Under the pieces are notes generated by a model, which was not told where the DNA came from, made no database searches, and saw only the letters and a program-made list of their open reading frames with translations. A DNA stretch of 64,000 bases from Bacteroidales bacterium. GTDB taxonomy: Bacteria > Bacteroidota > Bacteroidia > Bacteroidales > UBA1715. Each line of letters opens with the position of its first letter. Positions within the stretch are counted from its first letter, which is position 1. The DNA is taken from positions 3,486 through 67,485 of the forward strand of contig JAFZOY010000010.1 in the NCBI GenBank assembly GCA_017552705.1. Reading direction: 5' to 3'. Below, piece after piece: positions 1 to 64,000 of the stretch. The translations under genes were made by a program, and so were the position numbers.

Positions 1-3000
1 GTCAAATTACCTGTTTCATCGGTTGAATAAACCGTAGTAGTCAAATCTACAGCGGCACTATTGTAACAGATTTCATCTTTCGTAATCGGGTTGATTTCAA
101 CCGTAGGCAATGCGTGTACCACAAATGAGTTCTTCGTTGTTTTCACACAACCTTTCGTATCAGTGTATGTCAATGTTACTTCATACACACCTGGAGCGTT
201 GTCGCTCGGTGTGAATGTACCATTGTCAGCTATTGTACCTTTATCAATTGTATAGACAAACGTACCAATACCTGCGGCAGGAGTAGTCTTTGTTACCGTA
301 ATTGGATCACTATTGTTACCGCTTACGCAGACGCTTGTATTACTCAACGTGAACGTTGGCGTTGGCAACGGGTTCACTATCATAACTTGCTCAGCGGTCT
401 GTTCTGTACTACAACCTTTATCACTTGTAAAGCTATATGTAACGGTATAAGAACCAGCATTATTATCGCTTGGCGTGAAAGATGCGGTAGTTTCACCTGT
501 TTTAGCCACATTATTAGACCATGTTCCTGTACCATTCATTGCAGGCTCAATAGTTGCCGTAATAATCTGGGCATCTTCCACCGTGATACAGTGTTCATTA
601 TCTGGAGTTGACAACGATGCAGTTGGAACAGGATGTACCGTGATTGAACCCTCTGCATGACCAGTACAACCATTCTTGTCGGCAACATATACTGCAAAAT
701 CGTATGATTCACTTGCAGTAACATCTGCATTCGCAAACGTTGGATTAGCAATCTTCGTAGCGTTGAAATATGCAGTAGCGTCACCCTTCCATTCTATTGA
801 AGTATAGGTGTCGGCTTGTCCCAATGTAATGGTTGCCGAAGTGTTTTCACAAATTTCTTCACTCGACATTATGAATGAAGGTTGCAATTCTGCATTTACC
901 ACAACCGTAATTTTTGTCTTATCGCTTTCGCAACCTGCTTTTGTTTGAGTAACGAAATATTCCGTTTCACCAGCTTGTGCGATGCTTGGAGTTGGAGCAG
1001 TTGTTGATGTGCTTCCATTAGACAAATACCATGTTGCAGTTGCACCATTTGCAATTGTTGCTTCCAATGGTTTCACACTTGCAGGATCAGCAGTCGTACA
1101 GTAAGAAACCGTAGGTACAGCTGTAGGAGCATCTGGTTTTGGATCGAATGTCAATGTAACCTTATTTGACTCATCGGAAACGCAACCATCTTCGCTTGTG
1201 TAAACCACCGAAACTTCAGCTGTTTCAGGATTTGGCCATGTAGCATCTTTTGTCAACGAAACAGAATTTCCGTCGCCAGTCGCACCATTCCAAGCGTACG
1301 AGCCACCCGAAGCGGCAGCATTTCCAACCTTTGCGGTCGCATTCACCGTAAGGTCGTTGCCTGCACAGATTTGTTTTACTGGAGCATCAACGGTAACCGT
1401 TGGTTTTGCAAAAATCGTAACCGATTTTTCTGCAACTTCGCTCACACAACTCTTTGTTCCTGCTTGATTGGTTGCAGTCAATGTGTAATTGTAAACTTTT
1501 GCGCCACTTGCAGTCTGTGTAGCAGCAGAACCTGAACCATCACCACCCCATGACAATGTAGCAGCAGAAATGTCGGAGCTACCTGTTAACGTGATTGTAT
1601 TCGGTTCACAAATAGTTTCATCAGAGACCTCGATTGTAGCCGAAGGAATAGCAACGATAGTAACTGTAGAACTACCTGCATATCCTGAAGCGACAGCTGG
1701 GCAATATTTATCACTCAACGATGCAATCGCATATTCATACGTTGTATATGCAGAATTTGGAGAAACCACATTCTTCGGAGTGATTGCTGCCGAAGTACCA
1801 TTAGCTGTTTCCGAAATAGCGGTACCGCCATTTTCAGTATAACTATAGTCGAACGGAGCATTACCTGTAAACGTAAGAGTAATGTCGTCAACATTGTCGC
1901 CTACGCAATAATCTGCACCTTTACCCAATTTTACAGTTGGATTGTCGGCAGCATTCAAAGTAACAGATGCCGTAGTTTTACATTTTGAGTTTGGCATCAA
2001 TGCATCAACAACCTTTACTATATATGTATCAGCTTCGTCAGCCTCAAAAGTAAGTTGGTCGGTTTTAGACGGACCAGCAACAATATTTGCGTCAGCTTCA
2101 GAGCCTTTATACCATGTATACGTGAAATCTCTTGCATTAGCTTGTGCAGTTGGAGTCAACATAGATTTGTCACCTGGGCACAAATATCCATCAGCATCAG
2201 CTGAAGTAATCGTTACAGCCTTTGGCTGCGTACATGGACATTCCTCAGAAATAGGAATCTTTATACGGTCGCAGAAACCTTGGGTTGTTGTGAAACCAAG
2301 ATTATAAATATAACCCGTCATACTCTGATTTGGGTTACTTGTTCCCTGAGAGACACCTTCAAATTGAAGAATTTTTCCCGTCGCATCATCAACAGTAGAA
2401 GAGTTCAGCTGTTGGGTTCCCCTCATTAAATGGAATTCAATATTATCACCACTCACACTATATCTTGTCGGAGAAATTGAATAGATGCCAGGTTCCAACG
2501 TAACAGATCCTGTCGCCGTCATTGTTATAGTGGATTTTGTTGTGCTTGTCAGTTCATCACCAACAGCAGAGAATGTACCATACGAACGTCCTGTATTTGC
2601 CACATACCCACCATTATTATATGAAGCGCCATAAACTGTAAATGTTACAGATGGAGTAGCTGAACCTGTACTATACAATTTTGTACTTGCTTTGAAATTA
2701 AATCCAGTTAAGGTGATTTTTTCCTTAACTGTAAATATAGTTGGGAACATATTCCCTACCTGTAGATTACCTGCATTTAACTGATTATCTTCATTTGTCC
2801 ATCTGGATTTATTTTCTTGGATAAAAATACCGCTTGATGAAGATGTTTCTTCAACATATACATATCCTTTACCATTATTCAATGTAATGGACGAGAAATC
2901 TGCATCCTTTGTCTCGCTACCAACAGTAGTGGCAATTGGAGTTCTTGCGGATTCTGATGCATACCAAGAATAAACAGCACGATTGTTCGTAGTAGTTACA

Positions 3001-4790
3001 CCAATCTGAGGTATTTCGCCTTTTTCAGCACAATAGATAATTTCATCAGGTACAGTGAATGTCTGCGGATAAGCAGCAATTGTCATTTCAGCGATAGCAG
3101 GGTCGTACTTCACACAACCAGAACCTGTACCACTTTCAACGTGTTCTATCTTCACCTTATATGTACCTGGCTCTGTTGCGGTATATTTAGTTCCTTTTGC
3201 TGAAATCAAACCACTTGCCGAAGTAATTACTTCATCATCCTTATACCATGTGATTTTATAGTGAGAAGCTAATTTTGTATCAATAAGGAATCCCGAATTC
3301 AATACTTGACCATTAAATGTAGAAGCACACACGGTCATATCACCCGGTGTTAAGTCAACTGTTGGGTTCGGTTCACGAGGGTTACAGTTTGCAGGAGGAT
3401 TGATTTTTGTAGCTTGTTTTGCTTCAGTAGTACTACCAATACCCAACTGACCATATTCATTACAACCCCATGCGTAAATATCACCATTGTCCAATCCGTA
3501 GAATCCCCATGTATCACCACGGTTGATAAGTACCACATTATTATGAACACCCGAACTTGAATATTTTATATATTCCGGACCAGCATTTGAAGAAGATTGT
3601 CCAATTTTAGAACCCGTGGCACCGCCACCACCATCACCGCAGCCGCCGCCACCCCAGGCAACAGGCTTGTTGTCGGCTGTGATTGCCATACCATAACCTT
3701 GACCGCCAGCAACCCATTTAGCCAACAAATAATCTCCATCATTACTTGCGCCAGTAGTTAAACCTTTACGGACACGTAACGGAGTAGAATAATTTGCGCC
3801 ATCAGAATACCACGTATAATTTGCATCCAACACACCAGCAGCATTATTCCAAGCGCCGTTACCCCACGCCCAGATATATCCATCAACATCCAAACCATAT
3901 CCTTCACCATCACCACAACCCAAGAATGTAATATTATCAAGAGGAGAACCATCAGCATGAGCTACCGGACGAGCGTATGGATCAGTTTTTTTACCAGGAG
4001 AGCCTGCTCCACCTGTTTGACCACGTCCCAACTGGCCTTCGCCATGCTCATGTCCCCACGAATAAACAGTACCTACACCATCGCCATCGGGGTCAACCAA
4101 TGCGTATGCACAGTTATCACCCGCATAGATTTGAACAACACCTTGTAATTTTTTCTTTGAAGCATCAAGAACAAACACAGGATATGCTTGGTTTACCTGA
4201 TTACCACAACCAAGCTGTCCATACGCATCGTCATACCCTTGAGAGTCAAAACCTTTATTATTACCACCCCAACCAACTAAACATCCTTTATACTGACCAT
4301 CGCCCAAAATAGCAAAAGTGTTGTTGTTACCGGCATATACCACATCAACATTACACAAATAGCCATCGCAATCGTATTCAGTGCCTTTCAATTCACTCGT
4401 TCCAATCTTTACTTGCACAGGTGTCTCCTGTACCACTCCATCGGAATTCGGAATATTTCCCGTACCGCACTGTCCCAAACTGTTGTTACCCCAGCACCAA
4501 ACCTTACCACTACAGTCCAAGGCCACAAAGTGTGCACCCGAACCACAGTTAACCTGCTGGATATACAAGCCTTCTTGAGAGAAGAACGTAACCTCGGTGG
4601 GCTTATTCACCGCATTCTTATGCCCCAAGCCAAGCTGCCCTTTTGTGTTGATACCCCACACATAGAGCACACTGTTTTCACAAACCATTGCCGATACGGT
4701 GTTACCACCAGAAATGGTCAACTCTTTCTGCGCAAAAGCACACACTGTTAAAGTTATTGTGCCAATCACTAATAGAACTAAACGCTTCAT
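1..4790 (-). CDS. Giant secreted surface protein (partial; C-terminus lies beyond the window start). It has an N-terminal RCC1-type beta-propeller repeat region followed by many Ig-like/beta-sandwich repeat modules.
   Basis: It is absent from the ORF track because it is open at the window edge. I translated the reverse strand from ATG 4790..4788. That gives MKRLVLLVIGTITLTVCAFAQ (signal peptide), then repeated RCC1 signatures (YVWGINTKGQLGLGH, CWGNNSLGQCGTGN, YGQLGCGN, WGHEHGEGQLGRGQ, AWGCNEYGQLGIGS). The frame was spot-checked open at 4621-4790, 2281-2340 and 1-60. The distal ~1100 codons are T/S/G/A-rich modules, each with a conserved Cys context (ICEN, YCVGD, LCPGD, ICAGN, HCITV). Confidence 0.8.
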   Translation of the reverse strand, partial: MKRLVLLVIGTITLTVCAFAQKELTISGGNTVSAMVCENSVLYVWGINTKGQLGLGHKNAVNKPTEVTFFSQEGLYIQQVNCGSGAHFVALDCSGKVWCWGNNSLGQCGTGNIPNSDGVVQETPVQVKIGTSELKGTEYDCDGYLCNVDVVYAGNNNTFAILGDGQYKGCLVGWGGNNKGFDSQGYDDAYGQLGCGNQVNQAYPVFVLDASKKKLQGVVQIYAGDNCAYALVDPDGDGVGTVYSWGHEHGEGQLGRGQTGGAGSPGKKTDPYARPVAHADGSPLDNITFLGCGDGEGYGLDVDGYIWAWGNGAWNNAAGVLDANYTWYSDGANYSTPLRVRKGLTTGASNDGDYLLAKWVAGGQGYGMAITADNKPVAWGGGGCGDGGGGATGSKIGQSSSNAGPEYIKYSSSGVHNNVVLINRGDTWGFYGLDNGDIYAWGCNEYGQLGIGSTTEAKQATKINPPANCNPREPNPTVDLTPGDMTVCASTFNGQVLNSGFLIDTKLASHYKITWYKDDEVITSASGLISAKGTKYTATEPGTYKVKIEHVESGTGSGCVKYDPAIAEMTIAAYPQTFTVPDEIIYCAEKGEIPQIGVTTTNNRAVYSWYASESARTPIATTVGSETKDADFSSITLNNGKGYVYVEETSSSSGIFIQENKSRWTNEDNQLNAGNLQVGNMFPTIFTVKEKITLTGFNFKASTKLYSTGSATPSVTFTVYGASYNNGGYVANTGRSYGTFSAVGDELTSTTKSTITMTATGSVTLEPGIYSISPTRYSVSGDNIEFHLMRGTQQLNSSTVDDATGKILQFEGVSQGTSNPNQSMTGYIYNLGFTTTQGFCDRIKIPISEECPCTQPKAVTITSADADGYLCPGDKSMLTPTAQANARDFTYTWYKGSEADANIVAGPSKTDQLTFEADEADTYIVKVVDALMPNSKCKTTASVTLNAADNPTVKLGKGADYCVGDNVDDITLTFTGNAPFDYSYTENGGTAISETANGTSAAITPKNVVSPNSAYTTYEYAIASLSDKYCPAVASGYAGSSTVTIVAIPSATIEVSDETICEPNTITLTGSSDISAATLSWGGDGSGSAATQTASGAKVYNYTLTATNQAGTKSCVSEVAEKSVTIFAKPTVTVDAPVKQICAGNDLTVNATAKVGNAAASGGSYAWNGATGDGNSVSLTKDATWPNPETAEVSVVYTSEDGCVSDESNKVTLTFDPKPDAPTAVPTVSYCTTADPASVKPLEATIANGATATWYLSNGSTSTTAPTPSIAQAGETEYFVTQTKAGCESDKTKITVVVNAELQPSFIMSSEEICENTSATITLGQADTYTSIEWKGDATAYFNATKIANPTFANADVTASESYDFAVYVADKNGCTGHAEGSITVHPVPTASLSTPDNEHCITVEDAQIITATIEPAMNGTGTWSNNVAKTGETTASFTPSDNNAGSYTVTYSFTSDKGCSTEQTAEQVMIVNPLPTPTFTLSNTSVCVSGNNSDPITVTKTTPAAGIGTFVYTIDKGTIADNGTFTPSDNAPGVYEVTLTYTDTKGCVKTTKNSFVVHALPTVEINPITKDEICYNSAAVDLTTTVYSTDETGNL

Positions 4791-4850
4791 AATCTATAAA
4801 GATGTTTTTGGTTTCTATACTATATTTCTATTTTAAGACGCAAAGTAAAT

Positions 4851-4881
4851 AAAAAAAGTTACACAAAGTGCAACTTTTTTT
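4851..4881. terminator. Imperfect hairpin flanked by A-run and T-run (possible bidirectional terminator) between the protease gene and the RCC1 gene
   Basis: The sequence is aaaaaaaGTTaCACaaaGTGcAACttttttt. The stem has one internal mismatch, with poly-A upstream and poly-T downstream. Confidence 0.3.
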
Positions 4882-4903
4882 CACTAATACTGCTTTTTTC
4901 GTA

Positions 4904-7672
4904 TTATTTTTTCAAATGAATAACTTTGTTCCAGAAAATTTGATCGGCTGCACGGGTTTGTATCATATACACTCCCGATGGCAAATCCTGCATCGGAATT
5001 GAAAATACACCATTCTGCATATAATATATATCATGAGATTTTACCTCTCCCCGTACATTATATATATGTACTTCAACAGAAGAACACACGGCTTGCTGCA
5101 ATAGCAGATTCACCGCAGATGTACAGACACTTGGATACACCACGAGTATTGCCTTGTCGGATATGTGTTGCCGCGAAACCCACGAGATAGGATACTGAAG
5201 TATCGAACCATCTCCCAACGAATAATGATACTGAGATTTCACCACAATCGGCTGCATACCTATTAAATATGGGACACCATACTCCCGATACGACAGCCAC
5301 GATTCGTTTGCATAAAAATAACCGTCAACAGTTGCTTCGGAATCACTATACTGCAACATTGAAATATTGGATTCGTACGCTGTGGAGTTAAAGCAAATCC
5401 CGTAGGCAAAGGATGAATCAACATACAACACGGTATCTAAACTTACTTGGTTAAAATAGTGCGGTTTCAATTCTGAATTTGCGATAGTTTTCCGCACCAA
5501 CTCTTTCGAGAAATCGGCATTCCACACACACACATCGGTATATCCTTTATTGTCGGGAACTTCGGCAACCGCAAGTTTTACATCACGCAAATAAATCGGT
5601 TTTTGCACCGACATTTTATTTGCGAAACAATTCATTCCAACATCATTCGGACCAGCCCAATTTTCGACAAACGAATTCGATACCTGCATAAACTGGGTAT
5701 TCTTACGGATACCTCCCAACGAATCAACGCCAAACAATTCCTCAGTATATTTTACAACCACTGAATCTGATAGACTATTAGCAAAAAATGGTTTTTCATA
5801 CCCATACGTTTGCAATGTATCCGGTCGTTCGGTCACGTGGGCAAGCATTGCCAGATGCGCTGGGAAGCCCAACGAATCAGTGGAAACCCACGAAATAGGA
5901 TGCCGAACATATACATTTCCATCAAATTGGGATTCAGTCATATAACCCGTAAACGCCCGTGAATTATTTCGGATGATATACCCTATCCAGCAAAATCCTT
6001 GTATATCAATTGGTTGTGGTAATTTTACATATACATTCGCAGAATCCTGCACCATCGTTTCGTCCATTTCAACCGAAAATACTTCAGTTTCAGGAGATTT
6101 GGTCCCTGTCCAAATACAAAAACGTATATCACTCAAAGGCACTTTTGTATCGATTTTTCCCGAAAAGACAAGACCATAAATGGATTTCCGCAACACACAC
6201 CGTTCGGCGATTGCAGTCCATCCCATCTCATTTGCCGACGACCACTCTCCCGACACAGAATTTCCAAAACTAAAACGACAAAGAGTGTCGGTGGTTAGAA
6301 CGTTGGTATATACATTTTCGGCAATTTGGTACGGATCGAAGCCAGAGCAACGGGTTACACCAAGATTCAAAGGATCGAGCCAGGGTTTCAGCTGGGCAGT
6401 AGAAACATCATAGTAATCCCATGCCCTTGACAGTTTTGAAAAAAAATCGTTGACCGACGATTCACACGTAGCCTCACCTCCCGACAACGAACCAATCACC
6501 AAATGATTTGCATCGAAGAGCGACGAACCCGATGAGCCCGCCTCTGTAGTTCCCACCTCCCACGAAGCAATCTTCCAATGAGAATCGGCAGCATACGTCA
6601 TTGTCTTGGTTTTAAACGTCACCGTTGTTGGTTTTGCTTCGTCAACCGAGATTTTTTTCACATCACCTTTCGGATGATGAATGCAGACCGTACCTTTCGC
6701 CACATCATCGGAAGTATTCCAACCAGCATAATACGGATTATATGACTTTGGCGGAGTCTGCGACAGCTTTACCAACGAGAAATCAACCTTTCCATCAGGA
6801 GAGGTTGCCACTAACGACGAACCAGAGATAGTTTTCGGCGTTTTTTCGTTTCGTTCACCGCACGTAACATTCTCATAATCAAAGTAAAATACTGTTTTCA
6901 TTGCTTTCGTTTGGTTGCTTATGCAATGATTCGCGGTAAGCACATAAGGGGTATAGTCTTTCGAAGTATTATTCACCAGTGTTCCCGTGCAGGCTGTGAT
7001 TCCCTGTATGACCAACTTGCAAACCGCTCGCTTTTCGATTTGCCACTCCTGTCCCTCTGGGCAGTTGATATCGACATTGCATGACGAGGAATTAGTGGAT
7101 TTCAACTCGGCTTCCTTGCTATATTCATTAGTGAAATCATGGGCTACCTGAGTAATTGTCCAAGCACTTTTCAGTTCAGAATTCTTTGGTTCCACAAAAC
7201 GGACAAAGACGGTATCACCACGCACCAATGCTGTTGGCAGCACATCGGAGAATCTGGCTTCGTTTTTTGTATATCGCTGAAAATCAGACGAATCCCTTCC
7301 ATACACACACAGATACGCATGATCAGAGAAGAAGACATTTTCAAACATCAAATTAAGGGAATATGCGCCCTGCGATACAATATCAAGAGCATAATAGACC
7401 GTATCATTGCGCTCTTGTGCCGATATGTCATCCAATCCAATGGAGACGGCAAACGGATATGCAAACTGATACGCCTCATCTTTATTACGACTAACAGAAA
7501 GATTTTCAGGCAATTGTGGCATTTTCACCACCGATAGTCCAACTGGTTTTCTAGGAATTTGTGAATGAGCGGAGGACTGTGAAAATGAAAAAAACGACAT
7601 ACACAAAAGGTATGTCGTCGCCAGTATTCGTTTGAAAATATTAATCCAATTCAAGTCCCAAAACAAGCACAT
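4904..7672 (-). CDS. Secreted trypsin-fold (S1, lysyl/glutamyl-endopeptidase-like) serine protease with a large C-terminal extension and a T9SS-type C-terminal sorting tail
   Basis: The His motif is VLTANHCIS and the Ser motif is TEAGSSGSSLF. The C-terminal ~80 aa (…VEVHIYNVRGEVKSH…GVYMIQTRAADQIFWNKVIHLKK) look like a Por/T9SS CTD. The start is uncertain. The ORF-track start 7834 lies inside the upstream gene. ATG 7672 (MCLFWDLNWINIFKRILATTYLLCMSFFSFSQS, signal-like) still overlaps it by 32 nt. ATG 7600 is the alternative. Confidence 0.7.
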   Translation of the reverse strand: MCLFWDLNWINIFKRILATTYLLCMSFFSFSQSSAHSQIPRKPVGLSVVKMPQLPENLSVSRNKDEAYQFAYPFAVSIGLDDISAQERNDTVYYALDIVSQGAYSLNLMFENVFFSDHAYLCVYGRDSSDFQRYTKNEARFSDVLPTALVRGDTVFVRFVEPKNSELKSAWTITQVAHDFTNEYSKEAELKSTNSSSCNVDINCPEGQEWQIEKRAVCKLVIQGITACTGTLVNNTSKDYTPYVLTANHCISNQTKAMKTVFYFDYENVTCGERNEKTPKTISGSSLVATSPDGKVDFSLVKLSQTPPKSYNPYYAGWNTSDDVAKGTVCIHHPKGDVKKISVDEAKPTTVTFKTKTMTYAADSHWKIASWEVGTTEAGSSGSSLFDANHLVIGSLSGGEATCESSVNDFFSKLSRAWDYYDVSTAQLKPWLDPLNLGVTRCSGFDPYQIAENVYTNVLTTDTLCRFSFGNSVSGEWSSANEMGWTAIAERCVLRKSIYGLVFSGKIDTKVPLSDIRFCIWTGTKSPETEVFSVEMDETMVQDSANVYVKLPQPIDIQGFCWIGYIIRNNSRAFTGYMTESQFDGNVYVRHPISWVSTDSLGFPAHLAMLAHVTERPDTLQTYGYEKPFFANSLSDSVVVKYTEELFGVDSLGGIRKNTQFMQVSNSFVENWAGPNDVGMNCFANKMSVQKPIYLRDVKLAVAEVPDNKGYTDVCVWNADFSKELVRKTIANSELKPHYFNQVSLDTVLYVDSSFAYGICFNSTAYESNISMLQYSDSEATVDGYFYANESWLSYREYGVPYLIGMQPIVVKSQYHYSLGDGSILQYPISWVSRQHISDKAILVVYPSVCTSAVNLLLQQAVCSSVEVHIYNVRGEVKSHDIYYMQNGVFSIPMQDLPSGVYMIQTRAADQIFWNKVIHLKK

Positions 7673-10600
7673 CGTCAATTTGTTTCCGTTGTCCTTTCCA
7701 TTTCTCGAACGTTGTGTCGAGTTTTTCACATTGCTGTTCCATAGGCAACGTACTTGTCTCAAACAACAATTTTTTGAAATGAACGCCAAGGAATTTTTTA
7801 TTCTCATCGCCACCGAATTGGTCTTGGTATCCATCAGAGAACATATACAAGCGTGTTCCCGGTGTATAAGAGAATTGGTGGTTCGAGTAGATATTCACCT
7901 CTGTATTCATAGAGCCACCCACAGAAGCCATATCACCCTCTATAGTTTCTATCAAACCATCGTGGACACAATACACTACATGGTTTGCGGCTGCAACCTG
8001 TACAGTTTTCTCCACTTTGTTAATCAAACACAGCGTAATATCCATACCATCTTCCTGCGATTCCGGCGACGCATTTGCTTTCTGGTTGAGCGCAGTACGG
8101 ACACCAATATTCAATTTGTCGAGAACTTCGGCAGGAGTACGCAGTTTCTTATAGGTGATTTGTTGCAAAAGTGTAGCTCCAATCATCGACATAAATGCGC
8201 CAGGAACGCCATGCCCAGTACAATCAACCGCAGCCACGTACATATACCCTTCACGTTCAGTAAACCAATAAAAATCGCCACTCACAATATCGCGAGGTTT
8301 AAACAGAATAAACGCATTCGGGAAATATGTGTGCAGTTCCGAAATTGGAGGTAGTATAGCATCTTGGATACGTTTTGCATAACTGATACTATCCTTTATC
8401 AATCGGTTTGTTTTTGCAAGTTCCTCATTGTTATGAGTCAACATATCACTCTGAATCTCGAGCTTTTTGTTTTGTTCGGCAATTTCCTCAGTTCTATCGT
8501 TCACCATTTTTTCCAACTTCGCATTTTCCTCTTTGTAGAAATGTTCACGATACTTTATATATATGTATATTGCCAAGCCCAAGAATAAAATCAGCACTGA
8601 ATAGAACCACGTGGTTTTCCAGAATGGAGGCACGATAGTAATTGTCAGCTGAGTGATTTCATTGCTCCATACGCCATCATTGTTGGTGGCAGTAACCTCG
8701 AAAATATATTCCCCTCCGGCAAGATTCGTATATGTTGCGGAGCGTTTACTTGCATCTGTATAGTTCCAATCCTCATCGAAGCCAACCAAACGATATTTAT
8801 ATTGTACTTTCGAAGGAGCGACATTATTCAAAATCGAAAATTCAATGGAGAAATTGTATTTATACGATAGCGACAACTCTTTAGTCATTGTAATTGCCTG
8901 ATGAAGAATAACTTCACCTTGAATTTCATCGCCAATTTCTACTTCCTTATTATAAATTTTCAAACCTGTAACCACCACGTGTCCTGTATAGGTATCATTG
9001 GTGATGCTATCAGGGAAGAAATACGACATACCTTTTGATCCACCGAAATACAACATTCCCGAAGACGATTTGAACGTGGCGCGCTCGTTGAACGCATTTC
9101 CCTGCAAACCATCGGATTCGTTGTAGTTCGTAAACGTTTCGGCAAACGGAGCGAATCGTGAAATACCATAACATGTGCTTATCCACAAATTACCACGGCG
9201 GTCTTCCTGCATAGCAAGAACCATATCGTTGGTCAAACCATGAGATTTCTTCGTATATGAGATAAACGTTTTTTCCCTTCGGTTGAACTTACAAATACCG
9301 GCACCACCAGTACCAACCCAAAACGTGCCATTACGAGTCTCCAACAAAGAATATACAATTTCGCTGTTCAATGAATTTGCATGGTTCTGGTCAGGTTCAA
9401 AAAACTCAACGACATTAGTTTCAGGATCGACGCGCATGATACCACGTCCGTTTGTTCCTGCCCAAATAACATCTTGAGAATCAAGCATTACACTCCAAAT
9501 AACATTTCGCATGAAGTTGGATGTATTCACATCATATTTGGTAAACTTGCCTTTCTCCCATTCATATTTACACAAACCGCCTCCATACGTACCAATCCAA
9601 AGGCGAAGTTGCGCATCGAGGCAAAGTGCCGTCACAGCGTTGTTCGATAACACATTTGAAGCCTCCTCCACGTACTCATAATGATCGAGGACACCTTTCT
9701 CCAACGAGAAACGGAACAATCCATTTCCATCAGTACCCAACCAGAAGAATCCACGAGGGTCCTGTACTATGGCGGTAATCATATTTATGTTATTCTTATC
9801 GTCGTTGGTTGACTGATATGTTTTTATAACATTGAAATCCTTGTCGTAGTATAACAAACCAGCACCACGCGTTCCCACCAAGAAATGACCATCATGTTCA
9901 GCGGAATAATTCTTTATTTCCAATATGGTCATCACATTGTCGGAAGTAATCATGGATTTGAAATCCTGACTTGGATGCAACAAACTAAATTTCTTCCGAT
10001 GCGTATTGTATTTGTTTAAGCCGGCTGTTTCGGAGCCGAGCCACAAAATACCCGACTTGTCACGTAAGATCGACAAAATATTATTCGAAGAAATCGCATA
10101 ATCGTGCTGATGCATTTTTTCGGCACCAAGAAATTCCTTTGTGTTTACATCGAAATAATTCAAACCGCCGCCACGAGTACCAACATACATTATATTAGTA
10201 ATCGTGTCTTCGTAGAATGTCCATACAATATTATTAGACAACGATAGAGTGTCGAGCGGATTATTTTCGAACACTTTATATTTGTGTGTTTCTGGATTCA
10301 TAACCCCGAAACCACCGTAATAAGTACCTATCCACAAGTCTCCATGACGGTCGCATTCAATGCTCATAATGTCATGGTTGATAAAATCAACATGGGTAAA
10401 AATTCCTGTCCGTTTGTCGAATTTATCCAAACCACCGCCTTCGTTCACACCAACCCACAGATTACCAAAACGGTCCTTGTTGACCGTACGCACCTGGTTA
10501 CTACCAATAGAATTCAAATTACTCGGATTGTGCTTATAGCTTGTGAACTTATGTATTTTAGGATCAAAGCAATTCAAACCACCACCATACGTAGCCAGCC

Positions 10601-11036
10601 ACAGCAAACCATCATCGTCTTCAACAATATCATACACATCGTTGTTGCTCAACGAATTTTCATCGTTGGGATCGTGCATATAGCGGACGAACGTTTCGGT
10701 AAGCGGATTGTATTCGTTCAAACCACCGCCCAACGTACCAATCCAGATTTTTCCGTACGAATCCAAATACAGCGACAAGATACGGTTGCTCGAAATCGAC
10801 TCGGGATTATTTGGCTCAGGCTTAAACACCTTGAACGTATAACCATCATAACGGTTCAAACCATCGAGAGTGGCAAACCACAAAAAGCCTGTTGAGTCCT
10901 GAATAATTGAGTTAATACTCACTTGAGACAAGCCGTCCTCCATCGAGACCTGCTCAAAATACATCTGAGGTTGTTGCTGGGCAAAGCCGACAACAGACAG
11001 CACAACAAGAATAATATTACTCAGAAACCTCTTCAT
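7641..11036 (-). CDS. Periplasmic two-component-regulator-propeller (Reg_prop/Y_Y_Y) sensor fused through one TM helix and a coiled coil to a SpoIIE/PP2C-type serine phosphatase domain
   Basis: It has a signal peptide MKRFLSNIILVVLSVVGFAQQ. There are many repeats of the type GxLWIGTxxGGLNxYD. A Y_Y_Y-like segment (YKYRLVGFDEDWNY) is followed by a TM helix WFYSVLILFLGLAIYIYI. The C-terminal PP2C motifs are SGDFYWF and AAVDCTGHGVPGAFMS. Confidence 0.85.
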   Translation of the reverse strand: MKRFLSNIILVVLSVVGFAQQQPQMYFEQVSMEDGLSQVSINSIIQDSTGFLWFATLDGLNRYDGYTFKVFKPEPNNPESISSNRILSLYLDSYGKIWIGTLGGGLNEYNPLTETFVRYMHDPNDENSLSNNDVYDIVEDDDGLLWLATYGGGLNCFDPKIHKFTSYKHNPSNLNSIGSNQVRTVNKDRFGNLWVGVNEGGGLDKFDKRTGIFTHVDFINHDIMSIECDRHGDLWIGTYYGGFGVMNPETHKYKVFENNPLDTLSLSNNIVWTFYEDTITNIMYVGTRGGGLNYFDVNTKEFLGAEKMHQHDYAISSNNILSILRDKSGILWLGSETAGLNKYNTHRKKFSLLHPSQDFKSMITSDNVMTILEIKNYSAEHDGHFLVGTRGAGLLYYDKDFNVIKTYQSTNDDKNNINMITAIVQDPRGFFWLGTDGNGLFRFSLEKGVLDHYEYVEEASNVLSNNAVTALCLDAQLRLWIGTYGGGLCKYEWEKGKFTKYDVNTSNFMRNVIWSVMLDSQDVIWAGTNGRGIMRVDPETNVVEFFEPDQNHANSLNSEIVYSLLETRNGTFWVGTGGAGICKFNRREKTFISYTKKSHGLTNDMVLAMQEDRRGNLWISTCYGISRFAPFAETFTNYNESDGLQGNAFNERATFKSSSGMLYFGGSKGMSYFFPDSITNDTYTGHVVVTGLKIYNKEVEIGDEIQGEVILHQAITMTKELSLSYKYNFSIEFSILNNVAPSKVQYKYRLVGFDEDWNYTDASKRSATYTNLAGGEYIFEVTATNNDGVWSNEITQLTITIVPPFWKTTWFYSVLILFLGLAIYIYIKYREHFYKEENAKLEKMVNDRTEEIAEQNKKLEIQSDMLTHNNEELAKTNRLIKDSISYAKRIQDAILPPISELHTYFPNAFILFKPRDIVSGDFYWFTEREGYMYVAAVDCTGHGVPGAFMSMIGATLLQQITYKKLRTPAEVLDKLNIGVRTALNQKANASPESQEDGMDITLCLINKVEKTVQVAAANHVVYCVHDGLIETIEGDMASVGGSMNTEVNIYSNHQFSYTPGTRLYMFSDGYQDQFGGDENKKFLGVHFKKLLFETSTLPMEQQCEKLDTTFEKWKGQRKQIDDVLVLGLELD

Positions 11037-11109
11037 TTAGAAAAATAAACCCGTAAATATAAGAATTTATTTTCTTCTTTGGCACCTGATTCTCGAAAAA
11101 AACAACAAA

Positions 11110-13545
11110 TTACCGCAATTCTGCACCCAATTCCTTGGTATAATTCGCAATCAAACGATTCATTACGGCATCAATCTGCACATCGTTCAGGGTTTTTTGG
11201 TCGTCCTGCAACAAGAATGAAACCGCATAGGATTTCTTTCCTTCAGGAATACCTTTTCCTTCGTACACATCGAACACATTGACTTGCTTCAACAATTTCT
11301 TTTCGGTTGAGAATGCGATTTTTTGGATTTGTTCGAATGTTACCGATGAATTTATCAGCAATGCCAAATCACGGCGCACAGCTGGATATTGCGGCAATTC
11401 TTTGTACTGGATTTTCTGACGATAGTTTGCAAGAATTACATCCCAATATATTTCAGCAAAATACACTGGTTTGTCAATATCGAACTTTTTCAGAATTGAT
11501 TTCGAAACCGAACCCAAACGTGCTATTGGCTTGTTATTCAATATAGTACATTCCAATCCAGAAAGCATATCGTCGCTTTTCGTAACGAACTGCAGATTTT
11601 GCAATCCTAATTTTGCAACAATCTTTTGCACAGCGGATTTCAACACGAAGATATTCGTATCTTGTTGTTTTTCAGCCCAATATTGTGCATTTTGCTTACC
11701 CGTAACGCAAAGCGAAAGTTGGCGGGATTCCCCATATTTATCGGTTACAGAACCCTCAGCGGCTTTTGTATAGTAAATGCTACCGAACTCAAACAACGAC
11801 AAATCGTTTTGCTGACGGTTTACATTGTGGGAAACGACCTCCAACGCACTGAATAACATTGTATTACGCATACAATCCAATTCTGCGCCAAGAGGATTCA
11901 TGATTTTCACTAAATGATTTTTGCAATCATTCTCCAAATCAGTATAATACGATGAATTGGTCAACGAGTTATTCATAATTTCATACCAACCGCTATCAAC
12001 AAGCATATCGGCAATCATATTGCGGAGTTTCGTTTGATTTACGCCATCAATATGAGTTATTGCGGCATGGAGATTCGTTGAAAATTCAACATTATTATAT
12101 CCATAAATGCGCAGAACATCTTCAATAACATCCTCGGCACGTTGCACATCAACACGATATTGAGGAACGAGCAGTTCGAGATTTCTGCCATTTTCCGCAG
12201 CAATAGTGATTTCCAGACCAGCCAAAATCTTCTTAAATGTCTCATCTCCAATATTTTTTCCCATCAAAGAATACGCTTTGTCCAGATTCAACGAAACCTT
12301 GAACGGAGCAAACTCTTCTGGATGAGAATCAAAAATAGGACCGCAGATTTCACCTCCGGCAACCTCTTGAATCAACAATGCCGCACGTTTCAACGCATAA
12401 TTCGTGATATTTGGATCGATACCTCGTTCGTAGCGGAACGAAGCATCGGTGGAAAGTCCATGACGACGAGCAGTTTTTCGTATCGAAACAGGATTGAAAT
12501 ATGCACTTTCGATAAATACTGATGTGGTTGCCTCAGTAACGCCCGACTCCAAACCGCCAAATACACCGGCAATACACATAGGTTTTTGAGTATTGCAAAT
12601 CATTAAATCATCTGACGACAATTCACGTTCAACACCATCGAGAGTGACAAATTTAGTTTTATCGGCAACCGTATTCACATGAATTTCATTACCTTCAATT
12701 TTTGCGACATCGAACGCATGAAGCGGTTGACACAATTCATGTAGAATAAAGTTCGTAACATCCACAACATTATTGATTGGACGAAGTCCGATAGATTTCA
12801 AACGTGTCTGCAACCATTCAGGAGACTCTTTCACCGTAATACCTGAAACCACGACACCCGAATATCTCGGACACAAGTCAGGACGGTCAACCACAACCGA
12901 AATCGGAGATTGTTTCCCAGACAACTTAAACGCATCAACCGATGGTTTTGTTAGTGTAACTGCACCATTCACATTCAGATACGCGGCGATATCACGAGCC
13001 ACACCATAATGCGAAGCCGCATCGACACGATTCGGAGTCAAACCGATTTCAAAAATATAATCGTCCTTTACATTAAAATATTCAGCTGCTGGAGTTCCAA
13101 CGGCAACAGAATCAGGCAACACCATAATTCCATCGTGACTTGTGCCGACACCAATTTCGTCTTCGGCGCAGATCATTCCGCAAGAAACCTCGCCACGAAT
13201 TTTCGAACGTTTTATTACAAATTCCTTATCGCCATCATACAATTTGGTGCCTTCCGTAGCAACCACAACTGTCTGTCCAGCCGCAACATTTGGCGCACCG
13301 CACACTATCGGCAATATTTCAGGACCGCCAACATCAACGGTCGTTATATGCAAATGGTCGGAATTCGGATGATCGACGCATGTAAGCACTTTGCCCACCA
13401 CAATACCTTCCAAACCACCTTTTATTGTTTGATATTTTTCCAAGCCTTCGACTTCCAACCCTATGTCAGTCAACACTTTTGATGCCGTTTCCACATCAAT
13501 ATCAAGCTGAATGTATTCCTTCAGCCAATTCCATGAAATATTCAT
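11110..13545 (-). CDS. pheT: Phenylalanine--tRNA ligase beta subunit
   Basis: This is an 811 aa protein. It has the typical N-terminus MNISWNWLKEYIQLDIDVETASKVLTDIGLEVEG, a tRNA-binding domain, and B3/4, B5 and FDX-ACB-like regions. Confidence 0.95.
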   Translation of the reverse strand: MNISWNWLKEYIQLDIDVETASKVLTDIGLEVEGLEKYQTIKGGLEGIVVGKVLTCVDHPNSDHLHITTVDVGGPEILPIVCGAPNVAAGQTVVVATEGTKLYDGDKEFVIKRSKIRGEVSCGMICAEDEIGVGTSHDGIMVLPDSVAVGTPAAEYFNVKDDYIFEIGLTPNRVDAASHYGVARDIAAYLNVNGAVTLTKPSVDAFKLSGKQSPISVVVDRPDLCPRYSGVVVSGITVKESPEWLQTRLKSIGLRPINNVVDVTNFILHELCQPLHAFDVAKIEGNEIHVNTVADKTKFVTLDGVERELSSDDLMICNTQKPMCIAGVFGGLESGVTEATTSVFIESAYFNPVSIRKTARRHGLSTDASFRYERGIDPNITNYALKRAALLIQEVAGGEICGPIFDSHPEEFAPFKVSLNLDKAYSLMGKNIGDETFKKILAGLEITIAAENGRNLELLVPQYRVDVQRAEDVIEDVLRIYGYNNVEFSTNLHAAITHIDGVNQTKLRNMIADMLVDSGWYEIMNNSLTNSSYYTDLENDCKNHLVKIMNPLGAELDCMRNTMLFSALEVVSHNVNRQQNDLSLFEFGSIYYTKAAEGSVTDKYGESRQLSLCVTGKQNAQYWAEKQQDTNIFVLKSAVQKIVAKLGLQNLQFVTKSDDMLSGLECTILNNKPIARLGSVSKSILKKFDIDKPVYFAEIYWDVILANYRQKIQYKELPQYPAVRRDLALLINSSVTFEQIQKIAFSTEKKLLKQVNVFDVYEGKGIPEGKKSYAVSFLLQDDQKTLNDVQIDAVMNRLIANYTKELGAELR

Positions 13546-13632
13546 CTTCTACCTTTATAAATTAAGCCAAACAAAAGTACACATTTTTTGGATTTTCGCT
13601 ACTGTAATTGATAATAAGAAAATGTTTTCGAA

Positions 13633-14523
13633 TCAATTACTAAACCGACGCAAATCCTTCACATAAAAAGTCCATTGCGGAGTTCGAATCATAGTTTCGT
13701 CACCGCTGTCAAGCGGAACAGTGAACCACGGACTTTCATCATCCTCATAATTCTTTAGAATTTCCATTTCTTGGGCAGGCGTAAAACCTTGTGCCAACAT
13801 CAGTTTCACCGTTTTTTCCACATCATTGTACAGCGCATCAAGAATCAGCACCGCATGACCATTATGTCCAGTTTGAATCAGCACATCGCCTGGGCGGACA
13901 TCACGAATGTTGACTTTCACCATTTCGCGCGACAACGACGACACGGTAGTGTTTTTCAGCACATGGTCGAGATATTTCTTAAAATTTTCACGACCATAAT
14001 CAAGTTCGGCAGTATGCTCCCAACCATTGTTGGTGTTATTTACCCGAAATCCAGCCGCCCATTTTGCATACGAGCACACAAAACCATTGATGTAATTGAA
14101 GTGGATACGCCCGTACAATTTCGAGTTATACAAATATTCCGCCCGAAGCCGAATAATGAAACCTGAACTTTGGTGGCAGCCCGCAGGAGTCAACGGCAAA
14201 TCCAATACGCCAATCTGCACATCGAAACTTTTTTCTTCACCATCGGCAAAATGCGTTTTATAGGTGGCAGGTTTCAGCGGAAGATTTAACAGATAATATT
14301 CAAACGTGCCATTCACAACCGATTTACGGTAATAATTCGCGCCAGCTTTGGTGATATCGAAACGAGCGCCAATCGTAAATCCCTCTGGGTTAATATATTT
14401 GCTTGTTTTTTCCGACGGTACTGCCCGGGATTGCGTTTCCGCAGTATCAATTTGTTGGTGGGCATACGAGCAACATACCGAAACGCACAACAACCAAAAA
14501 CAAGCTAATCGTTTCAAAATCAT
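13633..14523 (-). CDS. Exported hypothetical protein (Bacteroidota-type DUF, possibly DUF4846-like; family assignment from memory only)
   Basis: The start was refined to ATG 14523 (MILKRLACFWLLCVSVCCSYAHQ, a signal peptide). It has coding-like composition and sits 4 nt from the upstream gene. Confidence 0.6.
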   Translation of the reverse strand: MILKRLACFWLLCVSVCCSYAHQQIDTAETQSRAVPSEKTSKYINPEGFTIGARFDITKAGANYYRKSVVNGTFEYYLLNLPLKPATYKTHFADGEEKSFDVQIGVLDLPLTPAGCHQSSGFIIRLRAEYLYNSKLYGRIHFNYINGFVCSYAKWAAGFRVNNTNNGWEHTAELDYGRENFKKYLDHVLKNTTVSSLSREMVKVNIRDVRPGDVLIQTGHNGHAVLILDALYNDVEKTVKLMLAQGFTPAQEMEILKNYEDDESPWFTVPLDSGDETMIRTPQWTFYVKDLRRFSN

Positions 14524-14527
14524 ATTA

Positions 14528-15682
14528 TTATCTATTAAAATACCACGTTTTAATTTTATGTAAAAATCCTGCCCGACGCCCAACAAATGCAAGCAAATCC
14601 ATCGTCCACGGAAGTTTTTTTATACATTTTTGTATCAAATATCGACTGTGCATTTCGCGCTCCACACGATTACGCAACATTTGGGAATATGCAGCGGTCG
14701 CCGATTTCGAACAATCGTTTTTCAGCACACACGATTCAGCAACTTGGGCGGCAAAATATCCACTCACCATTGCCGAGCCAATTCCACCGCCAGATATAGG
14801 ATCGATAAGACTTGCGGCATCACCACACACGCAGAAATTATCGCCGTAACAATTGTATGTATCAACACTATACGGAACCAACCCACCCTGAATTGGCGAC
14901 AGCCGTTTCGCGTCGGAAAAACGCTCACTCAGCCGTTCATCGGTAGCAATCCACGATTCAAAAACCGTACGAATGTCAGTCTGCAACGCCGGTTCCTCCA
15001 CATTACAACCAAATCCAACGTTCGCAGAACCATCAGCCAACGGAAAAATCCACAAATAGCCAGGGAAAAACTCCTTTTTATAATGAAGTTCCAACGTATC
15101 GGGTTTTAAATCTTTCACCCCTGAATAATATGCACGGACGGCCACCCCCATTGATTTTCTATCATATTGGGAACCAGTTAGTTTTCGTGCGATTCCCGAT
15201 GTGGCCCCGGTACAAACCAACACCATTTTCGCACCAAACACATCTCCATTTTCGGCATTCAAAACCAGAACATCATCATGCCGCTCCACCGTACGAATGC
15301 CGCAATTTTGGAACACCGTCACCGATTTTCCGTCCCGTTGCACCAACGAAAACAAAAAATTATCGAATTCCTGCCGTTTACACGTGTAGCCAAAATTCTT
15401 AAAATCAATACTATACGAACGATTTTTATATATCAGTTCCGTATTTCGAATACACATTGACTTCTGGGTGGAAAGAAATTCCTCGAGATACGCAGGATTG
15501 ATTGCTTTTAGCGTGTTGACGCTTCGATCGCACAAACCATCGCCGCAAATCTTATTTCGGGGAAATTCCGATTTTTCAAACAAACCAACGGAACAACTGG
15601 AGTTGCGTAACGTTAAAGCGGCAGAACATCCCGATGGTCCCGCTCCGATTATTGCAATATCAAAAAAATTTTTGTATTCCAT
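14528..15682 (-). CDS. FAD-dependent oxidoreductase, geranylgeranyl-reductase family
   Basis: It has the Rossmann motif DIAIIGAGPSGCSAAL, a KICGDGL motif and a C-terminal GDAASLIDPISGGGI motif. The start was refined to ATG 15682 (MEYKNFFD). Confidence 0.8.
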   Translation of the reverse strand: MEYKNFFDIAIIGAGPSGCSAALTLRNSSCSVGLFEKSEFPRNKICGDGLCDRSVNTLKAINPAYLEEFLSTQKSMCIRNTELIYKNRSYSIDFKNFGYTCKRQEFDNFLFSLVQRDGKSVTVFQNCGIRTVERHDDVLVLNAENGDVFGAKMVLVCTGATSGIARKLTGSQYDRKSMGVAVRAYYSGVKDLKPDTLELHYKKEFFPGYLWIFPLADGSANVGFGCNVEEPALQTDIRTVFESWIATDERLSERFSDAKRLSPIQGGLVPYSVDTYNCYGDNFCVCGDAASLIDPISGGGIGSAMVSGYFAAQVAESCVLKNDCSKSATAAYSQMLRNRVEREMHSRYLIQKCIKKLPWTMDLLAFVGRRAGFLHKIKTWYFNR

Positions 15683-15802
15683 CGCCGCAAAGATACGAAT
15701 AAACAAACTAAATCGTGTTCATAGGTATAAATCTTCATAAATGAGACACAATTTATCTTGACACATATTGCAGATTTCGGTATTTTTAGAAAAATTTTCG
15801 TT

Positions 15803-18800
15803 ATGCTAAATATTTATAAAGCCTCTGCTGGAGCAGGGAAAACATACACGCTCACGTTACAGTATATTCAACTTTTATTCAAAAATCCAAAGAATTACCG
15901 TAAAACCTTGGCTGTTACCTTCACCAACAACGCCTGTGGGGAAATGAAAAACAGAATTTTAGAGGCGCTTTACGAACTCTCATACAATTCTAAGGCAAAA
16001 TATATCAGCGAATTACAAGCAGACGGACATTCGTTGACATATATTCAAAACACCGCGGCAAACCTTTATAAGGAAATACTGCACAACTACTCATTTTTCT
16101 ACATTGAGACTATAGATTCCTTCACCCAGAAAATAATCCGCGCCTTCGCAAAAGACCTCAGACTAGCGCCAAAATTCACATTGGAACTGCGCAAAGACGA
16201 AATTCTAGAAACGATTGTCAAAAATCTACTCGTTCATTCTCTTGAAAACGAAGAACTCCACCAAACCATTGTGGATTTTGCGTTCGACGACATTGAGGAG
16301 AACAAAAACACCGACATAAAGAGGGAAATCATCAGGGAGAGCAATATATTTTTCAGCGAGCAATACCAGGATTCCATTGTTGAAAACGAAGACCAAAAAA
16401 CAAAAATCAACAATCTCCGCAATTTGTTCAAGCAAATGGAGGAACACGTCTCCACGTACGAAAAAACAGTTTCGGGACTTGCAGCGGAAGCGCTCAAAAA
16501 AATTGAACAGTCTGGTTTACAGATAGATAAAGATTTTAAAGGCGGTTCAAGGCAAAACAAATTGCTTGTACTTAAAAAACTGAAAAACAAAGATTTCAGC
16601 AAAGAATTGGCAGAAGCGGCGTGCTATGCCGAAGAAGTAACAGGGAAAAACTTTGTTGCGGAAATTCAAAAATTATATTCCCCTGATTTTCAGCAACTTT
16701 TAATAAAACTTCACAATCTTACAAGCAATGAATCTGAAGAAAAACGCATAATACTGACGGAACAAAAAATTCTGGCCCACAAACAAGGAATTATTCTTTC
16801 GCAATATATTCAGAATGAGTTAGATACATATTGCAAAGACGAAAATACATTTTTCCTTGCGTTTGCCAACAAATTCCTCAAAACCATTATCAACGGAAGC
16901 GACACGCCATTTGTATATGAGAAAATCGGTCAAACCATTGACAATATTATGATTGACGAGTTCCAAGACACATCGAAGATGCAATGGGAAAACTTTAAGC
17001 CAATCATATCCAACTTGTTAGGAACATCGCACGATGCTCTCATAATCGGTGATGTGAAACAATCAATCTACCGATTCCGAAATGGAGACTGGAAACTACT
17101 CCACTACTTACACGAAAACCAAGAGTTTGATTCTCAGATATATACTATCCCCGACAACCACAGAAGCCTACGAAACATTGTGGAGTTCAACAATTCGTTT
17201 TTCTCGGCATACGCCAACTACGTTGAATACAATTTCAATGCGGAACATGCAACATCGCACGACACAATACAAAACATTTATAGCGACTGCAAACAAGGCG
17301 TGACCAAAGGCGACGGCGGGTGCGTGGAAATCAGCGTAATCAATGCGAAGAACGAACTCAGCAGCGAAGACGCGGAAAATGTCCTGCTTGAATCGATTTT
17401 TGAAAAAGTGGTCTCACTTTTCAAAGCGGGACGCAAGCCCGACGACATCGTGTTTCTATGTTACAGGAACAAGGACATCAGCGAATTGGTTTCGTTCTTC
17501 AACGAGAAGAAAAAACTTCCTGAATTTGAAGCCTACAAAGATGCGTTTTCTATAGTAAGCAAAGAAGCTCTATTGTTGAATAACTCTCCTGCTATTCTAT
17601 TCATAACCACTTACTTACAAAAACTCATAGAGCCAGAAAACACAAAAGCGGAAGCATATCTCAACGAATTGCTCAGCGTCCTTTACAAACAAATCCACCA
17701 ATCCGATGAATTGCCCGCAGCGACCATCCAACGCAATATGTCACTGTTTGAAACGTGCGAAAGCATCATAGAAATATTTGAATTGGCTACAGAGACGGAA
17801 ATTCCGTTTATCACTGATTTCCAGAATCTTGTATATGCATACTGCAAAAACAACAATACAAGCATTTCACATTTTCTGGAACATTGGAACGAAATCCAAG
17901 ACAAAACGTATCTACAACAAGCAAACGTGTCGGGTTGCATGAGCGCATCAACCGTACACAGTTCCAAAGGTCTTGAATATCCCGTGGTGATTATGCCACG
18001 ATTCACAAAACGGCGACTTCCGAACATAACCGCCTTATACAAAACAACATACAAAGAACTTCCGTTGGTCAATCTCACCGGAAATTTATGCAACACGCAT
18101 CTCGAGGACGAATATGTGGCAGAACTTTTCAATACCGAAATCGACAACATAAATGCGTTGTACGTGGCTTGTACACGACCTCGCGAAGAATTGTACATTT
18201 TCGATAAATGCACCACCAAAGACAAAAGTGCGCAAAAGATTTTCGACTCAGTTCTCACCACCTTACCCAATGCCGAAATCAAAAATTACACGTTTCGTAT
18301 TGGAGAGCCGGCCGCTTCAAAACAAAAAGAGCAGCAACAGCAAATGCAATATTTCAACACATACCCTATCGTCACGATTCCCGAAGGAGAAACGGCAAAC
18401 ACAAAATTGTTGCCAGACAAAAACGCAAAAGATTTCGTTGAAAAACTACAATCTCCCGAAACCGAGCGAGAGCATGGCTTGCTGATGCACAAGATTCTCG
18501 AACACATCAACACCATCGCCGACATCGAGCGATACGTGAACCAATATTGTCCGCCCGAAATTTATTCTCAGGACGACAAAAACACCATCAGCAAAAAACT
18601 GACTGAAAAACTTTCGGACGAACGGATTGCGCACTGGTTCGACGATTCGTGGGACTGCATTCTAACCGAACAACCGCTTATGTTGCAAAACGGCACCGAA
18701 AAACGTCCCGACCGTATGCTCATCAAAGGGAAAAATGTAACGATTATCGACTATAAATTTACCAAAGACAAGCCCGACAGCCATAAAAAACAAGTGAGAG

Positions 18801-18889
18801 AATATATGAATATCCTCTCACTTATGGGCTATACCGCACAAGGGTATATTTGGTATGTTGATTTAGACGAAATCGTCGACGTTGCCTAA
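15803..18889 (+). CDS. UvrD/AddA-type helicase-nuclease (SF1 helicase with a C-terminal PD-(D/E)XK nuclease)
   Basis: The Walker A motif ASAGAGKTYTL lies right after ATG 15803. Other helicase motifs are MIDEFQDTS, GDVKQSIYRFRNGD and SSKGLEYPVV. The C-terminal nuclease motif is RPDRM…TIIDYKFTK. Confidence 0.85.
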   Translation: MLNIYKASAGAGKTYTLTLQYIQLLFKNPKNYRKTLAVTFTNNACGEMKNRILEALYELSYNSKAKYISELQADGHSLTYIQNTAANLYKEILHNYSFFYIETIDSFTQKIIRAFAKDLRLAPKFTLELRKDEILETIVKNLLVHSLENEELHQTIVDFAFDDIEENKNTDIKREIIRESNIFFSEQYQDSIVENEDQKTKINNLRNLFKQMEEHVSTYEKTVSGLAAEALKKIEQSGLQIDKDFKGGSRQNKLLVLKKLKNKDFSKELAEAACYAEEVTGKNFVAEIQKLYSPDFQQLLIKLHNLTSNESEEKRIILTEQKILAHKQGIILSQYIQNELDTYCKDENTFFLAFANKFLKTIINGSDTPFVYEKIGQTIDNIMIDEFQDTSKMQWENFKPIISNLLGTSHDALIIGDVKQSIYRFRNGDWKLLHYLHENQEFDSQIYTIPDNHRSLRNIVEFNNSFFSAYANYVEYNFNAEHATSHDTIQNIYSDCKQGVTKGDGGCVEISVINAKNELSSEDAENVLLESIFEKVVSLFKAGRKPDDIVFLCYRNKDISELVSFFNEKKKLPEFEAYKDAFSIVSKEALLLNNSPAILFITTYLQKLIEPENTKAEAYLNELLSVLYKQIHQSDELPAATIQRNMSLFETCESIIEIFELATETEIPFITDFQNLVYAYCKNNNTSISHFLEHWNEIQDKTYLQQANVSGCMSASTVHSSKGLEYPVVIMPRFTKRRLPNITALYKTTYKELPLVNLTGNLCNTHLEDEYVAELFNTEIDNINALYVACTRPREELYIFDKCTTKDKSAQKIFDSVLTTLPNAEIKNYTFRIGEPAASKQKEQQQQMQYFNTYPIVTIPEGETANTKLLPDKNAKDFVEKLQSPETEREHGLLMHKILEHINTIADIERYVNQYCPPEIYSQDDKNTISKKLTEKLSDERIAHWFDDSWDCILTEQPLMLQNGTEKRPDRMLIKGKNVTIIDYKFTKDKPDSHKKQVREYMNILSLMGYTAQGYIWYVDLDEIVDVA

Positions 18890-20691
18890 ACAAACAATTT
18901 TGCAATTGTTTCTTTGTAACGATCGGCAACAACGCCACGTTTTACCTTCAACGTTGGAGTTAGGAAACCATTTTCCATTCCCCAAGTTTCGGGAACAAGT
19001 TCGAATTTCTTAATTTGTTCAGTATCACCAAATTCCTTGTTGAACGTATCAATTTCACGTTTGAAACGAGCGATGATAGTTTTATCCTTCACCAATTCAG
19101 CAGGGCTGGTATATTGAACCTCGTGGCCTGCGCACCATGTTTTCAAGAATTCGAAATTCGGAGAAATAATTGCAGCGGCAAATTTCTGACCTTCACCCAC
19201 AACAACCATGTTTTCGATGAATGGAGAAGTAGTGAAACGTTCCTCAAGAATCTGTGGGTTCACATATTTACCAAATGCTGTTTTGAACAACGATTTGATA
19301 CGACCTGTAAGAATCAACTGACCTCTGTCGTTGAATTTTCCAAGGTCGCCCGTGTGCATCCAACCATCTTCGTCGATTACCTCAGCAGTCAATTCAGGAG
19401 CTTTGTAGTAACCCATCATCACATTGTGACCTTTACAAATAACCTCGCCACGTTCAGAAATACGAACATCAACGCCATCAAGAGCTTGACCTACAGTACC
19501 AGCCTCACGACCATATTTGTTACGGTTGCTTACAGCGATAACCGGCGAAGTTTCTGTCATTCCATAGCCTTCGAACATTGGCATACCTGCCGCACAGAAG
19601 AACGAAACCAAATGAGAAGGAATTGCTGCGGAACCCGACACGATAATATCGAAATCGCCACCAACAGCAGCCGTAATCTTATTGAGGACTAATTTTCTTG
19701 CAATGGCAAGTTTCAAATTGTAGCCAAATGGACGGTCACCTCTTTCAATGCGATATTGTTTTGCAACGTTAATCGACCAGTAGAAAATCTTTTTCGAGAA
19801 GCCAGTCAATTTCTTTCCGTTGTCGTAGATTTTATCATACATTTTTTCCAACACACGAGGAACGCACGTCATCATTGTCGGGCAAATTTCCTTGATGTTT
19901 TCGCCGATAGTACCCAAGTTTTGAGCATAATAAACCGACATTCCAAGATATTGGTACAAATACACCAACATACGTTCGTACACGTGGCTCAACGGCAAGA
20001 AACTCAACGCACGCGTTGACGAAGCCGATGGAGTTGCACGCAACGATTTCAACTGATTTACAATATTACTATGCGACAACATAGCACCTTTAGGTGTACC
20101 CGTTGTACCCGAAGTATAAACGATTGTAGCACAAGAATTTGTGGAAACTGCTTTTTTACGTGAATCAAGTTCTTCAGGTTTTTGGTTTGCTTTACCCAAA
20201 TCAATCAACTGTGAAAAATATGGATATTCCTTTCTGTCAATGAACGTGTAGAAATGTTCAACACTTTTCAGGTCATCTTTCACAGCGGTGATTTTTTTCA
20301 TCACTTCGGCACCTTCCATAAACACAACCTTAGCCTCGCAGTGATTCAAAATATAACGGTAATCGTTTTCGCCGATAGTTGGATAAACAGGCACAACAAC
20401 AGCACCAATCTGCATAATACCCATATCGAGCATATTCCATTCTGGACGGTTTGTTGAAATAATCGCAACCTTGTCGCCCGGCTGAACGCCCAATGCCATC
20501 AACGCATAACTAACATTGTTTGCATATTCATGGTATTCATCTGGACTATAGGTTACCCACGAACCAGTGTTTTTACCACCTAAGGCAATTTGCTGATGAG
20601 GGTTATTGTCTTTGTAATAGTCAAGAATATCAAACACTCTTGTAACATCTTTGAATTTCGAGAAATCTCTCGCTACATACTTATGAGCCAT
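18886..20691 (-). CDS. Long-chain fatty acid--CoA ligase (AMP-forming adenylating enzyme)
   Basis: The AMP-binding motif is IVYTSGTTGTPKGAMLSH. Other motifs are GYGMTETS, HTGDLG and a C-terminal TPTLKVKR. The start was refined to ATG 20691 (MAHKYVARDF). Confidence 0.9.
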   Translation of the reverse strand: MAHKYVARDFSKFKDVTRVFDILDYYKDNNPHQQIALGGKNTGSWVTYSPDEYHEYANNVSYALMALGVQPGDKVAIISTNRPEWNMLDMGIMQIGAVVVPVYPTIGENDYRYILNHCEAKVVFMEGAEVMKKITAVKDDLKSVEHFYTFIDRKEYPYFSQLIDLGKANQKPEELDSRKKAVSTNSCATIVYTSGTTGTPKGAMLSHSNIVNQLKSLRATPSASSTRALSFLPLSHVYERMLVYLYQYLGMSVYYAQNLGTIGENIKEICPTMMTCVPRVLEKMYDKIYDNGKKLTGFSKKIFYWSINVAKQYRIERGDRPFGYNLKLAIARKLVLNKITAAVGGDFDIIVSGSAAIPSHLVSFFCAAGMPMFEGYGMTETSPVIAVSNRNKYGREAGTVGQALDGVDVRISERGEVICKGHNVMMGYYKAPELTAEVIDEDGWMHTGDLGKFNDRGQLILTGRIKSLFKTAFGKYVNPQILEERFTTSPFIENMVVVGEGQKFAAAIISPNFEFLKTWCAGHEVQYTSPAELVKDKTIIARFKREIDTFNKEFGDTEQIKKFELVPETWGMENGFLTPTLKVKRGVVADRYKETIAKLFV

Positions 20692-20842
20692 AATTTTTGG
20701 TTTTGATTTCTGCAAAATTCGCAGTTATAATCTCTCGTTCAAAAAAAAAGGTATATGTGCCCTTTCGAATACGCAAAATCTTTTATTTCGGTGTGAAAAT
20801 TTCAATTGTGGGGTGAAATTCCCTAAACATGGTTGCGCGACA

Positions 20843-21538
20843 TTATTTCGCCCCAGCGACTTTTAGCGTGCGCAAATAGCATTTGTGTTCATCGGAAACA
20901 CGAAAACTTTCCACGGCTTTTTGTATAGTTTTGTTGTGTATCCACGGAGCAAGACGATGATTTTGCAATATTGGCAACGTGGCATCGTATTGTTTGGCCA
21001 GCGCTGTGGCAAAATACCATGCCTGCATCATCTTGATATAGTATTCATCACGTTTTACACCAGCGACCAATTCATGGTAACGGGGTGAAAACGTATCGTC
21101 GAGAAAATGGCGCATAAGCAAGCAAATAGCGAACCGCACAGTATACTCGTGTTTCGATTTCAGCCATTTCTCTATATATGGCAACAATTTTTCGCTATGC
21201 TTTGCAAAAATTCGGGGCGAAAGTTGGTCGCATGTCGCCCAGTTGTCGATATACGGCAAAAACTCCGCCACTCGACGCAGGCATACTTCAAAATCTTTTT
21301 CTCCAGAGATTATAAAAACATGAAGTTGATTTTCCTCGAAATAGCGATGAGGCAAGGTGTTGAGAAACGCTGAAACATCAGTGTTTCTCAACAATTCCTT
21401 GGCATATCGTTTCAGTTCGGGGGTACGAACACCAATCATAGAATCCGCATCGATAGAAGGCAATAACGGCCGCTGAAATGCGGCGTAAGCCTCGTCTGAC
21501 ACAGAAAATAAATGTTCTACAATCGTGTCGTTCAACAT
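20843..21538 (-). CDS. DNA alkylation repair protein (AlkD-like HEAT-repeat family)
   Basis: The 231 aa helical-repeat protein has the characteristic YIDNWATCDQL segment. Confidence 0.75.
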   Translation of the reverse strand: MLNDTIVEHLFSVSDEAYAAFQRPLLPSIDADSMIGVRTPELKRYAKELLRNTDVSAFLNTLPHRYFEENQLHVFIISGEKDFEVCLRRVAEFLPYIDNWATCDQLSPRIFAKHSEKLLPYIEKWLKSKHEYTVRFAICLLMRHFLDDTFSPRYHELVAGVKRDEYYIKMMQAWYFATALAKQYDATLPILQNHRLAPWIHNKTIQKAVESFRVSDEHKCYLRTLKVAGAK

Positions 21539-21540
21539 GA

Positions 21541-22128
21541 TTATTCGTAACGCTTTTCAACCACGCTCCAGTCAACAATCTGCCACAAAGCAGCCAAGTG
21601 GTCGGGACGACGATTTTGGTAATCCAAATAATATGCGTGTTCCCACACGTCGAACGTGAGCAACGGACGCAAACCCTGTTGGATAGGATTTGACGCATTT
21701 GTTTCTTGGGTAATCACCAACTTGCCGTTTTTGTCAGCCGAAAGCCACACCCAGCCAGAACCAAAAAGTGTAGCTCCTTTTTTCTGAAATTCATCCTTGA
21801 ATGCGTCGAACGAGCCAAAATCGCGAGTTATGGCATCGGCCAATTTTCCCATTGGCACTGATTTTGGAGCTTTGGCAAATTGTTCGAAATATAAATTATG
21901 GTTCAAAATCTGACCTGCATTATTGCGAATGCCTCCATCGGATTTCAGTACGATTTCTTCCAACGAAAGATTCTGAAAATCAATCCCTTGTATCAAATTA
22001 TTGAGATTATTCACATATCCAGCCAAATGTTTGCCGTGATGAAATTCTATTGTTTGTTTACTAATTATTGGTTCCAATGCATCGGCTGCATACGGAAGTT
22101 TCATCAATTCAAAAGCTTTTGTTTCCAT
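21541..22128 (-). CDS. sodB: Superoxide dismutase, Fe/Mn family
   Basis: Supporting segments are LPYAADALEPIISKQTIEFHHGKHLAGYV and the C-terminal metal-ligand motif FDVWEHAYYLDYQNRRPD. Metal specificity cannot be told from the sequence alone. Confidence 0.93.
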   Translation of the reverse strand: METKAFELMKLPYAADALEPIISKQTIEFHHGKHLAGYVNNLNNLIQGIDFQNLSLEEIVLKSDGGIRNNAGQILNHNLYFEQFAKAPKSVPMGKLADAITRDFGSFDAFKDEFQKKGATLFGSGWVWLSADKNGKLVITQETNASNPIQQGLRPLLTFDVWEHAYYLDYQNRRPDHLAALWQIVDWSVVEKRYE

Positions 22129-22250
22129 ATCGTACTATTTAAATTTACATTGTAGCGAAAATACGACAAAATTTGGAATTTTTCAAAACAACAACTTTTT
22201 GTTTGATGAATTTTTACCTGATGCTACAGAACAACGAGAAACAATCCTCA

Positions 22251-22817
22251 TCAATCGAATGGAATTATGTAAGAAAGTTCTTTCATGTGAGTAATGATTC
22301 CATCGCAGATTTCCTCGTTAAAGTGCCGCAATGCCTTATAAAACAAATCATTCGGAAAATGTATAAACATATCGTCGTTGAAAAATTTTATTATACAATG
22401 ACAACTGTTGTACTTTGTACGTGTTTCGTCAAATTCAACTGAATCAAATTGAGGAATCCCTTTTTCCATAATTGACAATTTACTGTCAGCCAACTGAAAA
22501 CGTGAACTTCCTTCAAACGAAAATGGGAACACCAATGCACCAATCACCAAAATATCTCTTGAAACGCAAGCGTTCATGATTGACAGTACTGTCAAGTCAT
22601 CGTCGCCACCAAGACAATTCAGCAAACATACATATTTCACGTCTTGGGGAACAACCAACTTCAGCATTGATTGCCATTGAGCATCGGCGGAATCAAAATA
22701 AACATCTTTGCGGATTGTAGCCACGGAAAAATGTTCCGAAAGTTTTTCCATGTTTTGTTCCACAATGTTGATTGCCCCGTCGCCAACGGCAAGCAGTAAA
22801 ACGTTATTCTCGTTCAT
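22251..22817 (-). CDS. Short divergent FtsZ/tubulin-like protein (N-terminal GTPase-domain fold only, nucleotide signature lost)
   Basis: I aligned it by eye with E. coli FtsZ. VLLLAVGDGAINIVEQNME matches VIKVIGVGGGGGNAVEHMV. KYVCLLNCLGGDDDLTVLSIMNACVSRDILVIGALVFPFSFEGSSR matches [47 protein letters not shown]. The PFSFEG motif is retained, but the tubulin signature GGGTGTG is replaced by LGGDDDL. At 188 aa it has no C-terminal (T7-loop) domain. Confidence 0.6.
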   Translation of the reverse strand: MNENNVLLLAVGDGAINIVEQNMEKLSEHFSVATIRKDVYFDSADAQWQSMLKLVVPQDVKYVCLLNCLGGDDDLTVLSIMNACVSRDILVIGALVFPFSFEGSSRFQLADSKLSIMEKGIPQFDSVEFDETRTKYNSCHCIIKFFNDDMFIHFPNDLFYKALRHFNEEICDGIITHMKELSYIIPFD

Positions 22818-22822
22818 TTCTT

Positions 22823-23854
22823 TTATAATTTTATAATAAACTGATTTTCCTCTAAATTCTTCAGTGCCATTTCAACGCCTTGTGCAACGGAATAAAATGT
22901 ATCGTCAACGAGTTTGACTTTAATTTTAGTCTTTCTGCTCAAACGTTCTGCTAAACCATATAGCATTGCTCCTCCACCCGACAGCCAAATTCCGTCAACA
23001 GCAAAGTCGTTGAACAATTCAGGGGGGACACGTTCCAGTACGTTTGACACGGCGTTTTCAATCTTCGTCAATGGTTCGTGCAGACATTCGGCTATTTCGT
23101 TCGGAGAAAGTTTTACTTCGATTTGCTCAGCCGTGACTATGTGCGCTCCAGAAACAACATAGTACGCTTGCGGATTTTCCATATCTACAAGCGCCGTTCC
23201 CGACGTTCTCTTTATTCCTTCCGCCGTACATTCACTAACTTTTATATTATGATTGATTCGCAATCCTTCCTGAATCGCCGCTGTAAAGGCTTCGCCACCA
23301 ATAGGAATACTTTCGCACACAACAATTCCGCCCATACAAATCACCGCAATCTGTGTTTTTCCGCCACCAATTTCAATTATCATTTTGCCCAAGACATTAT
23401 TCACATTCAATCCTTGGGCAATTGCAACGGCAAAAATCGAAGGAATCAGATACACATTGTTACATCCAAGGTTTTTGAACGCTTCGCGAAAAACAAGGCG
23501 GTCGCCATACGTGAAATCCAGAGGGATTCCTATTCCGATTTTCGTTTCTGCCGATATGGAACATTTTTTCTTTGCTTCCAACAGCAACTCCAGAACCAAA
23601 AGTTCAACGCTGTTGTAAAACATACTGTCATTTTTCATTGGTTGAATGATTTTAACCGTTGAAATGTTCCGCCCTTTCATATTCCTTGCCTCGTCCCACT
23701 TGCAGCAAACTTTGGGACCTTTGCTTTCCATTTCAATACCTAACCACGATGGCACATCAACAAGTACGTTTCCACCAGCTACAACAACCGAGTTGACCGT
23801 TCCCAAATCGAATGCGACAATGGGAAAATTGTTTTGTTCTTTTAAAATTTCCAT
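22823..23854 (-). CDS. MreB-like actin-family ATPase
   Basis: At 343 aa it is MreB-sized. The phosphate-1 motif is VAFDLGTVNSVVV and phosphate-2 is MIIEIGGGKTQIAVICMGGIV. IPIGGEAFTAAIQEGLRINHNIKVSECTAEGIK parallels MreB VRVAGDEMDEAI…IGERTAEEIK. The adenosine motif is GIWLSGGGAMLYGLAERLSRKTKIKV. Confidence 0.8.
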   Translation of the reverse strand: MEILKEQNNFPIVAFDLGTVNSVVVAGGNVLVDVPSWLGIEMESKGPKVCCKWDEARNMKGRNISTVKIIQPMKNDSMFYNSVELLVLELLLEAKKKCSISAETKIGIGIPLDFTYGDRLVFREAFKNLGCNNVYLIPSIFAVAIAQGLNVNNVLGKMIIEIGGGKTQIAVICMGGIVVCESIPIGGEAFTAAIQEGLRINHNIKVSECTAEGIKRTSGTALVDMENPQAYYVVSGAHIVTAEQIEVKLSPNEIAECLHEPLTKIENAVSNVLERVPPELFNDFAVDGIWLSGGGAMLYGLAERLSRKTKIKVKLVDDTFYSVAQGVEMALKNLEENQFIIKL

Positions 23855-23861
23855 TTTTCTA

Positions 23862-24482
23862 CTATTTATAAAAAGTAACCATTGGACTGTTTAATTTGTC
23901 GATAAATCTTTTCAACCGATAGCGAAAAATAAACGACCTGTAATTATTTGATGAAATATGAAAAATTACTTCTGCAATGACTTTATGTGCCTCTTGTAAG
24001 GCGGAAGACAAAGGCATTTTGCCATATTGTTCCTTGATTTGTTGATTATGTAAAACAATGGTGGCAGTAGCTTTTTCGCCTAATAACTTCAAGGCATGCT
24101 TCGCCTTTTCTGTTGCTCCTTCAACATCATACGGCAGAATGCCGATACCGATAACTGTGCTTCCATTCTTTTGTAATGCTTCAGCTAGAACATTTGCCAT
24201 AGCCCCAGTTTTTCCTTCAAGTCCTACAATTACTATAGAAAGACGACCTTTAAACCTTGAAAAATCAATGATATCATTTACATTTACAACAATATCCTCT
24301 GCGTTTGTTGGAACGTTTTCCTTTTCCATAGATAATTCCATTCCCTTGAAATGCCAACAACAAAACTGAATTTGGAGATTAGCATTGTGTTGCAAATTGC
24401 GTCGAACATCACTGACAACACTGATACCAACTTTACCAATACCGATTAAGGAGATTTTTTCTTGTTTCTTTGAATGTTTCAT
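23862..24482 (-). CDS. Short divergent FtsZ/tubulin-like protein (N-terminal GTPase domain through helix H7, degenerate signature)
   Basis: [18 protein letters not shown] matches the FtsZ strand1/G-box. [69 protein letters not shown] matches [93 protein letters not shown] matches LLDAFGAANDVLKGAVQGIAELI. It is 206 aa and has no C-terminal domain. Confidence 0.6.
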   Translation of the reverse strand: [206 protein letters not shown]

Positions 24483-24504
24483 ATTAGTAATTTTATGTTT
24501 TCTG

Positions 24505-24556
24505 TTGCAAACATAAACGCAAGGTGTGCCATATCAGGGCAGAGGTTGAAAAAAAT
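24505..24556 (+). repeat. Intergenic direct repeat family, copy 1
   Basis: The sequence is ttgcaaacataaacgcaaggtGTGCCATATCAGGGCAGAGG-TTGAAAAAAAt. It matches copies at 26949, 27582 and 28946. Confidence 0.85.
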
Positions 24557-24562
24557 ATGGCT

Positions 24563-24585
24563 GTGCCGTGTTTTGGCAGAGGTTG
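24563..24585 (+). repeat. Partial tandem reiteration of the repeat core
   Basis: GTGCCgtgttttGGCAGAGGTTG mirrors GTGCCatatcagGGCAGAGGTTG 40 nt upstream. Confidence 0.6.
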
Positions 24586-24614
24586 TATATACGTTTGTGA
24601 AAAATCTGATAGAA

Positions 24615-25265
24615 ATGAATATAGAAAAACTTTACGAGAACCCGAAACTTGTTGATATAGAGGAAACCATTCTCTCTCTTGAAGAACATCCTTGCAAAAA
24701 CAACGACAATGAAATCGAGAGACTTTTTCTTGAACGAAAGAAATTTCTTGACGCAGCGTTTCCTTTCAACAACGAAACATCGAAACTTTTGAGAACATTC
24801 AACGAAAGTCTTCGTAATGCGCTTGTTGAAACGTATGAAAAAACAAAAGAATACTACGACAAAGTACTACGTTGGAACGATGACAAAACATTTCGTGTGG
24901 AATCGAAACTGACGTTAGGCGAATATCCTGCGTTACACCCAATACAAACAGAGCGTAGCCACGATATTTGGAACATTTTGTCATACGGCGGTTACGATAA
25001 CTATTACGACCTCGTAGGCATAAACGATTTATTTATGGATAAAGATTGTCCAGAAAACATCAACACCTTAGACTATTTCCTATATCTTGGAAGAGCAGGC
25101 GAAAGGGTTGATAATTGGAACGAACATCTGCCGACAGATTGGAGCAAGGATATGAATTTGCTCTATGGATTCCATAACCTTTACGACCACACATGGTTCA
25201 GCCTTTACGACTTTATTTTCGTTCGTGAATTTGAACAGAATTATGAGATTTATATTGATAGGTGA
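24615..25265 (+). CDS. Hypothetical protein (216 aa), no recognisable family
   Basis: The start was refined to ATG 24615 (MNIEKLYENPKL). The ORF-track extension from 24474 runs through the intergenic repeat. Composition is coding-like and the protein is W/Y/D/N-rich. Confidence 0.55.
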   Translation: MNIEKLYENPKLVDIEETILSLEEHPCKNNDNEIERLFLERKKFLDAAFPFNNETSKLLRTFNESLRNALVETYEKTKEYYDKVLRWNDDKTFRVESKLTLGEYPALHPIQTERSHDIWNILSYGGYDNYYDLVGINDLFMDKDCPENINTLDYFLYLGRAGERVDNWNEHLPTDWSKDMNLLYGFHNLYDHTWFSLYDFIFVREFEQNYEIYIDR

Positions 25266-25279
25266 ATTAAATTATTACT

Positions 25280-26422
25280 TCAATGTTTGCATTCATTTAT
25301 CAATTTCTTAAAAAACGAGTAAGCCTCATTGTATTCTCCGAGACCAAAGCATCTATGTATCCCTTGATTCTCATTAGGGAGTTCAATTTCTGATTTTTTT
25401 AATTTTAATTTTTCTCTCACCATTTCTCTTTTGTCTTCTGGTAAAGGAGCTATTCCCACGTAAAAATTGCCATATGGGTCTGTATGACCACCTGAAATGG
25501 AAACGTTAACATTTCCACATTCCATAAATTTTTCTATTGTTACTTGTGTAATCGGCCAATACCCATTCTGACTTGGTTTTAAAGTCTTAAAATCAGTTTC
25601 CGTGTTTGTTCTCCATTTATCGTATAAATCTTCAAATTTCTTATTACACAATTGATTCATTTGTTCAACAACTAAAGAAATATTGTCTTTGTCTATTAGG
25701 AGTTTATCTATGTCTTTTGTATTATAATGCTCCTCAATCAAGTTATTTAATTCCATATTCATATTATAATAAATTGAACCTGTTCTAAACATTTTATTTC
25801 CCTCTAAATAATCAACGTATTGCAATAATGCAGACGATAAAAACACATCTTTCTGACGTACATTAGGAATAACTATGGATTTTAACCATGGCAGAATATC
25901 ATATCTGAAAGACAAATTAATGTATCTTGATTTGAAACTTTCTTTATATTCTCCCCACGACTGCGAGTCTGGTTCTTTCCCATCTCTTGAAAGGTAAATC
26001 ACAAAAATTTGCTCTTCTTTATATTTTTTCTCTTTGGTTCTTTCAATATATCGACAAATTTGAGCATCTTGATCTTCCGCATTATATACTTTATTTTCAA
26101 AGATGATTGCATAATCATCATCACGAACCCATAAATCAATTCTTTCCTTTTCTTGAGTAATTGTAGGGTTTGTAATTTTTATTTCTCCAAAGTTTGGATT
26201 TTTCTGCTTTACAGAATCTAACAAAGATTGCAAGATTTCATATTCGTTCTTTTCGTTTTTATACTGCAACAATTTTGTCAATACCCGACTATGCCCGTTT
26301 TCATTAATGTGCAATTCATCAATTATATTGACATGATAAGGAAGTTTATTTTCTTCCTCCTCTTTCTTTTTCCTAAATTCTTTGGAAAAATTTAATAAGT
26401 CTTCTAATTCTTGTTTTTCCAT
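25280..26422 (-). CDS. PD-(D/E)XK nuclease-superfamily protein (PDDEXK_4-like architecture)
   Basis: The start was refined to ATG 26422 (MEKQELEDLL). H…NENGHSRVLTKLL is followed by the core motif ERIDLWVRDDDYAIIFENKV (D…E-x-K), then QICRY. The gene is AT-rich. Confidence 0.6.
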   Translation of the reverse strand: MEKQELEDLLNFSKEFRKKKEEEENKLPYHVNIIDELHINENGHSRVLTKLLQYKNEKNEYEILQSLLDSVKQKNPNFGEIKITNPTITQEKERIDLWVRDDDYAIIFENKVYNAEDQDAQICRYIERTKEKKYKEEQIFVIYLSRDGKEPDSQSWGEYKESFKSRYINLSFRYDILPWLKSIVIPNVRQKDVFLSSALLQYVDYLEGNKMFRTGSIYYNMNMELNNLIEEHYNTKDIDKLLIDKDNISLVVEQMNQLCNKKFEDLYDKWRTNTETDFKTLKPSQNGYWPITQVTIEKFMECGNVNVSISGGHTDPYGNFYVGIAPLPEDKREMVREKLKLKKSEIELPNENQGIHRCFGLGEYNEAYSFFKKLINECKH

Positions 26423-26499
26423 ACAACAAATTTGCAGTAAATATACAAGTTTTTCAAAAAAAAACGGCAAGACGAATTTATCATCTTGCCGCCACAATC

Positions 26500-26637
26500 C
26501 TACTTTTTCGGCACGAAAGCATAGATTTTACCATTAATAAATTTTGCTTCGCCACCTAAAAGTCGTGCCGCATTCAACAATTCACCTTGTGAACTGTACG
26601 TTTGAACGTTTCCGTTCGGGAAATTTAATTGATACAT
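26500..26637 (-). CDS. Possible 45-aa small protein
   Basis: I translated it manually as MYQLNFPNGNVQTYSSQGELLNAARLLGGEAKFINGKIYAFVPKK*. It falls below the ORF-track length cut-off and fills an otherwise empty gap between two minus-strand genes. Confidence 0.3.
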   Translation of the reverse strand: MYQLNFPNGNVQTYSSQGELLNAARLLGGEAKFINGKIYAFVPKK

Positions 26638-26689
26638 ACTATTAATATTTTTAATTTTTGCCTCCACTTACGGCTTTCGGCATCTCCGT

Positions 26690-26902
26690 TTAGTTATTGA
26701 TTTCACTATCGTTTTCCACTTTTTTGATACACTCCTCAACATCGGCAATCAACTTTTTTAAGAATTCTGTTTTTGCGGTTTTGTCGGGAAAATTATCAGG
26801 ATTGGATTTGAATTCCATATCAATTAACTCTCTAATCGTAAATTCCCATCCCATACCATCTTCGTCTGGGGCAACGTAAAAATAATAATCGTTCATATCC
26901 AT
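26690..26902 (-). CDS. Hypothetical small acidic protein (70 aa)
   Basis: The ORF has coding-like composition (MDMNDYYFYVAPDEDGMGWEFTIRELIDMEF…). I recognised no family. Confidence 0.45.
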   Translation of the reverse strand: MDMNDYYFYVAPDEDGMGWEFTIRELIDMEFKSNPDNFPDKTAKTEFLKKLIADVEECIKKVENDSEINN

Positions 26903-26948
26903 AATCCCTAATATGTGTCGGGCACAACTTTTAATTATTAATTACTTC

Positions 26949-26998
26949 GCAAACATATTCTCGATCTATGCCAAATCAAGGCAGAGGTTTGAAAAAAT
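26949..26998 (+). repeat. Intergenic direct repeat family, copy 2
   Basis: The sequence is gcaaacatattctcgatcTATGCCAAATCAAGGCAGAGGTTTGAAAAAAt. Confidence 0.85.
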
Positions 26999-27021
26999 TT
27001 TTTCATGTGTGGAATTTGAAA

Positions 27022-27570
27022 TCAATCATTCACCACCACCAAACATACCCGTATTGGTTCCGTCATTGATTCGTCTAATAAATAATTCCATAAAATATAG
27101 GTATCGTCTTGAGACTTATGGAGATACGAAAATATTTCCTCAAGTTCCCCTGTAGTAGGTTCGTTTTCTACGTTGTTAACGGCAATAAGCATCATAATTC
27201 GATGTGGGAACTGCAATTTGCTGAAATTCTCTTCACACTGAACTTGTAAATCGTTGATAAAAGGGTGTTTCAACGCATTTTCGTACGCTTCTTTGAGCGT
27301 TTTTCCATAACCACTCGAGACAAAAATTGCCTTCTCGCACGTGGTTTCATCTCCATTTTCGCCAACAAGAAAATGCTTTACATCAAGGTAATCAATGGAT
27401 ACCCAAGATACTTTGTAGCAACTTTCCCAAATACCATTCGCCACAACTTTCGCTTCGGCGTTTGTGATGGTTTCAAACTCGTTTTCGCCCAAAACTGTGG
27501 CAATCATCTTTTTCAACTGCTTGCCCGTTTCCGTCCAGTCTTTGTCTACATTAAAATCTAACAATTCCAT
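27022..27570 (-). CDS. Hypothetical protein (182 aa), no recognisable family
   Basis: This is a clean ORF bounded on both sides by repeat copies 2 and 3 (MELLDFNVDKDWTETGKQLKKMIATVLGENEFE…). Confidence 0.5.
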   Translation of the reverse strand: MELLDFNVDKDWTETGKQLKKMIATVLGENEFETITNAEAKVVANGIWESCYKVSWVSIDYLDVKHFLVGENGDETTCEKAIFVSSGYGKTLKEAYENALKHPFINDLQVQCEENFSKLQFPHRIMMLIAVNNVENEPTTGELEEIFSYLHKSQDDTYILWNYLLDESMTEPIRVCLVVVND

Positions 27571-27581
27571 TGTTTTTTTTC

Positions 27582-27632
27582 GACAAAGAAAAACACAAGG
27601 TATGCCATATCAAGGCGGAGGTTTGAAAAAAT
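27582..27632 (+). repeat. Intergenic direct repeat family, copy 3
   Basis: The sequence is gacaaagaaaaacacaaggTATGCCATATCAAGGCGGAGGTTTGAAAAAAt. Confidence 0.85.
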
Positions 27633-27726
27633 CATGAATTTCTTAGAAATTTTTTGCCTCGCCAAAAAAAATTATTACATTTGTCTAATAAAATTATTAG
27701 ATACACCTAATAAAATTTTTAACACA

Positions 27727-28914
27727 ATGAAAAGAACTATATATCAAACGGTTATAAATCGTTTAAAAGAGCCAAGAAAGTTTATCCAAGTATTGTTTGG
27801 ACCTCGTCAGGTGGGAAAAACAACGTTGATGACACAGGTTCTCGAAGAAATTGAAACGCCATATCTGTTTGTTACCGCCGACGATATTGCAGGCATGGAC
27901 GATGCGTGGTTGCATACGGTTTGGAATCGAGCCCGTGTGGAACAAAGCGAGAAAAAAGACCAAGATTTTTTATTGGTTATTGACGAGGTTCAAAAGATTC
28001 AGAATTGGAGCGAGATAGTAAAAAAGGAATGGGATGCCGATACGCAAAGCCATCGGCCGATAAAAGTTGTTTTACTTGGCTCCTCGTCGTTGTTGATTCA
28101 AAAAGGTTTGTCGGAATCACTGGCTGGGAGGTTTGAGCAGATGTATATCACCCACTGGTCGTATGCCGAAATGAAAGAAGCATTTGATTTTTCGATTGAC
28201 CAGTATATTATGTACGGTGGCTATCCCGGGGCTGCTTCGCTTGTCGGCGATGAACAGCGATGGCGTAGTTACGTGCGTCAGTCGTTGGTGGAAACAACTC
28301 TGTCGAAGGATATTCTTATGATGACACAGGTGAACAAGCCCATTCTGCTTCGACGGCTGTTTGACATTGGTAGTTCGTATTCCGCACAAATTCTTTCGCT
28401 GAACAAAATTCAAGGGGAGCTGAACGAGAAAGGAAATCTTACGACTTTGGGCGGGTATCTCGACCTTTTAAACGCGGCAGGTCTGTTGTGCGGTCTCGAC
28501 AAATATGCGGGAAGCATTATCTACCAACGTGCCTCGAAACCTAAACTGCAAGTTCACAATAATGCCTTGATGAGCATTCAAAGTATGAAAACTCTTGCAG
28601 AAGCAAAAGCAGACACAACATATTGGGGACGTTTGGTGGAATCAGCAGTTGGCACACATTTGTTAAATTATTCGAAGACAGAAGGTTATGAATTATATTA
28701 TTGGAACGAAAATTCCAAGGAAGTGGACTTTGTGTTGAAATGTGGAGAAAAAATTGTGTCGCTGGAAGTAAAAAGCGGTGTTGATTCCCAAAACGAAGGC
28801 ATAGCCTTGTTTCAAGGGAAATTTCATCCATCGTTGTCACTTGTGATTGGTACGGACGGAATACCATTTGAAAAGTTTTTCACAATGAATCCCTTAGAGC
28901 TTTTTAAAATTTAG
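27727..28914 (+). CDS. AAA-family ATPase with a C-terminal DUF4143-like (restriction-endonuclease-like) domain
   Basis: The start was refined to ATG 27727 (MKRTIYQTV). Walker A is LFGPRQVGKTTL and Walker B is LLVIDEVQK. The C-terminal segment YYWNENSKEVDFVL…EVKSG is typical of this widespread family. Confidence 0.8.
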   Translation: MKRTIYQTVINRLKEPRKFIQVLFGPRQVGKTTLMTQVLEEIETPYLFVTADDIAGMDDAWLHTVWNRARVEQSEKKDQDFLLVIDEVQKIQNWSEIVKKEWDADTQSHRPIKVVLLGSSSLLIQKGLSESLAGRFEQMYITHWSYAEMKEAFDFSIDQYIMYGGYPGAASLVGDEQRWRSYVRQSLVETTLSKDILMMTQVNKPILLRRLFDIGSSYSAQILSLNKIQGELNEKGNLTTLGGYLDLLNAAGLLCGLDKYAGSIIYQRASKPKLQVHNNALMSIQSMKTLAEAKADTTYWGRLVESAVGTHLLNYSKTEGYELYYWNENSKEVDFVLKCGEKIVSLEVKSGVDSQNEGIALFQGKFHPSLSLVIGTDGIPFEKFFTMNPLELFKI

Positions 28915-28945
28915 CCTTGGTACAAAAGAGAATAAAATTTGTAGA

Positions 28946-28991
28946 GCAAAAAAACAAAGGTATGCCAAATCAAGGCAGAGGTTTGAAAAAT
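28946..28991 (+). repeat. Intergenic direct repeat family, copy 4
   Basis: The sequence is gcaaaaaaacaaaggTATGCCAAATCAAGGCAGAGGTTTGAAAAAt. Confidence 0.85.
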
Positions 28992-29083
28992 TGTTTTCAA
29001 AAATTGAATTACTTCAGTTTTCTGTAACTAAACAACGCCTTTGCTTATATATTTGCATTGGTTACAATAGAAAGGAATCACTT

Positions 29084-29494
29084 ATGGGACGAATACTTGC
29101 TATAGATTACGGAACGAAGCGCACGGGAATTGCGGTCACCGACCCGTTGCAACTCATTGCCAACGCGTTGACAACAGTGCGAAGCTGCGATTTGATACAA
29201 TTTCTTACGGACTATTTTGCCAAGGAACAAGTTGACCACGTGGTGATTGGTATGCCCACAACGCTCCGTAACGAACCCTCGGAAAATGCAAAACATGTGA
29301 AAATTTTTGAGAAACAGTTTCAAAAAACATTTCCCAATATGCCCATCAGCGAGATGGACGAACGATTTACCTCAACGATTGCACATCAGGCGATGCTTGC
29401 CGGCGGCATGAAGAAAAAAGACCGCCAAAACAAAGAAGTTGTCGATAGCATCAGCGCCACTATCATTCTGCAATCGTATATGGAACGAAGATAA
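29084..29494 (+). CDS. ruvX: Holliday-junction resolvase-like nuclease RuvX (YqgF)
   Basis: The start was refined to ATG 29084. MGRILAIDYGTKRTGIAVTD and DERFTS…A motifs are present, and the protein is 136 aa. Confidence 0.9.
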   Translation: MGRILAIDYGTKRTGIAVTDPLQLIANALTTVRSCDLIQFLTDYFAKEQVDHVVIGMPTTLRNEPSENAKHVKIFEKQFQKTFPNMPISEMDERFTSTIAHQAMLAGGMKKKDRQNKEVVDSISATIILQSYMERR

Positions 29495-29497
29495 ATA

Positions 29498-29908
29498 TTA
29501 ATTCCTTGAAGCTATTTCATCTAAAATTTTGATTTTTTCTTCATTAGATAAATCTATAAAACCGAGGGTAAAACAATTGAAATATTTCTCATAATATTTT
29601 TGTTCTTGCAACATAGACATTGTCATCCAATCTTTGTTTAATTTTTGGTCCTCAAGTTCATAGAATTCATTAGATCTCAATGTGCATACAGAAGTATTTT
29701 GCTTTAAATCCACTCTGTATGAATAAACTAACAATTGATACTTATTATCTATATATCTTAAAAATTCTATAACTCCATAATCTTGCGTCTTGCTATAAAT
29801 TGTCACAAGAGTTTCTTTTTGAGCAACATTCATAGATACAAAATCTTGTTTATATAGAGAGCATGAATGTAGAAAAAACACAATATTTAATAATAATAAC
29901 TTTTTCAT
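29498..29908 (-). CDS. Hypothetical lipoprotein (136 aa)
   Basis: It has a lipobox-type signal, MKKLLLLNIVFFLHSCS. The coding sequence is very AT-rich. Confidence 0.5.
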   Translation of the reverse strand: MKKLLLLNIVFFLHSCSLYKQDFVSMNVAQKETLVTIYSKTQDYGVIEFLRYIDNKYQLLVYSYRVDLKQNTSVCTLRSNEFYELEDQKLNKDWMTMSMLQEQKYYEKYFNCFTLGFIDLSNEEKIKILDEIASRN

Positions 29909-29977
29909 TTTAATACTTTATATGATTGAGATGCCAAAACATTGTAAATTCCCGTGTTATAAATGGCATATTCGATT

Positions 29978-30757
29978 TCATTCTACCCATATTGCTTGGG
30001 TTGCATTGCAAGAAAAAATATTCTCATTGCTATTAGTGTCATATACGAAACACTGATTTCCTTTTTTATATAAAATATATTTATCGTCGTTTGAATATAA
30101 TGGACAACAGCCTTCAATATAAAAATCCTTAAATTCATTTTTGTGTATATTATATTCCACAATAGTCGGAAGCTCTTTTATTTTCCTCCAATCATATTTT
30201 CCAACAATTCTCTCACAGATTATTTTTTCCCTATCAGAAGAAAAAGATGGATTAAAATATCCTATTTTATAACCTTTATCAATTTGTTTTGGTTCAAGAA
30301 TAGAGAAAATATTTCCATTGCTGTCTTTGGTTTCTACAAATCCCATATTGTTTAATATCTGTATTTTATTACAATATAAATCCTCTATATTTGTTATAGA
30401 AAGATGCTCTAATTCAGAATTAGAAACTCTATAGAAATATTTATTTTCTATTATTGTGTCATTTTTTAATGTCACATCATTTTCGTCAAATTCCACAATA
30501 ATTTCGGATAAAAATTTATTTTGATAAAAGAAATAATAATCATTCTTTTTGTATAATGTTACAATATATTTGTTGTCGTGATGGTAACAACATCCAAATT
30601 CCCAGAGTTCAAGATTATTGATCGAAATTATCTCTTTTTGAATATTGCGCTCCATATCATAAAATATAAGTTTATCGTTATCAGATATGACAATGTTTTG
30701 TAAAGCAATAGCATTTTGTATAAACAAAGTAAAAAATATTACAAATAGTACTCTCAT
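29978..30757 (-). CDS. Hypothetical secreted protein (259 aa)
   Basis: It has a signal peptide MRVLFVIFFTLFIQNAIA. The protein is N/K/I/Y-rich with paired Cys (GCCYHH, GCCPLY) and is very AT-rich. Confidence 0.5.
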   Translation of the reverse strand: MRVLFVIFFTLFIQNAIALQNIVISDNDKLIFYDMERNIQKEIISINNLELWEFGCCYHHDNKYIVTLYKKNDYYFFYQNKFLSEIIVEFDENDVTLKNDTIIENKYFYRVSNSELEHLSITNIEDLYCNKIQILNNMGFVETKDSNGNIFSILEPKQIDKGYKIGYFNPSFSSDREKIICERIVGKYDWRKIKELPTIVEYNIHKNEFKDFYIEGCCPLYSNDDKYILYKKGNQCFVYDTNSNENIFSCNATQAIWVE

Positions 30758-30760
30758 AAT

Positions 30761-30958
30761 TTATTGTATTAAAGTACTTCCCTTTTTTGGACAGTTAAAT
30801 TTTAATTTATAGAGTATTTTAGAAAGAAGAAGTTCGTTTGTATTATCTGGGTAATCCATAAGATACAACTGATTTAACGAATCGTAGAAATAGCGATATA
30901 TAAAATTCATTGCACGATATTTATTTTCTCCTTTTTGTTGGTTTTGTATCATATTCAT
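30761..30958 (-). CDS. Possible small protein (65 aa, or 49 aa from ATG 30910)
   Basis: The ORF overlaps the end of the upstream gene by 38 nt unless the internal Met (MNFIYRYFYD) is used. I recognised no family. Confidence 0.25.
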   Translation of the reverse strand: MNMIQNQQKGENKYRAMNFIYRYFYDSLNQLYLMDYPDNTNELLLSKILYKLKFNCPKKGSTLIQ

Positions 30959-31943
30959 GCCAAAAGTTTAAACTTATAATGGCGTCACAATTATTATGAT
31001 TTCCTATGTCTAAGGTTATAAATTCATCACACGTCGTTGGATATGCTTTTTCAAGGCAACGATTCCTTTCTCCTTTAAAAAAGGATCCTTTTGAAACACC
31101 AGGAGCAGAAAAGTCAACTCGTTTCCCCTTAAAATCGAAATTTCCTCGACACGATTTAAATATACAATTCAAATAATCCGCTTCATATTCGTTTAGAAGC
31201 AGATTATTATCTATACCCATTCTGTCGAAATTATCTATTACTTCTTTGGGTATATCGTCAAACGATATTCTTGAAGATTCTTTTGTTATAGTGTCCTTAA
31301 TCACAGAGTAATTCTTAATTCCTTCCTTATCCTCATAGAGGATTTGCACATCATTTTCGAAAACACAATAATAACACTGATTTTTTTCTCCAGTGTAAGC
31401 GAAGATAAATTTGGGAGATAATCGTAATATGGTGGATAGAACTTCTCTACTCATAGAGAAGTTTACCGAATCCCATTTCATATAAAACATTTGAGCGACC
31501 CCGACTGGTGTTTCCCCTTGTTTTTTATATATCCAACAATTATGTGTGGAGAAAAATTTCTTATTTCTGCTTGAGTAAAGTATTATTCGGTTATAGAAAT
31601 CATCTATCGAACTAAAATACAATTTTTTACAGTCTAAAGACAATTCATTGTCAATGCATTCAATTACAGAACAGAACAGAGAATTAAGTTCCTCTACGGG
31701 CGTTTTAATTCGACAATTTTTTTTCGCCCTTTTAATAGCAATTTTGTTTTTTTGGTGAATATTATAATCTGCATAATCATCTATTACGACAACCTTATAG
31801 GGACTTTTGTTATATCCAAATATGGCTTTCTTTGGAGGAAGTGTAATTTTTACTTGTTGTGCAAAACAAAATTCAGTAAATATGGAAAGAACAGCAAGTA
31901 ATATTAAGACTCTTGTTTTTCTTTGTGGGTTTAAATGTATCAT
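30921..31943 (-). CDS. Hypothetical secreted protein (~340 aa)
   Basis: The start was refined to ATG 31943 (MIHLNPQRKTRVLILLAVLSIFTEFCFAQQ, a signal peptide). It is AT-rich with no recognisable domain. Confidence 0.5.
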   Translation of the reverse strand: MIHLNPQRKTRVLILLAVLSIFTEFCFAQQVKITLPPKKAIFGYNKSPYKVVVIDDYADYNIHQKNKIAIKRAKKNCRIKTPVEELNSLFCSVIECIDNELSLDCKKLYFSSIDDFYNRIILYSSRNKKFFSTHNCWIYKKQGETPVGVAQMFYMKWDSVNFSMSREVLSTILRLSPKFIFAYTGEKNQCYYCVFENDVQILYEDKEGIKNYSVIKDTITKESSRISFDDIPKEVIDNFDRMGIDNNLLLNEYEADYLNCIFKSCRGNFDFKGKRVDFSAPGVSKGSFFKGERNRCLEKAYPTTCDEFITLDIGNHNNCDAIISLNFWHEYDTKPTKRRK

Positions 31944-32037
31944 ACATGTATCGAGTTTAGTTATTCCACACAAATATACTGCATTATTTCTTTTTTCGAC
32001 TTGTTTTCATACATTTGCACGTTCAAAAACAAAAATT

Positions 32038-32595
32038 ATGATAAAACCAATTGTAGCATACGGAAACCCTGTTCTACGGAAAGTTGCAGTGGATATTGAT
32101 AAGGATTATCCTGATTTTCAAACTGTTATCACTAATTTATACGATACATTGAAAAATTCCGAAGGTGTGGGACTTGCCGCTCCGCAGATTGGTTTGTCAA
32201 TTCGTGTGTTTGTAGTCGATGCGAATGGATTTGCCGAGGATTATCCCGACGCAAAAGGATTTGTCCGTACATTTATCAATCCGCAAATTATTGAAACAAA
32301 AGGCAAAGAATGGATGTTTAACGAAGGCTGCCTCAGCTTTCCCGGCATTTTCGAAGATGTGTCGCGTCCATCGGATGTGACGATTCGCTATCTTGACGAA
32401 CAATTTGTGGAACACACCGAAACATTCACCGGCATCTGCGCCCGAATTATTCAGCACGAATACGACCATTTGGACGGAAAATGTTTTATCGACCGTCTTA
32501 ACCCACTGAAACGCAAAATGTTGAGTGGGAAATTGAACAACATTCTTAAAGGAAAAGTTTCAACACGATATAAAATTAAATTTCATAAAATATAG
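32038..32595 (+). CDS. def: Peptide deformylase
   Basis: The start was refined to ATG 32038. The motifs are GVGLAAPQIG, EGCLSFPG and QHEYDHLDG. Confidence 0.95.
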   Translation: MIKPIVAYGNPVLRKVAVDIDKDYPDFQTVITNLYDTLKNSEGVGLAAPQIGLSIRVFVVDANGFAEDYPDAKGFVRTFINPQIIETKGKEWMFNEGCLSFPGIFEDVSRPSDVTIRYLDEQFVEHTETFTGICARIIQHEYDHLDGKCFIDRLNPLKRKMLSGKLNNILKGKVSTRYKIKFHKI

Positions 32596-32610
32596 AGAAG
32601 ACCTAAACTA

Positions 32611-34137
32611 ATGACATTTTTTAAAGCCGCCCTGTCCGATATACGACAACGTATATTGGCTCGAAATCCGTGTGTATGCGTCACCACCGCATTTATTCTC
32701 GGAATACTATTTCATAGATTCGCTCCGTGTACTGCATCGTCTCTGGTTTGGATGGCGACACTCGTTATTTCCGCTTGTGTGTGCATTGCATCGGCACAAG
32801 TATTCAAAAAAATCCACATTCATGTTTTAGTGTTCTATTTCTGTATTGCGGGCTATGTTTGCTCCGCCCTGCACCAACAACGATACACCCTCATTCCTCA
32901 ATCCGACATTGTGGTTGGAAAAATCATCAGCAACAACGAAGAAAAGGCTAAAACATACAAAGTTCTCATTGAAACCTTGGAAGAATCATCCTGCAAATCA
33001 GTTGTTTACATACAAAAAGACAGTCTTTCACAATCGTTGCGTTACGGCGACGTCATTTCGCTCAAAAACACATTTCGTCCCATTGAAAACAAAGACAGCT
33101 CCACGTTTGACTACAAAGCGTTTCTTGCAAACCAATATATTCATTCACAGGCGTACGTCAGAAGTGGACAATGGGAACGAATCGGACATCAGAACAGTTT
33201 GCCGTCGGTTTGTATGAAGCTTCGGGGAAATGCACTCGAAACCTTGAAAAAACTGGGGCTGGACGAGAAAAATCATCAATTGATAGCCGCCCTTACCTTT
33301 GGCGACAAATCGTTACTCGACGATGACACGAAAAAAGAATTTCAAACCGCAGGAGCCATGCATATTCTTGCCGTTTCGGGACTGCACGTCGGTATAATCA
33401 ACGGATTGCTGTTGTTTATGTTTGGCTTTATCCGCAACCGTAATTTTTTGTGGCTCAAACTTTTGTGTTGTATTTTGGGAATATGGGCATACGCCTGCAT
33501 CACGGGAATGAGCCCATCGGTACAACGGGCATCGATTATGTGTACAATGGTATCGATTTCGTTATTGTTGAAACGACACTGCAGCACATACAACACGCTT
33601 GCCGCGGCAGCTTTCTTCTCACTATTTTTGTCTCCTAACGATTTGTTTTCCATAGGATTCCAATTATCGTACGCGGCAGTATTGAGCATAGTATATTTCG
33701 GAACGCTCATACAAAATCTTTTTCATCCAGAAACACCCATTGGTTCATACCTTTGGGGCATCATAGCCGTTTCCGTCGCCGTGCAGATAGGCACAATGCC
33801 GCTCACTCTCTATTATTTCGGCACAGTTCCAACATACAGTCTGCTTACCAACATAGTGGTGATACCATTGTCGTTCGTAGTCCTCACGCTAACAATAGTA
33901 GTTTTGGCAACGAGTTGGATTCCGCTGGTTTCGAGCACGTTAGTTTCCATTCTCAATTTTTCCACAACATATTTGCAAGATGCGATACACGACATCAATT
34001 CATTTCCACATCCACAAATCATCCTTCAATGCTCGTTCAAGCAATCCATTTGTTTATATTTCCTTATATTTTGTTTGGTTATAATCATAGAAACTCTACA
34101 AAAACGACGGGAACAATTTGAATTAATTAGTATTTAG
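32611..34137 (+). CDS. comEC: ComEC/Rec2-family competence membrane protein
   Basis: This is a polytopic membrane protein with the conserved competence-domain segments AGAMHILAVSGLHVG and FQLSYAAV. Confidence 0.8.
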   Translation: MTFFKAALSDIRQRILARNPCVCVTTAFILGILFHRFAPCTASSLVWMATLVISACVCIASAQVFKKIHIHVLVFYFCIAGYVCSALHQQRYTLIPQSDIVVGKIISNNEEKAKTYKVLIETLEESSCKSVVYIQKDSLSQSLRYGDVISLKNTFRPIENKDSSTFDYKAFLANQYIHSQAYVRSGQWERIGHQNSLPSVCMKLRGNALETLKKLGLDEKNHQLIAALTFGDKSLLDDDTKKEFQTAGAMHILAVSGLHVGIINGLLLFMFGFIRNRNFLWLKLLCCILGIWAYACITGMSPSVQRASIMCTMVSISLLLKRHCSTYNTLAAAAFFSLFLSPNDLFSIGFQLSYAAVLSIVYFGTLIQNLFHPETPIGSYLWGIIAVSVAVQIGTMPLTLYYFGTVPTYSLLTNIVVIPLSFVVLTLTIVVLATSWIPLVSSTLVSILNFSTTYLQDAIHDINSFPHPQIILQCSFKQSICLYFLIFCLVIIIETLQKRREQFELISI

Positions 34138-34223
34138 TCCCCACGTAGATAACGTTTTCTTTCGAGAAAATCAGTATATTTGCAGATAAGAAAATTTGTG
34201 CACTAACGTTCTTTTTTGTGGCG

Positions 34224-35138
34224 ATGGAAGATTTTTTTTCAAAAACAAATTATACGATTCAAGATATTCTGGCACTTATCGAGAATGAAATTGAAGAGTC
34301 AATCCATCTTGAATTCAAATCAGCGGGAGCTATCGGGAAATGGGACAGCAAGAAAGCGGAAATGACCAAAGATGTGGCGGCTTTCGCCAACTCCGACGGA
34401 GGAATCATTGTGTACGGACTTTCGGAATGCAACCACAAGGCGAGCGCGCTGTCGTTCATCGACGGGACCATTTTCACAAAAGAATGGATCGAACAAGTGC
34501 TAAATTCAGGCATTCAGCAGAAAATCAATGGGTTACAAATCTTCCCTATTCGCAACAACGGCAACATTGAGCAATCAATCTACGTGGTAAAAATCCCCAA
34601 AAGTTTCAACACGCCACACATGAGCAAAGACCGGAAATTCTATCGTCGATACAATTTCGAGGCGGTTCCTATGGAAGAATACGAAATTCGTGAACTCTAT
34701 AACCGAAAGAGCCACAGTAAGTTGCTTATTCAGGGATATTATCTTGGGAAATTCAGCGAAAACGCTGAAACGCAAACGTACCATTTCCTTGCCCAGATTG
34801 CCAACGAATGCGCACGGCCAGAATCGTCGTACAAACTAAATATCTACATCAACTGTCCTGATTTAGACAAAATGTCAATCACATGGGAACAAAACGAAAA
34901 TTTCTCGTTCACGATGATTGCGCCCAACAAAGTAAAACTTTCAGCAACAGGAAGCATTCCCATCTACACAGATGAATGTCTTGATATGGCGCGGTTTTCG
35001 TTGGAAATTCCCAACAAAATTTTTGACAAAATCACCGAAGAAATGTCAATAGACATGATTCTCCTCTATTCAGACGGAAAAAACGAGTTTCATATTTCAA
35101 ACGAAACAGTGCGGAAACGACTGATTTCATTTAACTAA
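34224..35138 (+). CDS. AlbA_2 (Schlafen-like divergent AAA/DNA-binding) domain protein with an uncharacterised C-terminal half
   Basis: The N-terminus ESIHLEFKSAG…EMTKDVAAFANSDGGIIVYGL is the hallmark of the AlbA_2 domain. ATG 34224 is preferred over GTG 34218. Confidence 0.6.
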   Translation: MEDFFSKTNYTIQDILALIENEIEESIHLEFKSAGAIGKWDSKKAEMTKDVAAFANSDGGIIVYGLSECNHKASALSFIDGTIFTKEWIEQVLNSGIQQKINGLQIFPIRNNGNIEQSIYVVKIPKSFNTPHMSKDRKFYRRYNFEAVPMEEYEIRELYNRKSHSKLLIQGYYLGKFSENAETQTYHFLAQIANECARPESSYKLNIYINCPDLDKMSITWEQNENFSFTMIAPNKVKLSATGSIPIYTDECLDMARFSLEIPNKIFDKITEEMSIDMILLYSDGKNEFHISNETVRKRLISFN

Positions 35139-36476
35139 TTCCGCCAATTGTGCGGCAACTTTTTTGAAAGGAAATTCTTCGAACACCGCATCGAATTTTG
35201 CACGGATCTTGTCGTTGCACAAATTGCCGATACTACCTTCGTGCGTATGGTTTGCCTTGCGTTCAGCCTTAAATTCGCCATGCTTGATGTCCAAGCCGAC
35301 TTTTTTGTAGGCATCACGGAACGGCATTCCTTCGTATGTAAGACGGTTCACCTCATCAACGCTGAAAATGTAATCATACATCGGATCGTCAAGAATATGT
35401 TCCGAGATTTTTATGTTTTTCAGCATCAACATCATCATATCAATGCAACTGTTGACTTCGGTGAAACCTGGAATAAAACATTCTTTAATTATTTGTAAAT
35501 CACGATTGTAACCAAATGGAAGATTCGTCGTGATATACGAAATCTCTGTCGGCAAAGCCTGCAATTTGTTGGATTTTGCGCGGATAATCTCAAATACATC
35601 GGGATTTTTCTTGTGCGGCATAATGCTCGAACCTGTGGTCAATTCTTCAGGGAACGATACAAAATGGAAATTCTGGTTCATAAACAAACACATTTCCATT
35701 GCCATCTTCGACAATGTGGCGGCGATGCTTGCAAGGGCGTAGCTCGTAATTTTTTCAACTTTTCCGCGTCCCATTTGGGCATACATCACATTATAATTCA
35801 ATGTCTCGAAGCCAAGCAATTCCGTAGTCATAGTTCTGTTCAACGGGAACGACGAGCCATAGCCGGCAGCGGAGCCAAGCGGATTTTGGTTTGCAATCTT
35901 ATATGCAGCCAACAATAACTGCAAATCGTCAACAAGACTTTCGGCATAACAACCGAACCATAAGCCAAACGACGACGGCATTGCTATCTGCAAATGCGTG
36001 TAACCCGGCATCAACACGTGCTTATATTGTTCACTCAACGTTTGCAAAAGTGTAAACAAATCCTTTACACTTTCGGCGGTTCCCTGAATTGCGTCGCGGA
36101 TGTACAACTTCATATCGAGCAGCACTTGGTCGTTGCGCGAACGACCGCTGTGGATTTTTTTGCCCACATCGCCAAGTTTTTCAGTCAGCAGAAATTCTAC
36201 CTGCGAATGCACGTCTTCCACGTGGTCCTCAATTTTGAATGTGCCATTCAACACATCTTTATAAATGTTTTTCAATTCCGCCTGAACAGCATCAAGTTCG
36301 TCTTTGGTAAGCAAACCTATTGATTCCAGCATTCGTGTATGTGCAAGATTTCCAAACACATCGGCTTTCGCCAAATACACATCGAATTCCTTATCCTTAC
36401 CTACGGTAAACGTCGAAACTTTTTCGTTCGGAGCGACATCTTTCTGCCACAATGTAGTTGAATGTTTTTCTGCCAT
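35127..36476 (-). CDS. argH: Argininosuccinate lyase
   Basis: The start was refined to ATG 36476 (MAEKHSTTLWQK). The fumarate-lyase signature is GSSIMPHKKNPDVFE, and HSGRSRNDQV is also present. Confidence 0.93.
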   Translation of the reverse strand: MAEKHSTTLWQKDVAPNEKVSTFTVGKDKEFDVYLAKADVFGNLAHTRMLESIGLLTKDELDAVQAELKNIYKDVLNGTFKIEDHVEDVHSQVEFLLTEKLGDVGKKIHSGRSRNDQVLLDMKLYIRDAIQGTAESVKDLFTLLQTLSEQYKHVLMPGYTHLQIAMPSSFGLWFGCYAESLVDDLQLLLAAYKIANQNPLGSAAGYGSSFPLNRTMTTELLGFETLNYNVMYAQMGRGKVEKITSYALASIAATLSKMAMEMCLFMNQNFHFVSFPEELTTGSSIMPHKKNPDVFEIIRAKSNKLQALPTEISYITTNLPFGYNRDLQIIKECFIPGFTEVNSCIDMMMLMLKNIKISEHILDDPMYDYIFSVDEVNRLTYEGMPFRDAYKKVGLDIKHGEFKAERKANHTHEGSIGNLCNDKIRAKFDAVFEEFPFKKVAAQLAELVK

Positions 36477-36577
36477 CACACAAGATTTTTGTATATCCAC
36501 ACCCAAAGCAAACGCGTTTGTAATGCGGAACAAATATATACAATTTTACAATTCACAGCCCATTTGCCGCAAACGTT

Positions 36578-37639
36578 CTACAACTTGAGATTTTCCAATA
36601 ATTTGATATACATTTCCATTCCTTGCTGCAGTTCCGCCTCGAAAATATATTCGTTTGCCGTATGCGAGCGCAATGTGTCGCCAGGCCCGATTTTCATTGA
36701 TGGGAACGTAGTCATAAACACTTGGTCGGAAAGAGTTGGCGAGCCAAACATCTCCAAGCCCAATGTCAAGCCACTCTGCACAAGCGGATGGTTTGTTGGA
36801 ATCGAAGACGAATTGAGACGGAACGAGCGTGCCTGAATCTCGCACTGAACCGACTGATTGATGATATCGAACAATTCTTGATTGGTGTACATTTCGTTGC
36901 TCCGCACATCGACCACAAACGTACATTCGCCCGGAATCACATTATGTTGCGTGCCCGCATTGATAACCGTAACACTCATCTTTACCGAACCCAGATATTC
37001 CGAAGTCTTTGGAAATTGATATGTGCGGAACCAATTTATATCCTCTATTGCCTTATAAATCGCGTTGATGCCATTGGAGTGCGCTGCGTGTCCCGATTTT
37101 CCCATAGCCTTGCAATCAAGCACCATCAAACCTTTTTCCGCAATTGCCATACGCATTCCCGTCGGTTCTCCCACAATACCAAACGATATTTCGGGCAAAG
37201 TTGGAATCACACATTCCAAACCGTTTTTACCAGAAACTTCTTCTTCGGCTGATGCTACAAGAATCAAATTAAACGGGGATTCCAATTCGTTGAAATGCAA
37301 AAACGTAAAAATGAGCGACACCAACGAAGCTCCCGCGTCATTACTACCCAAACCGATAATTTTTCCGCCATCGCTGATAGCATTGAACGGATCGCTGAGC
37401 CAGCCATCGGACGGTTTCACCGTGTCGTGGTGGGAATTCAGAAGAATGGTTGGTTTTGATTCATCAAAATTTTTGGAACGGACCACCACATTATTTTCAA
37501 TCCGTTGCGCTTCAATGCCCCGTTTTTTGAAAAAATTACACAACAACTCCGCCGTAGCCGATTCCTGACGGCTGATAGAAAACGTTTCGATTAACGAGAT
37601 TAGCAGTTTTTTTGCCTGCTCAAAAGATTCTGTCTGCAT
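36578..37639 (-). CDS. argE: M20-family metallohydrolase (acetylornithine deacetylase-like)
   Basis: LLNSHHDTV, GSNDAGAS and a dimerisation-domain layout are present. It sits next to argH. ATG 37639 is preferred over TTG 37648. Confidence 0.7.
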   Translation of the reverse strand: MQTESFEQAKKLLISLIETFSISRQESATAELLCNFFKKRGIEAQRIENNVVVRSKNFDESKPTILLNSHHDTVKPSDGWLSDPFNAISDGGKIIGLGSNDAGASLVSLIFTFLHFNELESPFNLILVASAEEEVSGKNGLECVIPTLPEISFGIVGEPTGMRMAIAEKGLMVLDCKAMGKSGHAAHSNGINAIYKAIEDINWFRTYQFPKTSEYLGSVKMSVTVINAGTQHNVIPGECTFVVDVRSNEMYTNQELFDIINQSVQCEIQARSFRLNSSSIPTNHPLVQSGLTLGLEMFGSPTLSDQVFMTTFPSMKIGPGDTLRSHTANEYIFEAELQQGMEMYIKLLENLKL

Positions 37640-37761
37640 TTCGCCCAATGTTTATGCAAAAATATCCTTTTTTACCTCAAAAAACAAATTTCCCGCTTTG
37701 GCGTTCATTCTTATTTATTTTATTATTTTTGCACGCTCAAATAGATAATGTATATACAATT

Positions 37762-39300
37762 ATGGCAGACGATTTATTGAAGAAAGTTATCGCTCACGCT
37801 AAGGAATATGGCTTCATTTTCCCTTCGAGCGAGATTTACGACGGACTTGGAGCCGTTTACGATTACGGACAAAACGGTGTTGAATTGAAAAACAACATCA
37901 AACAATATTGGTGGAATGCAATGGTGCGTCTGCACGAAAATATTGTCGGCATTGACTCGTCAATTTTCATGCACCCAACCATTTGGAAGGCTTCTGGTCA
38001 CGTTGATGCGTTCAACGATCCGTTGATTGACAACAAGGACTCGAAAAAACGTTATCGCGCCGATGTGTTGATTGAGGAAGAACGCGAAAAACACAATCAG
38101 AAGATTCTGAAAGAGATAGAAAAAGGACGTAAGAAATTCGGTGATTCGTTCGACGAGGCAAAAGCACGAGAAACGAATCCGAATATTCTTCGTGAACAAG
38201 CCAAGATTGACGAAATTACAAAACGTTACGACGAGGCGTTGAATGCCAACGACCTGGAAGCAATGCGTCAGTTGATTCTTGATTTGGGCATTGTGTGTCC
38301 TATTTCAGGAACGGCAAACTGGTCGGAAGTTCGTCAGTTCAACCTTATGTTTGAAACAAAACTTGGTTCGACCGCCGAAGGAGCAAGTTCCATTTATCTT
38401 CGTCCGGAAACGGCACAAGGTATTTTCGTGAACTACCTGAACGTGCAGAAAACTGGCCGTATGAAGATACCGTTTGGTATCGCACAGATAGGTAAGGCTT
38501 TCCGTAACGAGATTGTTGCCCGTCAGTTCGTGTTCCGTATGCGTGAATTCGAGCAGATGGAAATGCAGTTCTTCGTTCGCCCTGGTTCAGAAATGGAATG
38601 GTTCAAGAAATGGAAGGAAACTCGTTTGAACTGGCACAAGGCAATGGGATTGGGCGACCAAAACTATCGTTACCACGACCACGAAAAACTTGCCCACTAT
38701 GCAAATGCGGCAACCGACATTGAATTCAATTTCCCTATGGGATTCAAGGAATTGGAAGGTATTCACTCACGTACGAATTTCGACTTGAGCCAACACCAGA
38801 AATTCTCAGGAAAGAAAATCCAATATTTCGATCCAGAATTGAACGAAAGCTATGTGCCATACGTAATTGAAACGTCTATCGGTTTGGATAGAACCGTGTT
38901 GGCTGTGTTGTGCAACTCGTTCTGCGAAGAACAAGTTGACGGCGAAGTTCGCGAAGTATTGCGCATTCCTGCTGCATTGGCACCAGTGAAAATCGCTGTT
39001 ATGCCGTTAGTTAAAAAAGACGGTTTGCCAGAAGTTGCGCAAAAACTTATGCGTCAGTTGGAAATTGAATGTAACTGCCAATACGAAGAAAAAGATTCTA
39101 TCGGAAAACGCTATCGCCGTCAGGATTCAATCGGTACGCCATATTGCGTGACGGTTGACCACCAAACGTTGGAAGACAACACGGTTACCGTTCGCGAACG
39201 CGATACCATGTCGCAAGTTCGTATGTCGATAGACGAGGTAGTGGCAACACTTCCAGGCAAATGTTCATTGAACAATCTTTTGCGTAAGTTGCAAGACTAA
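37762..39300 (+). CDS. glyQS: Glycine--tRNA ligase (dimeric class II type)
   Basis: The start was refined to ATG 37762 (MADDLLKKVIAHAKEYGFIFPSSEIYDGLGAVYDYG). FRNEI and the class II motifs are present. The ORF-track 5' extension overlaps the divergent gene. Confidence 0.93.
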   Translation: MADDLLKKVIAHAKEYGFIFPSSEIYDGLGAVYDYGQNGVELKNNIKQYWWNAMVRLHENIVGIDSSIFMHPTIWKASGHVDAFNDPLIDNKDSKKRYRADVLIEEEREKHNQKILKEIEKGRKKFGDSFDEAKARETNPNILREQAKIDEITKRYDEALNANDLEAMRQLILDLGIVCPISGTANWSEVRQFNLMFETKLGSTAEGASSIYLRPETAQGIFVNYLNVQKTGRMKIPFGIAQIGKAFRNEIVARQFVFRMREFEQMEMQFFVRPGSEMEWFKKWKETRLNWHKAMGLGDQNYRYHDHEKLAHYANAATDIEFNFPMGFKELEGIHSRTNFDLSQHQKFSGKKIQYFDPELNESYVPYVIETSIGLDRTVLAVLCNSFCEEQVDGEVREVLRIPAALAPVKIAVMPLVKKDGLPEVAQKLMRQLEIECNCQYEEKDSIGKRYRRQDSIGTPYCVTVDHQTLEDNTVTVRERDTMSQVRMSIDEVVATLPGKCSLNNLLRKLQD

Positions 39301-39328
39301 GAATTAGATTAATACTGTGTTTATTGAA

Positions 39329-39360
39329 AAGCTGTGCGGACGTTCCGTGCAGCTTTTTTT
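39329..39360 (+). terminator. Rho-independent terminator after glyQS
   Basis: The sequence is aaGCTGTGCGGacgttCCGTGCAGCttttttt. It forms a 9-bp stem including two G-U pairs, followed by a T7 run. Confidence 0.6.
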
Positions 39361-39450
39361 ATGCTGTAAAGAAAATTTGTTTGCTATTTATTTAGGATAG
39401 AATATTTTATTTAACTGATATACAGTATTTTATATTTTTTATTCTACAAA

Positions 39451-39479
39451 AACCTATTAAAATAGTAGGAAAATAGGTT
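39451..39479. promoter_or_regulatory. Perfect 8-bp inverted repeat AACCTATT-N13-AATAGGTT upstream of cysK (candidate operator)
   Basis: I read it directly from the sequence. It lies ~58 nt upstream of the cysK ATG (39537), within a very AT-rich 236-bp intergenic region. Confidence 0.35.
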
Positions 39480-39536
39480 GAATGGTTGTATGTTTGCAAC
39501 GAAATGATAAACGAATTGAAACAGAATCAAGAGAAT

Positions 39537-40475
39537 ATGACAAAAATTGCTACAAATATTACGGAATTGATAGGTGGCACGCCCCTTTTGGAGCTTTCAA
39601 AGACGGAAAAACAATTAAAGCTGAAAGCTACCGTTTTGGCAAAATTGGAGTGCTTGAATCCTGGAAGAAGCGTGAAAGACCGCGTGGGTTTGGCTCTGAT
39701 TGAAACAGCAGAGAGAAAAGGACTCATAAATAAAAACACAGTAATAATAGAACCAACAAGCGGAAATACAGGGATTGGTTTGGCAATTACCGCCGCAACA
39801 CGTGGCTATCGCTTGATTTTGACTATGCCCGATTCCATGAGTATAGAACGGAGAAGTCTGCTCAAAGCGCTTGGCGCGGAACTTGTTTTAACGCCTGCCT
39901 ACGAAGGTATGCCGGGTTCTATCCGCAAAGCAAAAGAGCTGGCGGCTGAAATTGGTAATGCGTTTATTCCGCAACAATTTGCAAATCAAGCAAATCCCGA
40001 GGCTCATTACAAAACAACTGGTCAGGAAATTATTCGTGACACCGACGGAAAAGTCGATATTTTCGTTGCTGGTGTTGGTACGGGCGGTACGGTTACTGGT
40101 GTAGGACTTGCACTGAAGGAATACAATCCCAATATAAAAATTGTCGCTGTTGAGCCATACGATAGTTCTGTCCTTTCGGGGCATAAACCAGGCCCGCATA
40201 AATTGCAAGGCATCGGAGCGGGATTTATTCCCGAAGTGCTCGACACCAATATTTACGATGAAATCTTCAGAGTGAAGAACGACGATGCGTTCGAGGCTTC
40301 AAGAAACTTTGCGTCGCAGGAAGGCGTGTTGGTGGGAATTTCATCGGGGGCGGCTTTACATGCGGCTATTGAAATCGCAAAACGTGCGGAAAATCGTGGA
40401 AAAACCATAGTCGCCCTCTTGCCTGATTCGGGAGAACGATATTTGTCAACAACACTTTTTTCAAACTTAAAATAG
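39537..40475 (+). CDS. cysK: Cysteine synthase (O-acetylserine sulfhydrylase family; CysK versus CysM type not resolvable by eye)
   Basis: The start was refined to ATG 39537 ([20 protein letters not shown]). The PLP-lysine motif is [16 protein letters not shown], with [10 protein letters not shown] and a [10 protein letters not shown] loop. Confidence 0.92.
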
Positions 40476-40482
40476 AACAACC

Positions 40483-40695
40483 ATGGCAAAAATTACAGTA
40501 AACGGTCAAGAACAAGAAGTTACATTGCCTTTGTCGCTGATAGAACTGATGACAAACAACAATGTGGAACAACCAGAAATGGTAAGCGTGCAAATCAACG
40601 AAGAGTTTGTGGAACGTGAGAATTTTCCTAAAACACAAATAAAGGACGGCGATGAAGTTGATTTCCTTTATTTTATGGGTGGTGGAGCATTTTAA
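40483..40695 (+). CDS. ThiS/MoaD-family sulfur-carrier protein with a C-terminal GG followed by two extra residues (…YFMGGGAF)
   Basis: This 70-aa beta-grasp-like protein (MAKITVNGQEQEV…DGDEVDFLYFMGGGAF*) lies 7 nt after cysK and just before an E1-like enzyme. Confidence 0.8.
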   Translation: MAKITVNGQEQEVTLPLSLIELMTNNNVEQPEMVSVQINEEFVERENFPKTQIKDGDEVDFLYFMGGGAF

Positions 40696-40719
40696 GTATT
40701 GATTAAAAAACAAAAAACT

Positions 40720-41535
40720 ATGTTTGATTTTACCGAAGAAGAACTTAAACGGTATTCTCGCCACATTCTTTTGAAAGATGTCGGTGTTGAAGGACAAGAG
40801 AAAATTCGCGAGGCGAAGGTTCTCGTGATTGGTGCCGGCGGACTTGGCGCTCCGGTTGCGTTGTATCTGGCTGCGGCAGGTGTCGGAACAATCGGAATAG
40901 TTGATGGCGACGTGGTTGATTTGAGCAATCTGCAACGGCAGATTATCCACTCCACTGCCGATATTGACAAACCCAAGGTGCAATCCGCCAAAGAAACAAT
41001 ACAAGCAATAAATCCCCACGTGAAAGTTCGGGAATACAAGACGTTTCTTGAAGCAAGCAACGCTCTGGATATTATCAAGGAATATGATTTTGTGGTTGAC
41101 GGAACGGATAATTTCCCTGTAAAATTCCTCATAAACGACGCCTGCATTATGGCAGGAAAGCCATTCAGCCATGGTGGAATTTTGCGTTTTGAAGGACAAA
41201 CATTCACGCATGTGCCAGGAACCGCCTGCTATCGTTGCGTGTTCCCCACTCCACCCCCGCCAAACCTTGTCCCCACGTGTTCGCAAGCGGGTGTACTTGG
41301 TGCGATTGCTGGTATGCTTGGCACAATTCAAGCTGCCGAAGTCTTGAAATACATCACTGGCGTGGGTGAATTGCTTACCGATAAGTTATTGACTTTCAAC
41401 GCAAAAACAATGGATTTCAGAAAGGTTGCCGTTAAAAAACGTGAAAAATGCGCTATATGTGGCGATCAACCTACAATCCACACTCTCATTGATTACGAAC
41501 AAGCTGCGTGCGACCTTGCTTCGCACGGCAAATAA
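40720..41535 (+). CDS. HesA/MoeB/ThiF-family E1-like adenylyltransferase
   Basis: RYSRHILLKDVGVEGQEKI, VLVIGAGGLGAPVALYLAAAGVG, DLSNLQRQ and the zinc motifs CYRC…CAIC are present. ATG 40720 is preferred over TTG 40699. Confidence 0.9.
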   Translation: MFDFTEEELKRYSRHILLKDVGVEGQEKIREAKVLVIGAGGLGAPVALYLAAAGVGTIGIVDGDVVDLSNLQRQIIHSTADIDKPKVQSAKETIQAINPHVKVREYKTFLEASNALDIIKEYDFVVDGTDNFPVKFLINDACIMAGKPFSHGGILRFEGQTFTHVPGTACYRCVFPTPPPPNLVPTCSQAGVLGAIAGMLGTIQAAEVLKYITGVGELLTDKLLTFNAKTMDFRKVAVKKREKCAICGDQPTIHTLIDYEQAACDLASHGK

Positions 41536-41547
41536 AACAATACGACT

Positions 41548-42027
41548 ATGGCAGAAAATAAAAAATTATCGCTTATCGCCTTCTCAGGCGAATTTGACAA
41601 ATTAACGGCTGTATTCACGCTGGCCACGGGTGCTGCGGCTGTAGGATACGAGGTGAACATTTTCTTCACTTTCTGGGGGCTTGATGCCATTAAACAGAAA
41701 AAAGGAAGAAGTTTTGTCGGCGGCACATTCCTGACGAAAATATTCGGATTTATGATGGGAGGATTGCATGCCACACCAACGAGCCGATTCAATTTCTTCG
41801 GTTTTGGACCATGGATTTTCCGTAAACTTATGAAAAAGAACAACGTTGCCACACTCGAAGAACTTGTTGATGCGGCTCACGCTTTGGGCGTAAACCTTTA
41901 TGCGTGCGAAATGGCTATGCACGTGCTTGGCCTTGAGCAGAAGGATTTCATACACGAAGTAAAAGACACTCTTGGCGTTGCCACGTTCCTTGAACTATCG
42001 GAAGGCGGACGAACAATGTTCATTTAG
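41548..42027 (+). CDS. DsrE/DsrF-like (DrsE_2-type) sulfur-relay family protein
   Basis: KLSLIAFSGEFDKLTAVFTLATGAAAVGYEVNIFFTFWGL and a conserved Cys in YACEMAM are present. The 159-aa size is typical of the family. Confidence 0.7.
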   Translation: MAENKKLSLIAFSGEFDKLTAVFTLATGAAAVGYEVNIFFTFWGLDAIKQKKGRSFVGGTFLTKIFGFMMGGLHATPTSRFNFFGFGPWIFRKLMKKNNVATLEELVDAAHALGVNLYACEMAMHVLGLEQKDFIHEVKDTLGVATFLELSEGGRTMFI

Positions 42028-42088
42028 TAAATTAAAAATTAAAAAAGGATACTACTTACTTATTCATAATTCATAACTCTTAACTCCT

Positions 42089-42310
42089 ATGACTCACACA
42101 TTGGATATAACAAAAGAACATTGCCCAATGACGTTTGTAAAAACCAAACTGAAATTGGCTCAAATAGCCGACGGCGATATTTTGGAAGTGCTTCTTACTG
42201 AAGGCGAACCATTGAACAACGTTCCCCGTTCGGCAACAGAACAAGGTTATAAAGTACTGTCGGTCAACCACGTTGACGGACAAATCCATAAAGTAACAAT
42301 TCAGAAATAA
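42089..42310 (+). CDS. tusA: TusA/SirA-family sulfurtransferase
   Basis: The 73-aa protein has the CPxP-type active-site context LDITKEHCPMTFVKTK and ILEVLLTEGEPLNNVP. Confidence 0.85.
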   Translation: MTHTLDITKEHCPMTFVKTKLKLAQIADGDILEVLLTEGEPLNNVPRSATEQGYKVLSVNHVDGQIHKVTIQK

Positions 42311-42709
42311 ATGGAAATAATAGTAACGGAATCGGCATATCGTGACGTTCTTGCACAGGCGAAAAAGGATGCTCCGCTTGAATCGTGCGGCTATTTGATG
42401 GGACCCGACAAAAACACGGTCACTGTCAATTATCCGATGAAAAATGTGGACGAGTCGGCCGAACATTTCAGTTTCGACCCGAAAGAGCAATTTGCAGCTG
42501 TGAAATACGCCCGCCAAAACGGACTTACAATCGTAGGCAATTGGCACAGCCACCCTGCCACGCCGTCAAGACCTTCGGCGGAGGATATACGTCTCGCCCT
42601 TGATTCCAACATTCTCTATTTCATACTCTCGCTTGCCGAACAAACACCTGTGTTTAACGCATTTGTGATTTCAAACGGCGAAGTGCGGGAGAAAATCAAC
42701 ATTCGATAA
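42311..42709 (+). CDS. JAMM/MPN+ (Mov34) metalloprotease
   Basis: The E…(ESCGYL) and HSHPATPSRPSAEDI segments give the full JAMM motif H-x-H-x7-S-x2-D. The start codon abuts the tusA stop. Confidence 0.88.
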   Translation: MEIIVTESAYRDVLAQAKKDAPLESCGYLMGPDKNTVTVNYPMKNVDESAEHFSFDPKEQFAAVKYARQNGLTIVGNWHSHPATPSRPSAEDIRLALDSNILYFILSLAEQTPVFNAFVISNGEVREKINIR

Positions 42710-42754
42710 CGAAATTTTTAACAAACGGATTTATAAACTAAAAAAATTAAAATT

Positions 42755-44194
42755 ATGTCAGACAACAACATTCAACGCAGTATTACGACTGCTACGGCTC
42801 GAAAATTAGCAAATACCACCAAAACCCCACCACAGATGGGTTCCATAACACCTCGTCTGTTGCTGAAACTTTTACCATGGGTGCAAGTGGAAAGCGGTAC
42901 ATATCGAGTAAATCGTACAAAAGTGGAATTAAAAAAGGCGGAACGTATTGAAATTCAATATTTTGACGGCGTACCAAGTTTTTCCGCGAAAAATCTTCGC
43001 GCTATTCCGTTGTTTTCGCACATCGACCAAGAAATTGTTACCGATTTGGCACGAAATTTTGTACCTGTCGAAGTCAAGCGTGGTAAAAATCTGATTACGC
43101 AAGGCAAGGACAAGCAAAAATTCTTTATCGTTGCAAGTGGTCAAGCCGAGGTCATAAGCGCAGGAATCCACGGAGAAGAATTGCGTATAGCTCTTTTGGG
43201 TGCCGGCGAATACTTCGGGGAATCGGATTTGCTGAGTGCCGCAAATTCCACGGTAACGGTTCGTTCCATCACAAACTCAGTTTTCCTGCAATTGGAAACG
43301 CCTGTGCTTGAGAAACTTATAAAAGAACGTCCTAATTTCCGTGAACAGTTCAACAATGCCGTTGACGACCATTTGCGTCTGAAAGCGACGGTAAACGACC
43401 ACGGTGAAAAACACATTGACTTGGTAAGTGGTCATGAAGAGGACAATATTATTCCTGAAACCTACATTGACTACGACGAAAATCCTACCGAATACTCGCT
43501 CAATACATTACAGACGGTTGTTCGCGTCCATACACGTGTAAGCGACCTTTACAATGCTCCCTACAATCAATTGGAACAACAATTGCGACTTTCTATCGAA
43601 AGTATTAAGGAGCGTCAGGAATGGGAACTCATAAACAACAAAAAATTTGGACTTTTGGCACAAGCAAATCCTGCTTACAAAATAAGTGCACGCTATGGCG
43701 CCCCCACTCCCGACGACCTTGACGAACTTCTTTCGCTTGTGTGGAAGGAACCAGCATTTTTCATTGCAAATCCTCGTGCCATTGCCGCTTTTGAACGTGA
43801 ATGCACATGGCGTGGCGTTCCACCTGTAAGCATTGATTTGTTTGGCACAAAAGTGATTACGTGGCGTGGTGTTCCTATCGTTCCATCCGACAAAGTGGAA
43901 GTTAAGGGACAATATCTTACAAACCGTGGCGTAGGCACAACAGAAATTATTCTGGTACGTGTTGGCGAAAAGGAACAAGGCGTTGTGGGTTTGCACCAAT
44001 CGGGAATCCCTGGCGAAATCGCCCCGTCGTTGTCGGCTCGTTTGATGGGATTGGACCAATACGGTGTAACAAGTTATTTGCTGACCAAATATTTCAGCCT
44101 TGCAAGCTTGACCGACGATGCCATTGCCGTTTTGGAAAATGTGGAAGTTGGCTATTATCATGATTATCAACACAGAAATCAAATTGAAAAATAA
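42755..44194 (+). CDS. Family 2B encapsulin nanocompartment shell protein (HK97 fold with an inserted cNMP-binding-like domain)
   Basis: The N-terminus TARKLANTTKTPPQMGSITPRLLLKLLPWVQVESGTYRVNR matches what I recall of family-2 shells such as Synechococcus SrpI. So does the core ETYIDYDENPTEYSLNTLQTVVRVHTRVSDLYN…GAPTPDDLDELLSLVWKEPAFFIANPRAIAAFERECTWRGVPP…ITWRGVPIVPSDKV. Residues ~78-195 form a CAP_ED-like insertion (FFIVASGQAEV…GEYFGESDLL). Confidence 0.85.
   Translation: MSDNNIQRSITTATARKLANTTKTPPQMGSITPRLLLKLLPWVQVESGTYRVNRTKVELKKAERIEIQYFDGVPSFSAKNLRAIPLFSHIDQEIVTDLARNFVPVEVKRGKNLITQGKDKQKFFIVASGQAEVISAGIHGEELRIALLGAGEYFGESDLLSAANSTVTVRSITNSVFLQLETPVLEKLIKERPNFREQFNNAVDDHLRLKATVNDHGEKHIDLVSGHEEDNIIPETYIDYDENPTEYSLNTLQTVVRVHTRVSDLYNAPYNQLEQQLRLSIESIKERQEWELINNKKFGLLAQANPAYKISARYGAPTPDDLDELLSLVWKEPAFFIANPRAIAAFERECTWRGVPPVSIDLFGTKVITWRGVPIVPSDKVEVKGQYLTNRGVGTTEIILVRVGEKEQGVVGLHQSGIPGEIAPSLSARLMGLDQYGVTSYLLTKYFSLASLTDDAIAVLENVEVGYYHDYQHRNQIEK
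42986..43339 (+). other. cNMP-binding-like (CAP_ED) domain inserted in the encapsulin shell protein
   Basis: LFSHIDQEIVTDLARNF…GKNLITQGKDKQKFFIVASGQAEV…LGAGEYFGESDLLSAANSTVTVRS is present. FGE is conserved, but the canonical R-[ST]-A of the phosphate-binding cassette reads N-S-T. Confidence 0.7.
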
Positions 44195-45807
44195 TGTACG
44201 GAAACGAATTAGATAATGCACAACCCAATATTCCAGAATTGGGTGAGATTCCGAAGTGGACTGTTCCGATAGAAACTCCAAATCCAGACGGGATAGTCTC
44301 TCCATTGCCTCCTTCAACCTTTACTGAGAGTGCGGATTTATCGGGGCTTCCACTATCGGGAACTTTGCTGCCGGGCGATTTATCGGATGCCGACAAGACT
44401 TTGTTCCGCAATGTTGTGGAAAAGTTTTTCCCTAATTCCATGGCAAAGGAACAGGCATTGTCGCTGATGAACGTTAATTCTGACGATTCGGATGCTAGCA
44501 GCAAAAAATGTCTGCTCAACGACAATGGTTTCGGCATTGGTATCCCCGAAATGGAACTTGTGAAAAATCTTCGATACGAAGATTCCGATGTCATCAACAG
44601 CGACGCAATACGACAGCAGTTCCCCATTCTTCATCAAAAGGTGAACGGAAAAGACCTTGTTTGGTTCGACAATGGTGCAACCACACAAAAACCACTTCGC
44701 GTTATTGACGGTTTGAGCGAATTTTACAAGCACGACTACTCCAACATTCACCGTGGAGCTCATACGCTTGCCGCCCGCTCCACCGACCAATACGAAGGTG
44801 CACGCGAAAAAGTGGCACGCTTCATAAACGCTCCCTCTTCCGAAAATATTATTTTCGTGCGTGGGACAACCGAAGGTATCAACTTGGTTGCGAACACGTT
44901 TGGTAGGAAAAATCTGCTTGCAGGCGACAACGTAATTGTTTCCACTCTTGACCACCATGCCAACATTGTGCCGTGGCAGCAAATCTGCAAGGAAGTCAAG
45001 GCGGAACTGCGTGCCATTCCAATTGACAAAAACGGTGATCTAATTTTGCCAGAACTGGAACGTCTTATTACACCACGCACAAAATTCATTTCGGTTGGAC
45101 ACGTAAACAATACGTTCGGCACGGTGAACGACGTTCGTACAATCGTGAAAATTGCCCATTCACACGGGATTCCGGTCCTGCTCGACGGCGCGCAGTCAAT
45201 TGCACATACCAAAATTGACGTGCAGGAACTAGACTGCGATTTCTTTGTTTTTTCAGGGCATAAGATTTATGGTCCGTCGGGAATCGGTGTCGTGTATGGC
45301 AAGAAGGAAGTTTTGAGCCAACTTCCGCCATGGCAAGGTGGTGGCAACATGATAAAGGACGTTACCATTGAAAAGACTGAGTTCAACGAACCGCCTGCTC
45401 GTTTCGAGGCTGGTACGCCAAACATTGCCGATGCCATCGGATTGGGCTATGCACTCGATTTTGTTCAAAGCGTCGGAATTCAAAACATCGAACGACACGA
45501 ACATGATTTGACCGAATATGCACGTGAGCAAATCGGCAAGATTCAAGGCATTACTATTATGGGAAATCCAAAAAATCGTGTAAGCGTGGTTTCGTTTGAT
45601 GTACACGGAATACCTGCCCCGCAAGTCGGCCAAATGCTTGACAAAGAAGGAATTGCTGTCCGTGCAGGACACCATTGCGCCCAACCTGCTTTACGTGCCT
45701 TGGGCTACGAAATGTCGGTGCGCCCTACGTTTGCGGTATATAACACCCGTGCTGAAGTTGACCGATTGGTCGCCGCTTTGCAAAAGATTGTCGGAACAAG
45801 CAAATAA
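44194..45807 (+). CDS. SufS-type (group II) cysteine desulfurase with a ~135-aa N-terminal extension (putative encapsulin cargo-loading domain)
   Basis: The core starts near IRQQFPILHQKVNGKDLVWFDNGATTQKP. The PLP lysine lies in FFVFSGHKIYGP and the catalytic Cys in RAGHHCAQP. The N-terminal 135 aa are P/S/D/L/G-rich with no fold-like pattern. The ATG overlaps the shell stop (TAATG at 44192-44196). Confidence 0.9.
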   Translation: MYGNELDNAQPNIPELGEIPKWTVPIETPNPDGIVSPLPPSTFTESADLSGLPLSGTLLPGDLSDADKTLFRNVVEKFFPNSMAKEQALSLMNVNSDDSDASSKKCLLNDNGFGIGIPEMELVKNLRYEDSDVINSDAIRQQFPILHQKVNGKDLVWFDNGATTQKPLRVIDGLSEFYKHDYSNIHRGAHTLAARSTDQYEGAREKVARFINAPSSENIIFVRGTTEGINLVANTFGRKNLLAGDNVIVSTLDHHANIVPWQQICKEVKAELRAIPIDKNGDLILPELERLITPRTKFISVGHVNNTFGTVNDVRTIVKIAHSHGIPVLLDGAQSIAHTKIDVQELDCDFFVFSGHKIYGPSGIGVVYGKKEVLSQLPPWQGGGNMIKDVTIEKTEFNEPPARFEAGTPNIADAIGLGYALDFVQSVGIQNIERHEHDLTEYAREQIGKIQGITIMGNPKNRVSVVSFDVHGIPAPQVGQMLDKEGIAVRAGHHCAQPALRALGYEMSVRPTFAVYNTRAEVDRLVAALQKIVGTSK

Positions 45808-45832
45808 TCAGGAAGAACAAAAAAAGGATTCT

Positions 45833-46987
45833 ATGTCAATAGGAATTGATACAAAATGTTTGCATTTGGAAGACGGAGACGACCTTGACGCCAATTATGG
45901 CGCCGTGAGCTATCCGATTTACCAGACAGCTACATACGCCCATTTTGGCGTTGGGAAAAGCACTGGCTACGATTATAGCCGTTTGCAAAACCCCACCCGC
46001 AAGCAACTTGAAAAAATAATTGCTTCGCTTGAAAATGGCATCGACGCTCTTGCCCTAACGTCGGGAATGGCGGCAATTTCCTTGCTGATGGAGTTATTCC
46101 GCCAGAACGACCACATTATTATTGAATCGGATTTGTATGGAGGAAGCACACGGCTTTTCAGAACGGTTTCCGAGAAAAACGGATTATCGTTCTCGAGTGT
46201 TGACTGCACAAACATTGAAGCCGTTGAAATGTGCATAACAAACAATACCAAGGCTATTTACATTGAAACGCCTACCAATCCGATGATAAATGTTGCCGAC
46301 ATCAGGGCGTTGGCGGAACTTGCCCATCGGAACAGACTTTTACTGATTGTTGATAACACATTTTTGTCGCCCTATTTCCAAAATCCTCTTGATTTGGGTG
46401 CGGATATTGTGGTGCATAGCGGCACAAAATTTCTGGGCGGCCACAACGACACACTGGCGGGATTCATTGTAACCAACAATCAAAAAATAAGCGACGACTT
46501 GCGTTTTCTGATTAAAACCACTGGTACAGGACTTGCTCCGTTCGACTGCTGGCTGTTGATTCGTGGCGTGAAGACGCTCGGCATTCGTATGAAAAAAGCA
46601 CAGGAAAACGCGCTCAAAATAGCAGAATGGCTGAAAACACAACCCATTGTCACCAAGGTTATCTACCCAGGATTACCCGAACATTCGGGACATTCAATTT
46701 TGAAAAAACAGGCACGCGGATTCGGTTCAATGCTCACGTTCCAAGTGCAGAAAAAAGAGTTCGCCTGTAGTTTTCTTGAAAAAGTGAAGCTGATAAAATT
46801 TGCTGAAAGTTTAGGTGGTGTCGAAACGCTTGTGACATACCCTATTACACAAACCCACGCCGAAGTTCCGCCAGAGGAACTCGCTCGTAACGGAATAACT
46901 GACTGTACGTTACGCTTGTCTGTCGGCATTGAGGACAGTGACGATTTGATTGCGGAAATGGAAAAAGTTTTTAATGAATTAAAATGA
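45833..46987 (+). CDS. Cys/Met-metabolism PLP enzyme (cystathionine gamma-lyase/beta-lyase/gamma-synthase family)
   Basis: The start was refined to ATG 45833 (MSIGIDTKCLH). YSRLQNPT and the PLP-lysine motif HSGTKFLGGHNDTLAG are present. At 384 aa it fits MetB/MetC/CGL better than MetY. Confidence 0.88.
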   Translation: MSIGIDTKCLHLEDGDDLDANYGAVSYPIYQTATYAHFGVGKSTGYDYSRLQNPTRKQLEKIIASLENGIDALALTSGMAAISLLMELFRQNDHIIIESDLYGGSTRLFRTVSEKNGLSFSSVDCTNIEAVEMCITNNTKAIYIETPTNPMINVADIRALAELAHRNRLLLIVDNTFLSPYFQNPLDLGADIVVHSGTKFLGGHNDTLAGFIVTNNQKISDDLRFLIKTTGTGLAPFDCWLLIRGVKTLGIRMKKAQENALKIAEWLKTQPIVTKVIYPGLPEHSGHSILKKQARGFGSMLTFQVQKKEFACSFLEKVKLIKFAESLGGVETLVTYPITQTHAEVPPEELARNGITDCTLRLSVGIEDSDDLIAEMEKVFNELK

Positions 46988-47031
46988 TAATTTAGAAAAA
47001 CATCATTTTAAAAAAAACTTACGTTGAAAAA

Positions 47032-48231
47032 ATGGCAGAACGAAATCTTGATTTTGATACTATTGTAAACCGTTGCGACACTGATTGCCTGAAATACGAT
47101 TTTGCAAAGGAACGGGGGCTTCCTGCCGACGTGTTGCCCCTTTGGGTTGCCGATATGGATTTTAGAACGTCGTCGTATATTGAAGATGCTCTTATTGAGC
47201 GAGTTATGCACGGTGTATTTGGCTATAGCGATTCAAAGGAGCGATATTTCAATGCAGTTGCCTCGTGGATGGAAAAACAGCACCATTGGCGTGTGCACCC
47301 GTCGTGGCTTGTAAAAACGCCAGGTGTAGTGTGTGCTTTGGCTATGGCTGTAAAAGCTTTTACACACGAAGGCGACAAGGTGTTAATCCAACAACCAGTC
47401 TATTACCCCTTTACAGGAGTGATTGAAAGTAATCGCCGCATAGTGGTAAGCAACGACCTGATTTTAGGTGACGACAATCGCTATCATATTGATTTTAAGG
47501 ATTTTGAAAATAAAATACGGCAACATGACATAAAACTTTTTTTGTTGTGTAGTCCACACAATCCTGTCGGCAGGGTTTGGAGTCGCGACGAATTGACCAA
47601 AATTGGCGAAATCTGCCTACGTTACGGTGTGATTGTCGTTAGTGACGAAATCCACAACGATTTTGTGTTCCGTGGCGAACATACTGTTTTTGCAAATATT
47701 AGCAAAGAATTTGCCGACATAAGCGTCACATGCACCGCCCCGAGCAAGACGTTCAACCTCGCTTCGTTGCTCGTTTCCAACATTTTTATACCAAATAGGA
47801 ATCTACGATGTGCCTTCCGCAATCAATATGCTGCGGCGGGAATGAGCCAAATCAGCGCATTGGGGCTTGTTGCCTGTGAAGCGGCGTACAACCACGGACA
47901 AGAATGGTACATGGCAATGAAAACGTATGTTGCTGAAAATATAGCATTTACACGCAACTATATAGAGAAAAATATTGCCGATGTACGTATGATTGACTTG
48001 GAGGGAACGTATCTTGTGTGGCTTGACTTTAGGAAATTGGGACTAACAAATGCCCAATTGGAAGATTTGATTATAAATCACGCACACTTGTGGTTGGACA
48101 GCGGAAGCATTTTTGGAAAAACTGGTGATGGTTTTCAACGGATAAATGTCGCCTGTCAACGTTCCACTTTGCTCGAAGCACTCAAACGAATCGAGGCGGT
48201 TGTCAAAAATGTAGATTCTTCGAAATTATAA
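47032..48231 (+). CDS. MalY/PatB-family C-S lyase (class I aminotransferase fold)
   Basis: FDTIVNRCDTDCLKYDF is the PatB-type N-terminus. LWVADMDF, the PLP-lysine motif APSKTFNLASL and a C-terminal QRINVACQRSTL are present. Confidence 0.85.
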   Translation: MAERNLDFDTIVNRCDTDCLKYDFAKERGLPADVLPLWVADMDFRTSSYIEDALIERVMHGVFGYSDSKERYFNAVASWMEKQHHWRVHPSWLVKTPGVVCALAMAVKAFTHEGDKVLIQQPVYYPFTGVIESNRRIVVSNDLILGDDNRYHIDFKDFENKIRQHDIKLFLLCSPHNPVGRVWSRDELTKIGEICLRYGVIVVSDEIHNDFVFRGEHTVFANISKEFADISVTCTAPSKTFNLASLLVSNIFIPNRNLRCAFRNQYAAAGMSQISALGLVACEAAYNHGQEWYMAMKTYVAENIAFTRNYIEKNIADVRMIDLEGTYLVWLDFRKLGLTNAQLEDLIINHAHLWLDSGSIFGKTGDGFQRINVACQRSTLLEALKRIEAVVKNVDSSKL

Positions 48232-48241
48232 TTCAAAGATT

Positions 48242-49132
48242 ATGAACAAAATAAACATATTAAAGAAAAATGTTGACATTCTTTCGGAATTAACCGAAGC
48301 AGAAAAAACAATGAAGACCGAAGGCGGAAAACAACCTTCAATAAAGGCAGTGGAAACCATTATTGAACTGCTGAAACAAATCATGTTTCCTGGTTATTTT
48401 GGGACAGAAATCAGAAACAATGACAGCAGGCACTATCACATAGGCATTAGCATGGAACTGTTGGAGATGGAGCTGAAAGAACAAATTCTATTGAGTTTTA
48501 TAGGCTTCAAAGGCGAAAAAGTTCAGGAAACCGAGATAGATGAGATAACACTACGTTTTATTGACACCATTCCTGAAATAAAACGTGTGCTTTACACCGA
48601 CATCGAGGCAATGTATAACTCCGATCCTGCGGTAACGGCCTACGGCGAGATTATTTTCTGCTATCCAATTGTACAAGTTATGATTCATTACCGTGTTGCA
48701 CACGCATTGCTGCAACTTGGCGTGCCGGTGTTGCCTCGGATTATTTCGGAAATGGCCCATTCAAAAACAGGCATTGACATTCATCCCGGGGCGCAAATTG
48801 GAGAATATTTTTCAATCGACCACGGAACAGGTGTGGTTATTGGCGAAACGTGTGTAATTGGCAACCACGTCACTCTGTATCAGGGCGTTACATTGGGAGC
48901 AAAAAAATTTACGTTTAACGAAAACGGACAACCGGTAAACGTGCCACGTCACCCCATAATTGAAGATAACGTCACCATATATTCCAATTCATCTATACTT
49001 GGTCGTATCACAATTGGGCACGATACCGTGGTTGGTGGTAACATTTGGCTCACAGAAAGCGTGAAACCATATTCAAAGATAATCCAGCAAAAAGCTGTGA
49101 CATCTACATTCACCGACGGCGCCGGAATATAA
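48242..49132 (+). CDS. cysE: Serine O-acetyltransferase (long N-terminal form)
   Basis: YRVAHALLQLGVPVLPRIISEMAHSKTGIDIHPGAQIGEYFSIDHGTGVVIGETCVIGNHVTLYQGVTLG gives the SAT core and left-handed hexapeptide repeats. Confidence 0.9.
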   Translation: MNKINILKKNVDILSELTEAEKTMKTEGGKQPSIKAVETIIELLKQIMFPGYFGTEIRNNDSRHYHIGISMELLEMELKEQILLSFIGFKGEKVQETEIDEITLRFIDTIPEIKRVLYTDIEAMYNSDPAVTAYGEIIFCYPIVQVMIHYRVAHALLQLGVPVLPRIISEMAHSKTGIDIHPGAQIGEYFSIDHGTGVVIGETCVIGNHVTLYQGVTLGAKKFTFNENGQPVNVPRHPIIEDNVTIYSNSSILGRITIGHDTVVGGNIWLTESVKPYSKIIQQKAVTSTFTDGAGI

Positions 49133-49156
49133 CTTCACAAAATTGTTAGAGAATTA

Positions 49157-49220
49157 TTGTTTTTCCTTGCTTCATAAGTAAAAAGATAAACTTTGTTCCT
49201 GCTTGCCCAAGGAAAAACAA
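49157..49220. repeat. Perfect 13-bp inverted repeat TTGTTTTTCCTTG-N38-CAAGGAAAAACAA downstream of cysE
   Basis: I read it directly. The arms are at 49157-49169 and 49208-49220. Confidence 0.6.
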
Positions 49221-49395
49221 ATTATGATTTTATATTTCAATACACGAAAAGAGAATGTCTACTTTTTCCCACACAATTTCTCCACACTTTCATCCTTCTA
49301 TCCGAAAAAAACATATCTTTGCAAAAATTTTTTAACGTGGGGGTACTATGCGGTAACGCAAGTGGACTAACACGTTATCACACAATTGAGGATAC

Positions 49396-50286
49396 ATGAA
49401 ACGTAATTCAAAACGACAAAATAAAGCAATCCGCCAGCGGATGGTTACGTCGTACACGTCAACATTGATAAGCGTTGCGTTGGTTCTGTTTGTTCTTAGT
49501 TTAATAGGATTGTTGCTCACCAGCGAACGTACATTGTCGAATCACATAAAAGAAAAAGTTGGGTTCACCTTGTTCCTGAAATCCGATGTTCGCGAAGCGG
49601 ATATGTTCGAACTGCGGAAAAAAATCGACGCAATGGAAATGGTGAAATCAACGGAATATATTTCCGCCGAGGAAGCAAGCAACCGTTTGGCGGAAACATT
49701 AGGACAAAACTATGTGGATTTGGCGGAAGGAAATCCCATTCCACCATCGTTGGAAGTGCATTTCTACGCCGACTACGCCACTCCCGAAAATTTCGTGTTT
49801 ATCGAACAGCAGTTCAAAAACAACGAATTGGTTGACTCCATCCACTACGACCGCTCGCACATTAAAACACTGAATGCCAACATAAAACGAATAAGTTGGT
49901 TTTTATTAGCATTGAGCGCATTGCTGTTTTTGGTGTCGGTGGTATTGATTCACAACACCATACGTTTGTCGATTTATTCAAAAAGATTTTTAATAAAAAC
50001 CATGCAACTTGTGGGTGCCACAAACCGCTACATCCGTTCGCCATTCCTTTTGCGTGGGGCGTTTCAGGGATTTTTGAGCGGACTGATTGCAGTGGCGCTC
50101 ACCACAGGAATTTTGTATTTATTGCAAACCGAAGCATACGAAATCATCAAATATCTTGACTTTGAGCTATTAGGTATTGTATTTTTGGCGGTGATTTTAA
50201 TCGGAATGTTCCTCACATTCGTGGCTACATTCTTTGCACTCAATAAATTTTTAAAGAAAACGAAAGACGAACTATACATTATATAA
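49396..50286 (+). CDS. ftsX: Cell-division ABC-transporter permease-like protein FtsX
   Basis: The basic N-terminus is followed by a TM helix (SYTSTLISVALVLFVLSLIGLLL), an extracytoplasmic domain and three C-terminal TM helices. It is in conserved synteny with uppP and truB. Confidence 0.85.
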   Translation: MKRNSKRQNKAIRQRMVTSYTSTLISVALVLFVLSLIGLLLTSERTLSNHIKEKVGFTLFLKSDVREADMFELRKKIDAMEMVKSTEYISAEEASNRLAETLGQNYVDLAEGNPIPPSLEVHFYADYATPENFVFIEQQFKNNELVDSIHYDRSHIKTLNANIKRISWFLLALSALLFLVSVVLIHNTIRLSIYSKRFLIKTMQLVGATNRYIRSPFLLRGAFQGFLSGLIAVALTTGILYLLQTEAYEIIKYLDFELLGIVFLAVILIGMFLTFVATFFALNKFLKKTKDELYII

Positions 50287-50288
50287 TT

Positions 50289-50579
50289 ATGAAACTATTC
50301 TCGAACTTGCAAATCGAAGAAGACAAGCATTACACATTTAGTCGGACAAACTACATTCTCATTGCAGTTGGCGTAGTGATTCTGTTGATTGGATTCATAC
50401 TTCTTTCGGGCGGAGCATCTTCCCCCGAAGAATTTTATCCTAACGGCGATGCCACGCAAACTCCCGAAATATTCAATTTCAGAAGATTGACACTCGCTCC
50501 GATAGTGATTCTTTTCGGATTCTTTTTTGAAATATTCGCAATACTTTGGTCTTCAAATTCTAAAAAAGAAAATAACTAA
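50289..50579 (+). CDS. Small two-TM membrane protein (DUF3098-like; family name from memory)
   Basis: The 96-aa protein has [26 protein letters not shown] and a second TM helix. It occupies the ftsX-uppP position typical of Bacteroidota. Confidence 0.7.
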
Positions 50580-51385
50580 TGGATTGTTTTCAGGCATTTA
50601 TCCTTGGATTGATTCAAGGTCTTACGGAATACCTGCCGGTGAGCAGCAGCGGACATTTAGCAATTGGCTCTGCATTGTTCGGATTGGACGACGGCGAGGC
50701 TAACCTCACGTTTACGGTTGCGGTGCATGTGGCAACAGTTCTCAGCACACTCGTCGTGCTGTGGAAAGAAATAGTTTGGTTGTTCAAGGGATTTTTCCAA
50801 TTCAAAATGAACGACGAAATGAAATATATTCTCAACATCCTCGTTTCCATGATTCCAGTGGGGATTGTCGGAGTGTTTTTCAAAGACACGGTGGAAGAAA
50901 TCTTTGGCTCGGGCTTGCTGATTGTTGGCATAATGTTGCTTGTTACCGCTACATTGCTGGCATTTTCATACTTTGCAAAGCCTCGTGAAAAAGAAACTAT
51001 TTCGTTGAAGGATGCATTTATAATTGGCTTGGCGCAAGCCTGTGCGGTTATGCCAGGACTTTCGCGTTCGGGTTCCACAATAGCTACAGGATTGCTACTC
51101 GGCAACAAGAAAGAAAATCTTGCCCAATTCTCATTTTTGATGGTGATACCACCAATTCTGGGCGAAGCCCTGCTCGACTGTCTGAAAATCGCAAAATCAG
51201 GCTACGAGTCGGTTTCGGCAGGAATTTCACCGATAGCATTGTTGGTCGGATTTCTAACAGCTTTTGTTTCAGGTTGTTTTGCCTGCAAATTGATGATAAA
51301 CCTTGTGAAAAAAGGTAAACTGATATATTTCGCTATCTATTGTGCGATAGTTGCAATAGCTGTCATAACTTACACTTGTTTATAA
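50579..51385 (+). CDS. uppP: Undecaprenyl-diphosphate phosphatase
   Basis: [15 protein letters not shown] and [10 protein letters not shown] motifs are present. The start overlaps the upstream stop (TAATG). Confidence 0.93.
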
Positions 51386-51386
51386 G

Positions 51387-52082
51387 ATGGATTTCATAGA
51401 GGGAGAAGTATTATATTTTAACAAACCGCTGCACTGGACTTCGTTTGACGTGGTAAACAAAACGAGGTACATCTTGCGTCATTCCCTCGGTGTAAAAAAA
51501 ATCAAAGTCGGACACGCGGGAACACTCGACCCGTTGGCTACAGGCGTTATGATTCTCTGCACGGGGAAGGCTACCAAAACCATAGACACCTATCTCCACA
51601 AAGACAAAGAATATATTGCAACCATAAAATTAGGTGCCACCACCCCTTCGTTTGACGGTGAAACCGAAGAAAATGCGACATTTCCAACCGAACATATTAC
51701 CCGTGAACTGGTGATAGAAACCCTTCAGAAATTTATCGGAGAAATCGACCAAGTTCCGCCCGTGTATTCGGCTGTCCGCATCGACGGGAAACACGCCTAC
51801 GAACACGCCCGAAAAGCAAAAGATATAGAAATTCAACCCCGAAAGGTACGAATCGACTCTATCGAATTGCTTGATTTCGCATTGCCGTATATTCAAATAC
51901 GAATCGCATGCAGCAAGGGAACGTATATCCGTTCATTGGCAAACGACATTGGAAAGGCATTGCATAGCGGTGGATATGTGTCGTCGCTTCAACGGACAAA
52001 AGTCGGCGATGTAACACTTGACGACTGTATTTCAATAGAATCATTTCAAGAACAAATAGAACAGGAAAAAGTAGTATTATGA
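51387..52082 (+). CDS. truB: tRNA pseudouridine(55) synthase
   Basis: [21 protein letters not shown] (catalytic Asp) and [14 protein letters not shown] are present. Confidence 0.93.
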
Positions 52083-53137
52083 AGTTATCAGAATTTAAAT
52101 TGAAAATCCCTGCAGAATCAATTGCATTGTATCCTGCGGAAAATCGTGACGAGGCTCGTTTGTTGGTTTTGGACGCAAAAACCGGAAACATCGAGCACAA
52201 AATGTTTAAAGAGATAATTGAATATTTTGATGACAAGGACGTACTTGTCTTGAACAACACAAGAGTATTTCCTGCTCGTTTGTACGGCAACAAGGAACGC
52301 ACCGGCGCACGGATTGAAGTGTTCCTGCTGCGTGAATTGAACCGTGAACAATATCTTTGGGATGTGCTTGTTGACCCGGCACGTAAAATCCGTATCGGCA
52401 ACAAATTGTATTTTGGCGAAAACGATGAACTTGTTGCCGAAGTAATCGACAACACCACGTCACGTGGCCGTACAATCCGTTTCCTATGCGAAGAGGACTA
52501 TGATACTTTCAAGAAGATACTATTTTCGTTGGGTGAAACTCCACTTCCCGACCACATTTTGGCTGGCCGTAAGGTTGAGGATGCCGATCAAGAACGATTC
52601 CAGAATATTTTTGCGACCGAAGAAGGTTCTGTGGCTCTTCCAGCCGCCGGCACACACTTCAGCCGTGAATTGATGAAACGTTTGGAAATCAAAGGTGTTG
52701 ACTTAACCTACCTGACACTGCACATGGGCTTGGGTAACTTCAGCTCGGTGGAAGTTGAGGACCTTACCAAACACAAAATGGATTCGGAACGAATGATTAT
52801 AACGCCCGAAGTTGCCGATGTGGTGAACAACGCCCGCGAAGGACGTCATAATATTTTCGCCTGCGGAACAACTGTTCTCCGCGCTATGGAATCTTCGGTT
52901 TCCATGAACGGATTCCTCAAACCATACGATGGATGGACGAACAAATTCATATTCCCGCCATACGATTTCTCGATAGCAAACCGACTTATCTCGAATTTCC
53001 ACCTATCGCAATCCACTATGTACATGATGGTGTGCGCATTCGGAGGTTTTGAGTTAGTAAAACGGACATACGAAACCGCAATAAAGGAAGGCTATCGTTT
53101 TGGTTCATACGGCGACGCGTTGTTGATTTTGAAATAA
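52079..53137 (+). CDS. queA: S-adenosylmethionine:tRNA ribosyltransferase-isomerase
   Basis: [37 protein letters not shown] and LHMGLGNF are present. There is a 4-nt ATGA overlap with truB. Confidence 0.93.
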
Positions 53138-53138
53138 T

Positions 53139-54056
53139 ATGATTTCAATAATTGTCTGTACCTACAATCGTGACGCATACATCTACAAAACTCTGGAATG
53201 TATTGCAAAAAACGGCGTTTCGGCAGATGATTACGAGATTGTTCTGATCGACAACAATTGCACCGACAACACTGTTTCGGAATGCCGACGGTTTCAGGAA
53301 AATTATCCGAACGTCCACTATTCCTATTTTTTAGAAACAAATCAAGGCCTCTCGTATGCAAGAAACCGTGGCATACAAGAGGCAAAAGGTGACTATTGCG
53401 TGTTTCTCGACGACGATGCCTACGTACAACCCGATTATCTGAAAAATCTCAATCGGAATCTCATTCAATATCCTGATACTGTTGCATTTGGCGGAAAAAT
53501 CACGCCGTTGTACGAATCAGGCTACGAACCTGATTGGATTTCACCCCGTTTGGTGCCAATCATGTCGGCTATCGACAAAGGGTCTTCGGTTGTGGAATTT
53601 ACGGGAAATGCCTATCCCATCGGGGCAAATATGGGCTTCAAAAAGCAATGTTTCAACACGGTTGGAATGTTTAACACAGCATTAGGACGGACAAAGAAAA
53701 ATATGCTCGGCGGCGAAGAAAAAGATATGTTTGACCGTATCCGCCAAGAGAATATGAAAATACTTTACTTCCCGAACATTACAGTGCAACACGTGATTCC
53801 CAAATCGCGGACAACCATGGATTTTGTCCGTAAAGTTGCCTTTGGCGTAGGAATGAGCGAAAAGATACGCTGTTCGGGAAATGCAAAGAAATATTGTGCC
53901 GCCATACTCAAAGAATGTTGGAAATGGTGTGGCTCATTTGCTTTGGCAGCATGGTACATTCTGTCGGGAACACCGGCAAAATCAAAAGCGATTCTGATTT
54001 TCCGTTGGAATGTAACCAAAGGTTTACTCACAAGAAAAAAATACACCGATGATTGA
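53139..54056 (+). CDS. Family 2 glycosyltransferase
   Basis: ISIIVCTYNRDAYI, VLIDNNCTDNT, ARNRGIQEAKGDYCVFLDDD (DxD) are present. Confidence 0.85.
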   Translation: MISIIVCTYNRDAYIYKTLECIAKNGVSADDYEIVLIDNNCTDNTVSECRRFQENYPNVHYSYFLETNQGLSYARNRGIQEAKGDYCVFLDDDAYVQPDYLKNLNRNLIQYPDTVAFGGKITPLYESGYEPDWISPRLVPIMSAIDKGSSVVEFTGNAYPIGANMGFKKQCFNTVGMFNTALGRTKKNMLGGEEKDMFDRIRQENMKILYFPNITVQHVIPKSRTTMDFVRKVAFGVGMSEKIRCSGNAKKYCAAILKECWKWCGSFALAAWYILSGTPAKSKAILIFRWNVTKGLLTRKKYTDD

Positions 54057-54714
54057 CCCGAAAATAGAACCAAGCTGGAAATCAGTGCTGATTGACGAAT
54101 TCAACAAACCGTATTTTGTTGCGTTAAAGGATTTTCTTGTTGAAGAAAAAAAGAAATATGTGGTATATCCTGCAGGTGCCAATATTTTCAACGCATTCGC
54201 CTGTACTCCGTTCGACCAAGTAAAAGTTGTGATAATCGGTCAAGACCCATATCATGGACCAGGACAAGCCCACGGGCTTTCTTTTTCAGTCCCCGAAGGA
54301 ATACAGAAACCGCCTTCGTTGGTCAACATTTTTAAAGAATTACACGACGACATTGGCAAACCGATTCCCGAGAGTGGAAATCTGGAAGCATGGGCAAAAC
54401 AAGGCGTGCTGTTGCTAAACGCAACCCTTACCGTACGGGCGAATCAAGCCGGTTCGCACCAAAAACACGGTTGGGAACAATTCACCGACAGCGTTATCTC
54501 CACCCTTTCGAAACAAAAAACAGGCTTGGTATTTCTCTTGTGGGGACGATTCGCACAAGACAAAGCGACACTGATTGACGCGTCAAAACATTTTATACTG
54601 AAAGCCGCCCATCCGTCGCCACTCTCCGCCTACAACGGATTTTTCGGATGCAAACATTTCTCTAAGGCAAACGAAATATTACTGTCACAAGGGAAAACGC
54701 CAATAGCATGGTAA
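54049..54714 (+). CDS. ung: Uracil-DNA glycosylase (family 1)
   Basis: VVIIGQDPYHGPGQAHGLSFSV, GVLLLNATLTV and HPSPLSA are present. Confidence 0.95.
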   Translation: MIDPKIEPSWKSVLIDEFNKPYFVALKDFLVEEKKKYVVYPAGANIFNAFACTPFDQVKVVIIGQDPYHGPGQAHGLSFSVPEGIQKPPSLVNIFKELHDDIGKPIPESGNLEAWAKQGVLLLNATLTVRANQAGSHQKHGWEQFTDSVISTLSKQKTGLVFLLWGRFAQDKATLIDASKHFILKAAHPSPLSAYNGFFGCKHFSKANEILLSQGKTPIAW

Positions 54715-54724
54715 AAATAAAAAA

Positions 54725-54749
54725 GGAACAATTTCTTGTTCCTTTTTTT
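54725..54749. terminator. Rho-independent (bidirectional) terminator between ung and tRNA-His
   Basis: The sequence is aaaaGGAACAAtttcTTGTTCCttttttt. It forms a perfect 7-bp stem, flanked by an A-run and a T-run. Confidence 0.75.
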
Positions 54750-54750
54750 G

Positions 54751-54828
54751 TGGGGTGCCCGGAGGGATTCGAACCCTCGACATTCAGAACCACAATCTGA
54801 CGCTCTAACCAACTGAACTACGGGCACC
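54751..54828 (-). tRNA. tRNA-His (anticodon GTG) with encoded G-1 and CCA
   Basis: The reverse complement is GGTGCCCGTAGTTCAGTTGGTTAGAGCGTCAGATTGTGGTTCTGAATGTCGAGGGTTCGAATCCCTCCGGGCACCCCA. The anticodon stem is TCAGA/TCTGA and the loop is TTGTGGT. The T-loop is GGTTCGAATCC. An extra 5' G pairs with C73. Confidence 0.92.
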
Positions 54829-54874
54829 ATCTAAATCGGTGCAAAAGTAAGGATTTTTTTATATTCGCAAAATA

Positions 54875-55297
54875 TTATTGCATTTTTTGTTCAGAGAGAA
54901 GTTTTCCTTCCTTGCTATAATATTTCCACGTGCCTGCCGGCCGTCCTTTTTCGTACTTTGCAATATAATCAACCTTTCCATTGTCGAACCATTGGGTGAA
55001 AGTGCCATCCAACATTCCGTTTTTGTAGTTTCCCTCAAACATTTTTTCCCCATTTTGGTACCAAAACGTATTCACACCATCTTTAACTCCATTACTATAA
55101 TGTATTTCCTCCTGCTTTTCGCCATTGATGTAGTAGCGGAGAGTGCGGCATGGATTAAGCGTGTCGTTTTCGGTGAAATATTCAACAAACGCAGGTTTTC
55201 CGTTGGGATGTGAAACCACAACATGCTCAGATTCATTCGAACACGAAACAAATATAAACGATGCGAAGCACGCGCACCAGAAGAAAAATTTTTTCAT
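54875..55297 (-). CDS. MORN-repeat (YwqK-like) lipoprotein
   Basis: It has a lipoprotein signal MKKFFFWCACFASFIFVSCS. The repeats are YxNGxKxxE/G (HYSNGVKDGVNTFWYQNGEKMFEGNYKNGMLDGTFTQWFDNGK). ATG 55297 is preferred over GTG 55303. Confidence 0.75.
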   Translation of the reverse strand: MKKFFFWCACFASFIFVSCSNESEHVVVSHPNGKPAFVEYFTENDTLNPCRTLRYYINGEKQEEIHYSNGVKDGVNTFWYQNGEKMFEGNYKNGMLDGTFTQWFDNGKVDYIAKYEKGRPAGTWKYYSKEGKLLSEQKMQ

Positions 55298-55356
55298 ATA
55301 CACATCTTTATTTCGGCGACAAAAATATAATTTTTTGGAATAAATTTGAAAAAGTG

Positions 55357-55386
55357 TTTGTTATTATCCAAAGTTTTATACATTTG
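55357..55386 (+). promoter_or_regulatory. Candidate Bacteroidota sigma-A promoter for rplU-rpmA (-33 TTTG / -7 TAnnTTTG)
   Basis: TTTG at 55357-55360 is followed by an 18-nt spacer and TACATTTG at 55379-55386. It lies 34 nt upstream of the rplU ATG. Confidence 0.45.
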
Positions 55387-55419
55387 CAGTCCAAAATTAG
55401 AGGATAATAGTAATATACA

Positions 55420-55728
55420 ATGTACGCAATAGTAGAAATAGCAGGACAGCAATTTAAGGTTGCAAAAGACGATAAAATCTATGTGAATCGTCTTGTAAAC
55501 AATGAAGGTGAATCAGTAGATTTCGAAAACGTTCTTTTAGTTGCAGATAAAAGCGTGAAAGTTGGAACACCAACAGTTGCAGGTGCAAAAGTTTCAGCTA
55601 AAGTATTAGCTCACGTGAAAGGTGACAAAGTAATCGTTTTCAAGAAAAGACGTAGAAAAGGATACAAAGTTAAAAACGGTTTCAGAGCTGCTTTAACTCA
55701 AATCCAAATTGAAAATATTGTTGCATAA
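55420..55728 (+). CDS. rplU: 50S ribosomal protein L21
   Basis: MYAIVEIAGQQFKV… and KVIVFKKRRRKGY are present. Confidence 0.95.
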   Translation: MYAIVEIAGQQFKVAKDDKIYVNRLVNNEGESVDFENVLLVADKSVKVGTPTVAGAKVSAKVLAHVKGDKVIVFKKRRRKGYKVKNGFRAALTQIQIENIVA

Positions 55729-55744
55729 TTAAAGATTTTATAAG

Positions 55745-56002
55745 ATGGCACATAAAAAAGGTGTAGGTTCTTCTAAGAACGGTAGAGATTCAGAAAGCAA
55801 ACGACTTGGTGTAAAAAGATCAGGTGGTCAAGCAGTTGTTGCTGGTAATATTATAGTAAGACAACGTGGTACTGTAACTATGCCAGGTGAAAATGTTGGA
55901 ATGGGCCGCGACCACACTTTGTTCGCTTTAGTTGACGGAACTGTAAAATTCCAAAGAAAACGCGACAACAAGAAATTTGTTTCTGTGGTTCCACAGGCTT
56001 AA
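55745..56002 (+). CDS. rpmA: 50S ribosomal protein L27
   Basis: [24 protein letters not shown]…[10 protein letters not shown] is present. Confidence 0.95.
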
Positions 56003-56028
56003 TCATTTCTTGAAATAAATCATTCAAA

Positions 56029-56077
56029 CTCCTGAATAATATATCCTCGTGTAGGAATATTATTCAGGAGTTTTTTT
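56029..56077 (+). terminator. Rho-independent terminator after rpmA
   Basis: CTCCTGAATAATAT (56029-42) pairs perfectly with ATATTATTCAGGAG (56057-70), followed by a T7 run. Confidence 0.8.
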
Positions 56078-56106
56078 ATATTTGTACAAATAAATTACAA
56101 AAAACA

Positions 56107-57384
56107 ATGCTTACAGTTCAGTTAATTCGGGAAAATCCTGAATTTGTTGTTAAAAGACTTGCTATCAAGAACTTCGACGCAAAAGAGGCTGTCGAAAAAA
56201 TAATCGCCTTAGATGAAAAACGTATTGCAATTCAAAAAGATTTGAATGCAAAACAATCCGAAATCAACTCTTTATCGAAAGAAATTGGTGCACTTTTCGC
56301 ACAAAAAAAGGTTGATGAAGCTAACGCAGCAAAGGAAAAAACAGGCGAACTCAAGGAAGCCATCAAAAATCTGGATCAAGAAATGTCCGATGTGGCTTCA
56401 CAGTTGCAAAAAGAAATTGTTCTATTGCCAAACCTTCCGGCTGAGATTGTTCCAGTTGGAAAAACCGCCGACGACAATGTGGTGGTAAAATCACAAGAAG
56501 GTGTGGTTCCTGCAGAAGCTAATCTTCTGTGTCACTGGGAATTGGCAGAGAAATACAATTTGATTGATTTTGAACTTGGAAATAAACTGACAGGTGCAGG
56601 CTTCCCTGTATATGTTGATGTGGGCGCAAAATTGCAACGTGCGCTGATTTCGTTCTTCCTCGACCGTGCAACAGCAGCAGGCTACAAGGAATATCAACCA
56701 CCAATCATGGTAAACGAAGCATCTGGTTTCGGAACAGGGCAACTTCCTGATAAAGAAGGACAAATGTATTATGTTGGTTTGGATAATCTCTATCTCATCC
56801 CAACAGCCGAAGTTCCGGTAACCAACATTTTCCGTGATGTGATTGTAAAAGAAAGTGATTTTCCAATCAAATGTACCGCCTACACGCCATGTTTCCGTCG
56901 TGAAGCTGGCTCGTACGGAAAAGATGTTCGTGGTTTGAACCGCCTTCACCAATTCGACAAGGTGGAAATCGTCCGTATCGAACATCCTGAACGTTCTTAT
57001 CAAGCTCTTGACGAGATGGTTGCACACGTGGAATCGTTGGTTCAGGCTCTTGGACTTACATACAGAATCGTACGTTTGTGCGGTGGTGATATGAGTTTCA
57101 CCTCAGCGTTGACTTACGATTTCGAGGTATTCTCCGCTGGACAAAAACGTTGGTTGGAAGTCAGCTCAGTTTCAAATTTCGAAACATTCCAGGCAAACCG
57201 CTTGAAATTGCGTTACAAAGACGAAAAAACGAAAAAAACTGTGCTCGCCCACACACTGAACGGTAGCGCCTTGGCATTGCCTAGAATCGTGGCTTCAATA
57301 CTCGAAAATTACCAAACTGCCGACGGAATTAAAGTTCCTGACGTATTGGTTCCATATATGGGAGGTTTGACGATAATTAAATAG
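56107..57384 (+). CDS. serS: Serine--tRNA ligase
   Basis: There is an N-terminal coiled-coil arm. The class II motifs are TAYTPCFRREAGSYGKDVRGLNRLHQFDKVE and GSALALPR. Confidence 0.95.
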   Translation: MLTVQLIRENPEFVVKRLAIKNFDAKEAVEKIIALDEKRIAIQKDLNAKQSEINSLSKEIGALFAQKKVDEANAAKEKTGELKEAIKNLDQEMSDVASQLQKEIVLLPNLPAEIVPVGKTADDNVVVKSQEGVVPAEANLLCHWELAEKYNLIDFELGNKLTGAGFPVYVDVGAKLQRALISFFLDRATAAGYKEYQPPIMVNEASGFGTGQLPDKEGQMYYVGLDNLYLIPTAEVPVTNIFRDVIVKESDFPIKCTAYTPCFRREAGSYGKDVRGLNRLHQFDKVEIVRIEHPERSYQALDEMVAHVESLVQALGLTYRIVRLCGGDMSFTSALTYDFEVFSAGQKRWLEVSSVSNFETFQANRLKLRYKDEKTKKTVLAHTLNGSALALPRIVASILENYQTADGIKVPDVLVPYMGGLTIIK

Positions 57385-57419
57385 TTTGTATATTTGTTAT
57401 CTCAATTACAATTTCGAAT

Positions 57420-58355
57420 ATGAAAAAAAACAACGACGCGGACATTCAATCGGGATTTTCATCGGACGACGATGAATTACTCAACTTCACTCCTAACGAC
57501 AATGATGAGTTGGTAATTGAAACAGTTTCGTCAACCGAACAGCAAAATCCTACGGAAACGCCTACCATTGAGGTGGAAAAGCCTTCTGCCGAACCAACGG
57601 AGAAAGCGACAGAAACGGTGGAACCCGTCGTTGAAAAAATAGTTGAAGAAGTTGTTGAACCAGAAATCGAAGTCAAGCCAGACAATAGTGTACAGGAAGT
57701 TGCGGAGCAAGAAACTGAGATAGACGAGGAACTGAATAATCAAACAGATGAAGAGTATAATCAAAATGACGAAGAAATGGAAAAGAAACGTGCTAAAAGA
57801 ATAATCATTGTCCTTATTGCAATAATCGCGCTTTTGCTTTTACTGTTAGGCGGTTGCGTTTGGTTGTATTTTTCAAAAGTGAAACCATTGTTGGAACAAC
57901 CACCTGTGGAAGTCGTGAAAGATACTACTCCCGCTCCTGTGGTTGACACAGTGCCAAAAATTGTAGAGGAAGTAATCGACACAACTCCAGTTGACACTGT
58001 TGTGCCAGCCCCCAAGGTGTATTATCCAGAAAAACGCATCGCAGGAAAAAATAAAGTTCCTACCTCAGGTTGGCTGATTGGCTACCGAGCTACACCAAAC
58101 GAGGCTGAGGCTATCAAAACAGTTGCGGAATTATCGTATGTTGATAGTATTCCTTGTGGATATTATTGGATAAACGATGCACGAAAAGGTAAAAAGTTAT
58201 TTAAAGTCTATGTTGGTCCGTACAAAACCCAAGCGGAAGTTGAGGCTATCTTCCCAACCATAAAGGCTCGTGTGGCTGATGCCCACATTTACTCCGAAGA
58301 TGCCCAATTGCTTGAATTGTATCGTCAACAAAAACAAGTTTATACAGCAGAATAA
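57420..58355 (+). CDS. SPOR-domain membrane protein with an acidic low-complexity N-terminal region
   Basis: There is an E/T/V/P-rich N-terminal segment and a TM helix IIIVLIAIIALLLLLLGGCVWLYF. The C-terminal SPOR-like fold is GWLIGYRATPNEAEAIKTVAEL…FKVYVGPYKTQAEVEAIF. Confidence 0.75.
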   Translation: MKKNNDADIQSGFSSDDDELLNFTPNDNDELVIETVSSTEQQNPTETPTIEVEKPSAEPTEKATETVEPVVEKIVEEVVEPEIEVKPDNSVQEVAEQETEIDEELNNQTDEEYNQNDEEMEKKRAKRIIIVLIAIIALLLLLLGGCVWLYFSKVKPLLEQPPVEVVKDTTPAPVVDTVPKIVEEVIDTTPVDTVVPAPKVYYPEKRIAGKNKVPTSGWLIGYRATPNEAEAIKTVAELSYVDSIPCGYYWINDARKGKKLFKVYVGPYKTQAEVEAIFPTIKARVADAHIYSEDAQLLELYRQQKQVYTAE

Positions 58356-59629
58356 TGAATGTTTTATTGTTAGGTTCGGGTGGTCGTGAACATGCATTGG
58401 CATGGAAAATTGCACAAAGCCCGTTGTTGGAAAAATTATATATCGCGCCAGGAAACGCAGGAACAGCATCGGTAGGAACAAATCTACCGATCTCGGCTAC
58501 AGATTTCGAAGAAGTTAAAAAAGCGGTGCTTCAATATCAGATTTCAATGGTGGTTGTTGGTCCCGAAGATCCGCTTGTGAAAGGCGTGCACGATTTCTTT
58601 CTGAACGATGCCGATTTGAAGAAAATCCCAGTTATCGGTCCACAGAAATATGCTGCAACGCTTGAAGGTAGCAAGGAGTTCGCAAAGAATTTCATGATTC
58701 GCCACAATATTCCTACAGCAAAACATTTTACCGTAACTGCCGAAAATCTTCAAGCAGGATTTGACTTTTTGTCAAAACAAACGGCCCCATACGTCCTGAA
58801 AGCCGATGGATTGGCTGCCGGAAAAGGTGTATTGATTTTGAATGATTTTGAGGAAGCCAAGAAAGAACTTCAACAAATGCTTGACGGAAAATTTGGCGCC
58901 GCAAGCAAAACCGTTGTTCTTGAGGAATGCTTGAAAGGTATAGAAATGTCGGTGTTTGTGTTGACCGACGGCGAGGGATATGTGATTCTTCCCGAAGCAA
59001 AGGATTACAAACGTATTGGCGAACACGACACTGGTTTGAATACTGGCGGCATGGGCGCTGTTTCACCCGTTCCATTTGCCGACAAAGCACTGATGGACCG
59101 TGTGGAAAAGGAAATCATAAAACCGACTGTTGAAGGCTTAAAGAAAGACGGCATACCGTATTGCGGCTTTATTTTCTTTGGCTTGATGAACGACAACGGC
59201 ACGCCCAAAGTAATAGAATACAATGTTCGTATGGGCGATCCCGAAACCGAGGTTGTGATTCCTCGAATTAAATCGGATTTATTGCAACTGTTTGTCGCTG
59301 CAGCGAATAAGACTTTGTCGAATGAAAAAATCGAGATAAATCCATTTACGGCAACAACCGTTATGGCTGTTTCCGGCGGATATCCCGAAGCCTACGAAAA
59401 AGGCAAAACAATCTCATTCGACGAGGAATTTACCGACAGTATTGTGTTCCACGCTGGCACCAAGCTCGAAAACGGCGAGGTAAAAACCTCTGGTGGACGC
59501 GTTTTGGCAGTGACATCGCTTGGCGAGAACAAAAACGCCGCTTTGCAGAAATCGTATAAAAACATCGCAAAAATTCACTTCGATAAAATGTATTATCGCC
59601 GTGATATTGGAGCAGATTTGGATAAATAA
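58355..59629 (+). CDS. purD: Phosphoribosylamine--glycine ligase
   Basis: MNVLLLGSGGREHALAWK, KADGLAAGKGV and EYNVRMGDPE are present. Confidence 0.95.
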   Translation: MNVLLLGSGGREHALAWKIAQSPLLEKLYIAPGNAGTASVGTNLPISATDFEEVKKAVLQYQISMVVVGPEDPLVKGVHDFFLNDADLKKIPVIGPQKYAATLEGSKEFAKNFMIRHNIPTAKHFTVTAENLQAGFDFLSKQTAPYVLKADGLAAGKGVLILNDFEEAKKELQQMLDGKFGAASKTVVLEECLKGIEMSVFVLTDGEGYVILPEAKDYKRIGEHDTGLNTGGMGAVSPVPFADKALMDRVEKEIIKPTVEGLKKDGIPYCGFIFFGLMNDNGTPKVIEYNVRMGDPETEVVIPRIKSDLLQLFVAAANKTLSNEKIEINPFTATTVMAVSGGYPEAYEKGKTISFDEEFTDSIVFHAGTKLENGEVKTSGGRVLAVTSLGENKNAALQKSYKNIAKIHFDKMYYRRDIGADLDK

Positions 59630-60625
59630 ATGTTTCAGGTACTACAAAGAAATTCGTCGTTCAATTATGTGTTGCTCCCGATTGTGGCGTTGCTACTTTG
59701 GGGAATGAACATTATTGAACCTCATTTTGTAACACACTACTACGATTCCACGCCTATGGTTTTGTATAAACCGCTGATGGCTATTCAGAATGCAACGGAA
59801 TTGGGCGGACAACTTGTGGGAATTCTTATTGTGTGCCTTAACATTATAGCATTGGTAAAAGTGAACTCCAGCATTCGTTTGATTGAAAAACGCTCGGTTT
59901 TCTATATTTTATTGTACATTATTTTTTCGGCAAGTTTGCAGGATTTCAAACAATTGAATCCAATGCAACCAGCACTATTGTTCTTGATATTAGGTTTCGC
60001 ATCATTGTTTAAGATGTACAAGCAGGAACGGGAGTTGACCAGTATTTTCGAAGCTGGTGTTTGTGTGGCAATAGCAACGCTTTTCTACGCCCCATCAATA
60101 TACTTTGCGGTGGTTGTATTTATAGGTCTATTGGTATTGGTTCCTTTTTATTGGCGCCAATGGCTGGCGGCGTTGTTTGGTATTCTGCTACCTATTTTTA
60201 TAGTGTTCGCCATCTCATTTTGTTTCGACACGTTGCAGACACAGATACAAGTATGGAACGTAAATTTGTTTACCCAACGGACAATAACGTTTAACAGCCT
60301 GACACCACTGATTTTCTCACTATTTCTTGCCCTTTTATTCATACTTTCCTCGGTGTATGCCTTTTCGGGAGGATTGAAAAAAGTGGTATTGCGTAAATGC
60401 TACTTTATATTACTGCTATTCCTGGCATTGATACTTTCAGTATATTTGTTTATTCCGTATGTAGGAATAGAATTCCTATTTTTCGGAACCTTGCCTGTGG
60501 CGATTTATATCGCGAACTATATGGTGAACATTCGGAGCAAAATCTTCGCAGAAGCCTTATTCTTCCTCATAATTGCCTGCACGGTATGCGTGCAGATTTT
60601 CCCTGACATTACAATAAATTTGTAA
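59630..60625 (+). CDS. Polytopic integral membrane protein of unknown function
   Basis: By eye there are ~9 hydrophobic helices. The start codon directly follows the purD stop. Confidence 0.65.
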   Translation: MFQVLQRNSSFNYVLLPIVALLLWGMNIIEPHFVTHYYDSTPMVLYKPLMAIQNATELGGQLVGILIVCLNIIALVKVNSSIRLIEKRSVFYILLYIIFSASLQDFKQLNPMQPALLFLILGFASLFKMYKQERELTSIFEAGVCVAIATLFYAPSIYFAVVVFIGLLVLVPFYWRQWLAALFGILLPIFIVFAISFCFDTLQTQIQVWNVNLFTQRTITFNSLTPLIFSLFLALLFILSSVYAFSGGLKKVVLRKCYFILLLFLALILSVYLFIPYVGIEFLFFGTLPVAIYIANYMVNIRSKIFAEALFFLIIACTVCVQIFPDITINL

Positions 60626-60706
60626 AAATTGCAGGTAAACTCTTGACTTTTTATTCTGTTTTTGTACATTTGCACACCCAAAAAGACGATACCTACAACG
60701 ATATAT

Positions 60707-60779
60707 CGCGGGATAGAGCAGTTGGTAGCTCGTTAGGCTCATAACCTAAAGGTCGTCAGTTCGAGTCTGGCTCCCGCTA
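60707..60779 (+). tRNA. tRNA-Met (anticodon CAT); initiator-like backbone with a C1:U72 mismatch
   Basis: The sequence is CGCGGGATAGAGCAGTTGGTAGCTCGTTAGGCTCATAACCTAAAGGTCGTCAGTTCGAGTCTGGCTCCCGCTA. The D stem is GAGC/GCTC and the anticodon stem is TTAGG/CCTAA with loop CTCATAA. The T stem is GTCAG/CTGGC. CCA is not encoded. Confidence 0.85.
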
Positions 60780-62352
60780 CTAAACAGGACAAGTCGCAAG
60801 ATTTGTCCTGATTTTTTATATCTACATCCTCGTAATCGGTTGATATAGAGCGGAAAAGACCGAACACTGCGTTCTCCTCAACGGTTAGATAACACTTGTT
60901 CTCATTGTCCCAGTAAATGCCCCGGGGGTGGACCAGTTTCTGGATGCTTTGGCAGGTCTCGAAATCATTCTGACTCCACCAAGTGCCTAAATGCGAGGAC
61001 ATTGCGACGGTTGTACCGACATACTCAGTGAGGTTAGATAAATCTTCGTTTAGTCCATCCGCTTCCCGGGATAAATCTGCCTTCTTTTCCTCGAGTACCG
61101 CTATGGCATCGTTGCAAGTGGCTTCATCTATTTCCTCGAGTGCATATTTCAATCTTATGCCCTTCATCTTCTTGTCCAGCCCTTCTATCTGCTTCTCGAT
61201 TTCTTCCGCTTCTTCACGGTCTTTGTCATTCTTCTCGTAAAACTTGTCCGTGAGAACATCCTCCATTATGCATTGTAATTCTTCCGGGACCTTGTATTGG
61301 TCTAGCAGGTCGATATATGCCAGATGGACGGTGCTGGCGGACACATTGGCAGGATAGCCCTTCGTATTCGCCTTGTAATATGGGAAAGTCTGCCCGTTCT
61401 GCTTTCGGACGATGTAGCCAGTATAGGCACTACCATCTTTCGGGCATAGTATCGTTTTCTTCAGCGGGAATTCCGGCGTAATGTCCCGATGCTCATAGTG
61501 GTCGTGGTTGCCTTCCAAGTTCTCCTGCACCTTGTTGAACATTTCCTCGCTTATCAACGGCTCCTGCACTCCCTTTATACGCACGCCTTCGCCGAGATAC
61601 TTGTGCTCTATGTAGCCACAGTAAAACGGATTGCGGAGGATTTCGCTTAATCGCTGCTTGTACATCTTCAGTCCCCGGGCGTTGAGGCGACGAACGATTT
61701 CCTCATTGGACAAGTTCTCGTTTGCCTTCCACTCGAACGCCTTCCGGAGAACCTTCCCTTTCTCATTGACCGTGATGATATGCTTCTTCCCTTCTTTCCT
61801 CGAGTTATAGCCGAGTGGAGGTCTGCTATACCACTCCCCTCGCTTGATGCACTCTTTCATCCCTTCAGTGCACTTGTGTTTCCGTGCCGCATTGTCCATG
61901 TTGGCGACGATTATCATCATATTCTCGATGGACTCGGCGAAGAAGTTATCCTGCGAGATGGGTTGGTTGATGGCTATCAGCGTTATACCCTCGTTCTTTA
62001 ACTTCGTTTTCCACATTATCCCTTCGCTTGCATTTCGGGAAAAGCGGTCATAATCATAGCAGACGATGGTATTCACTTCCGGGTCCTTTGAGACCTCGCT
62101 CACCATCTCCAAAAACTTCTCTCCAGCCACCTTTGCACTTTCGTTGGTGGCTCCGTAATCGCATTTCTTGACCTTGATTCCGTGCCGCTCGCAGTACTCC
62201 ATACACGCATCTATCTGTGTCTGGATTGAGTTGTTATGCTTGAGTTGGTCCGCCGATGATACCCTGGACCAGATGACCGCCACCTGCTCCGGAGAGTTTT
62301 TCCTTCTCTCGATGATGCTCTCTGCTCTGCTCTTTCTCTTCTTCTTAATCAT
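60739..62352 (-). CDS. Large serine recombinase (resolvase catalytic domain, recombinase domain, zinc-ribbon/coiled-coil)
   Basis: The N-terminus is VAVIWSRVSSADQ (catalytic Ser), followed by YDYDRFSRN. The recombinase domain has GEWYSRPPLGYN, and Cys-containing and coiled-coil segments follow. The last ~25 codons run through the tRNA-Met terminator and into the tRNA itself (…LVAGARLELTTFRL*). Confidence 0.85.
   Translation of the reverse strand: MIKKKRKSRAESIIERRKNSPEQVAVIWSRVSSADQLKHNNSIQTQIDACMEYCERHGIKVKKCDYGATNESAKVAGEKFLEMVSEVSKDPEVNTIVCYDYDRFSRNASEGIMWKTKLKNEGITLIAINQPISQDNFFAESIENMMIIVANMDNAARKHKCTEGMKECIKRGEWYSRPPLGYNSRKEGKKHIITVNEKGKVLRKAFEWKANENLSNEEIVRRLNARGLKMYKQRLSEILRNPFYCGYIEHKYLGEGVRIKGVQEPLISEEMFNKVQENLEGNHDHYEHRDITPEFPLKKTILCPKDGSAYTGYIVRKQNGQTFPYYKANTKGYPANVSASTVHLAYIDLLDQYKVPEELQCIMEDVLTDKFYEKNDKDREEAEEIEKQIEGLDKKMKGIRLKYALEEIDEATCNDAIAVLEEKKADLSREADGLNEDLSNLTEYVGTTVAMSSHLGTWWSQNDFETCQSIQKLVHPRGIYWDNENKCYLTVEENAVFGLFRSISTDYEDVDIKNQDKSCDLSCLVAGARLELTTFRL
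60785..60817 (+). terminator. Hairpin plus T-run immediately after tRNA-Met
   Basis: CAGGACAA (60785-92), a 10-nt loop, TTGTCCTG (60803-10), then aTTTTTT. Confidence 0.65.
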
Positions 62353-62650
62353 GGCAACCGAATTGTGAATGCTTATTCCTGAACGACCTGTAGCCGATTT
62401 CTGCTATTGCATCGAAATAGTTGAGGATACGGAGCATATCGCCTTCGTCCGTAATCCCGAGTTTAATGAATTGGTTTCTTCTTGCATTGGTTAAATCTCT
62501 CTTAAAATACATTTGACTTGAGATTGGTCCTCTGTCTCCGCAAGAAATGGAGATAAGGTTATTGCCTTTTACGACCCCGTTACCATGACCGATAGTACGA
62601 GTTGAATGCCGATGGGAGGGGCTGAACCGTTTCCATTTGCAGATATACAA
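62345..62650 (-). CDS. Small hypothetical protein upstream of, and overlapping by 8 nt, the large serine recombinase gene
   Basis: The stop overlaps the recombinase start (GCCATGATTAA), suggesting translational coupling. An internal Met (MYFKRDLTNARRNQF…) is an alternative start. I recognised no family. Confidence 0.35.
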   Translation of the reverse strand: MYICKWKRFSPSHRHSTRTIGHGNGVVKGNNLISISCGDRGPISSQMYFKRDLTNARRNQFIKLGITDEGDMLRILNYFDAIAEIGYRSFRNKHSQFGCHD

Positions 62651-62673
62651 AAAAGATTTTTATCTGTGAAGTT

Positions 62674-63306
62674 TCACACGAACTTTTTGACTCTCTGCAG
62701 TGTCCCGAGGGAGGTCCCGGTTATCTTCTGGACGTTACGGAGCGAGATGCCTTTCCGGAGCAGGGAGATTTCCTTCTGGTATTGGTCTCTGTAGGTCTCG
62801 TCACTCTTGCGGTAGGTCGCCGGTCTGCCCATCTTAACCCCTTCTCGGCGGCATTTTGCGATGTATTGGTCACGACCGCTTGCCATCCTCTCCTTGATGG
62901 TCAGTCGCTCCATCGACGCTATCTCGAGCAGGATGGTACAGATAAGCGAGGCGACCGGATTGACCTTGCCATCCTCGTTGAGGGTGTTGAGGTTATAGTT
63001 CTTGATGTGGAGCGATACCCCGTTTTCGTTGAGGTAGTTGATGACCTTTAACGCCTCCAAGGTATTACGCCCCAGACGGTCGATAGAAAGGCACACGACA
63101 CGGTTTAGGCGATGTTCTTTGACATACTCCACCAGCCCGGAGATTTCCTCTCTGTCGGCGTTTTTGGTGGCTCCGCTGACCTTGTTGGCAAACACTTTCA
63201 CGACCGCCCAGTGCATCCGCTGGCAGTAGTCGGTCAGTTCCATTACCTGCCGCTCGTAGTCCTGTCGCTGCGTGGACACCCGAGCCAGAATTGCTACCTG
63301 CTCCAT
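62674..63306 (-). CDS. Small serine recombinase (resolvase/invertase type with a C-terminal HTH)
   Basis: MEQVAILARVSTQRQDYERQ (catalytic Ser), SIDRLGRN and a C-terminal HTH ISLRNVQKITGTSLGTLQRV are present. Confidence 0.85.
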   Translation of the reverse strand: MEQVAILARVSTQRQDYERQVMELTDYCQRMHWAVVKVFANKVSGATKNADREEISGLVEYVKEHRLNRVVCLSIDRLGRNTLEALKVINYLNENGVSLHIKNYNLNTLNEDGKVNPVASLICTILLEIASMERLTIKERMASGRDQYIAKCRREGVKMGRPATYRKSDETYRDQYQKEISLLRKGISLRNVQKITGTSLGTLQRVKKFV

Positions 63307-63309
63307 AAC

Positions 63310-63642
63310 CTACAGGACCGCTACGATGTTCTCCCACCGAAAAGACCTCCACGCCGCCTTCTCGACATCGAAATAGGCGGTTGTGGCGTAGTACTCCCGG
63401 CTGACACCGTTACCGTTGATATACCGCTCCACCAGTGCCTTGGAAGTCGTGCCGAATGCCTCACGGAGTTCCCCGGACTTCTTCGCATAGACGAAGTGGG
63501 CTACGCCGGTCCGCATCTGGTTCTTCACATTCTCCACCATCATCGCCTTCGCACCAGCCATCAGGGCGGAGTTGGTCCTTTTGCCGATGACCGCCATCCG
63601 GGTCAGGGTCATTGAGTCTGTTGTCGCAAGCATCGTATTCAT
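63310..63642 (-). CDS. Hypothetical 110-aa protein, first gene of the recombinase operon (possibly the Bacteroides DUF2693/SH3-barrel type; from memory, low certainty)
   Basis: The ORF lies 3 nt upstream of the resolvase gene, with coding-like composition matching the element. Confidence 0.45.
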   Translation of the reverse strand: MNTMLATTDSMTLTRMAVIGKRTNSALMAGAKAMMVENVKNQMRTGVAHFVYAKKSGELREAFGTTSKALVERYINGNGVSREYYATTAYFDVEKAAWRSFRWENIVAVL

Positions 63643-63786
63643 GTTGGTTATGGGTAAAAATGATTACTACCTGTTTCTTTATCTATAGCTAATATACGGC
63701 TATTATTTAACATATGCAAGTATTTGACAGAATATTTTTAATCTATGCAACATTTCTGTATCTTTGCCGGGTAGAACCAGAAAACG

Positions 63787-64000
63787 ATGGCTGAAATCAA
63801 CGGAAAACAGGAGCGGATGGTCGTGCATCTCGAGATTGGTGACCGTCACTACTACTACGGCAACCTGAAAGCCCTTTGTGACCATTGGGACAAGGATGCC
63901 CTCGGGGTCGGGTACGCCTATCTCCGGAACTACGGCATCAGCGAAGAAAAGCCCTTCCAGAATGCCAAATGCGTGATTCGCAGGGGAATCCTTGTCACTT
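63787..64000 (+). CDS. Hypothetical protein, 5' partial (runs off the window end)
   Basis: ATG 63787 gives MAEINGKQERMVVHLEIGDRHYYYGNLKALCDHWDKDALGVGYAYLRNYGISEEKPFQNAKCVIRRGILV, open to the window end. It is preceded by a TATCTTTG -7-like box. It is not in the ORF track because it is open-ended. Confidence 0.5.
   Translation, partial: MAEINGKQERMVVHLEIGDRHYYYGNLKALCDHWDKDALGVGYAYLRNYGISEEKPFQNAKCVIRRGILVT

Follow-up and report, generated by a model that had tools for sequence, protein, structure and literature searches.

The window, the whole 64,000-nucleotide stretch of DNA that was analysed, comes from a rumen-type Bacteroidales genome and contains a gene cluster running from cysK to cysE, all on the + strand and with intergenic gaps of 0–61 nt (Table 1). 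Within the cluster, an encapsulin-like shell gene, present as a single copy in the window (tblastn), is followed by a cysteine desulfurase gene. The TAATG overlap previously proposed for their junction is confirmed: positions 44186-44200 read GAAAAATAATGTACG, in which the last base of the TAA stop (44192-44194) is also the first base of the ATG start (44194-44196). With the cargo start taken as the first in-frame ATG, the same junction in 79 relatives is a 1-nt overlap in 23, abutting in 15 and a 4-nt overlap in 3. The desulfurase gene lies directly downstream of the shell gene in all 71 related loci with enough downstream sequence and, with E-values of 1e-111 to 1e-167, the shell–desulfurase observation is far beyond chance. 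The sulfur-carrier context that had been described is also found, with cysK, thiS, moeB/thiF, dsrE2, tusA and a JAB gene upstream, and it continues downstream with a Cys/Met PLP enzyme, a PatB-like aminotransferase and cysE. Relatives with 80–94% identity are abundant in rumen and gut Bacteroidales MAGs.

Table 1 Genes, domains and motifs of the shell–desulfurase cluster in window coordinates
Feature	Position	Strand	Evidence
cysK, O-acetylserine sulfhydrylase	39537..40475	+	TIGR01139 449 bits (cutoff 351); PALP 2e-75
ThiS-type sulfur carrier, 70 aa	40483..40695	+	TIGR01683 thiS 62.3 bits (cutoff 37.45)
MoeB/ThiF-type E1 adenylyltransferase	40699..41535	+	ThiF 4e-85; NF004281 290.9 bits (cutoff 266)
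DsrE2-family protein (DrsE_2)	41548..42027	+	PF13686 8.6e-40
TusA-family sulfurtransferase	42089..42310	+	PF01206 3e-21
JAMM/JAB metalloprotease (Mec+/HcyD/desampylase-like), abuts tusA	42311..42709	+	PF14464 2.5e-25
Family 2B encapsulin shell protein, 479 aa	42755..44194	+	NF041163, PF19307, PF00027, PDB 9bje, Foldseek
N-extension and N-arm, aa 1-55, including LPWVQVESGTYRVNR	42755..42919	+	Aligns with 2A shell 9ksl
E-loop insertion, aa ~56-222	42920..43420	+	No counterpart in 2A homologues
Phosphate-binding-cassette equivalent FGESDLLSAANSTVTV	43214..43261	+	Alignments
HK97-fold core, aa 223-473	43421..44173	+	PF19307, 6x8m, PHROG
8-residue insertion GQYLTNRG, core beta-hairpin	43907..43930	+	Alignment gaps
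Luminal three-fold patch LSARLMGLDQYGVTSYLL, with L430 and Y441	44030..44083	+	Mapping to solved shells
TAATG stop/start overlap of shell and cargo genes	44192..44196	+	Sequence
Cysteine desulfurase cargo, 537 aa	44194..45807	+	TIGR01979, PDB 8kg1
N-terminal cargo-loading extension (putative), aa 1-135	44194..44598	+	Unmatched by families or structures
Motif A, LFRNVVEKFFP	44401..44433	+	Conserved among 73 relatives
Motif B, DNGFGIGIPE, clade-specific	44521..44550	+	73 relatives
SufS-type catalytic domain	44599..45804	+	PF00266 8.6e-144, aa 156-525
Cys/Met-metabolism PLP enzyme (cystathionine gamma-synthase/gamma-lyase-like)	45833..46987	+	PF01053 2.7e-143
Class I/II aminotransferase-fold enzyme	47032..48231	+	PF00155 9e-39
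cysE-type serine O-acetyltransferase, last cluster gene	48242..49132	+	TIGR01172 9.5e-46

The original prediction assigned the 479-aa protein to family 2B and proposed comparison with family 2 profiles and HK97 folds. Both comparisons uphold it. The protein passes the NCBI family 2B model NF041163 (encap_f2b; 556.6 bits, cutoff 400), matches PF19307 at 1e-111 over aa 209-466 and shows full-length alignment to 9bje (2.8e-109, aa 6-466), 9bix and 9bhu, all solved 2B shells. The 2A shells 6x8m (SrpI), 8t6r and 8wol also match, SrpI at 2e-89 when only the core served as query. AlphaFold confidence over the HK97 part is low (mean pLDDT 44.9 and 59.5 in two models); family 2 encapsulin shells fill the first seven Foldseek places for the better model (9bhu at 2.7e-22). 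All shell peptides quoted earlier are present, namely LPWVQVESGTYRVNR (aa 40-54), HTRVSDLYN (259-267), APTPDDLDELL (316-326), KEPAFF (331-336), RECTWRGVPP (348-357) and TWRGVPIVPSDKV (369-381). Residues 5-55 align with the N-arm region 6-56 of the 2A shell 9ksl, and aa 1-55 are largely invariant within the clade. Since alignments to 2A shells cover only aa 5-55 and 223-473, the segment at aa ~56-222 is an insertion. Homology shows that the protein has an HK97 capsid fold whose E-loop carries an inserted cNMP-binding-fold domain.

Two features of the core stand out in alignments to solved shells. The insertion GQYLTNRG falls in a gap in the alignments to 9ksl, 8won, 6x8m, 8t6r and 9bje and is without counterpart in any solved 2A or 2B shell; desulfurase 2B shells of the Ser/Ala type from other phyla also have it, and in Arg-type shells it is shorter. 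In the luminal patch, L430 and Y441 correspond to F262 and Y273 of SrpI and to F430 and Y441 of Sg Enc, which lie beneath cargo density in published structures. Neither residue varies in the close Bacteroidales alignment, and Y441 is still invariant in a deeper alignment of 45 sequences.

The downstream enzyme had been called SufS-type, and it passes TIGR01979 sufS with 555.7 bits (cutoff 475), with PDB 8kg1 matching aa 132-533 at 4e-150. The motifs SGHK and GHHCA contain K357 (nt 45262-45264) and C495 (nt 45676-45678), which we take to be the PLP lysine and the catalytic cysteine by analogy with K226 and C364 of E. coli SufS. With both motifs present, homology shows the cargo to be an intact SufS-type enzyme.

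We consider it highly probable that the locus encodes a single-component 2B encapsulin with a desulfurase cargo, together with the sulfur relay and the non-canonical nucleotide pocket proposed below. Solved relatives suggest that the shell would be a T=1 assembly of 60 copies of the shell protein, about 28 nm in diameter, carrying the inserted domains on its exterior, above the two-fold pores, and holding desulfurase dimers inside via their ~135-aa N-terminal extension. Short conserved motifs of this extension would dock on the hydrophobic three-fold patch (L430, Y441). L-Cysteine entering the shell would be converted to L-alanine and sulfane sulfur, which in 2A systems builds up as elemental sulfur. 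The gene neighbourhood points to DsrE2 and TusA as cytosolic sulfur acceptors or remobilisers replacing rhodanese, which would hand sulfur to the ThiS-type carrier, adenylated by the MoeB-type E1. The JAMM protease would first have to uncap this carrier. The carrier thiocarboxylate could then supply CysK or MetY-like sulfhydrylases, yielding cysteine or homocysteine that the JAMM protease would free, as in CysO/Mec+ and HcyS/HcyD; use of a protein thiocarboxylate by MetY has a documented precedent in Wolinella. Desulfurising cysteine only to remake cysteine is circular, and the relay makes most sense for cysteine-to-homocysteine sulfur transfer or for tapping a sulfur store. The published 2B two-fold pore measures 14 x 60 Å and is partly occluded, and passage of TusA (about 8 kDa) through published pores appears unlikely.

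The relay proteins retain their characteristic motifs. The Cys motif of DsrE2 (LYACEMAMH) is conserved in 75 of 75 homologues, the CP motif containing the active-site Cys of TusA (EHCPMTF) in 76 of 76, and the JAMM motif HSHPATPSRPSAED is kept in relatives. The carrier ends in ...MGGGAF, a Gly-Gly capped by extra residues, and most ThiS homologues in related loci have GGG followed by 1–5 variable residues. The E1 has 278 aa, a likely start at ATG 40720 and no rhodanese domain; on the MoeB model NF006444 it scores 361 bits, below the cutoff of 449. For cysK, the mechanical ORF begins at TTG 39486, and the L013 and L029 homologues indicate ATG 39537 (MTKIATNI...) as the likely start. The best NCBIfam models for the Cys/Met PLP enzyme are all under cutoff, and relatives usually have another paralogue instead, a divergent MetY-like enzyme. 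We infer a PatB/MalY-like C-S lyase role for the aminotransferase-fold enzyme. CysE falls below cutoff on both TIGR01172 (155.8 bits, cutoff 210.65) and NF041874 EpsC (145 bits, cutoff 150); published desulfurase encapsulin operons also carry serine acetyltransferase as an accessory gene.

Conservation of gene order bears on whether these genes form a relay at all. The compartment may instead be an autonomous, 2A-like sulfur store, with the DsrE2, TusA, ThiS, MoeB, JAB, CysK and MetY genes merely co-regulated for sulfur assimilation and receiving nothing directly from the compartment; co-location could reflect merely a common sulfur regulon. We regard this as a possible reading, to be held tentatively. 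It would fit the 2A systems, which store elemental sulfur without an acceptor protein, and 2B-desulfurase loci of Cyclobacteriaceae, Salibacteraceae and alphaproteobacteria, which were found to have no adjoining relay genes. The ThiS/MoeB-type E1/JAMM triad is near the shell gene, in three arrangements, in 36 of 43 well-flanked related loci (with a cysK homologue in the flanks of 27) and absent from the flanks of the other 7; none was found within 9 kb in the cultured Viscerimonas tarda. However, dsrE2 is upstream of the shell gene in 75 of 76 related loci and tusA directly upstream in 74, a constant position while the remaining neighbourhood is shuffled. The DsrE2-TusA-encapsulin cassette also recurs in V. 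tarda and in a Syntrophorhabdaceae MAG from a different phylum, and DsrE2-TusA is placed where other operons have rhodanese. These observations argue for the relay.

The inserted domain sits between N-arm and HK97 core as part of an insertion that comprises a beta-beta-alpha element, the cNMP-binding fold and a linker. The internal cNMP-binding-like insertion that had been postulated is recovered by PF00027 at aa 105-191 (E 6e-15), and the predicted structure (pLDDT 70–87 over aa ~65-205) superposes on CNB domains with TM scores reaching 0.80 when normalised to target length. This match and confident fold, the retained FGE motif and Thr following the Arg position, and the fully canonical FGE...PR.A.V cassette of related desulfurase-type 2B shells of Proteobacteria would all suit a true sensor gating the shell on cAMP or cGMP. 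Such gating is nevertheless improbable: Ser165, invariant in the clade, replaces the phosphate-binding Arg and aligns with CAP Arg82 and Sg Enc Trp176, a pocket position held by Arg in cAMP binders and by Trp in Streptomyces 2B shells. In CAP, loss of this Arg abolishes cAMP binding, and four kinds of assay showed no cAMP binding by a 2B shell without it. Lacking the Arg, the inserted domain is probably unable to bind cAMP or cGMP in the canonical manner.

The non-enzymatic N-terminal extension of the cargo, put at ~135 aa in the original prediction, is borne out in length: SufS models and structures align from aa 132-138, Aminotran_5 aligns from aa 156, and no family or structure match was found within aa 1-135. 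The extension is acidic (net charge -13), Pro/Ser/Asn-rich and of low complexity, with P, G, S, D, E and N making up 51% of residues. Its length in relatives is 56–167 aa (80–167 aa in most close relatives), and a variable insert at aa 9-59 is gapped in 70–80% of them. Motif A, with the clade consensus L(L/F)R.V..K(Y/F).P, is similar to N-terminal motifs of outgroup 2B cargo (IAEIATRLFREIP, IAQIASKLYNELP and LTEITSRLYNMLP) and to the published 2A loading motif LARLANEFFS, a resemblance that supports the predicted cargo-loading architecture. Motif B was not seen among seven outgroup cargo proteins; across the 73 relatives, identity to the window residue is about 40% at D110 and 80–99% at N111-E119. 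Its restriction to the clade, the extension's length of only about half that of 2A loading domains (about 225 aa) and the missing match to the N-terminal part of the 2A cargo model could be taken to mean that the desulfurase is a free, SufS-like enzyme, with the extension docking TusA or DsrE2 and the shell empty or holding other cargo. We think this very unlikely given the invariable pairing with overlapping coding regions, the occurrence of Motif A in cargo from distant phyla and its similarity to a proven 2A motif, the conserved three-fold docking residues of the shell, and the fact that no suf genes were seen near the locus.

Still less credible is that ThiS, E1 and JAB belong to a ubiquitin-like defence system against phage (Cap2/Cap3-like or Bil-like) beside the encapsulin. 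Partial PADLOC matches to E1-E2 and JAB models (1e-19 and 6e-9) would hint at one, but they span generic adenylation and JAMM cores only; E2 domain, cyclase and effector are all absent, E1 and carrier pass the NF004281 and thiS cutoffs, and the triad is accompanied in related loci by CysK, MetY-like and CysE genes. Homologues bear database names such as 'CRP-like cAMP-binding protein' and 'Crp/Fnr family transcriptional regulator', and the core gives a weak PHROG 'major head protein' match (7e-7), which might suggest a Crp/Fnr-type transcription factor or the remnant of a prophage capsid. Either identity for the 479-aa protein is effectively refuted by the family models, solved-shell alignments and Foldseek, by flanks of housekeeping genes with no phage genes seen near the shell and GC content equal to the surroundings, by the C-terminal 260 aa being HK97 core with no helix-turn-helix domain, and by the re-assignment of EshA, prototype of the 'regulator' label, as a shell protein.

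Among known systems, the proposed relay most recalls CysO-MoeZ-CysM-Mec+ of M. tuberculosis and HcyS-HcyF-MetY-HcyD of Wolinella, in which a ThiS-like carrier, E1, JAMM protease and PLP sulfhydrylase are likewise clustered; HcyS also has residues beyond Gly-Gly that need trimming. The CysO/Mec+ cysteine route and HcyS trimming were reportedly worked out by the Begley laboratory. In contrast to both, the window E1 is without a rhodanese domain, and the window adds DsrE2, TusA and a putatively encapsulated desulfurase.

The Streptomyces 2B systems, S. griseus Sg Enc/EshA with 2-MIB synthase (9BHU) and S. lydicus Sl-Enc1/2 (9BJE, 9BIX; 42% identity to 9bje), have the same full-length architecture, a disordered N-terminal cargo-loading domain and, likewise, no phosphate-binding Arg. 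They differ in cargo (terpene cyclase or xylulose kinase), in the pocket residue (Trp vs Ser), in having two shell genes rather than one and in being without the hairpin insertion. In Sl-Enc1 (9bje), the segment aligning with the published Ca-binding subdomain has acidic residues most of which are not kept in the window shell. The 2A desulfurase encapsulins of S. elongatus (SrpI/CyD, 6X8M), A. baumannii (8T6R) and Mycobacterium (Mmp1, 8WOL) resemble the window in their core (~50% identical, 3e-89 to 8e-88 for a core-only query), N-arm, three-fold patch and SufS-type cargo with an N-terminal loading domain and the LARLANEFFS-like motif. Unlike the window shell, theirs are without the inserted domain and the extra 8-aa hairpin insertion; their loading domains are longer, and the window cargo stays under the cutoff of the NCBI 2A cargo model (707 vs 800), its alignment confined to the catalytic part. 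Pores in the 2A shells do not exceed 6 Å, whereas those at the two-fold axes of solved 2B shells are large, and reductants may therefore be excluded in a different way.

The closest comparison is with the family 2B desulfurase encapsulin, which is itself already catalogued: Andreas & Giessen 2021 (PMC8346489) count 199 cysteine-desulfurase operons of family 2B, spread over 9 phyla, and describe the 2B distribution as 'similar' to that of 2A, in which Bacteroidetes ranks third among phyla by frequency. In addition, 'family 2B encapsulin nanocompartment shell protein' is the name that NCBI gives to close homologues. The earlier claim of novelty is therefore overstated, but it holds for experiment, given that no experimental work on a 2B desulfurase system was found in the literature searched. 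Neither a paper linking encapsulins with TusA nor a precedent for an encapsulated desulfurase with DsrE2, TusA and a thiocarboxylate module was found there. The window has in common with the catalogued operons the HK97 core with cNMP-fold insertion, a desulfurase cargo with an unannotated N-terminal extension and a serine acetyltransferase gene. Their accessories are rhodanese and serine acetyltransferase, whereas the window has DsrE2-TusA and ThiS/E1/JAB and no rhodanese. What is new here is DsrE2-TusA upstream of the shell in place of the published rhodanese, a capped ThiS/MoeB-type E1/JAMM triad nearby with CysK or MetY-like enzymes, a short putative loading extension with one family-wide and one clade-specific motif, and Ser in the cNMP pocket.

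The 479-aa shell protein of the window is a family 2B encapsulin. It scores 556.6 bits against the family 2B equivalog model NF041163 (NCBIfam; curated cutoff 400, aa 9-466 covered), and aa 209-466 match the SrpI-like family PF19307 (Pfam; E 1.1e-111). Both ORFs of the original prediction were found, as was every peptide it quoted from the shell (aa 40-54, 259-267, 316-326, 331-336, 348-357 and 369-381), and its assignment to family 2, which it had proposed to check by family profiles and by a Foldseek comparison on the HK97 fold, holds by both routes. Full-length alignments were obtained with the three solved 2B proteins, 9bje (2.8e-109) and 9bix (Sl-Enc1 and Sl-Enc2 of S. lydicus) and 9bhu (Sg Enc of S. 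griseus); E-values of the solved-shell matches range from 1e-97 to 1e-109. The 2A shells 9ksl, 8wol, 6x8m (SrpI) and 8t6r align in two pieces, aa 5-55 and 223-473, hence aa ~56-222 form an insertion between the N-arm and the remaining HK97 fold, which is the defining trait of subtype 2B (PMC8346489). The first aligned piece, aa 5-55, corresponds to the N-arm region of the 2A shells, so an N-arm is present and not the N-helix of family 1.

Two AlphaFold models were built. The first, from 25 close homologues, had a mean pLDDT of 44.9 and was confident in the inserted domain alone; the second, from a 45-sequence alignment reaching down to 44% identity, had a mean pLDDT of 59.5, with the C-terminal third still poor. 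A Foldseek search of the PDB with this second model, of moderate confidence, ranks seven family 2 shells first (9bhu at 2.7e-22, followed by 8won, 8wol, 8t6r, 6x8m, 9bje and 9bix); next come cyclic-nucleotide-binding domains, whose superposition on the confident part gives TM-scores of 0.66-0.80 by target length. Residues 248-465 also match a phage 'major head protein' family (PHROGs, 7e-7). Published 2B shells have 60 subunits in a T=1 arrangement of ~28 nm diameter with large two-fold pores. Given its 42% identity to the Streptomyces 2B shell 9bje and these published shells, the window's shell, encoded by a single gene copy there, would be expected to self-assemble as a T=1 icosahedron.

The predicted cNMP-binding-like domain, regarded as the mark of subtype 2B, is found inside this insertion (PF00027, aa 105-191, E 6e-15), to which no 2A shell aligns. 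Its phosphate-binding cassette is FGESDLLSAANSTVTV, with Ser165, invariant across the clade in our alignments, at the position of CAP Arg82. Going by these residues, the inserted domain most likely does not bind cyclic nucleotides in the canonical way. Trp has been described in place of this Arg in 'essentially all' 2B shells, and the S. griseus shell did not bind cAMP in activity assays, DSF, cAMP-agarose or cryo-EM experiments (PMC11550324). The window's shell lacks the Trp, which is part of a published generalisation and not of the 2B definition. Across aligned diverse 2B shells we find three pocket types: Trp in the Streptomyces-like shells; canonical Arg, in an FGE...PR.A.V cassette, in Alphaproteobacteria, Casimicrobiaceae, Omnitrophota and one Streptomyces sp.; and Ser or Ala in the window's lineage and relatives from six other lineages. 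By sequence, the Arg-type shells do not fit the published 'essentially all' statement, and encapsulins truly gated by cyclic nucleotides would best be sought among them. Each of the two Arg-type loci inspected, both alphaproteobacterial, has a desulfurase next door. The pocket of the 2B inserted domain is non-uniform, with both Arg and Ser/Ala types occurring beside desulfurase cargo, and this survey qualifies the published generalisation and points to shells worth testing for cyclic-nucleotide binding. The idea of the Ser/Ala pocket as a marker of desulfurase-type 2B shells was dropped, because Arg-type shells of Bauldia and another alphaproteobacterium also precede a desulfurase. Many 2B shells retain the canonical cassette, namely the related proteins P0123, P0126, P0361, P0389, P0375, P0405 and P0457.

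Two further parts of the shell differ from solved structures. An 8-aa core-hairpin insertion, GQYLTNRG (aa 385-392), occurs in no solved 2A or 2B shell; Ser/Ala-type desulfurase 2B shells from several phyla share it, and Arg-type shells have a shorter form. If the hairpin lines a pore, the insertion would alter shell permeability. A Ca-binding subdomain before the inserted domain was described for Sg Enc and published as widely conserved in 2B. It may be present as a fold in the window's shell, for which AlphaFold predicts a beta-beta-alpha element (aa 68-81, pLDDT 70-80); acidic residues of the aligned Sl-Enc1 (9bje) segment are mostly missing, and the text describing the subdomain leaves its coordinating residues unnamed.

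The cargo is a SufS-type cysteine desulfurase of 537 aa (TIGR01979, 555.7 bits, cutoff 475) with the motifs SGHK (K357, the PLP lysine) and GHHCA (C495, the catalytic cysteine). The DNA at its start reads GAAAAATAATGTACG, in which the shell TAA stop and the cargo ATG share one base, the overlap originally noticed. Solved SufS/CsdB structures align only from aa 132-138 on and aa 1 to ~135 match no family, in agreement with the non-enzymatic extension of ~135 aa that had been proposed. Against the NCBI 2A cargo model NF041166 the cargo scores 707.4 bits, below the cutoff of 800, with profile positions 215-623 (the catalytic part) aligned; such a score is expected of a model derived from 2A cargo, whose loading domains are ~225 aa long. 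The extension has the features of a disordered loading domain, disorder being judged from its composition (51% P/G/S/D/E/N, net charge -13). Homology identifies the pair as an HK97-fold shell protein with an apparently external cNMP-fold domain and an intact SufS-type enzyme.

Among 73 full-length relatives the extension begins with a short conserved stretch, followed by a variable insert (aa 9-59 in the window, gapped in 70-80% of relatives) that accounts for extension lengths of 56-167 aa. Two motifs follow: motif A, with the consensus L(L/F)R.V..K(Y/F).P (LFRNVVEKFFP, aa 70-80, in the window), and motif B, DNGFGIGIPE (aa 110-119), in which column identity is ~40% at the first residue and 80-99% at the other nine. 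N-termini of cargo beside 2B shells in Planctomicrobium (LTEITSRLYNMLP), Leptospiraceae (IAQIASKLYNELP) and Syntrophorhabdaceae (IAEIATRLFREIP) read as the same amphipathic motif type as motif A, and motif B was not seen in the outgroup cargo proteins compared, that is, outside the Bacteroidales clade. An equation of motif B with the published 2B terpene-cyclase motif GPxGxGTxxL was rejected, its glycines being out of register. On the shell side, published structures place cargo density over two residues at the three-fold axis, F262 and Y273 in SrpI, to which F430 and Y441 of Sg Enc correspond. Their counterparts in the window's shell are L430 and Y441; both are invariant in the close Bacteroidales alignment and Y441 also in the deeper one. 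Together with the shell-cargo gene pairing in 71/71 related loci, these conserved docking residues give indirect support to loading of the cargo through the extension. In Viscerimonas tarda the desulfurase is called with 412 aa; another 114 open codons precede the called start in frame and include the motif-A-like NIAKLREIAEGILP, so a loading extension was probably missed by the gene call.

Shell and cargo lie in a cluster of eleven plus-strand genes with gaps of 0-61 nt, in the order cysK, thiS, moeB/thiF, dsrE2, tusA, JAB, shell, cargo, a cystathionine-gamma-synthase/lyase-like gene, a PatB-like aminotransferase gene and cysE. Model scores are 62 bits for thiS (cutoff 37), 4e-85 for ThiF, 2.5e-25 for Prok-JAB with a JAMM motif and 449 bits for cysK (cutoff 351); the cysE-type gene scores under its model cutoffs. 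All part types of a protein-thiocarboxylate pathway to Cys/Hcy (CysO/HcyS type) are clustered here: a ThiS-fold carrier with Gly-Gly, an E1 adenylyltransferase, a JAMM protease and a PLP sulfhydrylase. None of the 11 cluster genes scanned is a rhodanese, and the upstream position is held by DsrE2-TusA. Housekeeping genes flank the cluster upstream (GlyRS, ComEC, a fumarate-lyase-fold enzyme and an M20 peptidase) and downstream (FtsX, UppP, TruB and QueA), no phage genes were found near the operon, and GC around it is unremarkable, with no sign of a horizontally acquired island. At both thresholds an Rfam search of the operon and the region before it was negative for riboswitches and leaders, its sole match being a meaningless snoRNA (E 0.31), and the promoter and terminator scan used a sigma-70 consensus from which Bacteroidota promoters differ. 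A defence-system reading of ThiS/E1/JAB was discarded, PADLOC matches being only generic and domain-level.

Coordinates of features in the window and in related loci (L-numbers, loci from other genomes)
Feature	Sequence	Position	Strand	Source
Gene cluster, cysK to cysE	window	39537-49132	+	
Shell ORF, 479 aa, ATG start	window	42755..44194	+	ORF listing
GQYLTNRG insertion of shell	window	43907-43930		
Shell stop/cargo start DNA	window	44186-44200		
Cargo ORF, 537 aa, ATG start	window	44194..45807	+	ORF listing
cysE-type gene	window	48242-49132	+	
AAA_14/DUF4143 ATPase	window	27634-28914		
Low-GC stretch	window	29978-31973	-	
Schlafen AlbA_2 protein	window	34218-35138		
tRNA/serine recombinase site	window	60707-62352		
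tRNA gene	window	60707-60779	+	
Large serine recombinase gene	window	60739-62352	-	
LuxR/GerE-type regulator	L029	6379-7023		
LuxR/GerE-type regulator	L054	14234-14878		
ORF with LuxR/GerE-type regulator at C-terminus	L013	3992-5179		
Lipid genes between cargo and cysE	L002	6857-8807		
Heimdallarchaeota shell	L083	8001-9443		
Heimdallarchaeota desulfurase	L083	9985-11430		
V. tarda open frame upstream of desulfurase	L085	10441-10775		
V. tarda desulfurase, called start	L085	10776		
Arg-type shell P0361	L088	7001-8389		
Arg-type shell P0389	L089	7001-8380		

The neighbourhood is kept in relatives. In 80 related loci, with denominators that vary with the available flank (71, 76 or 43), the cargo directly follows the shell in 71/71, TusA directly precedes it in 74/76 and DsrE2 lies before TusA in 75/76. 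A triad of ThiS-type carrier, MoeB/ThiF-type E1 and JAB/JAMM protease is found within the flanks of 36 of 43 loci, upstream on the same strand (16), downstream of the cargo (11) or upstream and divergent (9). CysK is present in 27/43, a Cys/Met PLP enzyme in 38/43 and CysE in 8/43. The Cys/Met enzyme is usually a divergent MetY-like paralogue (~315 bits on TIGR01326, cutoff 495), and such paralogues replace or accompany cysK in most related loci. That gene content is kept while its order is shuffled argues for a functional link.

By their conserved motifs, the relay proteins look active. The CP cysteine of TusA is kept in 76/76 homologues, DsrE2 carries YACEMAMH in 74/75 and YVCEMAMH in the remaining one (the Cys is in all), and the protease motif HSHP..PSRPS.ED is kept. 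ThiS homologues mostly end in GGG plus 1-5 variable residues (GGGAF in the window), and the carrier must therefore be trimmed before adenylation. HcyS of Wolinella is reportedly trimmed in the same manner by the JAMM protease HcyD. A thiocarboxylate-using MetY of Wolinella is also cited in the literature (PMC8191291).

Other genes adjoin some of these loci. A LuxR/GerE-type response-regulator-like protein (214 aa, ending ...RAGL..S.EFYI) is found next to the cluster in several Prevotella loci and is absent from the window; it is possibly dedicated to the cluster. Between cargo and cysE, where the window has two PLP enzymes, one locus (L002) carries an acyltransferase and a GlsB-type glycine N-acyltransferase, and two others (L005 and L007) probably carry the same lipid genes, judged solely from a similar cargo-to-cysE spacing.

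A one-genome-per-species scan gave at least 313 confirmed relatives of the shell. The best 80 of these are 80-94% identical, all Bacteroidales MAGs, labelled Prevotella, Prevotellaceae, Bacteroidaceae, Paludibacteraceae and others and mostly from rumen samples (yak, buffalo, sheep, goat, deer); the window is hence very probably from a rumen or gut Bacteroidales bacterium. All 120 matches listed from a collection of 5.8 billion proteins share 76% identity or more with the window's shell; NCBI labels several of them 'family 2B encapsulin nanocompartment shell protein', and others carry the name 'cyclic nucleotide-binding domain-containing protein'. The shell of the cultured Viscerimonas tarda is 79% identical. 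An exhaustive search of 50%-identity representatives gave 233 clusters at E <= 1e-30, of which the closest full-length representatives are 41-49% identical. Shells of Planctomycetota, Leptospiraceae and Syntrophorhabdaceae are 61-66% identical and those of Cyclobacteriaceae, Salibacteraceae and Asgard archaea 45-48%.

Outgroup loci have simpler or different arrangements. Cyclobacteriaceae, Salibacteraceae and two Alphaproteobacteria have shell and cargo only; Planctomicrobium has PALP, shell, shell, cargo and rhodanese; Leptospiraceae have a hexapeptide acetyltransferase, shell, shell and cargo; and in a Heimdallarchaeon shell and cargo are accompanied by a ThiF-JAB pair on the other strand, ~4 kb upstream. 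Thus not every 2B desulfurase system has DsrE2-TusA. Syntrophorhabdaceae carry an acetyltransferase, DsrE2, an unknown gene, TusA, shell and cargo, and Viscerimonas tarda carries PALP, DsrE2, TusA, shell and cargo. DsrE2-TusA is a recurring cassette of anaerobes, at the site where aerobes carry rhodanese.

Several relatives have unusual gene models. Pairs of 2B shell and desulfurase occur in two Asgard MAGs, the Heimdallarchaeota locus (L083), in which the open cargo frame extends 195 codons further upstream than the called start, and a Kariarchaeaceae MAG (P0278). The representative nearest to the window's shell (P0121, 848 aa, 49%) has ~375 extra C-terminal residues with no Pfam match and may be a fusion or a read-through call. 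PF13385 (concanavalin-A-like lectin/glucanase) matches three stretches after a 2A-type core in P0135 (997 aa) and the C-terminal part of a 2B shell in P0284 (701 aa), which could reflect shell decoration or gene-call fusions. Elsewhere in the window, a minus-strand stretch of low GC (0.284 for 30001-32000 vs ~0.42 elsewhere) contains ORFs of 259 and 350 aa, neither of which matches Pfam, and lies near AAA_14/DUF4143 ATPase and Schlafen genes. A tRNA gene adjoins a large serine recombinase gene (Resolvase and Recombinase domains), a site that may be the edge of an integrated element, and GC climbs to 0.50 at the window's end.

The compartment most likely works as follows. By analogy with solved relatives, 60 subunits would form a T=1 shell of ~28 nm with the inserted domains above large two-fold pores, and cargo dimers would be tethered through the short motifs of their flexible extensions to hydrophobic patches near the three-fold axes. 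Cysteine would be converted to alanine and sulfane sulfur, which could accumulate as elemental sulfur; sulfur deposition inside the shell is known solely for the A. baumannii 2A system. The conserved neighbourhood suggests that DsrE2 and TusA would accept or remobilise the sulfane sulfur and pass it to JAB-trimmed, MoeB-adenylated ThiS, and that the ThiS thiocarboxylate would be consumed by CysK or MetY-like enzymes, with JAB then releasing the amino acid. This scheme has three weak points: a cysteine-to-cysteine loop is circular unless sulfur is stored in the compartment or homocysteine is made, the published pores are too small for TusA, and some loci are without the ThiS triad.

A tentative reading, which we ourselves regard as rather unlikely to be correct, goes further. 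In anaerobic Bacteroidales and at least one Syntrophorhabdaceae, the encapsulated desulfurase would be the dedicated depot or donor of sulfur for a DsrE2-TusA relay charging a protease-activated ThiS-type carrier for CysK or MetY-like enzymes. A protein-thiocarboxylate pathway from cysteine to homocysteine or back to cysteine would then start at the encapsulin, and the external Ser-pocket domain would gate the shell by a sulfur-status metabolite other than a cyclic nucleotide. If true, this reading would identify the long-sought exit route of sulfur from a desulfurase encapsulin.

The shell-cargo pair is not a new kind, given that 199 family 2B desulfurase operons in 9 phyla are already catalogued (PMC8346489) and current NCBI models would name the pair automatically; the novelty originally claimed for it does not stand as worded. 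In the searchable literature we found no relevant report of an encapsulin-TusA link and no experimental study of any 2B desulfurase system, and the desulfurase encapsulins studied by experiment so far are all family 2A. Nor does that literature describe the DsrE2-TusA cassette and the thiocarboxylate module linked to it, the short loading domain and its clade-specific motif, the Ser pocket, the hairpin insertion, or how common this lineage is in rumen Bacteroidales. The lineage is very abundant in MAGs of rumen and gut Prevotella and other Bacteroidales, has at least one cultured species, Viscerimonas tarda, and on account of this abundance could bear on the rumen sulfur amino-acid economy.

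Published accessory genes of desulfurase encapsulin operons are rhodanese and serine acetyltransferase only, and the authors of the 2A sulfur-storage work, for whom remobilisation and destination of the stored sulfur were not known, suggested rhodanese as a possible acceptor. The operon described here is a genetically explicit alternative, with DsrE2-TusA fixed beside the shell and a complete set of capped carrier, E1, protease and sulfhydrylase nearby. Together these name a candidate acceptor and a candidate destination that can be tested in vitro with purified parts.
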